From: an uncultured Chloroflexia bacterium | GTDB taxonomy: Bacteria > Chloroflexota > Limnocylindria > Limnocylindrales > CSP1-4 | Assembly (NCBI GenBank): GCA_963813335.1 | Contig: CAWEYL010000001.1 | Location: forward strand, 1-64,000 | Length of the DNA: 64,000 bases | Direction: 5' to 3' | In this document: piece after piece, positions 1 through 64,000 of the stretch | Numbering within the stretch: position 1 is the stretch's first letter | Layout of the letters: every line of letters starts with the position of its first letter | Notes under the pieces: generated by a model | Told to the model about the DNA's origin: nothing | The model's input: the letters and a program-made list of their open reading frames with translations, nothing else | Databases searched by the model: none | Made by a program: the position numbers and the translations under genes

Positions 1-15
1 AGCGAAGGTCCGGGG

Positions 16-294
16 CTAACCGTCGAGCGGATCGACCATCGGAGCCAGCCATTGCGAAGGATGCCACCGACCATCCCGGTCGGTCACGAGGACCACGACC
101 CGATCCTTGTGGTAGGTGACAGCCTCCAGCGCGTCCAGATGGTCGCGACACAGGAAGACCGGCGCTTCCAGTGCATTGGGATCTCGGGCCACGCAACACA
201 AGGTCCAGGCTCGGCTCCTGCAGCCTGACGACTCGCAGAACTGGCTTACCAGAGTCCCGATCAGGGCCTGACCGTCAGCGACTGGATCACGCAT
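16..294 (-). CDS. hypothetical protein (Cys/His-rich)
   Basis: Short ORF with non-shadow-like composition; no recognisable family; start uncertain. Confidence 0.3.
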   Translation of the reverse strand: MRDPVADGQALIGTLVSQFCESSGCRSRAWTLCCVARDPNALEAPVFLCRDHLDALEAVTYHKDRVVVLVTDRDGRWHPSQWLAPMVDPLDG

Positions 295-413
295 GCCGCA
301 TCGTTGATCGACAGTCGGGCGAGGCACAAGAGGGCCAAGGGACCAGCCTCCCCCCGCCATCTACGACTTTCGAGTCCTTGCGTCACGGACCGACATGTGT
401 GATCGATAGTCGT

Positions 414-851
414 ATGACAACGCGGCGCTGGCCCGCTCTCGGCATCCTCGCCCTGTTCGTCGCCGTCGGCCTTGGGGGCGCCTGGGTCTACATCAACGGG
501 TCCAAGGGGGATGGAAGCGACGAGACCATCCCTTGGAATCTCTCGGGCATGGGTGGGGCCAACAGCGCTGCCGGCCAGGAGGTCGTCGGGCCGAACGTCG
601 TCCGCGTGCACGTCGAGCAGTGGCCCGTCGACGTCGGGGAGGACTCCTCCTGGCTCGTGTCATCGGTCAACGAGTCCGCGGCCGCAGTGACCATCACCCT
701 GCGGGCAGGGCCCGACCATCCCCTGCGCGTCAACGGCCTGGACACCGTCGGCTGGTACGACACCGGCGGCTGGGTCAAGGTCACGCTGTCGGCGCCCCTG
801 GGCTCTCGAATGCTTGTCGACGGGGCTACCGGCAAGGCCGCCCCAAGATAG
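414..851 (+). CDS. hypothetical membrane-anchored/secreted protein
   Basis: ATG414 followed by an N-terminal hydrophobic helix (WPALGILALFVAVGLGGAWVY) and a beta-rich domain. Confidence 0.65.
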   Translation: MTTRRWPALGILALFVAVGLGGAWVYINGSKGDGSDETIPWNLSGMGGANSAAGQEVVGPNVVRVHVEQWPVDVGEDSSWLVSSVNESAAAVTITLRAGPDHPLRVNGLDTVGWYDTGGWVKVTLSAPLGSRMLVDGATGKAAPR

Positions 852-886
852 TTGCGCCCGCTCGTACCCTGCGGCAGGATCGGAGC

Positions 887-1210
887 ATGGAGCTGATCTG
901 GCGCGCGACCGCTGATTTCCGGGTTCAGGCGACCGGACCGCGGCATGCCTGGTACTGGGGTCGGGGCTACGACAGCGACACGCTCGTCATCCCGGCAGAC
1001 ACCCGCTTCGCCACTCCGACCCTGGCCTGGCATCCGCGTCCGGCGGGAGGCTACGTGTACGTCACCGGTGACGAGCCGGCCGAGCTGTGGGTCAAGTGGC
1101 CGCTCCTGGATCCGGTCGGCACCCTCGAGGTTGGAGCGATCATCGCGGTCCTGGCCTCGTCATCGGGCATCACACCACCGATCTCGCGGGCTCCCGATGC
1201 GGGTTCGTAG
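887..1210 (+). CDS. hypothetical protein
   Basis: ATG887; Trp/Tyr-rich globular-looking sequence, co-directional with neighbours. Confidence 0.5.
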   Translation: MELIWRATADFRVQATGPRHAWYWGRGYDSDTLVIPADTRFATPTLAWHPRPAGGYVYVTGDEPAELWVKWPLLDPVGTLEVGAIIAVLASSSGITPPISRAPDAGS

Positions 1211-1718
1211 GATCTGGCGCAGGGCGCCCAGCCAGACCGTCTCGGACAGTCCTTGGACTCCGAAGATCCATGCTTGGTCTCCGGAGGATGAAGGCGCTCG
1301 CAGCATCGCCTGGGACCTGAATGGCCAATACAAGCGTCTGCCCTGCGACTTCCGGCCCGGTGGTGTGGTCTGGACCTGCCCGTATCGCGCCGACAAGCTC
1401 TTTCGGACCGACAACTACGCCTGTTCGGGAGACGCGGTCATCATCGCCTTTGCCGCCGATCAACTCACGGTGTTCGCCTGCGCCACGCACGAATCCTGGT
1501 TGCGCCGCCACCACATGCTGAGCGAAGCCACAGACTCTGAGGGAGCGAAGTATTGGGGTGAGGGGGTCCAGGGGCGAGTCGATGAAGGCGGGGTCTGGCG
1601 GCTGATCCCCGTCTTCTCGCTCGACGACTATGGTCCCGAGGACCGCGCCGAATTCGAGATCGGCCTGGCGGCCTACCGACGCCGGCTCGGGGGTGATGCG
1701 ACAGACGATGGATCCTGA
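1197..1718 (+). CDS. hypothetical protein
   Basis: 3' part of ORF 945..1718 has protein-like composition; start uncertain. Confidence 0.5.
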   Translation: MRVRRIWRRAPSQTVSDSPWTPKIHAWSPEDEGARSIAWDLNGQYKRLPCDFRPGGVVWTCPYRADKLFRTDNYACSGDAVIIAFAADQLTVFACATHESWLRRHHMLSEATDSEGAKYWGEGVQGRVDEGGVWRLIPVFSLDDYGPEDRAEFEIGLAAYRRRLGGDATDDGS

Positions 1719-1736
1719 CCATCGCCGTTTCGCCGC

Positions 1737-2117
1737 CTAGCGGGTGGCGATCACCTCGATCTCGACCCGGAAGTCGAGGGCCAGCGCGGTCACGCCGACG
1801 GTCGCCCGGGTCGGGGGGTCGGTCGGGAAGTACGTGCGGTAGATCGCGTTCATCGCCGCGAAGTCGCCGAAGTCCTTGAGGTAGACCGTGGCCTTGACGA
1901 CGTCGCCGTAGTCGAGGCCGACCGCGTGCAGCAGCGCGCCGACGTTCTCGAGCATCTGGCGGGTCTCCGCCTCGATGCCGCCCAGGACGGCGCCCGGGGT
2001 GCCGGGCACGTCGCCGCACTGGCCCGCCAGGAAGACGAACCCGTTGGCCTCGACGACCTTGCTGAAGGGCAGCGTCCCGGCCGGGATGCCGGGGAGTGCC
2101 GGAACGGTCTTGGGCAT
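1737..2117 (-). CDS. RidA/YjgF/UK114 family enamine-imine deaminase
   Basis: PFSKVVEANGFVFLAGQ, MNAIYRTYF..PPTRATVGV..L...VEIEVIA; AGGAGG RBS. Confidence 0.92.
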   Translation of the reverse strand: MPKTVPALPGIPAGTLPFSKVVEANGFVFLAGQCGDVPGTPGAVLGGIEAETRQMLENVGALLHAVGLDYGDVVKATVYLKDFGDFAAMNAIYRTYFPTDPPTRATVGVTALALDFRVEIEVIATR

Positions 2118-2146
2118 GGATTTCCTCCTGCTTCCAGTGTCTGCGG

Positions 2147-3208
2147 CTAGAGTCGCCGGCCGGCGGCCTCGACGGCTCGCTCGGCCCACCAGGCGAGGTC
2201 GTCCGCGGCCGCGGCGCCGGAGCCCAGTGTGACGCCGTTGGCGGTGTCGGCGCCCTTCCGCCAGCCGCGCAGCAGCAGCCCGACGATCCAGGCCAGGTCG
2301 GTCTGGGCGTCCCAGTCGCCGAGGTCGACGCCATCCCTGTCGGCCGCGGCCCGGTAGCGGCGCATGACCTCATCGGGCGTGAACGGCAGCTCGGCGCTGT
2401 TGGTGACGATGCACCAGCCGAGCTCGACCGCGACCGGCGCCCGCAGGGTCATCTGCCAGTCGATCCAGGCGACGCTGCCGTCGTCCAGCCGCGCGACATT
2501 CGCGAGCTTGATGTCGCCGTGCAGCCCGACGTCGGGCAACCTCCCGAGGGCCGCCACCAGCGGCGAGGGATCGGCGGCGAGCCGCTCGACCAGGTCCCAC
2601 GCCGCCGCCTGTGCGAACCGCTCGAATCCGGCCCAGCCGCGCAGGAAGATCTCGCCGACCGGGTTGCGGTCGGCTGCATAGCCGGCCGCGGACCGCGGCG
2701 TCAGCAGCGTCAGCCGCTCGGAAAGGGGACACCACGGCGGCGTGCCGCGGTCCTGCGCGGCCGCCGCCTCGGCCGCCTCGCTCCAGCGGGACGCGTGCAG
2801 CTCCGCGATCCGCTCGATGAGGGCGTCGGCGGCCGCGAGTTCCAGGACCGTGCCGCCGACCTGCCGCGGCCACGCCCCCAGCTCGGCGCTGAGGTCGTGC
2901 ATGAGGATCGCCGCGCCGCCGTCCGGGTCGGCCGCCGCGCCCAGGTACGGGGTTGCGACCTCTCGGTCATCGATCGCCGCCACGGCCTCCGCCAGCCACG
3001 CCTCGCGGACGCCGTCGTCGCGGGTCGCCCGCACGATCCAGTCATGCGCCGCGGAGCTGTGCTTGAGGACGTACCGGCGCCCGCCATGCTCCAGCATCCG
3101 GAACGTGGCCCCGGACCAGCCGTCGGTCGGAAAGGGCGCGTCGGCGACGCCGGCCAGCCCGCGCTCTGCCAGGAGGTCGTCGAGCTGGCGCTCGCGCCAG
3201 TCGGTCAC
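2147..3208 (-). CDS. aminoglycoside/choline phosphotransferase (APH/EcKinase-like) family protein
   Basis: LHGDIKLANV and IDWQ kinase motifs. Confidence 0.85.
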   Translation of the reverse strand: MTDWRERQLDDLLAERGLAGVADAPFPTDGWSGATFRMLEHGGRRYVLKHSSAAHDWIVRATRDDGVREAWLAEAVAAIDDREVATPYLGAAADPDGGAAILMHDLSAELGAWPRQVGGTVLELAAADALIERIAELHASRWSEAAEAAAAQDRGTPPWCPLSERLTLLTPRSAAGYAADRNPVGEIFLRGWAGFERFAQAAAWDLVERLAADPSPLVAALGRLPDVGLHGDIKLANVARLDDGSVAWIDWQMTLRAPVAVELGWCIVTNSAELPFTPDEVMRRYRAAADRDGVDLGDWDAQTDLAWIVGLLLRGWRKGADTANGVTLGSGAAAADDLAWWAERAVEAAGRRL

Positions 3209-3224
3209 GCGCTCGCGGCGACCG

Positions 3225-3641
3225 TCAGCACGGGGCCGGGACGTCGAGCTCGCCCGGCGGACCGTCGTCCATGTACTCCACGAACGAATCGGGGCAGTTG
3301 CGGGTCAGCACGACCACGAGCGGGTCGATCGTGGACGCGTTCTCCTCGACGTGGACCTCGCCCGCCGGGATGTACACGAAATCGCCGGCACCGGCGTCCA
3401 TCGCGTGCTCGAGGCCGGTCGGTCCCCACGTGTAGCGGGCTCGCCCGGACAGGATGTAGATCGAGGTCTCGCAGTCGCCGTGATGGTGGATCCGGGTCCG
3501 GTCGCCGGGTGCGGTCGACACGATCGAGGAGTACAGCCGGACGCTGCCGACGCGGGGCGCCGAGATCGCGATCGACCGCTCCATGCCGGCGTGCTGCCCG
3601 GTCGTCGTGTACCGCTCGGCGGGGGTGATGCGGGTGGCCAT
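3225..3641 (-). CDS. cupin domain protein
   Basis: HHHGDCETSIYILSG...GDFVYIPAGEVHVEEN cupin motifs. Confidence 0.88.
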   Translation of the reverse strand: MATRITPAERYTTTGQHAGMERSIAISAPRVGSVRLYSSIVSTAPGDRTRIHHHGDCETSIYILSGRARYTWGPTGLEHAMDAGAGDFVYIPAGEVHVEENASTIDPLVVVLTRNCPDSFVEYMDDGPPGELDVPAPC

Positions 3642-3674
3642 GTGCCGATGATACGGGCCGCTACCATCCCACTC

Positions 3675-4688
3675 GTGCCACCTGACGCATCGATCCCGCC
3701 CTGGATCGCCGCCCTGCCGCGCCATCGGCTGTTCGACGCGCCGTCGCCGCTCGGCCCGCTGCCGCGCTTCTCGGCCGCCCTCGGCGGCGGCGTCGAGGTC
3801 TGGATCAAGCGCGAGGACCTCCTGCCGCTCGCGTTCGGCGGCAACAAGCTGCGCAACCTCGAGTTCCTCGTCGGCGCGGCGCTCGCGGAGGGCGCCGACA
3901 CGCTGGTGACGGTCGGGCGCCGCTGGTCGAACCACGCGCGGCTCACCGCGGCCGCCGGCGCGCAGGCCGGCCTCGAGGTCCACCTGGTGCTGTCCGGTCC
4001 CCCGACCGACCCGCCGAACCCGGGCGTCATCCTCGACGGCTTGCTCGGGGCCGTCGTCCATCAGACCGCGACCGCGGATCGGGCGGCCCGCGAGGCGATG
4101 GTCGAGTCGGTGGTCGCCGACCTCCGGGCGGCCGGTCGCCGGCCGTACGTCATCGGCGCCGGCGGCGGCGGGGCGGTCGGGGCGGTCGGGCAGGTGCTGG
4201 CGGCGCTCGAAGCCCACGCCCAGGCCGAGGCCGCCGGCGTCGCGATCGACCGGATCGTGCTTCCGACGGCCACCGGCGGGACCCAGGCCGGGCTCGTCGT
4301 GGGGACCGCGCTGGCGGGTTCGGATGCGGCGGTCACCGGCATGACCGTTTCCAGGCCCGGCGAGGAGCTGCGGCCGACCATCGCGGCCACGATCCGCGAC
4401 CTGGCGGCGCTGGCGGGGACGGCCCGCTCGCCCGAGCTGCTGGCCCGCCCGATCGACCTCGACGACCGCGCGTTCGGCGACGGCTACGGCCGGCCGAGCG
4501 CGGCCGCCGACGAGGCGACCCGGCTCCTGGCGGGGACCGAGGGGATCCTCGTCGACCCGATCTACACGGCCAAGGCCCTCGCGGGCCTCGTCGGCCTCGC
4601 CCGCGAGGGCGCGCTGGCCGGCCAGCGGGTGCTGTTCTGGCACGCCGGCGGCGGGCCGGGGCTGTTCGAGCCGCTCGACCCGGCCTGA
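3675..4688 (+). CDS. D-cysteine desulfhydrase / ACC deaminase family PLP enzyme
   Basis: IKREDL...GGNKLRNLEF, SNHAR, TGGTQAGL, EGILVDPIYTAKA; start approximate. Confidence 0.88.
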   Translation: MPPDASIPPWIAALPRHRLFDAPSPLGPLPRFSAALGGGVEVWIKREDLLPLAFGGNKLRNLEFLVGAALAEGADTLVTVGRRWSNHARLTAAAGAQAGLEVHLVLSGPPTDPPNPGVILDGLLGAVVHQTATADRAAREAMVESVVADLRAAGRRPYVIGAGGGGAVGAVGQVLAALEAHAQAEAAGVAIDRIVLPTATGGTQAGLVVGTALAGSDAAVTGMTVSRPGEELRPTIAATIRDLAALAGTARSPELLARPIDLDDRAFGDGYGRPSAAADEATRLLAGTEGILVDPIYTAKALAGLVGLAREGALAGQRVLFWHAGGGPGLFEPLDPA

Positions 4689-4722
4689 CGCGGCCGCCGC
4701 GGGTGCGGCGGCCGCTCGAGCC

Positions 4723-5915
4723 CTACTTCCCGGCGGACCGCCAGGCGTCGCGCAGCTTCATCCGGCCGCCCACGTGGAGGACGGCACCGGCGTAGACGCG
4801 CGCCCCGATGGTGAACAGCGCCCAGATCGCGGCCACGGTGATCACGAACGAGACCACGACCTCCCACGGCTCGATGGCATCGAGGGCTACCCGCAGCGGG
4901 ACGACCATCGGCGCCGACGGCGGCAGGAACGTGGCGATCCGCGCGACGGTCCCGGTCGGGTCGTTGAGCACCGACAGGATCGCCACGAAGTACGAGATCA
5001 TCGCGATCATCGTCACCGGGGTCGAGGCGTTGGACGCCTCCTCCATCCGCGACGCGAGCGCGCCGAGGAAGCCGAGCGCCGTCGAGTACAGCGTGTACCC
5101 GAGGATGAACCAGACGACGAGCATGACGAGGCCGACCGGGGTGGTCGAGGGCAGCTCGAACGAGCCGGTCACGCTCGCCGCGATCAGCGCCGCGCCCATG
5201 AACACGGCCAGCTGGACGAGCCCGAGGATGCCGATGCCGAGGACCTTGCCCATGAGCAGGTCGCGCGGCCGGACCGTCGAGAGGACGACCTCGACCACGC
5301 GGCTCTGCTTCTCCTCGACGACCCCGGTCAGGACCGTGAAGCCGAACGAGAAGATGCCGACGAGGATCAGGATCGTGCTGATGTTGGCGAACAGGAAGCG
5401 CGCCTTGTCGGCGTCGGTCCGCGGATCGAGCTCCACGGCCGTCGGGGGGACGTGCGCCGCCGCGAGGGCCGTCTGGTCGACGTTGCTCTGCGAGAGCACG
5501 ACGTTCGAGCGCAGGCTGACGACGCTCGCCCCGACGATGCTCTGGAGGATCTGGTCGGCGTCCTGCTTGTAGACGACCTCGCCCGGGGCGGACAGGTCAG
5601 CGGGCACGTCGATGACGGCCTCGACCTGGTCCGCGGTGAGCGCCGCCTCGGCGGCGGTGCGGTCCGGGAAGTCGGTCAGGACCAGGGTCTTGTCGAACCC
5701 GCTCGACGCGGCCTGGAGCGTGGTCTCGAGACCGGCGGGTGCGGGGACGACGACACCGACCTTGACCTGGGCGTCGCCGCCCCGGAGGATGCTGGTCAGG
5801 GCGAACGAGCCGATGACGATCGCGGTCGTGAACAGCACGCTGAAGATGAATCCACGGCTGCGGCCACGCTCCAGGATCTCCCGGCGGGCGACCAGCCAGA
5901 TGCTGCGCCAGCGGC

Positions 5916-5919
<4 letters not shown>
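4723..5919 (-). CDS. ABC-2 type transporter permease (NatB/YhaP-like)
   Basis: VVEEKQSRVVEVVLSTVRPRDLLMGKVLG motif; multiple TM helices. Confidence 0.9.
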
Positions 5920-6835
<916 letters not shown>

Positions 6836-6972
6836 GCAGGCGACTCCTTCTGTCGCAGGTGACGATACGGGCGTTCGATGCTCGTGTCGTCGGGGACGAG
6901 GATCGCCTCCGGCCGGAGCCGGAGGCGATCGGGGCGGCGGGGGTGGGTGCCCTCACCGGGCGATGCGTCCGG

Positions 6973-7362
6973 TCACTGGGCCGTGATGGTGCCCTTCATG
7001 TCCGGGTGGACCTCGCAGATGAAGGTGTAGGTGCCGGCGGCCAGCGCCGGGACCTGGTAGGTGACGGTCGCGTTGCTGACGATGTCACCCTTGAAGACGT
7101 CCTTGCCGGCGGCGTCGGAGATCTTGATGTTGTGCGGCGCGCCGTCCTGGTTGACGAAGACCACCGCGAGCGGGGTCCCGGCCTTGACGGCGACCTGGGG
7201 CTGCTGGAACTTGATGTCCTTGGCGACGATCGACACGTCGCCGCCGGACGTTCCCGTGGTCGCCGCCGGGGCGGCGGTCGGCTCGGCGGCCGAGGTGCTG
7301 GTGCAGGCGGCGAGGACGGCGGCCAGGGCCACCATCCCGAAGGCGAGGGTCAGGCGACGCAT
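6973..7362 (-). CDS. cupredoxin (plastocyanin/azurin-like) lipoprotein
   Basis: Lipobox LAAC; copper ligands PHN...CEVHPDM. Confidence 0.9.
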   Translation of the reverse strand: MRRLTLAFGMVALAAVLAACTSTSAAEPTAAPAATTGTSGGDVSIVAKDIKFQQPQVAVKAGTPLAVVFVNQDGAPHNIKISDAAGKDVFKGDIVSNATVTYQVPALAAGTYTFICEVHPDMKGTITAQ

Positions 7363-7396
7363 GTCGATCGTGCTCCTTGTCGGTTCGGGGCGGTGA

Positions 7397-7825
7397 CTAG
7401 GCGCCGGCGGCGGCGGTGCCGCGGCGATCGGCGACGAACGAGCCGAAGGCGGCGAGCTCGCGGCGGATGACGTTGACCGGGTTGCCGTCGTGGCGGGCGA
7501 AGTCGATGCTGACCGCGACGATCAGGGCGACCTCGATGGCCTTGGCGATGTAGGCGGTGCTGTAGTACGGGCCCTGGATCGCCCACATCACGATGGCGGT
7601 CGCGGCGTAGCCGATGAGGCCGAGGCGGATGACCCAGCGGAAGCGGACGGCGAGCGCGAGCGGGATGATCATGGCGACGGCGGCGGTGACGTAGCCGAGC
7701 GCGTTGAGGGTGAACAGCAGGCCACCCAGGGTCGAGTGGATGTAGGCCGTGCCCAGCACGAGCGCGACGATGAGGGCGCGCAGGGCCACGTCGGAAGCGC
7801 GGAGCGAGGTGCGGGAAGCGAACAT
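7397..7825 (-). CDS. small integral membrane protein
   Basis: Four hydrophobic helices, TAYIH motif; upstream of cupredoxin. Confidence 0.75.
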   Translation of the reverse strand: MFASRTSLRASDVALRALIVALVLGTAYIHSTLGGLLFTLNALGYVTAAVAMIIPLALAVRFRWVIRLGLIGYAATAIVMWAIQGPYYSTAYIAKAIEVALIVAVSIDFARHDGNPVNVIRRELAAFGSFVADRRGTAAAGA

Positions 7826-8052
7826 CGGTGATCGGACCTCGATCTGTCGGTCGGACCGGCGGGGTTGCCGGCTGTCGGGGGGCATCGTCACGGCGGCGCC
7901 GCGCCCGGACGGTGGGCGGAGGACATGAAGTCGCGGCCGACGCTCGGCCCACCGCTCGTCCACCCGTGACGGGTCGGGCATCGGCCGGATGACGTAGGCC
8001 ACACCGGCGAACGGCCATGCCCGCGTTCGCGGGCTCGGCGTATCCTCGGCTC

Positions 8053-11000
8053 GTGGCCAGCCAGACCAAGCGCGCGCGGAAGCCCGCCCCGACCCCCGAC
8101 GCGACCGCGGACGCGGCTGTCCCGGAGGCGAAGCGCGCCTCGACCAATGGCCACCGCCGCCACGACCCGGATGGCGGCCACGGCGAGATCCACGACCAGC
8201 TGATCGCCGCCGTCGCCGAGACCGCCCGGCTGCTCGAGGCCGACGGCGCGATGGTCTACCTCGTCGATCCGGCCACCGGGCACCTCCGCTTCGCGCACGA
8301 CGCGGGGATCCGCAGCAAGCGCAGCCGCGACTGGGTCCGCTCGATCCGCCTGCCGGTCGGCATGGGGATGTTCGGGCGGGCGGTGGCGTTGCGCGGGGTC
8401 GTCATGACCGACGACTACCTGAACGACGCCGCCTTCGACCACGCGCCCGAAACGGACCGGGTGGTCGAGGACATCGGGATCCGCTCGATGGTCGCCGCCC
8501 CGCTGGTCAACGGCGAAGAGGTGTTCGGGGCGATCGGCGCGTTCAGCAGCCGGAAGGCCGCCTTCAGCTCGTCGAACGTGGCCCTGGTCCGGGCGCTGGC
8601 CGACCACGCCGCCGCCGCGATGGCCAACGCCCGGCTCATCGAGCAGCTGGACCATTCGCGGGCCGAGCTGGCCGCGCGCGCCGACGTGGAGCGCTCGCTC
8701 CGCGAGATCGCCGCCCGCATCAGCGCCGCGTCCGACCTGCCGGCCGTCCTGCAGGGTGCGGTCGACGAGGCGGCGCGCCTGCTCGACGCCCACGGCGCCC
8801 GCATCGACCTGATCGACCCCGGGTCCGGGCTGCTCGCGGGCGCCTACGTCTCGGGCGAGACGCCCCGAAGAGGAGGACTGGCCGCCCGACCCGAACACGA
8901 CCCTCGAAGAAGGGATCTCCGGCCAGGCGGTCGTCCGCGCTCGCGCCGTCTGGACCGGCGACTACCTGCTGGACGACTCGTTCCCGCACGGGTCGGCCGG
9001 CGACGCCTTCGTGCGGCGGACCGGCATCCACTCGGTGATGGCGGCGCCGCTGATCGGCGAGGGCGGCCCGTTCGGGTCGCTGACGATCTTCGCCGAGCGG
9101 ACCGATGCGTGGAGCGAGTCCGACGCCGCGATCCTGGTGGCCATCGCCGACCAGGCGGCCATCACGATCACGACGACCCGGCTCATCGCGGAGCTCGGCG
9201 AGTCGCGCGAGGCGCTCGGCCGCCGGGCCGCCGGAGAGCAGGCGCTCCGCGAGATCGCCGCCCGGATCACGGTGCTGCGCGACACGACGGAGATCCTCGG
9301 CGACGTCGTCGAGCAGGCCGTGCCGCCTCGTCCGCGCCGACGGGGTCATCCTCGACCTGCTCGACCCGTCGACCGGCAACCTCCACTGGGCGCTCGACAG
9401 CGGCGTGCGCGAGCAGTTCACCGACGAGGAGCGGGCGCAGCTCTGGATCTCGGTCGGCGTCGGGGCGACCGGCAAGGCCGTCGCCGAGGACCGCGTCGTG
9501 CTCGCCCGCGGCGACCTCGCGGCGCAGTTCCCGCCGTCGCCCCTGTCGACCGAGTTCTACGTGCGGACCGGCTTCCAGTCGATGATCGCCGCGCCGATCA
9601 CCGGCGAGGCGGGCCCGCTCGGTGTCATCGAGGTCTACTCGAAGCGGCCCGACGCGTTCACCGCGACGGATGCCGGCCTGATCGGCGCGCTCGCCAGCCA
9701 GGCGGCGATCGCGATCACCAATGCGCGGCTGATCGACGAGCTCGGCCGCTCCCGGGTCCAGCTCGCCGAGACCGCCGAGGCCGAGCGGACCCTGCGCGAG
9801 ATCGCCGGTCGCGTGAGCGCCATGCGCGACCAGGGCGAGATCCTCCAGTCGGTCATCGACGCGGCGGCCCGCCTGCTCCAGGCGAGCGGCGTCACGATCG
9901 ACCTGATCGACGGCAAGGGGATGGCCGAAGCCTGGTTGAACCCGCAGGTCGAGGCGCGCACGCACGCCAACGTGGACCTGCTGGCCGACGTCGAGATCGA
10001 CGCGGAGGTGGGCGTCTCCGGGATGGCCATCCGGACGAGGGCGACGGCCTGGACGGGCGACTACCTGACCGACCAGCGCTTCGCGCACACCGCGGACCGC
10101 GACGCCTTCGTCCGCGCATCCGGGATCCACTCGGTGCTGGCCGCACCACTCATCCATCGCGACGATGTCTTCGGGGTCGTCAACGCCTACGCCGACCGGG
10201 CCGACGCCTTCGACGAGACCGACGCGGGACTGCTGGCCGCCCTGGCGGACCAGGCCGCCATCGCCATCGCCAACGTGCGGCTCATCGAGGAGCTGCAGCG
10301 CTCGCGCTCGGAGATCGCCCGGCGGGCCGATTCGGAGCGGACACTGCGCGAGATCGCGGCCCGCGTGTCGGCCATCCTCGAGCCGGACGAGGTCCTCCAG
10401 CAGATCACCGAGGAGGCCGCCCGCCTCCTCGAATCGGACGGCGCCCGCATCGACCAGTACGACCCGGAGATGGACACACTGCGCTGGTCGTACGCGGCCG
10501 GCGATGCGATGTCGAAGATGCCGGACTGGGCCAAGCGCGGCGGCCTCAAGCCGGGCCAGGCGGTCGCCGGCACGGCCTTCGCCGAGCAGCGCGCGGTCCT
10601 CACCACCGACTACCTGGCCGACGAGCGCTTCGACCACACGAAGGCGATCGACTCGTTCATCAAGCGGATGCGCATCCGCGCGGTGATGTCGACGCCGCTG
10701 ATGGGCGAGGACGGGCCGATCGGCACGATCTCGGTCGTCTCGCGCAGCGCCGGCCACTACGACGAGGCGGACCTCGAGGTGCTGACCGCGCTCGCGACGC
10801 AGGCGTCGGTCGCGATCCGCAACGCCCGGCTGATGGAGCAGCTCGCCACGTCGCGGGCGGTCATCGAGCGGCGCGCCGAGGCGGAGCACGCCCTGCGCGA
10901 GATCGCCGCCCGGATCACCGCGATCCGCGAGCCGGGCGACCTGCTCCAGCACGTCGTCGACGAGGCACAGCGCCTGCTGCGCGGCGACGGCGCGATGATC

Positions 11001-13771
11001 GACCAGTTCGACCCGGAGACCCAGACGCTCGAATGGGCCTACGACGCCGGCATCCCGGTGGCCCAGCGCGAAGCGGTCAAGCTCGACCTCGCTGCACCTC
11101 GGGGAGGGAGCGGCCGGGAAGGCGGTGGCCGAGCGGCGCGTGATGCGCGTCGGCGACTACCTCGCGGCCGAGGACTTCGTCCACGACGACCTCGCGGATT
11201 CGCTCGCGAGCGGCGCCGGGCTGCGCGACTTCATCGCGGCGCCGATCATCGGCGATGCGGGCCCCTTCGGCGCGATCGAGGTCTTCAGCCGCCAGCCGAA
11301 CGTGTTCGACGACATCGACGAGGCGGTCCTCGGCGGGCTGGCCGACCAGGCCGCCATCGCGATCACCAACGCGCGGCTGATCGAGGAGCTGGAGAAGTCC
11401 CGCAAGGCGGTGGCCCGCCGCGCCGACACGGAGCGGTCGCTGCGCGACATCACCGCGCGCATCGCCGCCCTGCGCGAGCCGGACGTCATCCTGGACCGCG
11501 TCGTCGAGGAGGCGGCCCGCCTGCTGGGGACCGACGGCGCGCACCTGACCCGGATGTCGGACGACGGGACGTACCTCGTCCCGGTGGTGGTCGCCGGCGG
11601 CGCGGACTTCGCCACCCAGGCGTGGCTGCTCGGGATGCGCTTCCCGCTGGGCGGCGGCATCAACGGCCTGGCGGCCCAGTCGCGCGAGCCCGTCTCCACC
11701 TTCGACTACCTCGTCGACCCGCGCATCCCCCACGACCCCGACGACACCGAGGTCGCCGACCGGCTCGCGCTGCGGGGCATGGCGGCCGCACCGCTGCGCG
11801 CCCCGGGCGGCGAGGTGATCGGCACGCTCGCCGTCTCGTCCGCCCAGCCGCGCGCGTTCCAGCCCGAGGAGCTGGACCTGCTCCAGGGCCTCGCCGACCA
11901 GGCGGCCATCGCGATCACCAACTCGAACCTGCTGACCCGCCTGGCCAGCTCGGAGGAGCGCTACCGCTACCTCGTCGAGAACGCCCCGGACCTGGTCTGG
12001 TCGATCGACGGGGAGGGCCGCTTCACGTTCCTCTCCGATGCGGTCGAGCGACTGACCGGGCGCGGCGCCGAGGCGTTCCTCGGCAAGCACTTCGGGGCGC
12101 TGGTCCACGGCACGTCGCGCGACGTCGCCGAGTACGACTTCGCGGCGGGCATGACCAGCGGGGCGCAGGAGCTGCGCGGCCGGGTCAACCTCGAGGGTCC
12201 CGACGGCGAGCCGGTGCCGGCCGAGTTCATCGCCACCGCGCGCCTGGACGAGGACGGCCGGTTCGCCGGCGCCAACGGCTCGGTCCGCGACATGCGCGAG
12301 CGCGACCGCCTCGAGCGCGAGCTGCGCGAATCGGAGGTCCGCTACCGCTTCCTCGTCGAGAACTCGCCGGACGTGGTCTTCGCGACCGATGCCGACGGCC
12401 AGTTCACCTACCTCTCCGAGGCGATCGAGCGGCTCACCGGGTACGCCGCGCCCGAGCTCACCGGGAAGCACTTCTCGGTGATCGTCGACCCGACGACGAT
12501 GGGCGTGGCCGCCGAGCGCTGGGACAAGCTGATCGCCGACCCGACCACCAAGCAGGTGTCCGAGCTGATCCTGCTCGGCAAGGGCGATCGGCAGACGGCC
12601 GTCGAGGTCCACGCCCTCGGCATCGTGGCCGAGGACGGGTCGTTCGCCGGCATCCACGGGTCGACCCGCGACATCTCCGAGCGGGAGCGCCTGCAGCGCG
12701 AGCTGCGCTCGTCCGAGGAGCGCTACCGCTACCTCGTGTCGTCGTCGCCGGACCTCGTGTGGGTGACCGACGCCGCCGGCCAGCTCGTGTTCGTCAGCGA
12801 GGCGGCCGAGGCGATCCTCGGCACGTCGGCGGAGGCCCTGATCGGGCGCCCGTACTGGGACGTCTTCTCGGAGTCGGCACGGCGCGAGGCCGAGGTCCGC
12901 TTCAAGTGGCTCACCCGGCACCCCACCTCGGTCCACCGTTCCCGCCTGCCGTTCCGGCACGCCGACGGCCACGACGTCCTCGTCGAGATCAACGGGATCG
13001 GCATGGTCGAGGACGGCCGCTTCGTCGGGGCGCATGGCGCGGCGCGCGACGTCTCCGAGCGCGACCGGCTCGAGCGCGGGCTCCGCCAGCAGGCCGGCGA
13101 GCTCGCCGCCGGCGAGGAGCGCGCCCATCTCGCCCGCGAGCTGCACGACTCGGTCACCCAGGCGCTCTTCTCGATGACCCTGGTGTCGCGCTCGGTCGAG
13201 ATGCTCCTGGACCGCGATCCCGATGCGGCCCGGACGCAGCTGACCCAGCTCCGCGAGCTCCAGCGCGAGGCGCTCGCCGAGATGCGCGCGCTGATCTTCG
13301 AGCTGCGCCCCGGCAACCTCGAGCAGGACGGCCTGGTCCGCGCGCATCAAGACCCACACGGCGTCGCTGCAGGGCCGGATCGGGCTGCCGGTCGTCGTCG
13401 AGAGCACGCTCGAGGAGCGGCTGCCGCTGCCCGTCGAGGAGACGCTCTACCGGATCGCCCAGGAGGCGCTCCACAACGTGGTCAAGCACGCCGGGGCGCA
13501 CGAGGTCCGCCTCGAGATCCGGCGGACACCGACGGCGGTGCGGCTGCGCGTCAGCGACGACGGCAAGGGCTTCGACCCGGCCCGCGTCCCGGACGGCCAT
13601 CTCGGCCTCGCCGGCATGCAGGCGCGAGCCGCGCGCATCGGCGCGACGTTCAGCTGCCAGAGCGAGATCGGCAAGGGAACGACCATCGAGGTCGTGGTGG
13701 AGGACCCGGCGAACGCGGTCCAGGACGCGCGCCTCGGGGAGATGCCGAGCGGGTCCATCCGCGACCGATGA
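8053..13771 (+). CDS. giant soluble sensor histidine kinase, 7 GAF + 3 PAS + HisKA_3 + HATPase (frameshifts near 8865, 9320, 11085, 13345)
   Basis: Repeated LREIAARI...LADQAAIAITNARLIEEL units; RYRYLVEN.PD PAS starts; EERAHLARELHDSVTQ H-box; DDGKGFD and GHLGLAGM G-boxes. Confidence 0.88.
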
Positions 13772-13857
13772 CGTAGGCGGAGCCCCGTCGTTCGGCCGAG
13801 GCGGACGTCGTCGAGCGTCCGTTCCACGTCCGTGGGCGCGCCCGCGACCATGGGTGG

Positions 13858-14256
13858 ATGCACGACCCAGCGCCCGGGATCGAGGCCCCGCTCCGGGTGC
13901 TCGTCGTGGATGCGGACGACCGTGTCCGCGAGAGCCTGTCCGGCCTCCTGGCGATCGGGCGGCGGCTCACCGTCGTGGGGAGCGCCGGTCAACCGGGTCC
14001 GGCCCTCGATCTCCTCGCGAGCGCGTCGCCGGACGTCGTGATCGTCGACCCGCGCCTGCCGGAGGTCTCCGGCGGGCTGGCGTTCATCGAGCGGGTGCGC
14101 GCCCGGGCCCCCGGCGTGCGCATCGTGGTCATGAGCTGGAGCGACGGCGTCGAGGACCCGGCACTCACGGCCGCCGGCGACGCGTTCGTGCGCAAGACCT
14201 TCCGCCCGAACGACCTGATCGCCGCCATCCTCGTCGCGTCCGGACGGTCCGCGTGA
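13858..14256 (+). CDS. stand-alone response regulator receiver domain
   Basis: RVLVVD...PDVVIVDPRLP...FVRK receiver fold, no output domain. Confidence 0.8.
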   Translation: MHDPAPGIEAPLRVLVVDADDRVRESLSGLLAIGRRLTVVGSAGQPGPALDLLASASPDVVIVDPRLPEVSGGLAFIERVRARAPGVRIVVMSWSDGVEDPALTAAGDAFVRKTFRPNDLIAAILVASGRSA

Positions 14257-14345
14257 CGGGTCGTGGGCGCATCCCGCTTTGATAGACTCGAACTCGCTCG
14301 CCGATCGCGACGCCACGGCATGGTGCCCCATCGCCAGGAGATCAC

Positions 14346-15000
14346 GTGCCCGAGCCTGAGCCCCCCATCCGCGTGCTCATCGTCGACGACCACTCGGTCG
14401 TCCGGACCGGCCTGCGGGTCTTCCTCGACCTGCAGCCCGACATCGAGGTCGTCGGCGAGGCCGCCGACGGGTCCGAGGGCGTCGCCGTCGCGCGCCGCCT
14501 CGAGCCGGACGTCGTCCTGATGGACCTGCTCATGCCGAACATGGACGGCATCACCGCCATCGCCCGGATCAAGGAGGAGCGGCCCGACACCGAGATCGTG
14601 ACCATGACCTCGTTCATCGAGGAGGAGAAGGTCACGGCCGCGCTCGAGGCCGGCGCGTCGGGCTACGTGCTCAAGGACGCGGAGGCCGAGGAAGTCGCCG
14701 CCGCCGATCCGCGCCGCGTTCGCCGGCGAGGTCCACCTCGACCCGGCCGTCGCCCGCCTGCTCGCCCAGCGGATGCGCAACCGCAAGTCGCCCGACGAGG
14801 ACCTCGCCGAGCCGCTCACCGAGCGCGAGAAGGACGTCCTCAAGCTGCTGGGGCAGGGGATGAGCAACAAGGAGATCGGGTCGACGCTGTTCATCACCGA
14901 GCGGACGGCGCGGACCTACGTCTCGAACATCCTGGGCAAGCTCGGGCTCGCGTCGCGGACGCAGGCGGCGCTGTACGCGGTGGAGCACAAGCTCATCTAG
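14346..15000 (+). CDS. NarL/LuxR family response regulator (frameshift near 14705)
   Basis: IRVLIVDDH, DVVLMDLLMP; LTEREKDVL...MSNKEIG HTH in the next frame. Confidence 0.9.
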
Positions 15001-15055
15001 CGCCCGCCGAACGCGACGTGTGTCCGCGCCGGTACGCGGTCGCCAGGTCGAGGGC

Positions 15056-16279
15056 TCAGTCGACCGCCAGGATCTGGTAGCGGACGCCGCCGCCAGGGGT
15101 CAGGACCGTGACCGCGTCCCCGACCTTCCGCCCGAGGAGGGCCGCCCCCACGGGTGACTCCCTGGAGATTCGACCGGCCTTGCCGTCGGCCTCGGCGCCA
15201 CCCACCACCTGTAGGTGGACCTCGTCCCCGTCGACTTCCACGCGGACGCGCGAGCCGATCTCGACCCGCGCGCCCCGCTCCGTCGGCTCGACCACCACCG
15301 CGACGCGCAGCTTCGCCTCGAGGGCGCGGATCCGGCCCTCCAGGAAGCCCTGCTCCTCGCGGGCAGCGTGGTACTCGGCGTTCTCCTTGAGGTCGCCGTG
15401 CTCGCGGGCCGTGGCGATCCGGGCGACGACCTCGGGTCGCCGTGCCTGCAGCTCGCCCAGCTCGACCTGGAGCCGGGCCAGGCCCTCTGGCGAGACCTGC
15501 GCCGAGTCGTCGGCGGCCTTTCGCGACGACCCCTGAGCGGCGTAGGCCGCAGCCGACGCGACCCGACCCGTCCCGCGGCCCGGCGCCGGCCGCCGTCCGC
15601 GGCGAGCCTCGTCGTGCGCCCCGTCCGCATCCGCGTCGGGCAGCTCCACGATCCGCGTGGGCCCCGGTGGCCTGGGCGGCTCGACCGGCTCGGGCAGGAG
15701 CGTCCCGGTCAGGCCGGTCGACTTGCGCTCACCGGTCGACTGGCGCAGGTTCGCGAACGGCAGGACGACGTCGCGATCGGGCAGCGCCGCACGCTCGGCA
15801 TCCGGGACCGCGGCCGCGAACTCGGCGAGGAGGGCATCCTCGTACTCCTCGACGGCGGACGTCGCCGCCCACCAGACCCGCGCGCCGGCGGGCATCGCGA
15901 GGGCATGGAGCCAGTGCCCGCCGGAGTAGGGGCGGCGGTCGCCGAGGACCGTGGCCCCGATCGCTGCCACCCGCCGGCTGACCGACGTCTCGGACGCCCC
16001 GATGTAGATCACCGGCTGGGACGGGAGCCAGAAGGCCGCCAGCCGGGCGGCCACGACCTTCGAGGTCGGCCGCTCGCCGTCGAGGCGGAAGTCGGGCACC
16101 CGCTCGACCCATTTCCCGATGCGGGTGAGCTCGAGCGGCGCCGTCGGACGCGGCGCGGCCAGCTCGATGATGAACACGCCCGCGCCGGTGGGCGGGAGCG
16201 GTCGACCCCAGACGACGGGGCCGTCGGGGAGCAGGCCGACGGCGCGCAGCAGATCGGCGGCGGATGGGTTCGGGGTCAT
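15056..16279 (-). CDS. greA: transcription elongation factor GreA with an N-terminal GIY-YIG-like domain
   Basis: C-terminal [20 protein letters not shown]...[13 protein letters not shown]; N-terminal GVFII/VIYIG/RR/E/LPFAN motifs. Confidence 0.88.
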
Positions 16280-16324
16280 CGCCCGATGGTACCCGCGGCG
16301 GGCTCGGGGTATCGTGCGTCGCAC

Positions 16325-17611
16325 ATGGACCGTCGCCTGACGACCGCCGCCCTGGTCATCGGGCTCGCGGCTGCCGCCTCACCCCTCTCGATCGCGCCGG
16401 TCGAGGCCGCCGTCATCCCGTGGTCCTCGGCGGGCGCCGCGGACCTGGCCCCGCCGCCACGGCCCCGGCCACGTCCCCCACGGCCACGCCAGCGCTGCAG
16501 GCCGCGCTCCAGGCCCGGCTCGACAAGCTCCGGGCCAAGTTCGCGATGCCCGGCGTCTCGGCCGCCATCCTCTTCGCCGACGGGACGATCTGGCGCGGGT
16601 CCAGCGGCCTCGCCGACGTGGCGACCCACTCGCCGGTCACGCCGGAGACGCCGTTCGCGGTGGCCAGCGTGAGCAAGACCTTCACCTCGGCGCTCATCCT
16701 GGCCCTGTCCGACGAGGGCAAGCTCTCACTCGGGACCTCGGTCGCGAGCGTGCTCCCGAAGCTCAGCCTCGACCCGAAGATCACGGTCCGCCAGCTGCTT
16801 GATCACACGAGCGGCCTGCGCGACTTCTTCCTCGATGCCCGGATCGACAAGGCCCTCCAGGGCGCACGGGGCCGCACGTGGACGGCGGCGCGGTCGCTCA
16901 AGTACGTGGGGCCGCCGCTATCGAAGCCCGGCCGCACCTTCCACTACTCGAACACGAACTACCTGCTCCTGGGGCTCGTCGCGGAGGCGGTCGACGGCCG
17001 GCCGCTGGCGGTCCAGCTGCGCGAGCGGTTCTTCGGTCCGCTCGGGCTGACCCACACCTACGAGCAGATCCGGGAGGAGCCCGCCGGCGCCGTCGCGCAC
17101 GGCTACCGCTTCGCCACGGCCGGCACCGCCGCGAAGCCCATCGACCTGTCCGACGGGTCGACCATGATGCCGTTCACCTCGGTGATCACCGCGGCTGGCG
17201 CCGCCGGCTCGGTCGCGTCGACGCCCGAGGACCTGGCACGGTGGGCGAAGGCGCTCTACGGCGGCAGCGTGCTGCGCCCGATGACCCGGGTCGCGATGCT
17301 CGTCGACGTGGCCGCGACCGGCGCACGCAAGGCGACCCTTCCGTACGGCCTGGGCATCCAGTCGGTCGACATCGCGGGACGGCGGGCGCTCGGTCACACG
17401 GGCCGCCTGCTCGGGTTCCGCTCGGTCGTCCGCTGGCTCCCGTCGGAGGGCATCGCGATCGCCGTGCTCACGAACCAGAGCCGGACCGACCCCGGACCGG
17501 TCGCGCAGTCGCTGTTGCGCGTGGTGCTGGCGCCGCCGGCCGCCGCGCCGCCGGCGCCCGGGGCGCGGCCCCAGCCCGGCCCCCAGCCCGAGCGCCTCGC
17601 CCCCGTCCTGA
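16325..17611 (+). CDS. secreted serine hydrolase, beta-lactamase/D-Ala-D-Ala peptidase family (frameshifts near 16460 and 17560)
   Basis: Signal peptide from ATG16325; SVSK, YSN, HTG motifs; Pro/Ser tail ends at TGA17611 in another frame. Confidence 0.82.
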
Positions 17612-17727
17612 GCGTCGCTCGCCACGGAGTCGCGCCCGTACGACCGGATACCGCTCGTGGGTACCACCGGATGCTTCGCACGCAGGCGCGCGAGCCGCAG
17701 GCTGGCCGCACGCTTCGCGAGGACTCG

Positions 17728-18339
17728 ATGCCGATACGAGTCGACGCCTATACCGCTGGGGGGATCGTCAGCGGGACGGTCGAGGGTGCCGAGCATCTGC
17801 GCACCCAGATCGAGCACGCCCCCGAGCTGACCGTGATCGAGGCGTCCTGGGCATCGCTCGGCGGCGCGGACCCGCGCTCGGGTGGCGTTGCCACGATCCC
17901 CATCGACGACCTGCTGATCGCCGTCGCGGACGAGGATCCGTCCACGGCGGTCCACGCATCCTTCCACCCGATCAGCCTCGAGGTCGGCCCGTACCTGATC
18001 GCCGGGGAGCTGCCGACCCTGCCCGGCTTCGACCCGGGCCGCGCCCTGACCCGGCCGAGCGGCGAGTTCGTGCTGCTGCGCGATGTCCGGCTCGACCTGG
18101 CCGACGGGTCCAACGAGGTGCCGGTCATCTGTCCGTACGCGTTCGTGAACCGCTACGGCGTCGAGCGCGTGACCGCGGACCTGATGCTCGGGTTCTTCTT
18201 CCCCGGGGCCGTCATGGACGGGCTCCCGGAGGCGGAGCCGTCGACGGTTCCCGGTGGGCCGGTCGTGATCGTGCCCACGCCGGATGCCGCCGCGCCAGAG
18301 GCGCCAGGAGCCGCCGAGGCCGAGACCGCCACGGCCTGA
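17728..18339 (+). CDS. conserved hypothetical protein
   Basis: GAGGA RBS before ATG17728; globular composition, separate from the upstream hydrolase. Confidence 0.7.
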   Translation: MPIRVDAYTAGGIVSGTVEGAEHLRTQIEHAPELTVIEASWASLGGADPRSGGVATIPIDDLLIAVADEDPSTAVHASFHPISLEVGPYLIAGELPTLPGFDPGRALTRPSGEFVLLRDVRLDLADGSNEVPVICPYAFVNRYGVERVTADLMLGFFFPGAVMDGLPEAEPSTVPGGPVVIVPTPDAAAPEAPGAAEAETATA

Positions 18340-18342
18340 TCC

Positions 18343-19611
18343 TCAGCGGCGCCGGCCGCTCTCGACGCTCCCCGGGCGGTGGACCGGCTTCCGATGCGCG
18401 TGATGCTCGCCGCTCGTGCGCGCGTGGCCACCGGCCCGCATCGACAGCGGCCGAGACTCCGCGCTCCGGTCCGGGACGAAGCCCTCCTCGACGGTCCACG
18501 GGATCGCCTTCTTGAGCAGGCGCTGGACGCCGCGCAGCAGGTCGACCTCGTCCATGCACACGAGCGAGATGGCCTCGCCGGTCGCCCCGGCCCTGCCGGT
18601 GCGGCCGATGCGGTGGATGTAGTCCTGGGGGTTCCACGGCAGCTCGAAGTTCACGACGACCGGCAGGTCCTCGATGTCGAGGCCGCGCGCCGCGACGTCC
18701 GTGGCGACGAGGACGCGGATCTCGCCGTTCTTGAAGCCTTCGAGCGCCTTCGTGCGCTCCGGCTGCGAGCGGTCAGAGTGGATGGCGACCGCGTCGATGC
18801 CCTCGCGGTCGAGCCGCGTCGCCAGCCGGCTCGCGGCGAGCTTGGTCCGGGTGAAGACGAGCACCTGGTGCAGGTCGTAGGTACGGATGAGGTGGGCGAG
18901 CAGCGCCTCCTTGCGGTCGCGGTCGACCGGGTAGACCAGCTGCTTGACGTCCTCCGCTACCTGGTTCCGCGCCGCGACCTCGACCATGGCCGGGTCGCGC
19001 AGGATCGTGCCCGACAGGCGCCGGATGTCGTCGGAGAAGGTCGCTGAGAACATCAGGTTCTGACGTTTCGCCGGCAGCAGCGCGATGATCCGCTGGATGT
19101 CCGGCAGGAAGCCCATGTCGAGCATCCGGTCCGCCTCGTCGAGCACCAGGATCTCGACCTGGCCGAGGTTGGCGACCTTCTGGCCGACGAGGTCGAGGAG
19201 CCGGCCCGGCGTCGCGACGAGGATCTCGACGCCGGCGCGGAGCGCCTTGATCTGGGGGTCCATCGGGATCCCGCCGTAGACCACGGTGGAGCGGAGCGGC
19301 ACCGTCCGGCCGTACGTCGCGACGCTCGCATCGACCTGCATGGCGAGCTCGCGGGTCGGGACGAGGATCAGGACGCGCACCGGGTGGCGCGCCGGCGAGA
19401 AGCTGGTGTTGGCGTGGGCGCGCAGCCGGTCGAGGATCGGGAGGACGAAGGCGGCCGTCTTGCCGGTGCCGGTCTGGGCGGCGGCGAGGACGTCGCGGCC
19501 CTCCAGGACGAGCGGGATGGCCGCCGTCTGGACCGGGGTGGGGGTCGTATAGCCTTCCTCAGCGACGGTGCGGAGGAGATCGGCCGAGAGGCCGAGCGAG
19601 TCGAACGTCAA
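18343..19611 (-). CDS. rhlE: DEAD-box RNA helicase (RhlE-like)
   Basis: Q motif, [29 protein letters not shown]; TTG start with GGAG RBS. Confidence 0.93.
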
Positions 19612-20086
19612 ATGGGCTCCTGCCTGGAGATCCCGTCGCGATCCTGGGGCTGGGTCATCGCGACGGCAAGGTCCCGATCGCCGGCGCGAGTCTGAGCGCC
19701 GGTCGAGGGCCGCCCGGAGCATACCGGAAATCGGTGGTGCACCCGTGCGCCCGCCCGTTCGTCGCCGTCCCGTCCAGTGGATGGTCGGGGTGGCCAGCCC
19801 GGTGGTGCGCTGCCATACTGGCCGCCGACCCCCAAGAAGGCCGACCCGACAGACAGGCACCAACCGAAGACGCCGCCCCCACGGCAGGACTCCTGTCATC
19901 TCGTCGGGTCATCGCACTCGACGGCTCCCCGGACCGGCTCACTCGGTCCTTCGCCCGGAACGGCCGCTCACCGGACCGCGCCGCGCGACCCGTCCCACGT
20001 GCGACCTCGCTCCCTGCCGCCGGCGGCACCACCGACCGTCATCGCGCTCCTCCGCGCGATGTTCCGGCAGAGAGGAGGCAAGAGTC

Positions 20087-20935
20087 TTGCCGTTCCCGAC
20101 AAGCGGCGCCCAGCGGGCGTCAGCCACATCCAGGCTCCGCCTGATCGTCCTCCCGCTCCTGGCCATGGTCCTGGCCTTCGGGGCCAGCGCGGGCGCTGCC
20201 CAGCCCACCTCGGCCGCGGCCGGCGTCAAGGTCGTGATCGTCGTCGGCCCCGTCGAGAGCCAGACCGCCAAGTACATCAGCGACGCCCGGAGCTACGCCG
20301 CGGTGGCCCGCTCGCTGGGCGCCACCGTCGTCGAGGTCTACAGCCCCAACGCCAACTGGACGCGGGTCCGGGCGGCCGCCGCGGGCGCGAACGTCTTCAT
20401 CTACCTCGGCCACGGCAACGGCCATCCCAGCCCGTACGGCGCGTTCCGCCCGACCACCAAGGACGGGCTCGGCCTCAACAGCGCGCTCGACCACGGCAAC
20501 TACAACCTGCGCTACTACGGCGAGAGCTACGTCAAGACCGGCCTCAAGTTCGCGCCAGGTGCCGTGGTGATCCTGAACCACCTGTGCTACGCGTCCGGCA
20601 ACTCCGAGCCGGGCCGGGCCAACCCGACGAAGTCGGTCGCGATGCAGCGGGTCGACAACTTCGGTGCCGGGTTCATCCGGGCCGGGGCGCGGGCCGTCTT
20701 CGCCAGCGGCAAGAACAGCGTGGCCTACATCATCACGTCGCTGCTCAACTCGAACCAGACGATCTCGCACATCTTCGCCTCGGATCCCGCCTTCTCGGGG
20801 CGGGCCGACTTCTCGTTCGCGTCGAAGCGGACGAGCGGCTATCGCGCCTGGCTCGACCCGTACGCAAGCGGCAAGTACTACCACTCGGTCATCGGCAAGC
20901 TGACCATGCGGGCCTCGACGGTCCGGGCCGGCTGA
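20087..20935 (+). CDS. secreted protein with a caspase/gingipain-like (clan CD) His-Gly...Cys pattern
   Basis: GGAGG RBS + TTG; signal peptide; FIYLGHG and VILNHLCY motifs. Confidence 0.75.
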   Translation: MPFPTSGAQRASATSRLRLIVLPLLAMVLAFGASAGAAQPTSAAAGVKVVIVVGPVESQTAKYISDARSYAAVARSLGATVVEVYSPNANWTRVRAAAAGANVFIYLGHGNGHPSPYGAFRPTTKDGLGLNSALDHGNYNLRYYGESYVKTGLKFAPGAVVILNHLCYASGNSEPGRANPTKSVAMQRVDNFGAGFIRAGARAVFASGKNSVAYIITSLLNSNQTISHIFASDPAFSGRADFSFASKRTSGYRAWLDPYASGKYYHSVIGKLTMRASTVRAG

Positions 20936-21035
20936 CCCCGGGACACGCGGAGGCCCCGGTCCGGACCGACGTCCGGCCGGGGCCGAGGTCTCGTGGATCT
21001 GGGCCGCCCGGGTCTCGCCCGGGCGGGGCGGCTCG

Positions 21036-21155
21036 CTACGCGGCGGCCGCGTGGGCGATGACGCCGAGCATGGCGAGGATCGCCATGAGGACGACCAGCG
21101 CGCTCGAGAGGCGGCCGGTGTCGTTCGGCCAGAGCATCTGCTGCTGTGCGGACAT
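21036..21155 (-). CDS. small single-TM protein (39 aa)
   Basis: AAGGAG RBS; MSAQQQMLWPNDTGRLSSALVVLMAILAMLGVIAHAAAA. Confidence 0.55.
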   Translation of the reverse strand: MSAQQQMLWPNDTGRLSSALVVLMAILAMLGVIAHAAAA

Positions 21156-21318
21156 ATCGGTCGACTCCTTTCCGTCGCTGGCGGCCGTGGTGACCACCTC
21201 GCAGGCATGAGTGTCGCCTCGATCGCGCGATGCGCCAGCGGACGAACGCCCGCTTCGCGGGCGCGACGAAGGGACCCGACCGGCATGGACGATCGACGAC
21301 CTCGCTACCATGCCCGCC

Positions 21319-21900
21319 ATGACCGACACGACCGATCGACTGCCGTTCACCGGCGACGACGCCGCTGACCGCCTGCTCGTCGCCGAGCCGCTGGCCCTGC
21401 TCATCGGCTTCGAGCTCGACCAGCAGGTGACGGTGCAGAAGGCGTTCAGCGGCCCGGCCGTGCTCAAGGGCCGGCTCAGCTCGCTCGACGCGGCGACGAT
21501 CGCGGCGATGGACCCCGCGGCCCTCGACGCGGTGTTCCGCACGCCGCCGGCGCTGCACCGCTTCCCGGGCGCGATGGCGGCCCGGGTCCAGGAGCTGTGC
21601 CGGGCGATCGCCGACGACTACGGCAACGACGCCAGCCGAGTGTGGAGCGAGGCGGCCAGCGGCAAGGACCTCGAGGCGCGCCTGCTCGGCCTGCCCGGCA
21701 TCGGCTCGATGAAGGCGAAGACCCTGGTGGCGATCCTCACCAAGCGGTTCGGCGTCCGGCCGCCCGGCTGGGAGGCGGTCGTCCCGACGCATCCGACGCT
21801 CGCCGACGTCGACGGGCCGGAGTCGCTCGCGGCCTACCAGGCGGGCAAGCGCGCGAAGAAGGCCGAGCTCAAGGCCCAGGCGGCCGCGAAGAAGGGCTAG
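21319..21900 (+). CDS. HhH-GPD-type base excision repair family protein
   Basis: LPFTGDDAAD, LDQQVTVQKAF, LHRFPGAMA, LPGIGSMKA helix-hairpin-helix. Confidence 0.88.
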   Translation: MTDTTDRLPFTGDDAADRLLVAEPLALLIGFELDQQVTVQKAFSGPAVLKGRLSSLDAATIAAMDPAALDAVFRTPPALHRFPGAMAARVQELCRAIADDYGNDASRVWSEAASGKDLEARLLGLPGIGSMKAKTLVAILTKRFGVRPPGWEAVVPTHPTLADVDGPESLAAYQAGKRAKKAELKAQAAAKKG

Positions 21901-22004
21901 CCCGACGCCGCGGTCGCGGCGCGCCGCATCGCGGGCTCCCGGGTGTGCTATCGTTGCGTACGCAACGACATCGAACCCCCGCGCATCCGGAGCCACAGCA
22001 CCCC

Positions 22005-22403
22005 ATGGACGACCGAACCCGCCGCGCCCTCAGTCGCGGTCACACCATCGACATCACCACCACCGGGCGGCGGACCGGTCTGCCGCGCCGCGTGGAGATC
22101 GTGTTCCACAACATCGACGGCCGGCTCTACATCACCGGCATGCCGCGCTCGGACCGCCAGCGCGCCTGGCTCCTCAACCTGGTGGCGGACCCGCGGATGA
22201 CGTTCCACCTCAAGGGCGCCGTCAGCGCGGACCTGCCCGCGACCGCCCGGGTCATCACCGATCCGGGCGAGCGGCGCGCCCTGGCGGACTGGGTCGCGGC
22301 CAACGCCTGGAAGAACCAGGACCCCGAGGTGATGGCCGCCTGGTCCCCGATGATCGAGGTCACGATCGACGAGCGGGCGGCCGAGTCCCACCCGGCCGCC
22401 TGA
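22005..22403 (+). CDS. deazaflavin (F420)-dependent nitroreductase family protein
   Basis: ITTTGRRTGLPR and WLLNLVADP motifs. Confidence 0.82.
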   Translation: MDDRTRRALSRGHTIDITTTGRRTGLPRRVEIVFHNIDGRLYITGMPRSDRQRAWLLNLVADPRMTFHLKGAVSADLPATARVITDPGERRALADWVAANAWKNQDPEVMAAWSPMIEVTIDERAAESHPAA

Positions 22404-22413
22404 CCGGCCCAGG

Positions 22414-22803
22414 TCAGCGGACGAGCTTCTCGACGAGGTCGTCGAGCTCGCGGGCCGGGTCGTCCGACAGCCCCGTGTGGACCTCGGACGGCTGGATGAT
22501 CGTGCTGGCCGGCGAGACCAGCCAGTGGAAGCGCTCCGCGGGCTCCAGCCGGGCGATCGGCCCCGCTGACGGATCCCCCGCGGCGATGCGCTCGATGGCG
22601 TCGAGGTGCGAGCGCAGCGTCGCCAGGTCGAGATCGGGGGCCACGGCCGCCACCCGCGCCTCGTCGAGCTCGACCCGCGCCCCGAGGTAGCGCCGGCCGC
22701 GGCACAGCAGGATCACGCCGACGTTGAGCTGCTCGCCGCGCTCCACGCGCGGCACCACGCGGATCACCGCGTACTGGAAGACGTCAGGCGGCGGCGCGGG
22801 CAC
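22414..22803 (-). CDS. DUF3037 domain protein
   Basis: FQYAVIRVVPRVERGEQLNVGVIL...RFHWLVSPASTIIQPS.VHTG. Confidence 0.9.
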   Translation of the reverse strand: MPAPPPDVFQYAVIRVVPRVERGEQLNVGVILLCRGRRYLGARVELDEARVAAVAPDLDLATLRSHLDAIERIAAGDPSAGPIARLEPAERFHWLVSPASTIIQPSEVHTGLSDDPARELDDLVEKLVR

Positions 22804-23569
22804 GCTCGGCCTCCTCGACGAACGGGCGCGGCGACGCGAGCCGCCGCTCCAGGTACTCGACGTAGAGCCGCCGCTGGGCTGCGGCGTCGCCCGCGACGGG
22901 GTCGGCCGGGAGCCACGCATCCGGGATGTCCGCGACGATCTCGCGGATGACCTCGCCGTCCAGCAGCGGAGCCAGGCGCGCATCCGCCTCGACCAGTGAC
23001 CCCGCGCCCGGCAGCAGCACGTGCCCGGCCAGCCGCTCGAACGGTCGCCGGGCGTGGGCCTCTGGCTCGCGCCAGGTGTGGTGGATGTACAGCGCCGCTC
23101 CGTGGTCGATCAGCCAGGTCCGGCCGTGCCAGACCAGCAGGTTCGGGTTCTGGACGGTGCGGTCGGGGTTCGTGATCAGCCCGTCCAGCCAGACGATCGA
23201 GGCCGCCGTCTGCGGGTCCATCGCGGCGAGCGAGGTCGCGGCGGCCGGGTTGAACATCACCGCCCCGGGCAGGAAGTCCAGCCCCAGGTTGAGCCCGCCG
23301 CTGGCGCGCACGAGGTCCTGGATCTCCTGGTGCGGCTCGGCGTCGCCCAGCGCGGGGTCCAGCAGGACGCCCACCAGCTCCGGCACGGTCAGCCCGACCC
23401 GCCGCGCGAGCTCCCCGCCGACCCACTCGGCGACCAGCGCGCGGGGTCCCTGGCCGGCGCCATGGAACTTGACGACATAGAGCCCGTCGTCGTCGCCCTC
23501 GACCAGCCCGGGCAGCGAGCCGCCCTCGCGCAGCGCGGTCACGTAGCGGGTCGCGGTCACCGTTCGCAT
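22784..23569 (-). CDS. HipA-like kinase (DUF3037-associated)
   Basis: LREGGSLPG, YVVKF.GAGQG, NPDRT..NPNLL, LIDHGAAL. Confidence 0.88.
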   Translation of the reverse strand: MRTVTATRYVTALREGGSLPGLVEGDDDGLYVVKFHGAGQGPRALVAEWVGGELARRVGLTVPELVGVLLDPALGDAEPHQEIQDLVRASGGLNLGLDFLPGAVMFNPAAATSLAAMDPQTAASIVWLDGLITNPDRTVQNPNLLVWHGRTWLIDHGAALYIHHTWREPEAHARRPFERLAGHVLLPGAGSLVEADARLAPLLDGEVIREIVADIPDAWLPADPVAGDAAAQRRLYVEYLERRLASPRPFVEEAERARAAA

Positions 23570-23684
23570 CGGGGGAAGCCTACGCGACGCCCGGCCGTGG
23601 CGGCACCTCCGCGGCGGGGACGCCCATGCAGGTCCGCATGGATCGCAGGAGCGGTCGATGGGCGAACGCGACTAGGCTTCGGCG

Positions 23685-24611
23685 GTGCCGGACTACGACG
23701 AGCGTGCGCTCCTCCACGACCTCGAGCCCGAGGCGGGCCGCCTGTACGACCGCCACGCGAAGGTCGCGCAGGAGTGGTTCCCCCACGACTACATCCCGTA
23801 CCGGCTCGGCCGCGACTTCGACAAGGAGCCCTGGACGCCCGACCAGCCGCGGCTGACCGGTGTCGCCCAGACCGCGTTCGAGGTCGGCCTCCTGACCGAG
23901 GACAACCTGCCCTCCTACCACCGCCTCATCCACGGGATGTTCGGCCGCGGTGACGGCGCCTGGATCAACTGGGTCGGGCGCTGGACCGCCGAGGAGGGCC
24001 GGCACGCGATCGTGCTGCGCGACTACCTGATGGTGACCCGCAACATCGACCCCGTCCTGCTCGAGCGCGGCCGGATGACCCAGCTCCAGCAGGGCTACGA
24101 CCACGACTCGCCGGACACGCTCCGCGGGCTCGCCTACGTCGCGTTCCAGGAGCTGGCGACCCGGATCTCGCACCGCAACACCGGCCGCTTCTCCGAGGAC
24201 CCGGTGGCCGACCGGATCATGGCCCGGATCGCCGCGGACGAGAACCTGCACATGGTCTTCTACCGCGACATCCTGTCGGCCGCCATCGAGCTGCAGCCCT
24301 CCGCGGCGGTCCGGGCGATCGTGGCCGAGGTCCTCGCCTTCGAGATGCCGGGCGCCGGGATCCCCGGGTTCATGCGCAAGGCGGCGCAGATCGCGAAGGC
24401 CGGGATCTACGACCTCCGCGTCCATCGCGATGAGGTCCTGCTGCCGATCCTGCGGCACTGGCGCATCTTCGAGCTGACCGGCCTCGACGCCACCGCGGAA
24501 GCCGCGCGCGAGACGCTCGTCCAGCATCTCGCCGCGCTCGAGGCGAGCGCCGCGCGGTTCGAATCGAAGCTCGCCGCGGCCGGCGTCCAGCGGCTGTCGC
24601 CCGCCGGCTGA
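23685..24611 (+). CDS. acyl-ACP desaturase (DesA-like di-iron)
   Basis: LLTEDNLPSYH, WTAEEGRH, FQELAT, DENLH. Confidence 0.93.
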   Translation: MPDYDERALLHDLEPEAGRLYDRHAKVAQEWFPHDYIPYRLGRDFDKEPWTPDQPRLTGVAQTAFEVGLLTEDNLPSYHRLIHGMFGRGDGAWINWVGRWTAEEGRHAIVLRDYLMVTRNIDPVLLERGRMTQLQQGYDHDSPDTLRGLAYVAFQELATRISHRNTGRFSEDPVADRIMARIAADENLHMVFYRDILSAAIELQPSAAVRAIVAEVLAFEMPGAGIPGFMRKAAQIAKAGIYDLRVHRDEVLLPILRHWRIFELTGLDATAEAARETLVQHLAALEASAARFESKLAAAGVQRLSPAG

Positions 24612-24669
24612 CCCGCTCCGAGGGGCCCGCCAGCCCGTCCGAGGCGACGCCCCGCTATCCTTGTCGGGC

Positions 24670-25303
24670 ATGCCCCAGCCCGCGGACGATCCCACTCCCG
24701 AGACGCCGCCGGCCGCGCGCCCTCCCCGTCGGACCCGCAAGTTCTCGCTGCCCGACCACCACCACGAGGAGCAACCGGCCGCGGCTCTCGAGGCCTTCCT
24801 CGACGGCCCCACGGCCCGTCGCCGCAGCCAGGGCCGCGGCCACCGGGCCGACCGCCATCGCCCGCTGCAGCTGCAGACCGACGCGGACTGGACGGACATC
24901 CTGCGCCGCGAGGCGGCCCGCCAGGCGCGCTACGGCCGGCCGACCGCGATCCTCGTCATCGAGCTCGCCGTGATCCCGTCAGACGCCCGGCCGGAGGCGC
25001 GCCGGCGGCTGCTCGACGTGCTCGGCCGCGAGGCGCGCGAGACGGACCGGGCGGCCGCGAACGGCCCCGGGCGCTACCTGCTGCTCCTGCCCGAGACCGA
25101 CGAGATCGAAGCCGGCCACGTCGCCGACCGCATCGAGCGCGGCTACCGCGGCCGGACCCACGAGCCGCAGGTCGAGCGCGAGATCCGCATCGAGATCGCC
25201 GTCGGCGCGGCGCGGCGCCGACCCGTTCGCCGCGATCGACGACGCCCAGCGGCGGCTCGACGGGATCGTCGACGAGGACGACGAGCTCGAGGACGCGAGC
25301 TAG
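24670..25303 (+). CDS. degenerate GGDEF-domain protein (frameshift near 25205)
   Basis: REAARQARYGRP, RETD, LLLLPET; the GGDEF signature is replaced by GPGRY. Confidence 0.65.
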
Positions 25304-25317
25304 CCCGGGACCGAGCC

Positions 25318-26184
25318 TCAGAGCTGGCCGCTGAAGGTGTCGCAGTCCCCGGCGGACCCGCCCTGATAGCCGACCGTGAACCAGTGCTGGCGCTGCGCTG
25401 ACGACCCGTGGGTCCAGCCCTCGGGGTCGACCTGTCCGCTGACCGCCTCCTGGATGCGGTCGTCGCCCACCGCGGCGGCCGCGTCCAGGCCGTCGGCGAT
25501 CTCGGCGGCGGTCAGCGGCGCGAGGATGCCGGCCTCCGCATGGTTCGCCCAGACGCCGGCGAGGCAGTCGGCCTGCAGTTCCGTGCGGACCGAGCCGCCC
25601 TGCGCGCCCTCGCCCTGCGCCTGCGCGCTCCCGAGGATGCCGAGGAGGTCCTGCACGTGGTGGCCGTACTCGTGGGCGACGACATACCCCTGCGCGAACG
25701 AGCCGCCCTGCGCGCCGTACGTCGTCCGCAGGTCGTCGAAGAACCCGAGGTCGAGGTAGACCAGCCGGTCGCCCGGGCAGTAGAAGGGACCGGTCGCCGC
25801 ACTGGCCGTCCCGCAGGCGCTCTGCGTCGCGCCCGAGAACAGCACGGTCTTGACCGGCACGTAGCGCTCGTTCGAGGCGGCGAACTCGCCCGTCCAGTAG
25901 GCCTGGATGCTGTTGACGTAGCCGAGGATGCGGCAGTCGTCGCGCGTGTTGGCGTCTTGCCCGGTCCTGCAGTCGGTCGCGAGCGCAGAGCTCTCGGGGC
26001 CGGTCACACCGCCGGGCTCCAGGAGGGGCCCGAGGTCGTTCGGGTTGCCGCCGAGGAGGGTGTAGGCGAGGAGGAGCACCAGCCCGAGGCCGCCGCCGCC
26101 GACGGCGAGGCCGGTCCGACCACCCATGCCGCGGCGGTCGCTGATCTGGCCAGGGTCGAGCTGGGCGCCTGGATCGAAGGACAT
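25318..26184 (-). CDS. neutral zinc metallopeptidase (YpfJ-like)
   Basis: GPFYCP, AHEYGHHVQ, ELQADC, THGSSAQR. Confidence 0.92.
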   Translation of the reverse strand: MSFDPGAQLDPGQISDRRGMGGRTGLAVGGGGLGLVLLLAYTLLGGNPNDLGPLLEPGGVTGPESSALATDCRTGQDANTRDDCRILGYVNSIQAYWTGEFAASNERYVPVKTVLFSGATQSACGTASAATGPFYCPGDRLVYLDLGFFDDLRTTYGAQGGSFAQGYVVAHEYGHHVQDLLGILGSAQAQGEGAQGGSVRTELQADCLAGVWANHAEAGILAPLTAAEIADGLDAAAAVGDDRIQEAVSGQVDPEGWTHGSSAQRQHWFTVGYQGGSAGDCDTFSGQL

Positions 26185-26543
26185 GGGTCGGGGCCTCCGG
26201 GACGGGGGATGGCGTCCATCGTACGGACGGGCCACGGGCTCCGCATCGCGCGGCACCGCCCTCGCGTCAACGCGGCGTTGCGGTCCTCCAGCTGCCGGGG
26301 GCTGACGTTCGTCCATGCCCGGTCATGACCTTCGGCAGGTGTCCGGCCCTGTAGGCCAGGCCTACGGTGTGGTCATCGCGAACGGACCGCCGGACAACGA
26401 GGATCGACCGGCGGCGCGCTGACCAGACGGCGGGATGCCGGACGGCAGCGGAGCCGGCAACACTGCCCCAACACGGCGGCCCGCTCGCCCTCTCTGACTC
26501 CCGTGACGCTTCGGCGGCACGGGAGTCCTTCGTTCGGCCCGGG

Positions 26544-27326
26544 TCAGCTCGGGGAGGGCTCGGCGGACTCGGACGGCGCCGCCGTCGACGGGGCGACCGA
26601 CGGGGCGTCCGTCACCGGGGGAAGGGCGGCGATCGCGGCCCCCGCCAGACCGTCGTCGGTGGTCTCGACGTCGTAGATGTTCCCGTCGTTGACGTACCAG
26701 TAGATGTCGAGCGAATCGTCGGCGCCGTCGCTCGCGACCGCCTTCGTCACCGCCTTCTCGGCGATCGTGGTCTTGGTGATCGTGAACGGCGGTTCCTGGG
26801 CGGCGTAGCTGTCGACCATCGCCTTGAGGAGCGCGTTCGTGTCGACGCCCTCGGCGCGGTACAGCGTGATGCTGAGCTGGCGGGGATCGCCGCTCGGGTC
26901 GTAGGCGACCGCGATGCGCAGGTCGTCGTCGGTCTTCTTCGCCTTCGTCAGCTCGGCCCGCACCGCCGTGCTCCAGGCGTCGTCGCCCAGGTAGGTGGAC
27001 CCGAGCACGCTCTCGGTCGTGAGCGGGATGCCGGCGACCGTGGTCGGCAGCAGCGCCTCGAGATCGGGCGCATCGTGCTGCAGCTCCACGGAGTCACCGG
27101 CGCCATCGTCGGTCGGGATGACGTCCTCGCTCGGCGAGTCCGTCGGGGAGGGCGAGACCTGGGCGACTTCGGCGGGCCGGCCGTCGAGGACCATCACCGC
27201 GACGGTGGTCCAGCCGGCGGTCGCGGCGACGAGCGCGATGATCGCGACGAGCGGCCAGTGGCGCCACTGGCCGCCGCCGGGGTCGCCGGACGGCCCGTAG
27301 GGGCCTTGGCTCGATGGATCCATCAT
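26544..27326 (-). CDS. hypothetical membrane-anchored protein
   Basis: Single N-terminal TM, Pro/Ser linker, globular extracellular domain. Confidence 0.7.
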   Translation of the reverse strand: MMDPSSQGPYGPSGDPGGGQWRHWPLVAIIALVAATAGWTTVAVMVLDGRPAEVAQVSPSPTDSPSEDVIPTDDGAGDSVELQHDAPDLEALLPTTVAGIPLTTESVLGSTYLGDDAWSTAVRAELTKAKKTDDDLRIAVAYDPSGDPRQLSITLYRAEGVDTNALLKAMVDSYAAQEPPFTITKTTIAEKAVTKAVASDGADDSLDIYWYVNDGNIYDVETTDDGLAGAAIAALPPVTDAPSVAPSTAAPSESAEPSPS

Positions 27327-27545
27327 CTCGCTCGCCCGCGCGCGCCGCGACTGCGTTCCCCGTTCCCGCACAGCACCTCCCGTGGGCCGGGGGAGCCCCG
27401 GCCGGTCATGTCACGCGCAGCGTACCCGACCTGTCATGAGGGCCGGTCGAGGCACATTCATGACGCTTCTTGACAGGTACGTCTGGGATGCTCCGGTAGA
27501 CAGGACGGAAGCCATCCCAAGCGTAGCCCGAGGAACCCAAGACCG

Positions 27546-27743
27546 ATGTACATGACCGAACTCCTGATGGCCCTCAAGTCCGATCGAGAGCGTGATCTGG
27601 AGGCCGCGATGCAGCGCCACCGCTGGTTCCGGACCGACGAGGACCTCCTGCCGTTTCAGTTCCCCGAGACGCCTCGTCCGACGGTCGCCGACTCCCCGGC
27701 TCCCGTCGCCCGACGGCCGTCGCCCGGCCCGTCCGGCCTGTAG
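27546..27743 (+). CDS. small hypothetical protein
   Basis: GAGGA RBS; 65 aa; convergent overlap with the WYL gene 3' end. Confidence 0.5.
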   Translation: MYMTELLMALKSDRERDLEAAMQRHRWFRTDEDLLPFQFPETPRPTVADSPAPVARRPSPGPSGL

Positions 27744-28699
27744 CGGGCGAGGACCCGGGTCGCGGTCGCGACGAGCCGCTCTCGGACCTCCGCGGGCTCG
27801 AGCACTTCGATGCTCGAGCCCGCCGCCAGGAGCCGCATGTGGACCTCGCCCGGCCAGCTGAGATCGAGCCGTAGCCGAAGCCAGCCGTCGGGATCCGGGT
27901 CCGGGAGGCGCTCCGCGGCCTCGAACGCGGCGTGCCCGACCGCGTTCACCAGCGCCTCCACCCGGTCCTCGGCGACCCGGACGACCACCGTGATCCGCGG
28001 GATGTCGCGCTCGTAGGCGGCGCTCGATTCGAGCCAGTAGGACGCCAGGTCGAAGCCGGCCGGCCGGTCGACGGTGCCCGCGATCGGCGTCGCCGCCGAG
28101 ATCCGCGACACCCGGTACGTGCGGATCTGCGCATCGGACAGGGCGACGAGGTACCAGACCCCGCCCTTGAGCACGACGCCCAGCGGGCCGAGGTCGCGGG
28201 TCACCTGCCCGCCGCTGCCGCGTTCGTACTCGACGCGCAGGAGCTGGCCCTCCCAGACGGCCTCCGAGACCGCCCCGAGGTACGGCACGGGCTCGCCTGC
28301 CTGGAACCAGCCGGCCGCGTCGAGGTGGAACCGCTCCACCAGCCGCGAGGCGCGCGAGCGCAGCTCCGCGGGGAGCGAGGCCAGGACCTTGAGCCGGGCC
28401 GCGGCAACGACCGTCCCGAGCCCGAGCTCGGCCGCCGGCCCCGGCAGCCCGGACAGGAACAGGGCCTCGGCCTCGTCGGCGGTCATGCCCGTCAACCGGG
28501 TCCGATAGCCGTCGACGAGGCGGATCCCGCCGTGCGGGCCGCGCTCCGCGAAGATCGGCACGCCGGCGGCGCTCAGGGCATCGACGTCGCGATGGATGGT
28601 CCGGACCGACACCTCGAGCTCGTCCGCGAGCTCACCCGCGGTCAGGCCGCCGCGGGACTGCAGGATGAGCAGGAGGTTGACCAGTCGGCTGGCACGCAT
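27656..28699 (-). CDS. HTH-WYL-WCX (YafY family) transcriptional regulator
   Basis: MRASRL..., LEVSVRTIHRD HTH; WYLV; RTYRVSRI. Confidence 0.93.
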   Translation of the reverse strand: MRASRLVNLLLILQSRGGLTAGELADELEVSVRTIHRDVDALSAAGVPIFAERGPHGGIRLVDGYRTRLTGMTADEAEALFLSGLPGPAAELGLGTVVAAARLKVLASLPAELRSRASRLVERFHLDAAGWFQAGEPVPYLGAVSEAVWEGQLLRVEYERGSGGQVTRDLGPLGVVLKGGVWYLVALSDAQIRTYRVSRISAATPIAGTVDRPAGFDLASYWLESSAAYERDIPRITVVVRVAEDRVEALVNAVGHAAFEAAERLPDPDPDGWLRLRLDLSWPGEVHMRLLAAGSSIEVLEPAEVRERLVATATRVLARYRPDGPGDGRRATGAGESATVGRGVSGN

Positions 28700-28718
28700 C
28701 TGCGCAGCATAGCCAGTC

Positions 28719-28737
28719 CATGACACTCCATGTCATG
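28719..28737. promoter_or_regulatory. palindromic operator CATGACA-N5-TGTCATG upstream of the WYL gene
   Basis: Perfect 7-bp inverted repeat 20 bp upstream of the WYL start codon. Confidence 0.65.
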
Positions 28738-28755
28738 TAGCCCGGACGGGCCGGC

Positions 28756-29604
28756 TCAGCGCTGCGTGCTCTCGCCGCCCCGGTCGCGCAGGAACCGCTC
28801 GATGTCCGCGATGAGGTCGTCGCCGGCCGGCAGGCGCTGCTCGTCGACCATGGACTCGAGCCGCTCGACGTACGTCCTGGTCGTCTCCTCGATCGCCGCC
28901 GCGGCATCCAGTCGCGTCCGGAGCTGGCGCGCCTCGTCCTCCAGGTCGCCGGCCGGGAGGTGCGCCCCGAGGTGGTGGCCGACCGTCTCCAGGAGGGCGA
29001 CCGAGGCCGCCGGATACGGTCCCGAGATGTAGTGGGGGACCTGGGCGAAGTAGCCGAGCGCCGGGATCCCGGCCCGGGCGACCTCCAGCTCCAGCGTCGA
29101 GACCAGGGCCGACGGCACCCGCAGGATCCCCGACGGTCCCGCCGGGACGTCGGCCTTGAGCAGGCCCGGCGCGGATTCGGTGCCGAGGATGGGGACCGAG
29201 CGGGTGTGGGGCACCGCCGCCGGGATCGCCCCGAGGCTGATCCACTCGGCGACGCCGAGCCGATGGGCGAGGTCGATCACCGCGTCGGCCATCGCCCGCC
29301 AGCGGTAGTCGGGCTCCGGCCCGACGAGGACGAGGAGGTCGCGGTCGGCGACGCGGGTCCGGCGCAGCACGAGCTCGGGCCAGGTCAGCTCCGCGAGCCG
29401 GCCGTCGACGATCTCGAGCGGCGGGCGGCGGGCGCGATAGTCGAAGAGCGCGTCGGGGTCGAAGGTGGCGATGACCGACGCCTCGCCGGCGACCTGCTCG
29501 AGCGCCGTCGTGGCCGCCGCGCCGGCGTCCACCCAGCCGTCGAAGGCGGCGAGCAGGGTCGGGGCGACGAGGTCGCCGGGGTCGTCGAGGGTGAACAGGC
29601 TCAC
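28756..29604 (-). CDS. PAC2 family (proteasome assembly chaperone-like) protein
   Basis: AFDGWVDAG, DYRARRP, GPEPDYRW, VPHTR, QVPHY. Confidence 0.9.
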   Translation of the reverse strand: MSLFTLDDPGDLVAPTLLAAFDGWVDAGAAATTALEQVAGEASVIATFDPDALFDYRARRPPLEIVDGRLAELTWPELVLRRTRVADRDLLVLVGPEPDYRWRAMADAVIDLAHRLGVAEWISLGAIPAAVPHTRSVPILGTESAPGLLKADVPAGPSGILRVPSALVSTLELEVARAGIPALGYFAQVPHYISGPYPAASVALLETVGHHLGAHLPAGDLEDEARQLRTRLDAAAAIEETTRTYVERLESMVDEQRLPAGDDLIADIERFLRDRGGESTQR

Positions 29605-29667
29605 CGCGACAGGATAGGCCTCGTCGCCACGCTGCCAAGTCCGCGGCCGGTCACGGCTCGGCCCCGG

Positions 29668-30480
29668 TCAGCGGGCCCGGCAGAGCACCTCGCCGGACGG
29701 GACGATGAACCAGCCGTCGGGCCGCCCGGCCCAGCGCTGCCACGCCTCGGCCATCCGCTCCAGCGCCGGCCGATCGGCCAGGCCGCCCTCGAGCGCATGG
29801 GCGGCGAACGCCGAGCCGGTCACGCGATCCGCCCAGAGGCCGCCCCACCAGGCGCGGTCCTCTGGCGTCGCGTAGCACCAGGTCGACGCCGAGGGTGTCA
29901 CGTCCTCGAACCTCGCCTCGAGCGCCCAGGCGAGGAGCTGCCGGCCGGCGTCGGGCTCCCCGCCGTTGCGGCGGGCCACGGCCTCGTAGAGGGCGAGCCA
30001 GCGGTCGAGCTCGGGGTCCGCAGGGAACCAGGCGAACGCGGCGTAGTCGCTGTCGCGAGCCGCCACGATCCCGCCCGGCCGGCAGACCCGGCCCATCTCG
30101 CGCAGCGCGGCCACCGGGTCGGCCAGGTGCTGGAGGACCTGGTGGGCGTGGACCACGTCGAACCGGTCGTCCGCGAAGCCGAGCGCGTAGGCGTCGCCGA
30201 CCGCGTACGTCACGGTCCCGATGCCGGCCGCCTGGGCCTCGGCGCGCGCGGTGATCAGCGGCTCCTCGGCGGCGTCGATGCCGAAGACCCGCCCCGGCGC
30301 GACGGTCCGGGCGAGATCGAGCGTGATGGTCCCCGGGCCGCAGCCGACATCGAGGAGCTCGAGTCCCGGGGCGAGGTGGGGGAGGAGATAGGCTGCGGAG
30401 TTCGCCGCGGTCCGCCAGCGGTGGGAGCGCAGCACGCTCTCGTGGTGGCCGTGCGTATAGGTCTCGCCGCGCTCGCTCAT
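29668..30480 (-). CDS. class I SAM-dependent methyltransferase
   Basis: LLDVGCGPG; FDVVHAHQVLQH. Confidence 0.92.
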   Translation of the reverse strand: MSERGETYTHGHHESVLRSHRWRTAANSAAYLLPHLAPGLELLDVGCGPGTITLDLARTVAPGRVFGIDAAEEPLITARAEAQAAGIGTVTYAVGDAYALGFADDRFDVVHAHQVLQHLADPVAALREMGRVCRPGGIVAARDSDYAAFAWFPADPELDRWLALYEAVARRNGGEPDAGRQLLAWALEARFEDVTPSASTWCYATPEDRAWWGGLWADRVTGSAFAAHALEGGLADRPALERMAEAWQRWAGRPDGWFIVPSGEVLCRAR

Positions 30481-30485
30481 CGACG

Positions 30486-31754
30486 TCAGTCTGGCAGGCG
30501 CTCCGCGCGGACGATGGCCGCGGTCCGCTGGAGCCAGGCCGGCACGTCCGCCCGGTGGTACGGGTGCTCGCTCGCCTCGATCCCGTCGAGGAAACGGCGA
30601 TAGACGACGGCCTGGCGCGCGGCCGCGATCGGCGCGAGGAGGGCCGCGGCGCGCTCCGGATCGGCGGCCGGCAGCGTGGATCGCCAGGCGTCCGCCCACC
30701 GAGCGCGGACCGTCGCCGCGTCGGCGGTGTCGGCGACGCCGGCCAGGAACGAGGGCTGGTCGAGCAGCGGGTGCCCGACGCCGGCGTCGCCCCAGTCGAG
30801 CAGCGTGGCGGTCGTCCCGTCGCCGCGGACGTTGCCCGGGTGGAAGTCCCCATGGACGAGCGTGTCGGGCAGGCCGCACGCGTCCACCGCGGCGGTGCGC
30901 CCGGGGAGGTCGGCCACGAAGCCGTGCAGCACGTCGCGGTCGTCGCGGCCCAGGCCCGGGCCGTCGCGCTCGACCACGGCCGTGATCGCCCGCGCGAGCG
31001 ACGGGCCGCGCCAGTCCGGCAACCCGAGGTCGAGCAGCTCCGCGGTCCGGGACGCCCACGCCGCCTGGAGCCGCACCAGCCCGTCCACCATCGCGAGCCG
31101 CTCCTCGAGGGGCGCGTCATAGCGGTCCTCGCCTGGGATCTCGTCGAGCAGCAGGCGCGGACCGTCCCGCGCGAGCAGTGCCGGCACCGCGACCGGTCCG
31201 CCGGCCAGCGCCTCGAGCAGCACCCCTTCGTGGTCGAAGAACGGCGGGACGACCTTGAGCCACGCCGCGCCGCCGGTGGTCGGGAGGCGCCACAGGCTCG
31301 AGAGGTTCCAGGTGCGGTCCTGCCGGGCGGGCCCGGTCCGGGGCCGGTCCAGACCTGCGAGGACCCCGTCCGCCCAGGCGAGGTCGGCGGCCGGGCCGCC
31401 CGGCCTGGCCCACGAATGCCGGAGCGGGTCCTCGGCCAGCGTGCCGGTCCACGGTTCGAGACCCGCGATCGGCGTGCCGCCCGCGGCCACCTCGGCCAGG
31501 TAGGTCACCCGGCCGCCTGGCGGGTGCGGGTGCTCGGCCGAGAGGAGCCGCAGGACCGCGACGTCGAGGCCGAACCGCTCGCGGGCCGCGTCCCCGACCG
31601 GGCCGATGTCCTGCCACCACGGCGTCGCGGCCTCGAAGGCCGGCAGCGCCCCGAGGACGGCGCCGTCGGGCCCGGCCAGGACCAGCGTGACGACCCGCGG
31701 CGACGGCTCCCCGCCCGCGTTCGGCGTCTCGTCGATGGCGGTCGGGTCCGTCAG
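30486..31754 (-). CDS. aminoglycoside phosphotransferase family protein
   Basis: LVHGDFHPGNV, LLDWGD; start approximate. Confidence 0.82.
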   Translation of the reverse strand: MTDPTAIDETPNAGGEPSPRVVTLVLAGPDGAVLGALPAFEAATPWWQDIGPVGDAARERFGLDVAVLRLLSAEHPHPPGGRVTYLAEVAAGGTPIAGLEPWTGTLAEDPLRHSWARPGGPAADLAWADGVLAGLDRPRTGPARQDRTWNLSSLWRLPTTGGAAWLKVVPPFFDHEGVLLEALAGGPVAVPALLARDGPRLLLDEIPGEDRYDAPLEERLAMVDGLVRLQAAWASRTAELLDLGLPDWRGPSLARAITAVVERDGPGLGRDDRDVLHGFVADLPGRTAAVDACGLPDTLVHGDFHPGNVRGDGTTATLLDWGDAGVGHPLLDQPSFLAGVADTADAATVRARWADAWRSTLPAADPERAAALLAPIAAARQAVVYRRFLDGIEASEHPYHRADVPAWLQRTAAIVRAERLPD

Positions 31755-32128
31755 CCGCGGCCCGGCCAGGCCGCCGGACTGGGGTCGTCGTGCGGGCGCT
31801 CGTCCCAGTCGGTGCGGAGCGGGGCGAACAGGTCGATCACGACCGCGCCGTCCGGACCCGCGACGGCATCGTGCGGCCGTCCCGAGGGGATCCGCCAGGT
31901 GCCGCCGGGTCCCAGGGTCCGGGTCTCGCCATCGACCGTGAAGGTCATCGTGCCGGTGATGACCATCCCCATCTGCTCGTTCTCGTGGCGATGCTCGGGG
32001 ACCGACGCGTTCGGTGCCAGCTCGACCAGGGCGAGGGTCACCCGCTCGCCGTTGATCGACCGGGCACGGACATCGGGACCCCAGACGTCGAGGGGCGGGA
32101 CATCGTCGAAATCGACCAGGAACGACAC
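31751..32128 (-). CDS. cupin domain protein
   Basis: PEHRHENEQ...IPSGRPH; GGAGG RBS + GTG. Confidence 0.88.
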   Translation of the reverse strand: MSFLVDFDDVPPLDVWGPDVRARSINGERVTLALVELAPNASVPEHRHENEQMGMVITGTMTFTVDGETRTLGPGGTWRIPSGRPHDAVAGPDGAVVIDLFAPLRTDWDERPHDDPSPAAWPGRG

Positions 32129-32350
32129 GCTCGGGTCCTCCACCTGCGGGCGCCCCAAGTCTGGCACGGCCGCCCGCCACGAAGGGGGGATGGCGGGACG
32201 CACCAGAATGTGAGCGTTGGTGACGTCGAGCAACAGGAATAGGTCCCATACGCGTCGCGAGTTGGTAGGCTGGAAGGATGTCGGCACAGATCTGCAGACG
32301 CTGCCACGCTCCCCGGACCGGAGGCTTCCGGTACTGCCGGGAATGCGGCT

Positions 32351-33463
32351 ATGACTTCGATGCCGAAATCGATGGACGCGGCCGGCGCGGCCGCGCGCGC
32401 GAAGACCAAGACGAAGGCTGACGCCGCCGCGCGAGATGCGAGGAAGCGTGCCAGCCGCCAGACCGGCCATCCGGTCCGCCGCTACATGTTCCGGGGCTTG
32501 ATCGCCGTCGAGGTCATCGCCCTGGCCGGCCTCGCGGGCTACGGGATCCTGACGAATGTCTCCGTCAGCGGGGGCATCGCGGCCATCTTCGCCACGCCGC
32601 CGCCCACCCCGAAGGCGACCCCGACACCGGCGGTCACCCTGCCAGCGACCGGCTTCGTGCCGACCGGCCCGACCACCGAGGCGAGCGTCGTGCGCGTCGT
32701 CGACGGCGACACGATCGTGGTCAAGGTCGACGGCGTGGACCTGTACGTGCGCTACATCGGGATGGACGCCCCCGAGGCGGTCAAGCTCGACACCCCGGTC
32801 CAGTTCATGGCCCCCGAGGCGACCCAGGCCAACGCCCAGCTGGTGAGCGGCCAGACGGTCATCCTCGAGCGCGACGTGTCCGAGGCCGACGGTTCGGCGC
32901 GCCTCCTGCGCCACGTCTGGGTCGACCGCGACGGGACCCTCTTCCTGGTCGGGCTCGAGCTGGTCAAGGCCGGCTTCGCGCAGGCCACCCCGCTGCCGCC
33001 CGACACGAAGTACGCGGCCCGCTACGCCGAAGCCGAGGCCGCGGCCAAGGCGGCCGGTCTCGGCATCTGGGGCGCCCCGCCCAGCCCGGGGACCGAGGCG
33101 ACCCTGCCGCCGACCGGCCCGACGCCGTCGCTCGGGCAGTTCCTCAGCCTGCAGCCCGTCACCGTGACCTCGGAGCCCCAGCCGTTCCGCGGCGGGATCG
33201 GGATCTACGACTGGTCCGCGGTCACGTTCGAGGGCCCCAAGGCGGTCGTCCGCTCGGAGGTCACCTCGTCCTCGCGCGATGGATGCCAGCTCGAATGGTC
33301 GCTGGCCGCCCTGGGCGGGGAGCCCGCGACCGGCGGGGCCCAGCTCGACGGCCGGGCCACCAAGAAGGCCCAGGCCACCATCACGGCCCCGACCTCGACC
33401 GCCAGCTTGCGGGTCACCAGCACCTGTTCCGACTGGCTGATCACGATGCGCGAGGCCGGCTGA
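32351..33463 (+). CDS. membrane-anchored thermonuclease (SNase) 1
   Basis: TM helix; VVDGDT, VRYIGMDAPE, LELVKAGFA, GIWG; Cys-containing C-terminal domain. Confidence 0.88.
   Translation: MTSMPKSMDAAGAAARAKTKTKADAAARDARKRASRQTGHPVRRYMFRGLIAVEVIALAGLAGYGILTNVSVSGGIAAIFATPPPTPKATPTPAVTLPATGFVPTGPTTEASVVRVVDGDTIVVKVDGVDLYVRYIGMDAPEAVKLDTPVQFMAPEATQANAQLVSGQTVILERDVSEADGSARLLRHVWVDRDGTLFLVGLELVKAGFAQATPLPPDTKYAARYAEAEAAAKAAGLGIWGAPPSPGTEATLPPTGPTPSLGQFLSLQPVTVTSEPQPFRGGIGIYDWSAVTFEGPKAVVRSEVTSSSRDGCQLEWSLAALGGEPATGGAQLDGRATKKAQATITAPTSTASLRVTSTCSDWLITMREAG
32642..33115 (+). repeat. 474-bp direct repeat copy 1 (SNase domain)
   Basis: Identical by eye to 34218-34691 (offset 1576); off-frame translations also identical. 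Confidence 0.92.
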
Positions 33464-33638
33464 CCCGTCGCAGCGGGCGCCCAGCGGCAGGTGCGGCGAG
33501 GCACCAGAAGATGGTCCTGGGGGGTGCCGAGCGGTTGACCGCGCAACGGCGCCGTCTAGACTCCCCCGCACTGGCCCACACGTCCACCAGGCAGAGGCGG
33601 ACGAAGCGCGCGTGTGGCCGGCTGAGGGTGAGCTTCCG

Positions 33639-35042
33639 ATGCTCCAAGAGTTCTGCCCTGATTGCGGGACGCGCAGGGTCGCCCTGTTCCGGTGGTGCCG
33701 GACGTGCGGGCTCGACTACGACGAGCTCGATGCACGCGGCGACCTGCCAGGCAGCCCGTACGCGACCGTCGGGGCTGCGGGCGCCGGGTCTCGTCCCGCC
33801 GCGGCGGTCGCCCCGCCCAGGGCCGAGCGAGCCGCGCCGCGCATCACGTCGGTGACGATCCCGGCCGCGATCGCGCGCCTGGCGACGCTGCCCGGCCGCG
33901 AGCCGTCCGCCGGCCGGGGCCTCTCGGTGGCGACACCTCCCGACCTGTCGTCCGGGGCGCCCGAGCCCGCGCCGGACGGCGCCGTCACCCAGCCGGTCTT
34001 CGGCGGGATGTCGATCCTCCGCCGACGCTCGACCCGGCGGCCCATCAGCCGCTCCCTGGCATTCGGCGTCGCGGCGCTGCTGGCGGTCGGGCTCCTGGGC
34101 GGCGCCTATGCCGCCGACCTCGGCGGGGTGCAGACCGCGGTCGCGACCTTCGCCGGCGAGCCGGGCGCTGTCGCACCGGCGGCGGCCGCCGCCCCGAACG
34201 CGGATCCCACGCCGACCCCAGCGACCGGCTTCGTGCCGACCGGCCCGACCACCGAGGCGAGCGTCGTGCGCGTCGTCGACGGCGACACGATCGTGGTCAA
34301 GGTCGACGGCGTGGACCTGTACGTGCGCTACATCGGGATGGACGCCCCCGAGGCGGTCAAGCTCGACACCCCGGTCCAGTTCATGGCCCCCGAGGCGACC
34401 CAGGCCAACGCCCAGCTGGTGAGCGGCCAGACGGTCATCCTCGAGCGCGACGTGTCCGAGGCCGACGGTTCGGCGCGCCTCCTGCGCCACGTCTGGGTCG
34501 ACCGCGACGGGACCCTCTTCCTGGTCGGGCTCGAGCTGGTCAAGGCCGGCTTCGCGCAGGCCACCCCGCTGCCGCCCGACACGAAGTACGCGGCCCGCTA
34601 CGCCGAAGCCGAGGCCGCGGCCAAGGCGGCCGGTCTCGGCATCTGGGGCGCCCCGCCCAGCCCGGGGACCGAGGCGACCCTGCCGCCGACCCCAGCGCCC
34701 GCCCCGCTGCGGCTCACCACCAACGACCCGGTCACGTTCACGAACGGCGTCCGGTCGGACTTCCACGGGGCCGAGGGCAGCTACACCTGGCGCGCCGTGA
34801 ACCTGACCGTCCCGACGGTCAAGGTGGCCTGGACCGTCGACGGGGCGCCCGGCGCGAGCTGCTCCGTCGAGTGGGCCCTGACGCCCGCCACCGCGGCGCC
34901 GGTCGCCGGTCAGGTGGACGTCGCCCGCAAGGGCCACAAGACCGGCAAGTCGAACCACGAGACGCCGTTCCGGCGGGCGATGCTGACCGTGGCCAGCACC
35001 TGTCCGATGTGGCGGCTGTCGGTCACGGGCGAGGGCAGCTAG
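33639..35042 (+). CDS. zinc-ribbon + TM + thermonuclease (SNase) 2
   Basis: CPDC..CRTC N-terminus, TM helix, SNase motifs, C-terminal domain. Confidence 0.88.
   Translation: MLQEFCPDCGTRRVALFRWCRTCGLDYDELDARGDLPGSPYATVGAAGAGSRPAAAVAPPRAERAAPRITSVTIPAAIARLATLPGREPSAGRGLSVATPPDLSSGAPEPAPDGAVTQPVFGGMSILRRRSTRRPISRSLAFGVAALLAVGLLGGAYAADLGGVQTAVATFAGEPGAVAPAAAAAPNADPTPTPATGFVPTGPTTEASVVRVVDGDTIVVKVDGVDLYVRYIGMDAPEAVKLDTPVQFMAPEATQANAQLVSGQTVILERDVSEADGSARLLRHVWVDRDGTLFLVGLELVKAGFAQATPLPPDTKYAARYAEAEAAAKAAGLGIWGAPPSPGTEATLPPTPAPAPLRLTTNDPVTFTNGVRSDFHGAEGSYTWRAVNLTVPTVKVAWTVDGAPGASCSVEWALTPATAAPVAGQVDVARKGHKTGKSNHETPFRRAMLTVASTCPMWRLSVTGEGS
34218..34691 (+). repeat. 474-bp direct repeat copy 2
   Basis: Identical to 32642-33115. 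Confidence 0.92.
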
Positions 35043-35081
35043 ACCGCCACGAGCGGCCCCGCCGAGCGCCACACTGACGGC

Positions 35082-36278
35082 ATGTCGGATCCGCACTGCC
35101 CGCGGTGCCAGGCGCCGTCCTTCGAGGACACCCGCTACTGCTGGTCCTGCGGCTTCGACCTCGGCGACCCCGAGACCCGGGTGAACGCAGCGGCGATGGC
35201 GCCGCCCGCGACCGACCCCGCGGCCGCCGACCCCGCGGCCACCGCTGCTGCCACTGCCGACACCAGCGGCGCAGCGCCGGGCCGATCCGGGCAGGGGCGG
35301 CTGCTCCGCTACGGCGCGGCCGCACTGGTCGCCGTGGTCGCCATCGGGGTCGTCGCGAATCTGCCCGGCCTGACCGGTCCCGCCACGAGCCCGGCTCCGT
35401 CGGGTGCCGCCGGCGCATCCGCCTCGACCGCGGCCGCGGCCTCACCCGAACCGTGGGCCTCGCTCGCCCCGACGGGCCGCACCACCGCGGCGACCGTGAC
35501 GCGGATCGTCGACGGCGACACGATCGTCGTCGACATCGACGGGACCGAGCAGCGGGTCCGCTACATCGGGATGGACACCCCCGAGACCGTGAAGCCCGAC
35601 ACGCCGGTCCAGCCGATGGGCGAGGAGGCGGCCGCGGCGAACGCCGCCCTCGTCGACGGCCAGGCGGTCGTCCTGGAGCAGGACGTCTCGGACACCGACC
35701 GGTTCGGGCGCCTGCTGCGCGATGTCTGGGTGCGCCGCGACGGCGTCCTCGTCCTGGCCGGGCTGGAGCTGGTCCGCCAGGGCTACGCCCAGATCAGCAC
35801 GTTCCCGCCGGACGTCCGCTACGCCACCATGCTGCTGGCGGCCCAGCGGGAAGCGCAGCGGGACGGGGTGGGACTGTGGGCGTCGGCGGGCGCCGGCGGG
35901 AGCGCGTCGCCGTCGCCGGCCGCGGCGCCCGGTCCCACCCTGCCGACCTTCACCAGCGTGACGCCCGTGATCGTCACGTCCGGGCACAAGTCGAGCTTCC
36001 GCGGGGCGATCGGCATCTACGCGTGGCGCGACGTCCGCTTCGAGGACCCGGCCGTCCGCATGACGTGGGACGTCCATTCGAACCTGGCGTCGGGGTGCCG
36101 CATCGACTGGCGGATCCAGCCGCTGGACGGGCCGGCGGTCCAGGGCTCGGTGAAGGTGAAGGGAAAGGGCCGGACCACCGGGAAGCGCAACCTGGCCGTG
36201 CCGGCGGGGGATGCGCCGCTGGAGGTGCGGAGCACCTGCTCCGAATGGCTGCTCACGATGCAGGGGAAGGGCGCCTAG
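35082..36278 (+). CDS. zinc-ribbon + TM + thermonuclease (SNase) 3
   Basis: CPRC..CWSC; IVDGDT, VRYIGMDTPE, DRFGRLL. Confidence 0.9.
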   Translation: MSDPHCPRCQAPSFEDTRYCWSCGFDLGDPETRVNAAAMAPPATDPAAADPAATAAATADTSGAAPGRSGQGRLLRYGAAALVAVVAIGVVANLPGLTGPATSPAPSGAAGASASTAAAASPEPWASLAPTGRTTAATVTRIVDGDTIVVDIDGTEQRVRYIGMDTPETVKPDTPVQPMGEEAAAANAALVDGQAVVLEQDVSDTDRFGRLLRDVWVRRDGVLVLAGLELVRQGYAQISTFPPDVRYATMLLAAQREAQRDGVGLWASAGAGGSASPSPAAAPGPTLPTFTSVTPVIVTSGHKSSFRGAIGIYAWRDVRFEDPAVRMTWDVHSNLASGCRIDWRIQPLDGPAVQGSVKVKGKGRTTGKRNLAVPAGDAPLEVRSTCSEWLLTMQGKGA

Positions 36279-36298
36279 CAGCACCCCGGGAATCGAAC

Positions 36299-36326
36299 GA
36301 CCCGGGTCGGCTGACGACCCGGGTCA
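36299..36326. terminator. hairpin between convergent genes
   Basis: GACCCGGGTCG-N5-CGACCCGGGTC inverted repeat. Confidence 0.6.
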
Positions 36327-36379
36327 AGGTTCACTGGTTCAACGGCGGGTCGACGATCGACCCGCGGGAGTGGGTGGGA

Positions 36380-36730
36380 CTAGCCCCGCTGGCTGCGGAA
36401 GCAGTCGCTGCAGTAGACGGGCTTGCCGCTCGTCGGGCGGAAGGGGACCTGAGCCTCCTTGCCGCAGGACGAGCAGGTGGCGCTGAACATCTCGCGGGGG
36501 CCGCGATCGCTATACCCACCGGAGCTGTAGCCGCCGCCGCCCGAGCTGTAGCCGGCGCCGGAGCTGTAGCCGCCGCCGTCCGAGTTGCGGGCAGCCTTGC
36601 GGCTGGCGCGACAGGACGGGCAGCGACGGGGCTCGGTGAAGCCACGCTGCGCGTAGAAGTCCTGCTCGGATGCGGTGAAGACGAACTCCTGTCCACAGTC
36701 CGCGCAGGTCAGGTTCTTGTCGTTGTACAC
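36380..36730 (-). CDS. zinc-ribbon / CxxC-x17-CxxC domain protein
   Basis: LTCADCGQEFVFTASEQDFY..RGF.EPRRCPSCR; CSSCG..AQVPFRP..GKPVYCSDCF. Confidence 0.92.
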   Translation of the reverse strand: MYNDKNLTCADCGQEFVFTASEQDFYAQRGFTEPRRCPSCRASRKAARNSDGGGYSSGAGYSSGGGGYSSGGYSDRGPREMFSATCSSCGKEAQVPFRPTSGKPVYCSDCFRSQRG

Positions 36731-37013
36731 GAAAACGAAAACTCCTCTCGATAGCCGGCGCGAGCCGTCGGGTTTCTCGCGTCAGCCGTGAGAGGAGTCC
36801 GAGTTATGCGTCGAGCTATGTTCGTGCCACGGGCTGTCCCGTGGCGATTGCCTTCCCATGGTAGACGCTGGCGCAGGATCTGCCTAGCCCCATGTTCGGT
36901 GACGTCGCGCAACGACTTCGGCCGGCACCCCATTCTCACGAATCAGGACCTTCGGCTACGATGCCTGTCCGAATAGTCCTACGTCACCCAATCCGCAACG
37001 TGTAAGGGGACAC

Positions 37014-39078
37014 ATGCGATCCGCGCGATCCGCACGCCTCAGCCGCCTGTTCATCGGGGCCACCCTCATCACCGGGCTCATCGGCACCACGGCGACATCC
37101 GCGCTCGCCGCCAGCGCCGTGACCTTCGGGCTCATCCGCGAGGAGAACCCGCACAACGGGGTCCAGTCGACCGACGTGGTCTTCCGCGACACCGACACCA
37201 TCACCGGGACCGGCGACACGACGACCGGGATCACGGTCAACCTCTCGTCGACCAGCCCGGCCCACACCGCGTCGCTCACCTTCGCCCCGGAGACCGGCGG
37301 GACGATCATCGTCGGGACCTACCCCCTGGTCGGCGCGACGCCGACCGCGCTCCATGCCGGCATGACCCTCACCCTCGACGGCACCGTCTGCGACTCAGGG
37401 CCGGCGCTGGTCAAGGTCAACCAGCTGCACTTCGCCGGCACGGACATCGATGCGCTGAGCATCGGCGTCGAGGGGACCTGCCCCGCGGCCGGCCTCGACG
37501 AGGTCCACGCCCAGTTCGCCATCGCGGCGACGACGGCGCTCAAGGCCGTCGTGACCGACCCGGCCAACACGCTGGCCATCGGCAACGTGGACGTCGGTGA
37601 CGCGTCGACCCAGCAGACGGTCACCTTCACCAACATCGGCAACACCGCGATCGACATGAGCACCCTGGCCAAGGGCGGCCGCTACCCCGAGCTGTACACG
37701 TTCACTGAGACGTGCAGCGCGACCCTCGCCCCCGGCGCCTCATGCGACGCCAAGATGATCTTCAAGCCCACCACGTACGGCCTCAAGGAGGGGGCGGTCG
37801 TGCTGGCCGGCGACGACATCTCGACCGAGGGCCTCAAGAAGGAAGTCCTCGTGACGGCGACCGGCATCGTCATCGACGCGCCGAACGACTCGCCCGCCAC
37901 CGCCATCGACGTCAACCCGATCCCGACGGCGACCACGCCGTTCTACAGCGGCGTCCAGCTCCAGAACGTCGACCCCAGCGCGGGGAACTGCGACACCGAC
38001 AACAACGCCGCCGTCTGGTACCACCTCAAGTCCACGACGACCAAGACGTTCGACCTGACCACCGTCGATAGCGACGTGGCCACCAACATCGAGCTGTACA
38101 CCGGTCCCGTCGGGGCGCCGGTCTTCGTCAAGTGCGGCGTCAACATCGATGCCAACCTGCGCGACAAGCTGACGTTCAGCGCAGCGGCGAATGTCGACTA
38201 CTTCATCCGCGTCGCCCGGGAGGTCCCGCCCCCCGGTGACTACGCGATCGTGCTCAAGGTGAGCCTCGGCTCGCCCGACACGATGGTCGACGTCTCCGGC
38301 TTCATGACCAGCCGCGGGACCTTCTACCCGGTCGTCGACGGCTACCGCGACACGGTCGACATCCGCGCCACCCGCGGCGAGACGGCCTCGGCCTCGATCG
38401 CCATCTACAACTCGGCGCGGCACGAAGGTCCGGACCCTGACGGTCCCGTCGGGCGACGGACCCTACAGCGTCACCTGGAACGGCCGGACCTCCGGTGGCA
38501 CGCTCCTGGCGGCCGGCAAGTACAAGATCATCTCGACCGTCACGGACACCACGGGCAACAAGCTCAGCGATACCCGCTACGTGACGACCTCGCTCAAGAA
38601 GCTGGTCACCAAGACCTTCACCCAGACCATCGACGCGGCGAAGTACACCCAGCTCCTCAAGAGCGGGACCGGCGCCGCCTCGAAGACCTCGACGGCCTAC
38701 ACCGGCGGTCTCAAGATGACCTCCGGCTCCAACGGGACCGTCGCCGCGGTGTACTCGTTCTCGGCGCCGTCCGCGATCAGCTACACCACGGTCACGTTCA
38801 CGGTCATCGGCAAGGGTGCGACCAACACCATGTCCGTCGGCCTCCAGAACTGGACCGTCTGCACCGCCTACTCGACCACCTGTGTCACGGCCATCCACGC
38901 GGGACCGCATTCCAGCGGTATCGCGTCGGCCTCGGTCAGCGCCCCGGCGGCGACCACGATCTACTCGACCATCCACCGCATCCGCGGCTACCTGTTCGCC
39001 CCGGCACTGCCCGGGACGACCCGGACCATCGATGCACGGGACGTCAAGATCACGGTCACCTACAAGGCACTCGGCTAA
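37014..39078 (+). CDS. secreted multi-Ig surface protein with a FlgD-like Ig module (frameshift near 38420)
   Basis: Signal peptide; choice-of-anchor D/ASH-like (VTFTNIG...CSATLAPGASC); FYPVVDGYRDTV followed by WNGR in the next frame. Confidence 0.75.
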
Positions 39079-39176
39079 GCGCACTCGGCTGCACCAGGAG
39101 CGCCGAGCGGGTCCGCCCGCTCGGCGCTCCTGCGTGTCCGCGACCTGACGCGGCGGGGGTTCGGTAGGATCCTCCG

Positions 39177-39551
39177 ATGACGACGCCCGAGGTCGACGCG
39201 TACCTCGCCGCCCTGCCGGCCGCCGACCGCGCGGCGCTCGAGCACGTCCGGGCGACCATCCGCGCCGCCGCGCCCGACGCCACCGAAGGGATCGGCTACG
39301 GGATCCCGGTCTTCCGCTGGATGGGGTCGCTGATCGGCTATGGCGCGACCGCGACGCACTGCGCGCTCTACGTGATGAGCCCGGCCACGCTCGACGCCTT
39401 CCGACCCGAGCTCGAGGGACGGGCGCTCTCGAAGGGCACGATCCACTTCACCGCCGACGACCCGCTTGCCGATGATCTCGTGACCCGGATCGTCGTGGCG
39501 CGGATGGCCGAGAACCAGGCGGCCAGGCTCAGGACGAAGGCGGGCCGATGA
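39177..39551 (+). CDS. DUF1801 (YdhG-like) protein
   Basis: VDAYLAAL...IRAAAPDATEGIGYGIP...KGTIHF. Confidence 0.88.
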   Translation: MTTPEVDAYLAALPAADRAALEHVRATIRAAAPDATEGIGYGIPVFRWMGSLIGYGATATHCALYVMSPATLDAFRPELEGRALSKGTIHFTADDPLADDLVTRIVVARMAENQAARLRTKAGR

Positions 39552-40047
39552 TCGCCTCGATCGGCGCGCCCATGAGCGCGATCTCGAGCTCGGAGCCCTC
39601 GCGCAGCGGCATCCGCTCGCCGAGGTCCACGAAGCCCTTCCGCTCGTAGAACGTGACGGCCGCCGTGTTCGTCGTGGTGACCCCGAGGCCGATGAGCGCG
39701 TAGCCCGCGGAGCGCGCCCAGCCCGCGACCGCGTCGACCAGCGCGCCGCCGATGCCCTGGCCGCGGACCTCCGGCGCGACCCACATCCCGAACAGCCCGG
39801 CGGCCTCGGGATGGTCGGGCGCCGGCGCGCCGACCGCCATGCCGACCAGGCTGCCGTCCGTCGCCTCCGCCACGTACGTCACGGCCTCGGCCGGGTCGGC
39901 CGCGGCCCGGCTGCGCCAGCGCTCGTCGTCGTGCTCGATGGCGTCCTCGAGCCGGCCGCCGAACGCATCGGGGTCGCTGGCGAGCGCCCGCAGGCGCAGG
40001 GCCTTTAGGGCCTGCCACTCGTCGGGGCGGATCGGCCGGATCTCCAC
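39529..40047 (-). CDS. GNAT family N-acetyltransferase
   Basis: MWVAPEVRGQGIG; NTAAVTFYERKGF. Confidence 0.9.
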   Translation of the reverse strand: MEIRPIRPDEWQALKALRLRALASDPDAFGGRLEDAIEHDDERWRSRAAADPAEAVTYVAEATDGSLVGMAVGAPAPDHPEAAGLFGMWVAPEVRGQGIGGALVDAVAGWARSAGYALIGLGVTTTNTAAVTFYERKGFVDLGERMPLREGSELEIALMGAPIEAIIGPPSS

Positions 40048-40187
40048 CGGCCGAGTGTATGCGGCGACGCACGGCACACGCCGTTGCCCGCACGCGCCAC
40101 ACCCCTTGACCCGGGGTGCTGGCTCGATGACACTCCGCTCGAACTCGCCAGACAGGACCGACAACACCATATCGAGGGGGTTCGATC

Positions 40188-41378
40188 ATGCGCCGCCCAC
40201 GCCTGCGCCCCTGGCTCCTGGTCGCCACCCTCGTCGTCGGTCTGTTGCCGACCTCGACCGTCCTCGCCGACGACCCGATCGCGACGGTCGTGTACGGCAG
40301 CTGGTTCGCGACCGACCAGCCGCTGCAGGAACACCACGTCATCACCTTGCAGGCGCAGATCCAGGCTCCGTCCGATGGCTGGGCGACGGACGCCACCGTG
40401 ACGTTCGAGCCGGTCGTCGCCGACGCCGGCCCGACGTGCGTCAGCGCGGTCAACCCGGAGAACGGGACCCTGTGCGAGATCCCGACGATGGCGCCCGGCT
40501 ACTACCAGTACCACGTGACCTATTCGGGGAATGCCGTCTTCGCGAGCTCGGTGAGCGATCCCTTTGACTTCACCATCGAGCCGGACACGTTCGATGCGAC
40601 CGGCATCGGCGTCAGCGCTTCGACGTTCTACCCCTACAAGGATTCCTACCTCGACACGGTGTCGATCCGCGGCACGCGGAACGAGCCGATGTCGGTCCTG
40701 ATCCGCATCTACCGGCCCACCGGCGCCCTCCTCCGGACGATCTCGATCGCGAAGGGCACCGGCGCCTACAGCTTCGCGTGGAATGGCCGGTATTCGACCG
40801 GGACCATGCTGGCGACCGGCCGCTACCGGGTCACGCAGACCCTCACCGACAGCGGAGCCTCCAAGTCGTTCACGTCGTACACGACGCTCAGCGCCAAGCG
40901 GCTCGTGACCAGGACCACCTACGTGACCAAGAAGGGCAACGCCATCACGGCCAAGGGCACGGACGGGAACGGCTCGATCTCGATCTCCTCGAGCGGCGGC
41001 TACACGAAGCTCGTCGGCCGGTACCCGACCGGCACGACCGCCATCGGGTATCAGTTCGCGCTGCCCTCGGCGGCGGTCTACAAGTCGATCTCGTTCCAGG
41101 TCTACACGAAGGGCGGGTTGCGGGTCCCGCCCAACGAGATCGGGCTCCAGAACTTCAAGACCTGCCCCTATGTGGCCGGCTCCTGGGACATCAACTGCTT
41201 CGACCACTGGAAGGCGTTCCCGAGCTCCGGGAGCTCGGGCCTCTCGTGGACCTCGGCCAGCGGGTCGGCGACCAACGATCGCTACTCGCGGACCGTCCGC
41301 GGCAGCGTCTCGGTCATCAACGGCACCATGTACGTCTACACGGCCCGGATCAAGGTCACGTACGGCGTCCTGCAGTGA
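40188..41378 (+). CDS. secreted Ig-like + FlgD-like Ig surface protein
   Basis: Signal peptide; Big_3-like YSGNAVFASSVS; FYPYKDSYLDTV...WNGR. Confidence 0.8.
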   Translation: MRRPRLRPWLLVATLVVGLLPTSTVLADDPIATVVYGSWFATDQPLQEHHVITLQAQIQAPSDGWATDATVTFEPVVADAGPTCVSAVNPENGTLCEIPTMAPGYYQYHVTYSGNAVFASSVSDPFDFTIEPDTFDATGIGVSASTFYPYKDSYLDTVSIRGTRNEPMSVLIRIYRPTGALLRTISIAKGTGAYSFAWNGRYSTGTMLATGRYRVTQTLTDSGASKSFTSYTTLSAKRLVTRTTYVTKKGNAITAKGTDGNGSISISSSGGYTKLVGRYPTGTTAIGYQFALPSAAVYKSISFQVYTKGGLRVPPNEIGLQNFKTCPYVAGSWDINCFDHWKAFPSSGSSGLSWTSASGSATNDRYSRTVRGSVSVINGTMYVYTARIKVTYGVLQ

Positions 41379-41421
41379 GCGCGGTCCACGACCTGTAACG
41401 CGACTGCGAAGGGCTCGAACT

Positions 41422-41856
41422 CTAGGCCGCGTCCACCCGTCGGACGTGCATGTACTGGCGGATGCCGAACCGACGTGAGAGGAACCGGATGATGGCCGGC
41501 AGGGACGCGTCGGCGACCTCGAGGGGGATGACCTCGGGCTGGTCGATCTCGACGGTGCGGCCGGACTGGCGGAGGCGGCCGCCGCCCGCCGCCAGCACGT
41601 TCTTCGCCCACTGGGTGGACTCGCCGAACGGCATCGGGATGAGATAGGCGTCTGAGCGGCGGAGCGCCACGATCGGCGTCTGGTACGGCGTTCCGGACGT
41701 GCGGCCGGTGTGGCCGAGGACGGCCCACAACGGGAACCAGCGGGTGCCGGCCAGGGCGCGGGACATCGACCCGAAGCGGATCGACAGGCGGTGCATGGGG
41801 CTGCGGCGCTGCGGCGCGGCCGCGTGAGCGGGGAGGGGAGCGGTCGGGGTCGTCAT
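41422..41856 (-). CDS. deazaflavin-dependent nitroreductase family protein
   Basis: HTGRTSGTPYQTP; WAKNVLAAG. Confidence 0.85.
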   Translation of the reverse strand: MTTPTAPLPAHAAAPQRRSPMHRLSIRFGSMSRALAGTRWFPLWAVLGHTGRTSGTPYQTPIVALRRSDAYLIPMPFGESTQWAKNVLAAGGGRLRQSGRTVEIDQPEVIPLEVADASLPAIIRFLSRRFGIRQYMHVRRVDAA

Positions 41857-41939
41857 GCCACCGATGATGCCCGGCGCGACGGTCCGGGCGCATCCCCGCC
41901 GTCCGGCAGCAGCGCTCACGGAATCCCGTGAGGAGCTCC

Positions 41940-42992
41940 TCAGGCCAGGCCGTTCCGGATCGCCCAGGCCGTCGCGTCGGCGCGGCCGCGCGCGTCGATC
42001 TTGCGGTAGACGTTGCTCACGTGGCGCTCGACCGTGTTGATCGAGATCCCGAGGCTCGCGGCGATCTGGCCGTTCGATCCCCCGGCGGCGACGAGCCGGA
42101 GCACCTCGCGCTCGCGCGGCGAGAGCCCGCCGGTGGCGTCGCCACGGACCGGCGCCGACGCGGCCGGACGCGTCGCCATCGATGGGTCGAGCGCGAACGC
42201 CGTCAGCAGGTCGACCATCTCGTCGGTGCCTTCGAAGAACAGGGTCGCCGAACGGCCGTCGACGACCTCGAGCCGTCCGTGCGGCATCGCGTCGGCGAGC
42301 GCGCGCGAGACCTCGAGCGGGATGACGGTCGCGTCGCGGCGATGGATGACGATGGCCGGCGCCCGGACCAGCGGGGCCGCGTCGGACACGTCGATCTCGC
42401 CGGACGCCTGCAGCGTCGCCTTGGCGATGGCCGGGCTGGTCGAGGTCCGGAAGACCTCGGCCGCGAGCCGCCCGTCCTCCCCGCCCGGCCAGCCGAGCCA
42501 CGCGTGGGTGACCGATTCGACGAAGGTGTCCCAGTCGCGGTCGATGAGGCTGAGCAGCGCCTGGGTGCCCGGTCCGCTCATCAGGTCCCAGCCGCGCAGG
42601 GCGCCGCCGAAGAGGGCGAGGCCGCGGACCCGGTCGGGATGCCGCGCGGCCCACGCGACCGCCGACATCGCCGAGTGGTAGAAGCCGAAGAGCACGACAT
42701 CGCGGGCCCCGGCGGCCGCCAGCACCGCGTCGAGGTCGCGCAGGTCGGCCTCGAGCGAGACGTCGTCGACCTCGCGCTGGCTGCGCCCGGTGCCGCGCCC
42801 GTCGTACTGGATGAGCCGGACGCGCTCGCCGAGCCGGCCGTAGGCACGCTGCAGGACCGGGATCCGCCACTCCGCCTCGAGGTTCGAGAGCGGGACGCCC
42901 GGCATGTGGACGAACACCGGGCCCGAGCCGACCGCGGACCACGCGATGCGGACGCCGTCGCTCGCGGTCGCGAACTCCATCACGGGGGTCAT
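41940..42992 (-). CDS. alpha/beta-hydrolase-fold + LuxR HTH regulator
   Basis: DGVRIAW, YDGRGTGRS; LSPREREVL...SNGQIA...TVERHV. Confidence 0.88.
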   Translation of the reverse strand: MTPVMEFATASDGVRIAWSAVGSGPVFVHMPGVPLSNLEAEWRIPVLQRAYGRLGERVRLIQYDGRGTGRSQREVDDVSLEADLRDLDAVLAAAGARDVVLFGFYHSAMSAVAWAARHPDRVRGLALFGGALRGWDLMSGPGTQALLSLIDRDWDTFVESVTHAWLGWPGGEDGRLAAEVFRTSTSPAIAKATLQASGEIDVSDAAPLVRAPAIVIHRRDATVIPLEVSRALADAMPHGRLEVVDGRSATLFFEGTDEMVDLLTAFALDPSMATRPAASAPVRGDATGGLSPREREVLRLVAAGGSNGQIAASLGISINTVERHVSNVYRKIDARGRADATAWAIRNGLA

Positions 42993-43000
42993 CGCCGGAG

Positions 43001-43369
43001 CTACATCTCCATCGGGCTCATGAGCTGGAAGTAGTTGCCGTCGGGGTCGGCGAGCGTCGCGATCGACGTGTTCGTGATCTGCCCGTCCGCGTCGAAGTCG
43101 TACGGCTCGCGGACGACGATCGCGCCGGCGGCCTTCATCCGCTCGAAGTCGCCCTTGACGTCCTTGGTCTCGATGTTCCAGATGAGCCGGCCCGGGACGG
43201 TATTGCTGCCGTGGACCTCGGAGTGCGGCCCGCACGTGACCCAGCCCGAGCCGACCTGCCAGGCGGTGTACCCGCCGTCCGAGAAGGCCGGTGCGCCGAG
43301 CAGCTTCGAGTAGTACTCGACCAGGCGCTCGGGGTTCTCCGTCCCGATCAGGATGCTGTTGAAGTCCAT
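43001..43369 (-). CDS. VOC/glyoxalase family protein
   Basis: LADPDGNYFQL; GGAGG RBS. Confidence 0.88.
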   Translation of the reverse strand: MDFNSILIGTENPERLVEYYSKLLGAPAFSDGGYTAWQVGSGWVTCGPHSEVHGSNTVPGRLIWNIETKDVKGDFERMKAAGAIVVREPYDFDADGQITNTSIATLADPDGNYFQLMSPMEM

Positions 43370-43461
43370 CTGGAGCCTCCTCGGCCGACGTGATTCCTGA
43401 CAGCCCATGGCAGGTCCGCGGCGTATATCGAGCATGACACGTCAGACATGAAGGAGACGTC

Positions 43462-43986
43462 ATGGGAAGCACCAGCAGCACGGTCCTCGGCATCGCGCCC
43501 GAGACCTTCGAGCCCGGCCCGGCCGTCCACGACTTCGACTTCTACATGGGCACCTGGGCGGTCCACCACCGACGGCTCGTCAAGCGCCTCGCGGGCAGCG
43601 ACGAGTGGGCCGAGTTCGAGGGCGCGTCGACCGCCTGGCCGATCCTCGACGGGGCCGGCAACATCGACGACAACGTCCTCGAGCTGCCCGATGGCGAGTA
43701 TCGGGCGATCTCGCTGCGGACCTACGACCCCGAGACCGACCGCTGGTCGATCTGGTGGCTCGACGGGCGGACACCCGGCCGGCTCGACCCGCCGGTGGTC
43801 GGCGGCTTCGTGGACGGGATCGGCACGTTCATCGCCGAGGACACGTTCGATGGCCGGCCCATCCTGGTCCGCTTCCTGTGGTCCGACATCACCGCCACGA
43901 CCTGCCGCTGGGAGCAGGCGTTCTCCGCGGACGGCGGCGCGACCTGGGAGGTCAACTGGGTGATGACCTCGACGCGGATCGCCTGA
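43462..43986 (+). CDS. DUF1579-like protein
   Basis: HDFDFYMGTW.VHHRRL; WEQAFSADGGATWEVNW. Confidence 0.82.
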   Translation: MGSTSSTVLGIAPETFEPGPAVHDFDFYMGTWAVHHRRLVKRLAGSDEWAEFEGASTAWPILDGAGNIDDNVLELPDGEYRAISLRTYDPETDRWSIWWLDGRTPGRLDPPVVGGFVDGIGTFIAEDTFDGRPILVRFLWSDITATTCRWEQAFSADGGATWEVNWVMTSTRIA

Positions 43987-44051
43987 GGGGGTCCTCGCGA
44001 CCGCCCGCTACGATGGCTGGAGTCAGTCGACTCGAGCGAAAGGGGAGGACC

Positions 44052-44437
44052 ATGGCTTCGTGGCCGGGCGGGATCTCCGCCATCACGCTGTTCGTCGAGG
44101 ATCTCGAGGCGTCGAAGGCCGTTCTACCAGGACGCGTTCGGCCTGCCCGTCTTCTACGAGGACCCCAACTCGGCCGTGTTCCAGTTCAAGGACACGGTCA
44201 TCAACCTGCTCGACGTCAGCGAGGCGCCGTCGCTGATCCATCCGGCGACGGTCGCCTCTCGCGACGCCGGCCACCGCTTCCAGTTCACGCTGGCGGTCGA
44301 CGACGTCGACGCGATGGTCGCCGAGCTCCGCTCCCGCGGCGTCGAGATCCTCAACGGCCCGATCGACCGGCCGTGGGGCATCCGGACCGCCAGCTTCGAG
44401 GATCCCGGCCGGCCACATCTGGGAGATCGCGAAGTAG
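44052..44437 (+). CDS. VOC/glyoxalase family protein (frameshifts near 44120 and 44410)
   Basis: ITLFVEDL...FY; PWGIRTASFEDP.GHIWEI spread across frames; GGAGG RBS. Confidence 0.8.
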
Positions 44438-44514
44438 GTCGCTCGGTGCCCGCCATCGAGACGGTCACGTGACGGCCGGGGTCTAGCGTTCCCCAGACCT
44501 GCGGGAGGCCAACC

Positions 44515-45753
44515 ATGTTGCGTGTCTTCATCTCATCGACCGTCCGGGATCTCGAGGCCCATCGAGAGGCGGTCATCGACAAGGTGGAGCAGATGGGCGC
44601 CACGGTCGTCGCCTTGGAGCAGTTCGGCGCCCGCGACGCGCGCCCAAAGGCCGAGTGCCTGCGCATCATCCGCGAGGAGACCGATGTCCTCGTCGGGATC
44701 TATGCCCACCGCTATGGCTTCATCCCGAAGGGCGACGAGAAGTCCATCACCCAGCAGGAATACGAGCAAGCGCTCGTCGCGAAGAAGCCCACGTTCGCGT
44801 ACATCGTCAAGACGGAGTACGACTGGCCGGCCGACCAGGTCGAAGGCGGCGTGGGTGGCGAGAAGCTGTCGACCTTCCTGACGCAGCTCAAGGAGGATCG
44901 CATCGTCGAGCGCTTCACGACGGCCGACAAGCTGGCGGGCTCCGTCGTCGCCGACCTCGGCCGCTACGTCGCCGGCGACCTCTCGCAGACCGTCGTCCGG
45001 CACGGGCAGATCCATCGCCCACCGGAGGACTGGGTGTCCGGCGCCAAGCAGAACGCCCTGCCGTACAAGCTCGTGGTCTTCGACTTCGACGGGACGCTCC
45101 TTCGGGGCAACGAATTCGATTTCTCGTGGGAGGCGATCTGGAACTCGCTCGGCTTCGCGCAGTCCCAACAGAAGGCACTTCGGGTGGCGTATCGCAAGCG
45201 GGCCGCGCCAGGCGTCCCGACCGCCGAGCGGATCGCCGCGTACCAGGACTGGTGCGACAAGGCCGTGGACAAGTTCAAGGCCCGTGGCCTGACTCGGACC
45301 CAGCTCCGCGAGCTGACGACGCCGATGCATCTGACCGTCAACTGCCGGGAGGCGCTGACGAAGCTCCGGGAAGCTGGGGTCGCGACGGCGCTGGTGTCGG
45401 GCGGGGTGAACACCTTCGTCGAAGATGCGTTCCCCGACTTTCGCGAGTACTTCGACTTCGCCTTCATCAACGAGCTCGCCTTCACGGACGACGGGGTCAT
45501 CCAGGGCGTTCTCGCGACGGCGTACGACTTCGAGGGCAAGACCGACGCCATGGACCTCATTCGCAAGCGAGTGGGTTGCGCGCGGGAGGAGACGGTCTTC
45601 GTTGGCGATCGATTCAATGACGTGGCCGTCCTGCTAGCCGTCGGCCTGGGCATCGCCTATCCCCCGACCGACTTCGAGACGCGCGAGAACGCCAACGTGG
45701 TCGTCGAGGATGACGACCTCCTCGAGATCCTGCCGCACGTCTTCGGGACCTGA
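44515..45753 (+). CDS. DUF4062 domain fused to a HAD (phosphoserine phosphatase-like) hydrolase
   Basis: RVFISSTVRDL...R, RYG, SITQQEY; FDFDGTL, VSGG, K, VGDRFND. Confidence 0.85.
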   Translation: MLRVFISSTVRDLEAHREAVIDKVEQMGATVVALEQFGARDARPKAECLRIIREETDVLVGIYAHRYGFIPKGDEKSITQQEYEQALVAKKPTFAYIVKTEYDWPADQVEGGVGGEKLSTFLTQLKEDRIVERFTTADKLAGSVVADLGRYVAGDLSQTVVRHGQIHRPPEDWVSGAKQNALPYKLVVFDFDGTLLRGNEFDFSWEAIWNSLGFAQSQQKALRVAYRKRAAPGVPTAERIAAYQDWCDKAVDKFKARGLTRTQLRELTTPMHLTVNCREALTKLREAGVATALVSGGVNTFVEDAFPDFREYFDFAFINELAFTDDGVIQGVLATAYDFEGKTDAMDLIRKRVGCAREETVFVGDRFNDVAVLLAVGLGIAYPPTDFETRENANVVVEDDDLLEILPHVFGT

Positions 45754-45783
45754 GGGGGTCTGGCGCCCGGTCCGAACACAAAG

Positions 45784-45816
45784 ACGGCCGGGAGGCCCCA
45801 AAAGCCTCCCAGCCGT
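45784..45816. terminator. hairpin between convergent genes
   Basis: ACGGCCGGGAGGC-N6-GCCTCCCAGCCGT. Confidence 0.6.
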
Positions 45817-45853
45817 TCCGAATCCTACGCCCGGGTGGCAAGCACCCTTCGCG

Positions 45854-46672
45854 CTACGGCGTGGTCACCGTGAAGGTATCGGTGCTCGTGAGATCCGTGC
45901 CCCCGACCGTCACCGTCAACGGGCCGGTCGTGGCCCCATCGGGCACTGTCACGGTCAGCTTCTTCGCGGCGTCATCCCAGGCCGGGTCAGTCCCCGCCGC
46001 GCCCCCGCCGAAGGCCACCGGGGCGATCCCGGTGAGGCCGCCGCCGGTGATGGCGACCTGGCTGCCGACGGCGCCGGAGGTCGGTGAGAAGGCGATCGGT
46101 GGAGGCGCGTCCTTGATCAATTCGCTGCCGGGCTTCTCGGGGGCCAGGATCGTCTCGAACACGGTCTTGAGCTTCGAGGCGGCCTGCGCGCTGAACATGC
46201 CCGTCAGGGCCGCGATCGCTGCGAACCCCCAGATATTGCCTTCCGAGCCGTCGACCCCCCCAAGGAGCCCGGCGCGCAGGACCACGTACATGATGAGGGC
46301 GATGCCGGCACCCACGAAGGGGATCAGGAAGTATGAGGCGACCCAGCTCCAGACCAGGCTGCGTTCGCCGACGTACTTGAAGAACGAGCGCATGACGTGG
46401 ACCATCGCGCCGAGGGAGCCCATCAGGGCGACCGTGATCAGGAGCTGCTTGTCGCGGGAGATCGTGAAGGTGTTGCCGAGGAAGTTGATCGTCGAGTCCC
46501 CGGCCTGCCCGTCCGCTGGGGCCGTCGGTGGCCAATACGTGATCGTCACGTAGAAGAGCAGGACCGACAGCGCGGCGAAGATCACCAGCAGGACGGCGAC
46601 CCAGAAGGCGCCCACGGCACCTTTCAGGACGCCGGAATCGGTCGGGGGTCTCTTGGGAACGGACGCCGCCAT
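45854..46672 (-). CDS. 4-TM membrane protein with a C-terminal IPT/TIG domain
   Basis: TM helices (GSLGA...SW...P..G...GMFS); FSPTSGAVGSQVAITG...VPDGATTGP; AAGGAGG RBS. Confidence 0.8.
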   Translation of the reverse strand: MAASVPKRPPTDSGVLKGAVGAFWVAVLLVIFAALSVLLFYVTITYWPPTAPADGQAGDSTINFLGNTFTISRDKQLLITVALMGSLGAMVHVMRSFFKYVGERSLVWSWVASYFLIPFVGAGIALIMYVVLRAGLLGGVDGSEGNIWGFAAIAALTGMFSAQAASKLKTVFETILAPEKPGSELIKDAPPPIAFSPTSGAVGSQVAITGGGLTGIAPVAFGGGAAGTDPAWDDAAKKLTVTVPDGATTGPLTVTVGGTDLTSTDTFTVTTP

Positions 46673-46969
46673 TGGATCCTCCTTCGCCAACTCGAGGCGG
46701 AGCTTTCGGACTCTCGCCCTCAACCGGTGCCACCGCTGCCTCACCGCCCTTGACCCCCTCGGTACCGATCCGCGACGTTGGGTCGATCGATCTGCGATGG
46801 GAGCCGATCGCGCGCCAGCCAACACACCTTATGTGGCGGGCGTCACGTTGCCGTCACGACGGCTCACGGCTGCGGATCCGGCGGTGTCATCCGGCTCGGG
46901 GTGGACCCAGCCCTCTACACTCGGTCCAATGCGGGCCATGAGCCGACGCCCGCGGAGGGAGAGCGATCC

Positions 46970-47269
46970 ATGTGCTGCCTGATCTCGACGCTGTTCCTGA
47001 TGGGGCCGAGGGCCGCGATCCTCGTCTGGTGGCTGCTCCAACCGGTGCGCTGGAGCCAGAGCTTCGACACGTTCATCTGGCCGTTCCTCGGCTTCCTGAT
47101 CGCCCCGTGGACGACCCTGATGTACGTCGTCGTGTTCCCCGCCGGGATCAACGGCTTCGACTACGTCTGGATGGCGATCGCGGTGGTGATGGACCTGATC
47201 ACCTGGTTCGGCGGCGGCTACTCGAACCGGGGCCGCCTCCCGTCGTCGACTGGGCCGACCCAGCTCTGA
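46970..47269 (+). CDS. small membrane protein
   Basis: GGAGG RBS; GPR...LGFLIAPWTTLMY pattern; 3 hydrophobic segments. Confidence 0.75.
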   Translation: MCCLISTLFLMGPRAAILVWWLLQPVRWSQSFDTFIWPFLGFLIAPWTTLMYVVVFPAGINGFDYVWMAIAVVMDLITWFGGGYSNRGRLPSSTGPTQL

Positions 47270-47347
47270 TCCTTCGAACGCCAGCGAGATCCCCCAGTCG
47301 TAGGATGAGTCGCCGACACCGGCGAGTCGCTGCGACAGGGAACTCGG

Positions 47348-50300
47348 ATGCAGAGACGACGGCTACGCGGACCAGCCAGGTACTACGTTGCCGCGCTCGT
47401 CGTGGTGCTCGTGGCCGTCGGGCTGGTCGTGGTCGCGCGCACTGTCAGCCAGCCCCCGAGCGCGGCTCTGCCGACCCCCGGCGCGGCGTCGCCACCGGGC
47501 GCAGAGTCGCCGCTCCGCCAGGCCCTCGATGGCATCCGCGACGACGGGACATGGTCGAAGGACACCGCGCTCGCCGCGTTCGCGGCCGCGTTCGGTCCGC
47601 TCCCCGACGTCCCGGTCCCGCCCGCTGACCCGACCTACCACTCCGGCACGGCGGCGCTCGAGATGGTCGAGGCCAAGTGGTCCGAGTTGACCGACGCCCA
47701 GCGACAGGCTATTCGCGCATACCTAGGACCCGTCGCGCCCGAGGTCGTCCCGGCGGCCTTCCATGGTGTGGCGCTCGACACCTACCAGACCCTGGCCGAA
47801 CAGGCGGCCACCGACATCGCGGCCCATCTCGGCCGACCGCTGGGCATGCCGATCGAGGTGTACCTCTCCGACGTCGAGAACGCCACGGACTGGGCCTGGG
47901 CCACCGGCATCTGGTACCAGACCCCGCCGGAGCCGCTTCCCCACCTGTGCAAGGTCTCGATCCCACCGTCCACGGCCAAGGACGCGTCACGCGCGCCCTA
48001 TCTCCGCTGGCTGATCACCCACGAGATGTTCCACTGCTTCGAGCACACGCTGGTCGACCACGCGACGTCGCTCAAGGTGCCGAGGTGGGTCACGGAGGGC
48101 GAAGCCAATTGGGTCGCCGAGGCCATCACTGACGGTGTCGGCGAACCCCCGGGCGTCGATGTGGACTGGGACCGCTACATCACCGATCCCGAGCAGGAAG
48201 CTGTACGCCCGCGTCTACGACGGGATGGGGTTCTTCGCCCAGCTCGCCCAGGTCGGGATCGACCCTTGGACGATCCTCGACGCCACGTACAAGGCCGGCA
48301 CTGGCGGCAGCGATGCCGCCTTCGAGGCCTCCGGGGCGAATACCCCCACCTTCACCGACCGGTGGGGCTCCAGCTGGTATCGCGACGGCGAGTCGACCGC
48401 GGCCTGGGCGATGACCAGCGGGTACGGGATCACTGGACTCAGCCACTACGCCACTCCGGGCCAGATCCACCTCGTCGACGGGGGATCTGCGTCGATCAGC
48501 GCGGACCCGCTCACGGCGACCATCTCGAACGTCAACACGACCGCCTTCGTCACCCGGATCGAGGTCCCGACCGGGACCGCGCGGGTGGGCGAGCGGCGAG
48601 CGGGTGGGCTCGACAAGGTCGTCCGAGGATCCACGCTCGACCTCTGCACGAGCGCGTCGGGCGACTGCACCTGCCCGCAGGGGACGACGGCCCTCAGCTC
48701 CACGCCGCAGGTGGCGCCGCAGGACCTGCGACTCGCCGCGACGGGCGAGGAGCACACCACCACCACCGTGGACCTGCGCGGGATCTCCATGGCCGAGTGG
48801 TGCACCCCGAAGATCCTCGTGCGAGGCGAACTGCGGTGGAAGCAACGGCGATCCGCACCTGCGCACCGTCGACGGCGTGCGCTACGACCTCCAGGCCGCC
48901 GGCGAGTACGTCCTGCTTCGATCTGCCGATGGCTCGATCGAGATCCAGGGTCGCCAGGAGCGTCCGACCGCCGGAGAGAACACCACCATCGACACCGCGA
49001 TCGCGGTCAAGGCCGCTGGGCACCGGATCGGCTTCTACATCGCGCCGTCGGGCCCACCGCAGGTCCACGTCGACGGGGTGGCGCTCGACGGGGCGACGGC
49101 GGGCTCGACCGATCTGGGCACGGGGACGAAGCTCCAGGCCTATCAGCGCGGCTACCAGCTCGACCTCCCGGACGGGACCAGGTTGTGGGCGTTGTCCGTC
49201 GGCCGCTGGGGGATCAACCTCCTGGTCCTGCCATCGGACGCGCTGCGGGCCTCGGGTGTCGGCTTGATCTCGCGGATCCCCGATGGGGCGGGCCTGCGCC
49301 TTCCGGCCCCGGCCGACGGGTCGCGGATCCCCCTCCCGATCAACCGTCACGAGCGCTACCACGACCTCTATGAGGTCCTCGCGCCCAGCTGGCTCGTGAC
49401 CCCGGCGACGTCGTTGTTCGACTATGCCTCGGGTCAGACGACCGCATCCTTCAGCGTCGCAGGGTTCCCGCCCGAGGCGGTGCCGGAGACGACCGCGGAC
49501 CTGCCCGCAGCGACCCTCACGATCGCCCAGGCCGCGTGCAGCGGCGTGACCGACACCGACCTCGCCGACCAGTGCGCCTATGACGTCGCGGTCACCGGTT
49601 CGAACGACTACGTCACGTTGTACCAGGTGACCGACGAGCTGCAGACGCAGGGACCGGCGTCGCTGGACCTGCCGCTCCCCACGCCGGGATCGGGCGGCAC
49701 CGGCGGCACGCCGACCGGCGCCATCGTCGTCGAGGACCACGTCACCGGGACCGGCGGTCATGTCGTGGGTCCGGACGGGACGCTGTACCTCAGCGTCTCC
49801 GAGGCCAGCCAGTCGGCCGGCGGCTCGACGGCCATGCTGCTGGCCATCGATGGGGCGACCGGCAAGGTCAAGCAGCGTGCCTCGGGGGCGGACATCGGGG
49901 ATCTCGCCTGGGCGGCGGGCTCGCTCTGGGCGGGTGAGTTCAGCCGCAAGGATGCGAACACCTGCGAGGTGACCCGGCTCGACCCGGCCACGCTCGCGGT
50001 CCAGGCGACCGTCCCGACGACCTGTTTCGGTCAGACGGCCTTCGCCGCGGTCGGCGACGCGATCTGGTTCGCGGACGCGACCGGCGCCGACGCAAGCGGC
50101 AGCGGCGGGCACCTGCGACGCATCGACCCGGCCACGAACCAGGTCGATCCGAGCCCGAGCGGGAGTGTCGTGATGCCGTTCGTGTCGGGCACGCTCGCCC
50201 TCGGACGGGAGGGCTCGGTCTTCACCTCGACCTCCGAGGGCCTCATCTACGGGGACCGCGAACACGGACTGTTCCGGTTCACGGCGGCCGACGGCGCCTT

Positions 50301-50745
50301 CCGACCGCTCGGTCAGCCCGGGAACGGCGGGGTGTGGTACCCGGCCGGGCGGGGCGTCTGGACGCAGACCGAGTCGAGCATCTTCGGCGATGCCGAGGGC
50401 GTCGCGAGCTTCTTCACCGGCGGCTCGACGCCCGATGCGCAGGTCGGGATCAACGGCATGCTCGTCGGTGCCGACGCGTCATCGGTCTACGCCGGCGGCG
50501 TCGTCCAGGACATCACCCAGCCGCAGGACCTGTGGCGCTACCCGGCGGATCGCAGCACGCAGCAGCGGGTCGTCACGAGCGGCGTGATCACGGATGCCTC
50601 GGGCGCCAAGCACGGCCTGAGCTTCCAGGACCCGCGGGTGCCGTTGATCGTGACCGACGACCGCGTGATCAAGCTCTGGCTCGTGCCGTCGCCGACGTCG
50701 GCCGGGCAAGAGGCCCTGGTGTTCCAGTCGGCCCCGCTCCCGTAG
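47348..50745 (+). CDS. large membrane-anchored/secreted protein: HExxH metallopeptidase + VWD + beta-propeller-like region (frameshifts near 48190 and 48820)
   Basis: THEMFHCFE...WVTEGEANW; GDPHLRTVDGVRYDLQAAGEYVL VWD signature; RIDPATN repeats. Confidence 0.75.
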
Positions 50746-50860
50746 GGGAGGCGCCAAACCTGGCGCTGCGCGTCCGTGGGACCGGCGCGGGGTAGGGGTT
50801 CGGCCAGCAAGGCGCGACAGCGATTCGGGCCAACTGTCGCGGGACATCCCTCCGAATCAA

Positions 50861-50892
50861 CAAACGGCCGGACGATAGCGTCCGGCCGTTTG
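50861..50892. terminator. intrinsic terminator hairpin downstream of nrdJ
   Basis: CAAACGGCCGGACG-atag-CGTCCGGCCGTTTG perfect 14-bp stem. Confidence 0.8.
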
Positions 50893-50913
50893 AATAGCGT
50901 TCGACTCAGGACT

Positions 50914-54084
<3,171 letters not shown>

Positions 54085-54248
54085 CTCTGCCTCTCCTCCA
54101 GTTCGCCAGTTGCCGCTGTTCGCGGCAGCTGCCGCGTTCTCCGTGTCGTCGTGCTTGCCGATCATCCTGGGGGCCGCTCACGGACCGGCGGTCTGGGCCG
54201 GCGAGGAGCGTGTCGTGGGCGACGCGGTGAGATCAGGCGACCCCTCGA

Positions 54249-54277
54249 ACGTTACGCCTGTCGCGAGGGTGAGTCAA
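54249..54277 (-). promoter_or_regulatory. sigma70-type promoter for nrdJ (TTGACT-N17-TAACGT)
   Basis: -35/-10 hexamers with 17-bp spacing on the minus strand. Confidence 0.6.
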
Positions 54278-54285
54278 GCCCGAAA

Positions 54286-54334
54286 ACACAAGATGTAGTG
54301 GTACGTTCGGGTGGCCCGCCGCTACATGTGGTGG
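54286..54334. promoter_or_regulatory. tandem NrdR boxes (54286-54301 and 54319-54334)
   Basis: ACACAAGATGTAGTGG and CCGCTACATGTGGTGG match acaCwAtATaTwGtg; 33 bp apart; upstream of the RNR gene. Confidence 0.85.
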
Positions 54335-54350
54335 TTTCCGCGTTTCGTGC

Positions 54351-54478
54351 TCGTCCACGCTCAGCCCACGTTCGGGGCGTGGTTGTCCACGTTCCGGGGG
54401 GTGTCGTGCACCGGCTCGTGCGGGGTTGTGCACGCGGTCGTCCACCGGTTCGCGGCGGTTGTCCACGGGTCGTGCACA
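54351..54478 (+). repeat. cluster of seven co-oriented TYGTSCAC (DnaA-box-like) motifs
   Basis: Motif starts at 54351, 54383, 54404, 54426, 54438, 54459, 54470. Confidence 0.6.
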
Positions 54479-54600
54479 GTGTCGCATACCGCACAAGTGT
54501 TCGGTTCTGGGGCGTCGAGGGAGGGCTGTGGCGCTGGTCCGCCGCGACCTGCGCAGCCCGCGGCGCCTGGCGCTTCCCGGCACTCCCCGGCCCCCGCCGA

Positions 54601-54785
54601 ACCTGGCACAACGACCATGGGCAGAACGTTATGGCCGATCCAGGCCCGGACCCGCCGGCTTCGAGGCCGGACCGCCAGTCCCGCGAGCACGGGGCGGACC
54701 GGTTCGGTCGCCGTCCAGGTCCGATTCCGGCGCTCCGGACCCTTCGACCTGCCATAACGTTCTGTGGATGAGCGTCATGCCGGGT
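54601..54785. mobile_element. REPIN/MITE-like inverted doublet 1 (39-bp arms)
   Basis: Arms 54601-54639 and 54747-54785 (inverted), same family as doublets 2 and 3. Confidence 0.7.
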
Positions 54786-54872
54786 CGGGCGCCCGACGGG
54801 ACCACGCCGAGACGCCCCCGCGACGACCACGACCTAGCCTGACGTCCCGCTCGATACAGGAGGCACGGTCCG

Positions 54873-55322
54873 ATGGAGACGATCGCCGAACCCGACCACG
54901 ACGACGAGGCACGTCGCGCCGCGACGATGAAACGGCTCGACTTCCTCATCGACTGGTATCGCCGCCACGCCGAGCAGGAGCGGCTGGTGTACCGGGTGCT
55001 CAAGGTCCTGTCGATCGGGACGGCCGCGGCCGTCTCGGTGTCGGCGGCCGCTTCGAACCCGCAGGTGGTCACCGCCACACTCGGGGCGCTCATCGTCGTG
55101 TTCGAGACCATCCAGTCGGTCTTCCACCTGCACGCCGACTCGGTGTCATACGCGCAGACCAAGGAGCTGCTGATCCGCGAGAAGGCGCTGTATGACGCGA
55201 GGGCCGGGGGGTATGCCCGTTCGTCGAACCCCGATCGGTACCTGGCCGAGCAGGTCGAGCGGATCGCGGCGGCCGAGCTCTCGTCCTGGGTCGACAAGCA
55301 GACCGACGAGAAGGCCGCGTGA
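54873..55322 (+). CDS. DUF4231 / SLATT two-TM effector-family protein
   Basis: IDWY...2 TM helices...Y..TKE.L.REKALY...Y...LAEQVE.I...E...W; GGAGG RBS. Confidence 0.8.
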   Translation: METIAEPDHDDEARRAATMKRLDFLIDWYRRHAEQERLVYRVLKVLSIGTAAAVSVSAAASNPQVVTATLGALIVVFETIQSVFHLHADSVSYAQTKELLIREKALYDARAGGYARSSNPDRYLAEQVERIAAAELSSWVDKQTDEKAA

Positions 55323-55436
55323 CCCGCGGTCGACCGAGCGGCGATCGGCGGGTGGCCGGGCGGTGATCCGCGGTTAACCGAGCGGTGAGTGGCAGGTGGC
55401 TGGCCGATACGTGCCGCCAGTCACGATCTCGGTGTC

Positions 55437-56213
55437 GTGGATGATCAGCGGATCGGGTCGGCCATCCGGTCGGTCCGGCTCAAGCGGCGATGGCGCCAGG
55501 CGGACCTTGCGACGGCGGCGGACGTGTCGCGCTCGACGGTCTCGCGGATCGAGCGCGGCCATCTCGACCAGCTGTCGCTCGAGACCCTCCGCACGGTGGC
55601 GCGCGCCCTCGATGTCCGGGTCGATTTCGTCGTTCGATGGCGCGCCGGAGACCTCGACCGACTGCTGAATGCCCGGCACTCGAAGCTGCACGAGTCCGTC
55701 GCCCGGATGTTCCGAGACGACCTGCCGGCCTGGGCACTCCGGCCCGAGACCTCGTTCGCCATCTTCGCGGAGCGCGGCGTCATCGACATCCTTGCGTGGC
55801 ATGCCGGTCGCCGCGCCCTGCTCGTGATCGAGCTCAAGACGGACATCGTCGACGTCAACGAGCTGGTCGGAACGGTCGACCGGAAGCGGCGCCTCGCGGC
55901 ACAGGTCGCGGCGGAGTTCGGCTGGGAGGCGCAGACGGTGTCGGTCTGGGTGATCGTGGCCGACGGCCGGACCAATCGAGCCCGGATCGCGGTCCACAAC
56001 GCCATGCTGCGCGCGGCGTTCCCGACCGATGGACGGTCGATGCGGTCGTGGTTGCGGGACCCGGCCGAAGCGGTCGCAGCCATGTCGACATGGCACGACG
56101 ACCATGGGGAGAACGCAATGGCCGATGCGACACCGGTCAGGCGCGTCCGACGGCCCAAGCCGAAGGCGGTCGGTGTGCGATCACGCACGAAACGGAACGA
56201 CACGATGGCCTGA
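55437..56213 (+). CDS. XRE-family HTH fused to a PD-(D/E)xK nuclease domain
   Basis: IRSVRLKRRWRQADLATAADVSRSTVSRIERG; E-x-S-F...G.IDILAW...LLVIELKT. Confidence 0.85.
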   Translation: MDDQRIGSAIRSVRLKRRWRQADLATAADVSRSTVSRIERGHLDQLSLETLRTVARALDVRVDFVVRWRAGDLDRLLNARHSKLHESVARMFRDDLPAWALRPETSFAIFAERGVIDILAWHAGRRALLVIELKTDIVDVNELVGTVDRKRRLAAQVAAEFGWEAQTVSVWVIVADGRTNRARIAVHNAMLRAAFPTDGRSMRSWLRDPAEAVAAMSTWHDDHGENAMADATPVRRVRRPKPKAVGVRSRTKRNDTMA

Positions 56214-56284
56214 GTGGCCGTCCCGGGGGTGGTTCCGGGCCAGCGATCGGCCATTACGTTCTGTGGATGAGCGTTGTGCCGGGT
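56088..56284. mobile_element. REPIN/MITE-like inverted doublet 2, overlapping the nuclease 3' end
   Basis: Arms 56088-56126 (inside the CDS) and 56246-56284. Confidence 0.7.
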
Positions 56285-56309
56285 CGGCGTCGGCCTGGGC
56301 CGCCGGACC

Positions 56310-57264
56310 CTATCCCGGACCTGGCGCCGCCATCACGCGAGCCAGCACGTCGCTGAACCGGGCCGTCGCCACGCCGATCGACGTGTCCGCGGCCCCGTAG
56401 TAGAGGTGCAGCTGGTCGGCCGGCTCGTCGAGGACCCAGCCGCACGGGAAGACGACCTTGCCGACGTCGCCGATGACCTCGTGCGGCGCCGTCGGGCCGA
56501 ACACCCACTCGTCCATCCGCCGCAGGAGCACGCGGGGATCGGCGAGGTCCAGCAGGGCCAGGCCGACGCGGTAGATCGGGCCGTCGCCGGTCAGGTGCAC
56601 GCCGTGGTACATCAGCAGCCAGCCCTCTTCGGTCTCGAGCGGTGGCGGGCCGAGGCCGATCTTGTTGGCATCCCACCACGCCCCGTCACGCGCCTCGAGG
56701 AGCAGCGCGTGGTCCCCCCAGTGCCGCAGGTCCGGCGACCACGAGAGCCACATGTGGGCGTTGCCGTGCAGCGGCGAGGGCCGATGGATCATCGCCCAGC
56801 GCCCGTCGAAGCGGACCGGGAACAGGGCGGCGTCCTTGTCCTCGGGCGGCATCGCCGGACCCAGGCGCCGCACGCTCCGGAAGTCGCGCGTCACCGCCAG
56901 CGAGACCAGCGGACCGCGGCGGCTGTACGCGGTGTAGGCGATCGCCCACTCCTCGCGCTCGGGGAGCCACGTCAGCCGCGGGTCCTCGCAGCCCCAGATC
57001 TCCTCGGGGTGGTTCGCGGCGTCGGAGCGGAGCAGGGGCTCGGGGTCGAACGTCCAGCCAGTCGATCCCGTCGGCGCTGCGCACGACGTGGAGCTGCGAG
57101 ATGCCGCGCATGTCTTCGACGCGGACGAGCAGGACCGTCTCGTCGCCGACCCGCGCCGCCCCCGGGTTGAAGACCGAGTTCGCTGGGTAGGGGACATCGG
57201 CGACGGTCAGGATCGGATTCGAATCGGACCGGCGGAACAGCATCGCGTCGTCGAGGTGCGTCAC
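56310..57264 (-). CDS. GH130-family glycosidase/phosphorylase (frameshift near 57060)
   Basis: NPIL, VFNPGA, GCEDPR, KDAALFP, KIGLGPPP, YHGV, VVFPCG, YYGAAD. Confidence 0.88.
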
Positions 57265-58532
57265 CGGGTGGATGTTGGCAGACGTGGACCCATCCCGTGG
57301 CTGCGGGCCATCGATGCCGCGGATCGCTGGCGCATCGAGCCGACCACCGTCGTCGTTCGCGGCGCCGGCCAGTCGGTGTCGGGCGGCTCACCGGGTCCGG
57401 CGACGACCGGACGGGTCACGCCGGCGGCGCTCGCGGCCGCACTGGCCCGCGCCCACCGGATGTGCTCGAGCGCGACCAGCCACATCAGCGTCGATTCGGC
57501 GCCCTGGTTCTGGTTGACCCGGTCGTGTTCGAGGCCATCGAACCCGGCGCCGCGCTGCGGATCCACGACCGGGAGCCCGACATCGTTGTGGCCGAGGAAC
57601 CAGGCGTAGCAGTGTTCCATGGCGGCAACGTAGCGCTCGTCGCCCGACTCGTCGAGCGCAGCTTCGGCCGCGAGCAGGAGGGCGGTCGCCTCGATCGGCT
57701 GCTGGTCGAACCTCGACCGCTCGCCGTCGCGCGGCCACCAGCCGTTGCCGACCGGCGAGAAGTCGTCGTCGCCGCCGGTCTGGATCTCGATGAGCCAGTC
57801 GAGCGCGCGCCGGCCGGTCTCGATCATCGGCGTCGAGCCGAGCCATCGGCCGGCCACGATGAGCGCCCGTGGCGGCAGGCCGTTCTCGTAGGTGAGGATG
57901 GGTTCGGGCCACGGCCAGGCATCGTCGGTGGCGCCCGTGATGAACCTCGAATGGAGTCGGCGCGCCAGCATCCGGTAGGCGCGGTCGGTCAGGTCCGTCG
58001 GGTCCACCCGGATCGCGGCGTCGCAGCCCAGCAGGACTGATGCCTGCGCGCGGATCGCGGTGACGCGGACGGCTTCGGGCAGGGCGTCGCTGAAGAGGGA
58101 GGCAGCGAGCGCGACCATCCGGCCGTCCGGCGCTGTCGCGACGACCGTGCCGAGGGCGAGCATCGCCCGGCCCTGGCTGTCCTCGGAGGGGATGCCGTCG
58201 ACCCACGAGCCGTCGGCGCGCCGGAAGTTGCGGAACGTCCCGGCCGACGGGTCGAAGGCGTCGCGCAGGAACCGGACGTTCTGCCAGGCCCGCTCCGAGA
58301 CCTCGGCCCAGCCGAGCGTCCGGCCGTGGAGCAGGTCGACCTCGAGGGCGCGGGCGACGTCGTCGGTGCAGGAGCCGTGCGCCGGGTCCGGCGCCGAGAA
58401 CGTCGCGTGCTGCGCGATCCCGAACGGGCCGGTCAGCGCATCGAGGTGCTCGCGGCTGACCGGGTAGAGCGGCACGAGTCCGGGGACCGGCGCCGGCGCC
58501 GGCGCCGCCCGCCCGGACCCGGCCTCAGGCAT
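57261..58532 (-). CDS. glycosyltransferase-associated six-hairpin glycosidase-like protein
   Basis: QHA...CTDDVARAL; EDSQGRA; FDQQPIEA; WFLGHN; NQNQGAESTL. Confidence 0.82.
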   Translation of the reverse strand: MPEAGSGRAAPAPAPVPGLVPLYPVSREHLDALTGPFGIAQHATFSAPDPAHGSCTDDVARALEVDLLHGRTLGWAEVSERAWQNVRFLRDAFDPSAGTFRNFRRADGSWVDGIPSEDSQGRAMLALGTVVATAPDGRMVALAASLFSDALPEAVRVTAIRAQASVLLGCDAAIRVDPTDLTDRAYRMLARRLHSRFITGATDDAWPWPEPILTYENGLPPRALIVAGRWLGSTPMIETGRRALDWLIEIQTGGDDDFSPVGNGWWPRDGERSRFDQQPIEATALLLAAEAALDESGDERYVAAMEHCYAWFLGHNDVGLPVVDPQRGAGFDGLEHDRVNQNQGAESTLMWLVALEHIRWARASAAASAAGVTRPVVAGPGEPPDTDWPAPRTTTVVGSMRQRSAASMARSHGMGPRLPTSTR

Positions 58533-59691
58533 TGATGGTCGCGAGCTGCCCGGATCGGGTGACGACCGAGGCCGGCGCGACGACCCGCTCGAAGAGGCGT
58601 CGATACTCGGCGCCGACCTCCGACCAGACCATGTTCCGGCTGTAGGCATAGGCGCGGCGGCCGAGGGCGTCGCGGAGCTCACTGTCGTCCAGCACGCGGT
58701 TCAGCGCCGCCGCGAACTTGGCCGGCGAGCCGGGCGCGACGAGGATGCCGCGGCCGTCGGCCAGCAGCTCGGCCGCATATGCGTACGGGGTCGAGACGAT
58801 CGCCCGGCCCGCGCTCATCGCGTACGACAGCGTGCCCGAGACGATCTGGTCGAGGTTCGGGTAGGGGGTGACGAAGACGTCGGCGGCTTCGAGCCAGCGC
58901 GTCAGTTCGACGTGCCCGACGAACTTGTCGATGAAGCGGACGTGGTCGGCCATCTTGAGGTCCTTGACCCGGGCCACCAGCGCCTCGCGGTACGCCTCGC
59001 CCTCGCGCGCCAGCAGGTCGGGATGAGTCGCGCCGACGATGACGTAGACGGCGTTCGGGTGGGCGGCCACGACCTCGGGCATCGCGTCGATGGCGAGCTC
59101 GTAGCCCTTGCCCTGGCCGAGCAGGCCGAAGCTCAGGATGACGTCGCGCCCGACCAGGCCGACGGCGGCCTTGATCGATTCGGACGGGACCAGCGGCAGC
59201 TCCGGGACGCCATGCGGGATGATGTCGACCCGACTCGGGTCGACCCCGTAGGCGGTCTCGAGGAGCGTCGCGGCGGACCGCGACATGACGACGGTCGCCG
59301 TCGCCGCAGAGGTCAGCTCGATGAGGATCTCGCGCTGGCGACGGGTCGGCTTGCGCAGCACCGTATGGAGCGTCGCGACCGCGGGCATGTCGAGCTCGTG
59401 GATGAAGCCGAGGACCGACTCGCCGTCATCGCCGCCCCAGATCCCGTACTCGTGCTGGATCGACACGACGTCGACGCAGCGCGAGAGCGAGCGGGCCGTC
59501 GAGATGTAGTCGGCGGGCTCGTCGCGGCGGATGCGGTGATGGACTTCCATCGGGTAGGGGACGCCGCGCTCCGGCGAGACGAGCGCGACGACCTCGCGGC
59601 CGCTCGAGGCGCGTGACAGGGCATGCGTGAAGGTCGCGATGCCGCAGTGGCGCGGCGGATACGTGGAAACGAAGGCAGTTCGAACGATGAT
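58525..59691 (-). CDS. GT4 family glycosyltransferase (probable ATC start)
   Basis: STYPPRHCGIATF, IQHEYGIWGG, FGLLGQGKG.E, TPY.NLDQIVSGTL; frame open to 59691 with GAGAGGA RBS. Confidence 0.88.
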   Translation of the reverse strand: MIVRTAFVSTYPPRHCGIATFTHALSRASSGREVVALVSPERGVPYPMEVHHRIRRDEPADYISTARSLSRCVDVVSIQHEYGIWGGDDGESVLGFIHELDMPAVATLHTVLRKPTRRQREILIELTSAATATVVMSRSAATLLETAYGVDPSRVDIIPHGVPELPLVPSESIKAAVGLVGRDVILSFGLLGQGKGYELAIDAMPEVVAAHPNAVYVIVGATHPDLLAREGEAYREALVARVKDLKMADHVRFIDKFVGHVELTRWLEAADVFVTPYPNLDQIVSGTLSYAMSAGRAIVSTPYAYAAELLADGRGILVAPGSPAKFAAALNRVLDDSELRDALGRRAYAYSRNMVWSEVGAEYRRLFERVVAPASVVTRSGQLATINA

Positions 59692-59808
59692 GGGAGTCCT
59701 CTCGATCGATCGGCGCGGCTCGGACCGGGGTCGGTCGGGCGCGCCGGATATGAGCCGGAGCCGGGGGTGGGTGAGCGGCTCACCCGTGAGTGGGCCGCTC
59801 AGGTCCGG

Positions 59809-60012
59809 TCAGGCGGGGCGCACCTGGGTGGCGCGGGGACCCTTGGGGCTCTGCTCGATCTCGAAGGTGACGTGCTCGCCACCGACGATCCGATCGAAGT
59901 CCATGCCGGCGTCGAGGGCGCCGCGATGGAAGAAGTACTCCTTCTCATCCTCGGCAGCGATGAAGCCGAAGCCGCGATCGGCGATGACTCGTTTGATGGT
60001 TCCGGTGGTCAT
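59809..60012 (-). CDS. cold-shock protein (CSD)
   Basis: GTIKR..ADRGFGFI, YFFH, KGPRA; GGAGG RBS. Confidence 0.93.
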   Translation of the reverse strand: MTTGTIKRVIADRGFGFIAAEDEKEYFFHRGALDAGMDFDRIVGGEHVTFEIEQSPKGPRATQVRPA

Positions 60013-60183
60013 GTGGACCTCCAACACTTCCCGAACAGGGATGGCAGATCGCACGGTCCGTTCGAAAAGGGGATCGACCACGCGGAGCATCGCCACGCAG
60101 TGCGGCGAGGTCCCCACCGTAGCACAGATGTTCGAGGCTGCCTCGTGAAACGGGCCGGGAGGGTCGCGGCGGGGGCGTCGTCG

Positions 60184-60325
60184 CGGACCCGCGGCGGGGG
60201 TCGCGGACCCGCGGTGGGCGGTCAGGCGCCGGACCCGGCGGTAGGCGCCGGACCCGCGGTGGGCGGTAGGCGCCGGACCCGCGGTGGGCGGTAGGCGCCG
60301 GACCCGGCGGCAGGCGCCGGACCCG
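60184..60325 (+). repeat. GC-rich tandem repeat of 19-26-bp units beginning GGACCCG
   Basis: GGACCCGCGGTGGGCGGTAGGCGCC and shorter variants, abutting doublet 3. Confidence 0.75.
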
Positions 60326-60515
60326 GCACGACGCTCATGGACAGAACGTTATGGCCGGTCTCGCGCGGCCGTCTCGGTCCGCCGCCGATCCGGCTCGACC
60401 CGCTGAGCACGGATCGAGCGTGAGCGGCCGTCGCTGAACCGCGGATCGACTGTGTCGGTCGCTCCGACGGCTCCCGACCGGCCATTACGTTCCCTGGGCG
60501 AGCGTTGTGACAGGT
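60321..60515. mobile_element. REPIN/MITE-like inverted doublet 3
   Basis: Arms 60321-60359 and 60477-60515. Confidence 0.7.
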
Positions 60516-60647
60516 CGGGCCGGGGACGGGTGTCGCGCCAGGGACGGGTGTCGCGCCGCGGGGATCGACCGACTGACGCACGCGGCGCCGCCCTCGGCAT
60601 CCCAGGCACTGCCCGCCGCGGCCGCCTCCGAACTGCCACCCGCGCGA

Positions 60648-60728
60648 ACTTTGTACGGGGTATTTACAAAGTGGCGACGGCTCGCTAGCATCCGGGCCGA
60701 CAGGCTTTGCCAACTCTCTGGACAAAGT
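60648..60728 (+). promoter_or_regulatory. two ROK/XylR-type operators overlapping or flanking a sigma70 promoter
   Basis: ACTTTGTA-N9-TACAAAGT (60648-60672) and GCTTTGCC-N9-GACAAAGT (60704-60728); TTTACA-N17-TAGCAT. Confidence 0.75.
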
Positions 60729-60850
60729 GCGGGAGGGGGCGGACCGGCGACGGGACCCGGCGACGGGACCCGGCCACGGGACCCGCGGCCACGGGACCCG
60801 CGGCACGGACGAGGTCGGCGAGCCACCGTCGGAGGAGGACAGCACGGCGC

Positions 60851-62023
60851 ATGCCACGCATCGAGTACTCCCTCAAGGCGACCCACGCGCAGACCCGTGC
60901 CCACAACGCCAGCCTGGTCCTGCGCGCGCTCTACGACCTCGGCCCGATCTCCCGCGCCGAGATCGCCCGCCTCACGGGCCTCACGAGAACCAGCGTCGGC
61001 GAGCTGGTCGCGGACCTCGAGGCGGAAGGGCTCGCCCGCGAAGTCGGCCGCGGCCCCAGCACCGGCGGCAAGCAGCCGACGCTGGTCGCGCTCGAGAGTG
61101 ACGCCCGGACCGCCATCGTCCTCGACCTCGGCGAGCGCACGTTCTCGGCCGCGCTCGCGAACCTGCGCGGCGAGCTCACCCACCGGCACACCCGCGACCT
61201 CGAGGGGCGCGACGGCGATGCCGCGCTCGCGCTCGTCCACGAGCTGATCGAGGAGGTCTCCCGCGAGGCGACCAGCCCGATCCTCGGCATCGGCGTCGGG
61301 ACCCCGGGCATCGTCGACGCCGGCGGCACGATCCGCTGGGCGGTCAACCTCGAGTGGAAGGACCTGCCGCTCGCCGAGCTGCTCCGCGACCGCTACGGTC
61401 ACCCGACGATCGTCGCCAACGATGCCCGCGCGGCCGCCCTCGCGACGTTCCTGTTCGAGGGCGAGGACCGGCCGGCGAACCTGATCGCGATCAAGGTCGG
61501 GCGCGGCATCGGCAGCGGTCTGGTCCTCGACGGCGACCTCTTCGGCGGCGACGGCGACGGCGCGGGCGAGATCGGCCACATCGTCGTCGAGCCCGACGGC
61601 GCGGCGTGCCACTGCGGCCGCTTCGGCTGCCTCGAGACGGTCGCCTCGGCGCCCGCGATCCTGCGGGCGGCGGTCGCGGCCGGCCTGCCGCCGAGCACCA
61701 CCCTCCCCGAGCTGGCCGCCGCGGCCCGACGCGGCGACGAGCGCGCCCTGGGCGTCACGCGCGCCGCGGGCCGGGCGCTCGGCTCGGCCATCGCCAACCT
61801 CATCGGCATCCTCGACGTCCGCCACATCGTGGTCCACGGGTCGGTGACGGTCCTCGGCGAGCCGTGGCTCGACGCGATCCGCGACGAGGCCACGCGCCGC
61901 AGCCTCGGCCCGCTCGCGCGGGAGACCCGCATCGTCGACGGCGGGACGGGCGAGGACCTGACGCTCGTCGGCGCCTGCGCGCTGCTGCTGACCAGCGAAC
62001 TCGGCCTGACGGTCCAGCGATGA
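60851..62023 (+). CDS. ROK family transcriptional repressor (XylR/NagC-like)
   Basis: ISRAEIARLTGLT HTH; GEIGH; CHCGRFGCLE. Confidence 0.93.
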   Translation: MPRIEYSLKATHAQTRAHNASLVLRALYDLGPISRAEIARLTGLTRTSVGELVADLEAEGLAREVGRGPSTGGKQPTLVALESDARTAIVLDLGERTFSAALANLRGELTHRHTRDLEGRDGDAALALVHELIEEVSREATSPILGIGVGTPGIVDAGGTIRWAVNLEWKDLPLAELLRDRYGHPTIVANDARAAALATFLFEGEDRPANLIAIKVGRGIGSGLVLDGDLFGGDGDGAGEIGHIVVEPDGAACHCGRFGCLETVASAPAILRAAVAAGLPPSTTLPELAAAARRGDERALGVTRAAGRALGSAIANLIGILDVRHIVVHGSVTVLGEPWLDAIRDEATRRSLGPLARETRIVDGGTGEDLTLVGACALLLTSELGLTVQR

Positions 62024-62110
62024 CAAGCCGACCGCCCGCGGCCGCCACCGCGCGCGACTCCCCGGCCGACCGCCGCTCCCCGGCCGACCGCCGCGGCTGC
62101 CGCCGCGACC

Positions 62111-63112
62111 ATGACGACCGCCAGCGTCCCGAGCGGCGGCCTCGTCGCGGGGGTCGACATCGGCGGCACCAAGATCGCCGTCCTCGTCGTGAACGCCTCG
62201 GGCGCTGTCCTCGGTCGTGCCACGCGATCCTCCTCCGTGGGCGACCAGGACGGTGCCGCCGAAGCGATCGTCGCCTGCCTCGACGACGCGCTGGCCACCT
62301 CGAACCTCGACCGCGCCGACCTGCGCGCGGTCGGCGTCGGCGTCCCCGGCCGGGTCGACCCGGCCGAGGGCACGGTCACCCTCGCGGTCAACCTCGGCTG
62401 GCGCGACTTCCCGCTGAAGGCCGCACTCGAGACCCGCCTCGGTCGCCCGGTGATCGTCGAGAACGACGCCCGTGCCGCCGCCATCGGCCTGCACGAGCGC
62501 GGTGTCCTCGGCGACTTCGACGACCTCGCCTATCTCGCGGTCGGCACCGGGATCGCCGCCGGGGTCGTGCTCGACGGCACGCTCCACCGCGGTGCGCGCG
62601 GCCTCGCCGGCGAGATCGGGCACGCCATCGCCGACCGCGACGGCCCGGTGTGCGCCTGCGGCCAGCACGGCTGCCTCGAGGCCTTCGCCTCCGGGCCGGC
62701 GATCGCCCGGCGCGCCCACGCGGCGACGGCCAAGGACGTGTTCGCCGCCGCCGCCGCGGGCGACGCGCTCGCCGCGGACCTCGTCGACGACGTCGGCCGC
62801 CGGCTGGCCTGGGCGGTCCACCTGCTGGTCATGACCTACGACGTCGAGCGCGTCGTCATCGGCGGCGGGGTCTCCCATGCCGGCGCCGCGTTCGCCGCGC
62901 CGATCCATCGCGAGCTGGCGCGACTGCGCGCCGCGTCCGCCTCGGCGGCCGAGCTGCTGCCGGCCGACGTCGTCGAGATCCTGCCACCCGAAGCCGAGGC
63001 GGGCGCCTGGGGCGCCGTGACGATCGCCGCGGCCCACATCGGGCTCGAGCCGGTCCGCGGATCGGGACCGAGCCACGGATGGAGGGAGGTGGGCCACGTC
63101 CGGGAGTCGTGA
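62111..63112 (+). CDS. ROK family sugar kinase
   Basis: GVDIGGTK; ENDARAAA; GEIGH; CACGQHGCLE. Confidence 0.9.
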   Translation: MTTASVPSGGLVAGVDIGGTKIAVLVVNASGAVLGRATRSSSVGDQDGAAEAIVACLDDALATSNLDRADLRAVGVGVPGRVDPAEGTVTLAVNLGWRDFPLKAALETRLGRPVIVENDARAAAIGLHERGVLGDFDDLAYLAVGTGIAAGVVLDGTLHRGARGLAGEIGHAIADRDGPVCACGQHGCLEAFASGPAIARRAHAATAKDVFAAAAAGDALAADLVDDVGRRLAWAVHLLVMTYDVERVVIGGGVSHAGAAFAAPIHRELARLRAASASAAELLPADVVEILPPEAEAGAWGAVTIAAAHIGLEPVRGSGPSHGWREVGHVRES

Positions 63113-63176
63113 TGCACCGACATCGACCACACACCGAAGCGCAGACCCGACCAGGGAAGGAACCAGGAGGAGGAGC

Positions 63177-64000
63177 ATGAAGACTCAGCGAACCATCGTC
63201 CTCACCGCGCTCATGGCGCTGGTGGTGGGCGCCTGCGGCACGGCCGCGTCGCCGTCGCCGAGCGCGCCGGCGTCCGTGGCCCCGACGGCCGCGGCATCGC
63301 CGTCGGCATCGGCCGAGGCGTCGGCCTCGACCGCCCCCGCGAGCCCGACCCCGCTGCCGGTCGACCCCAAGGAAGCGGTCATCCAGGGCGTGGAGCAGGG
63401 CGCGACCATCGAGTTCTGGACGTTCTACCTGTCGCCCACGTTCGACCAGTACATCAAGGACACGATCGCCCGGTTCCAGGCGACGTATCCGGGCGTGACG
63501 GTCTCGTGGCACGACCACCAGGGCACGTTCAAGGACGACCTCAACAACTCGTTCGCCGCGGGCAACGCGCCGGACGTCATCAACCTCTCGGTCAGCGAGG
63601 GCTGGGTCAGCGAGTACGCGGGCAAGGGCCTGCTGCTGGGCCTGGACACCCCCGTCCCGCAGGCCGTCAAGGACATCTACTTCCCGAACCTCTGGAAGCA
63701 GCAGCTCATCGACGGCGTCAACTACCAGTTCCCGTGGTACCAGGGCCTCAACGTCGAGCTGCTCAACAAGGCCATCTTCGAGAAGGCCGGGGTCGATCCC
63801 GCCGCGTTCCCCAAGACGCTCGACGGGCTCCCGGCCCTGTGCAAGACCTTCCTCGACAAGGCCGGCGCGCAGTGCGCCATCCGCCTGACCGTCAGCGACC
63901 TGCTCGCCCAGATGGTCTACGAGGGCAACGTGAAGGTCTTCGGCCCCGACGGCAAGACCTTCGCCTTCAACTCGCCCGAGGGCGTGGCGTGGCTGCAGAT
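63177..64000 (+). CDS. sugar ABC transporter substrate-binding lipoprotein (truncated by the window end)
   Basis: GGAGGAGG RBS; MKTQR...VVGAC lipobox; IEFWT, GNAPDVI, FPWYQG. Confidence 0.88.
   Translation, partial: MKTQRTIVLTALMALVVGACGTAASPSPSAPASVAPTAAASPSASAEASASTAPASPTPLPVDPKEAVIQGVEQGATIEFWTFYLSPTFDQYIKDTIARFQATYPGVTVSWHDHQGTFKDDLNNSFAAGNAPDVINLSVSEGWVSEYAGKGLLLGLDTPVPQAVKDIYFPNLWKQQLIDGVNYQFPWYQGLNVELLNKAIFEKAGVDPAAFPKTLDGLPALCKTFLDKAGAQCAIRLTVSDLLAQMVYEGNVKVFGPDGKTFAFNSPEGVAWLQ

Follow-up and report, generated by a model that had tools for sequence, protein, structure and literature searches.

The window, meaning the whole 64,000-nucleotide stretch analysed here (contig CAWEYL010000001.1 of an uncultured Chloroflexia bacterium), carries a gene for a protein with an XRE-type helix-turn-helix (HTH) and a predicted PD-(D/E)xK nuclease domain. 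Around this gene lie three inverted repeat pairs, which we call doublets. Each doublet is a unit of ~190 bp, in which two palindromic arms face inward around a spacer. The features of the locus are as follows.

54599..54787, no strand assigned: doublet 1 (type 1); the arms span 54601-54639 (+) and 54747-54785 (-), the core at 54684-54691 is degenerate (CGAGCACG), and nrdJ (minus strand, start 54165) lies on one side and a SLATT gene on the other.
55389..56213, + strand: XRE-HTH + PD-(D/E)xK nuclease gene, matching Pfam HTH_3 (PF01381) at E 2.5e-13.
56086..56286, no strand assigned: doublet 2 (type 1); the arms span 56088-56126 (+) and 56246-56284 (-), and the core at 56182-56189 is an exact CACGCACG.
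60180..60327, + strand: tandem array of about five 25-nt units (CGGACCCGCGGTGGGCGGTAGGCGC).
60319..60517, no strand assigned: doublet 3 (type 1), arms 60321-60359 (+) and 60477-60515 (-), with the central region 60403-60422 reading GAGCACGGATC / CGAGCGTG.

The initial annotation had described six 39-bp arms forming three inward-facing pairs, separated by gaps of 107, 119 and 117 bp, and with no further copy in the window. All of this is borne out. A degenerate 32-nt pattern, allowing up to three mismatches, matches five of the six arms in the window and nothing in 100 shuffles, so the arms are not a product of chance; the sixth (60477-60515) is recovered by an arm profile search (E 3.4e-10), and neither the pattern nor the profile finds another arm in the 64 kb. 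The left arm of doublet 2 lies within the 3' end of the nuclease ORF, which from about residue 233 onward is encoded by this arm and the spacer, and 23 bp separate the end of the right arm from the stop of a GH130 gene. Doublet 3, between csp and ROK, is the positional counterpart of the ROK-side doublet of relatives. Adjoining it is the tandem array, which reiterates sequence from the outer end of the left arm; here 60 bp are missing from one public contig (run X1). A simple promoter and terminator scan returned nothing within the doublets.

Comparison with ortholog N-termini indicates that the true start of the nuclease gene is probably the GTG at 55437. Judged by its sequence, the N-terminal domain is an XRE-family HTH, and it compares structurally with C.AhdI (VIA Z 11.3). 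The C-terminal half matches no Pfam or NCBIfam family. In the AlphaFold model of the protein (pLDDT 84.8), the C-terminal domain resembles NucS (2vld; VIA Z 9.3, 104 aligned, rmsd 3.2), an XisH-like protein (2okf; VIA Z 9.3, 112 aligned, rmsd 3.1), Can2, Card1 and SduA (8ps5; Foldseek E 5.7e-5). Residues D133, E148 and K150 are invariant in 26 sequences, a distant paralog included. On this model the domain is a PD-(D/E)xK superfamily fold with a D...ExK motif, and is a predicted nuclease.

Across the whole assembly (2.54 Mb in 7 contigs, 81% complete), the arm profile finds 37 arms at E<0.05, which resolve into 18 inward-facing doublets and one single arm. These type-1 arms occur on 4 of the 7 contigs, and the family is thus dispersed. 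The initial annotation had placed all copies near the nuclease gene, and at the scale of the assembly this fails: 13 of the 18 doublets are either over 30 kb distant or on a different contig. Copies are nevertheless enriched around the gene, with two doublets within 700 bp of it (P 1.2e-4) and 5 of the 9 copies on its contig, C1, within 30 kb (P 2.7e-5). A crude gene call based on GC3 puts convergent 3' ends on either side of about 7 of the 18 doublets and tandem genes on either side of about 6. None falls inside a confidently called gene, except for the overlap with the tail of the nuclease ORF.

Each arm is a 39-bp palindrome built from a 13-nt half-site, a 13-nt variable centre and a second 13-nt half-site, with 11 of 13 mirrored consensus positions matching. 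The outer halves of the type-1 arms are asymmetric (CGACCA versus CGCTCA), and 14 of the 18 doublets combine one CGACCA arm with one other arm, while two CGACCA arms are found together in none (P 0.013). The initial annotation regarded the spacers as unrelated. Overall similarity agrees with this view, in that pairwise scores are near those of shuffled controls (mean 12.9 versus 11.2) and no clearly related pair was found among the 18 type-1 spacers. The spacers do, however, have a central CACGCACG core in common, exact in 10 of the 18 doublets, with the fuller form CACGCACG(G/A)A and a distance of 86 or 97 nt from the element ends. Doublet lengths are quantised as well, with successive classes differing by 11 bp (Rayleigh R 0.80 for a period of 11.0 bp, reached by 0 of 5000 random length sets). 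In the G088-type family, named for a related genome, the periodicity is 10.1 bp (R 0.94, n=12). Both arm-to-core and arm-to-arm distances change in steps of 10-11 bp.

The nuclease protein is encoded in 117 of 131 genomes of the genus, including 24/24 high-quality ones. The gene was not found in the remaining 14 of the 131, and genome G044 has a remnant only; it is therefore dispensable. Of the 8 loci fetched from relatives, 7 have it between nrdJ and ROK, and nrdJ or ROK is within 1.5 kb of the best match in 19 of 30 genomes. Four of these loci are resolved (G088, G098, G078 and G020), and in all four, doublets flank the homologous gene on both sides, as the initial proposal would predict; the 3' end of the nuclease gene overlaps one arm. 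A diverged or variant doublet occupies the same place upstream of nrdJ in these four genomes and in G017. No doublets surround the GH130-to-csp block in G078 and G020. Inspection by eye gives flanking doublets at 23 of 31 loci, a figure to be read with the fact that the scan also returns chance GC-rich pairs. In a sample of the phylum the protein occurs in only two families (f1, 22/23; f3, 12/16) and is absent from all other sampled families, about 80 in all. At 3 of 10 f3 loci, doublets lie at the 3' end of the gene. In a tree of 28 proteins, whose backbone is unresolved, paralog clades from other loci nest among the nrdJ-side genes.

Arm sequence is specific to both species and paralog, so that the co-variation of arms with nuclease paralogs raised by the initial annotation is indeed seen. 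Nuclease paralogs reach 12 matches per genome. In the present genome a second paralog (C3:152716-153402), 43% identical to the first, adjoins a doublet of a second family (P 2.4e-3), which comprises 7 doublets and has the same central core as type 1. In the four genomes with resolved loci, the arms flanking the gene (TCCGCCAGATG...GGAGCSTTAGG) match dispersed copies in those genomes. Genome G100 has two families. The CGACCATGAA family has 16 arms (0 in controls) in 8 doublets, one of which adjoins the paralog C2:1420511-1421251; the CCAGATACTCGCC family has 18 arms (at most 2 mismatches) in 9 pairs, and two of these doublets flank the nrdJ-side gene copy. Two points count against a partnership. 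The nrdJ-side gene copy of G100 has two frame breaks despite the 9 well-kept doublets of its flanking family; it may be an assembly error, or the family may be persisting without its enzyme. Moreover, co-divergence of arms and protein among orthologs would be expected from vertical inheritance alone.

Overall, the partnership between doublets and nuclease that was first proposed is favored by the conserved flanking, the paralog-specific arms and the enrichment near the gene, although its copies are not all near the gene. From these sequence patterns, the doublets are very probably the cognate DNA sites of the XRE-HTH/PD-(D/E)xK protein. We give a probability of roughly 0.6 to the main reading, that the doublets and the gene together form a system like REPIN-RAYT with an unrelated enzyme. 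That the doublets are also propagated or homogenised by the nuclease is an inferred step to which we assign a little less than an even chance.

On this REPIN-RAYT-like reading, the gene and its repeats would be a vertically inherited, slowly proliferating repeat-plus-enzyme system. A protein dimer would bind each arm with its pair of HTH domains, a part that varies from paralog to paralog, placing the conserved nuclease domains over the variable arm centre. Two bound arms and the core would then come together on one helix face, with the DNA looped or wrapped. From time to time the protein would cut, and copying or gene conversion after the cut could create new doublets, preferentially nearby, and the same events would keep the arms within a family alike. 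A bolder version, which we hold only tentatively, is that the life of a within-genome replicator has here been invented independently: a PD-(D/E)xK nuclease would create, homogenise and be anchored by its own helically phased modules (arm, 6-7 turns, core, 6-7 turns, arm), the specificity of its XRE HTH would shift by paralog, and several such lineages would coexist and diversify within a single chromosome for as long as a bacterial class has lasted.

Several of the same observations would fit ordinary operators, with the protein autoregulating and controlling a small regulon by looping and its nuclease-like domain having no role beyond dimerisation or ligand sensing. The protein does contain an XRE HTH, its sites flank its own gene, and the doublets upstream of nrdJ and ROK are kept in place in several species. 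The paired sites are also helically phased, as in repressor loops, for which the helical repeat in vivo is ~11 bp. We nonetheless consider this account unlikely. It does not suit the doublets between convergent 3' ends or between tandem genes (as judged by the crude gene call), nor does a role in dimerisation or sensing suit a catalytic D...ExK that is invariant even in a distant paralog. Between species the arms turn over much more rapidly than regulators and their sites normally do, each of the paralogs has its own arm family, and the gene is dispensable.

An alternative that we regard as improbable is that the doublets are invertible or excisable segments, with the arms as recombination or cut sites between which a ~100-bp segment bearing the oriented core flips or leaves. 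This would explain why length must stay in helical phase. The near-invariant palindromic AACGTT of the type-1 arms could be such a site, and the nuclease fold resembles XisH, an excision-controlling factor. Core orientation relative to the asymmetric outer halves also varies, being one way in 5 and the other in 2 of the exact-core doublets with an AC arm. However, orthologous doublets in the four resolved genomes keep the same spacer orientation (scores of 5.0-49 forward and -3.5 to 5.5 in reverse), and AACGTT is missing from the families other than type 1. Public contigs from four DNA runs span doublets 1 and 3 intact and in unchanged orientation, and contain no joints at the arms and nothing excised or inverted, though this carries little weight because rare variants are lost from contigs. 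The genome has no serine recombinase, and none of its three tyrosine recombinases lies beside a doublet. Integron attC sites, considered separately, were rejected on sequence, as the arms are without the R-box consensus and the copies are dispersed.

It is highly improbable that the doublets act as structured RNA, that is, as a transcribed long imperfect hairpin with conserved internal loops and an apical motif. Whole doublets do fold as long imperfect hairpins, owing to their arms. The arm asymmetry is strand-specific, placing G.G and A.G mismatches on one strand in the 14 mixed-arm doublets, and in four species both doublets beside the nuclease gene have their core pointing the way the gene does. 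Yet the spacers alone are no more stably folded than shuffled sequences (z between -3.0 and +2.0, for the most part close to 0), the bases flanking the core pair for only 0-4 positions, and Rfam returned 0 matches at E up to 1 across 54000-61000. Mutual information within the arms is confined to neighbouring positions, with no compensatory covariation there or beside the core. The two arms of a doublet are not kept complementary, and are less similar (68%) than arms paired at random (72%). Doublets also lie in all orientations to neighbouring genes, and length steps of 10-11 bp suit duplex DNA rather than a hairpin.

The initial annotation pointed to target-site duplications as something to look for, and none emerged: direct repeats of k=3-9, at any offset, occur at 0-1 of the 18 elements. 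With no two spacers clearly related, there is no sign of recent copying, and the copies all appear old. Empty orthologous sites were found in part. Genome G090 has short intergenic regions with no doublet at two such sites, which fits insertion or deletion, but the DNA is too diverged for the boundaries to be aligned at base level. The absence of an HUH enzyme, as first claimed, extends to the genus: the RAYT/HUH Y1 transposase (PF01797) was found in 0 of 131 genomes and 0 of the 24 high-quality ones, with a control search matching 6 of 14 known genomes. A classical MITE mobilised in trans by a DDE or HUH transposase, which the ~40-bp terminal inverted repeats, ~190-bp size, intergenic positions and presence/absence differences between species might evoke, is hardly credible given the missing duplications, interiors unrelated between copies, the lack of Y1 and near-lack of Tn3 transposases, and a sole consistent companion gene, the nuclease, that lies outside the doublets rather than between terminal repeats. 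An origin from Tn3-like terminal repeats was likewise rejected, since a DDE_Tnp_Tn3 fragment occurs in just 1 of 131 genomes.

The REPIN-RAYT-like reading can be set against known systems. Tn3-derived TIMEs are MITEs with ~38-bp terminal repeats; these and other MITEs resemble the doublets as short non-coding units bounded by ~40-bp inverted repeats, but the doublets have no target-site duplications, shared interior or parent transposon. The BIME-1/RIP elements of E. coli consist of a pair of inverted REPs enclosing a motif that contains an IHF site. Like them, the doublets are dispersed, intergenic, and composed of a palindromic unit, a central motif resembling a protein site and an inverted palindromic unit, although their core (CACGCACG) is not IHF-like and the associated enzyme differs. 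Restriction endonucleases of types IIE and IIF act on two sites, and loop-forming repressors bind paired sites. The predicted PD-(D/E)xK chemistry, and phasing that suggests two sites on one helix face, recall both, whereas an XRE HTH as recognition module and 39-bp palindromic sites in the host's own genome set the present case apart from these endonucleases.

The closest parallel is REPIN-RAYT itself. According to Bertels & Rainey (bioRxiv 10.1101/2021.07.10.451892), REPINs have conserved REP arms around a highly variable spacer, and the RAYT gene is vertically inherited and kept in one extragenic space. Di Nocera (2013) gives REPs a GTAG or CGTC tag at one end. The doublets are likewise inverted palindromic repeat pairs around a variable spacer and are extragenic (18/18 type-1 copies). 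The two also share an enzyme gene that is flanked by its own repeats, stays in the same extragenic space and is inherited vertically, different enzyme groups with different repeat families, and slow turnover. The two also differ. The enzyme here is an XRE-HTH + PD-(D/E)xK protein and not HUH/Y1, the arms are 39 bp compared with REP palindromes of ~14 bp, and the unit is ~190 bp rather than ~100 bp. Families number 7-18 doublets (18 + 7 in this genome, 8 + 9 in G100), where REPINs typically number hundreds of copies. A conserved central core, length quantisation in 10-11-bp steps and up to about a dozen nuclease paralogs per genome are further distinctions, and in place of a GTAG or CGTC tag the arm ends read (C/G)(G/A)ACC... 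No paper linking PD-(D/E)xK proteins to extragenic palindromes was found; judged by titles and the first lines of abstracts, the literature matches for repeats in Limnocylindria or Chloroflexota deal with other subjects, and those listed for REPIN/RAYT name no non-HUH partner.

The host group comprises uncultured high-GC soil and wetland Chloroflexota that are abundant and little studied. Until now, the standard example of a repeat family that lives in bacterial chromosomes alongside its own enzyme, one that does not itself jump, has been REPIN-RAYT. If our reading is true, this would be a second system of the same logic with an unrelated enzyme, here a restriction-enzyme-like nuclease fused to a small, fast-evolving HTH, and the lifestyle would be one that evolves repeatedly. 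The strictness of the 10-11-bp length classes, like the conservation of the core, suggests a nucleoprotein complex of defined architecture. The paralogs would, moreover, offer a natural series of matched protein-site pairs, one 39-bp palindrome per paralog, in which to follow the evolution of DNA specificity.

The initial annotation located six 39-bp arms in the window exactly, and the gaps between the paired 39-mers are 107, 119 and 117 bp, as it claimed. We refer to this family of inverted arms, paired as doublets, as type 1. A degenerate 32-nt pattern with at most 3 mismatches matched five of the six arms in the window, with no matches in 100 shuffles, and a profile derived from the arms recovered all six (E 1e-9 to 1e-12). 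The region around doublets 1 to 3 is laid out as follows.

Features of the doublet region (window coordinates)
51288-53351, minus strand, ribonucleotide reductase, barrel and TSCPD part
53047-54165, minus strand, ribonucleotide reductase, N-terminal part
54599-54787, doublet 1
54873-55322, SLATT_1/DUF4231 gene (NCBIfam E 3.6e-21)
55389-56213, plus strand, XRE-HTH nuclease ORF (HTH_3 E 2.5e-13)
56086-56286, doublet 2
56310-60135, block of GH130, a 473-aa ORF with no family, GT4 and csp
60180-60327, tandem array of about five 25-nt units
60319-60517, doublet 3

The class II ribonucleotide reductase (nrdJ; 51288-54165) is present as two ORFs with an overlap of about 300 nt, and a frameshift, an insert resembling an intein or a miscall might account for this split. 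The tandem array adjoins doublet 3, and its unit (GGCGCCGGACCCG) consists of the outer arm end of that doublet plus flank; 60 bp of the array are missing from one public contig, so copy number varies between strains. Other repeats in the window include two 300-nt stretches that are 100% identical (family D3; 32642-32941 and 34218-34517), a third D3 copy with 73% identity (35451-35750), and a tandem series of about seven units, each about 547-549 bp long, within a long coding region (families D1, D2 and D8; 8200-11950); these units look like repeated protein domains.

Column counts over 36 arms show the arms to be palindromic: positions 3-15 (ACCYGGCAYRACG) are mirrored by positions 29-41 (CGTTATGGCCGRT) at 11 of 13 places, and the 13-nt centre between the mirrored halves contains an almost random hexamer. 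Arm identity within doublets is low (68% vs 72% between randomly paired arms; permutation tail 0.996) because a "CGACCA" arm is paired with an arm of another type in 14 of 18 doublets; two "CGACCA" arms occur together in none of the 18 (P 0.013). Mutual information revealed neighbour effects only and no pairing-type covariation in the arms. The spacers had been described as unrelated in sequence, and this stands insofar as no alignment could be obtained among type-1 doublets and all-against-all spacer similarity is near that of shuffled controls (mean 12.9 vs 11.2). It does not extend to a central core and to the steps in length, which are conserved. Ten of the 18 doublets carry an exact CACGCACG core at their centre, at a distance of 86 or 97 nt from either end. 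The two arms of a doublet are 134, 144-147, 155-157 or 167 bp apart, except for one doublet at 152 bp, and these lengths have a period of 11.0 bp (R 0.80, a value that none of 5000 random length sets reached). The spacers are not unusual in structure, no stem flanks the core, and Rfam gave no match.

The assembly comprises 2.54 Mb in 7 contigs (72% G+C, completeness estimated at 81%), and the window is the opening 64 kb of contig C1. The initial annotation held that all copies lie near the nuclease gene; the profile indeed found no further arms in the window, but genome-wide there are copies on contigs C1, C3, C4 and C7. At E<0.05 it reports 37 arms, which form 18 doublets on these four contigs, every one inward-facing, and leave one unpaired arm (C1:800548-800591), so that the count of doublets against singlets that had been called for stands at 18 to 1. 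The type-1 family is therefore dispersed beyond the nuclease locus. The copies are not evenly scattered, the adverse outcome that the initial annotation had foreseen, but enriched near the gene. Two doublets flank it (P 1.2e-4 for at least 2 of 18 within 700 bp), and of the nine copies on C1, five are no more than 30 kb away (P 2.7e-5), or three of seven when both flanking copies are left out (P 3.4e-3). By a crude GC3-based gene call, about 7 doublets lie between convergent, 5 between divergent and 6 between tandem genes. A 60-90-nt stretch (C3:394270-394333; 2386-2449 of extracted locus L011) at the 3' end of the gene to the left of the doublet at C3:394385 has dozens of matches at 76-96% identity in the five relatives searched; it is possibly a coding motif that recurs, or else a further repeat.

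Judging from ortholog N-termini, the nuclease ORF likely starts at the GTG at 55437. Its C-terminal half matches no Pfam or NCBIfam family. In an AlphaFold model (input alignment of 26 sequences; pLDDT 84.8), residues ~96-240 resemble PD-(D/E)xK nucleases, with VIA Z 9.3 each for NucS (2vld) and the XisH-like 2okf and Z 8.4-9.1 for Can2, Card1 and AF1548; Foldseek matches include SduA, BstEII and the R2 endonuclease domain. D133, E148 and K150 are invariant in the 26-sequence alignment, a 40%-identical paralog included, and the recognition helix of the HTH varies among orthologs. At least 2758 relatives occur in a large protein collection, where their sole annotation is as XRE regulators; NCBI lists homologous proteins under the name "Chloroflexota bacterium". 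From about residue 233 on, the ORF is encoded by doublet 2, namely by its left arm and spacer; a matching tail (..ALS[MFT]W...P.RRVR) is found in orthologs, so the arm's overlap with the gene end is ancestral.

Within the genus, the protein was found in 117 of 131 genomes, among them all 24 of high quality, with at most 8 matches per genome; a profile search gave 12 matches in genome G100. In a phylum sample of 401 genomes, only families f1 (22/23) and f3 (12/16) of the class have it; it was not found in the four small f2 genomes or in any other family sampled (~80 in all). The gene adjoins nrdJ in seven of eight nrdJ loci fetched from relatives (G108 lacks it), six of them with the order nrdJ-gene-ROK, and nrdJ or ROK lies within 1.5 kb of the best match in 19 of 30 genomes. 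In the protein tree, whose backbone does not resolve, paralog clades from other loci are nested among the nrdJ-side genes. In G044, a doublet and a 24-residue gene remnant adjoin nrdJ. In G090, where the protein was not found, two intergenic regions measure 75 and 140 bp vs 336 and 412 bp here, the latter each holding a doublet; at both sites the G090 DNA has diverged so far that boundaries cannot be placed, which leaves gain and loss indistinguishable. The SLATT_1/DUF4231 gene, between doublet 1 and the nuclease gene, has no match at the relatives' loci compared and thus looks like a lineage-specific insertion. The GH130-to-csp block, here between doublets 2 and 3, adjoins the nuclease gene in G017; in G020, G078, G088 and G098 it is at another locus, with nrdJ, the nuclease gene and ROK adjacent, and no doublets were found around it in G078 and G020.

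Flanking doublets also occur at homologous genes elsewhere, which the initial annotation had considered might lack them: in G088, G098, G078 and G020 a doublet stands on each side of the gene. The arms are TCCGCCAGATG-N10-CGGAGCSTTAGG, with the core exactly central, and dispersed doublets in these genomes carry the same arm type at spacings of 120, 130 and 140 bp (period 10.1 bp). The nrdJ site of G017 carries a doublet that has diverged, and in f3 a family-like doublet lies across the gene's 3' end at 3 of 10 loci at our threshold. Overall, 23 of 31 gene loci have a family-like doublet with clade-specific arms on the 5' side, at the 3' end or both, a figure judged by eye from an inverted-pair scan that also yields chance GC-rich pairs.

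The second paralog of this genome (C3:152716-153402) ends at a doublet with arms CTGTCAGATGACC.TCAGGCGGTC.TTGGTCAC, quite unlike type 1, around a core (CACGCACGGATC) identical to that of type 1; six further doublets of its type lie on C1 and C3. The G100 paralog at C2:1420511-1421251 adjoins a doublet of the CGACCATGAA family (spacing 159 bp), which has 16 arms in G100 (0 for a reversed-pattern control) and surrounds the gene copies of G021 and G024. The nrdJ-side copy of G100 (C2:1395748-1396469) is bracketed by CCAGATACTCGCC-family doublets, a pattern with 20 matches there (control 2), 18 of them at no more than 2 mismatches and forming 9 pairs. This copy is in three pieces with two frame breaks beside a family of 9 well-kept pairs, and is either an assembly error or a case of a family outliving its enzyme. 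Arm sequence and nuclease paralog thus covary in this genome and in G100, where two paralogs in each have their own family, an association the initial annotation had proposed to examine. These families are the strongest evidence that gene and repeats belong together, since shared descent of one locus does not yield them. A third inverted-pair family in this assembly, on GATGCACCTCGG(A/C)TGCAT, has no nuclease paralog seen beside it (C1:164665-164793, C3:186425-186595, C4:142331-142521 and C4:151918-152037).

In the main rival explanation, the protein acts simply as an autoregulatory repressor whose operators are looped. This leaves unexplained why the catalytic residues are invariant, why doublets occur between convergent genes and why many specificities coexist. 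The doublets are not a Tn3-type MITE: a transposase fragment occurs in only 1 of 131 genomes, and target-site duplications are lacking at type-1 doublets. This genome has no serine recombinase, none of its three tyrosine recombinases lies beside a doublet, and no spacer inversion was found among four species. A RAYT as the driver of the doublets is ruled out, as the reported absence of an HUH enzyme holds across the genus (Y1_Tnp in 0 of 131 genomes).

Bertels & Rainey (bioRxiv 10.1101/2021.07.10.451892) describe REPIN-RAYT systems as having conserved REP arms, a highly variable spacer and a single enzyme gene, the RAYT, which is inherited vertically and stays in the same extragenic space. On those points the present system matches point for point outside the enzyme, sizes, copy number, core and phasing. 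A literature search found no description of the present gene-plus-repeat pairing. No joints at arms were found in contigs from four public soil and wetland runs, contigs being prone to drop rare variants; such contigs cross doublets 1 and 3 intact.

With arm anatomy, phasing, conserved linkage and paralog-specific matching established, a mechanism may be proposed for the nuclease and its doublets. A dimer would sit on each 39-bp palindrome, contacting it via two HTH domains, with its conserved nuclease domains positioned over the arm's variable 13-bp centre. Two bound arms and the core, whole helical turns apart, would assemble as one complex. Doublets would then spread, preferentially nearby, through rare cleavage events with subsequent copying or conversion, and the same process would keep the arms of one family uniform.
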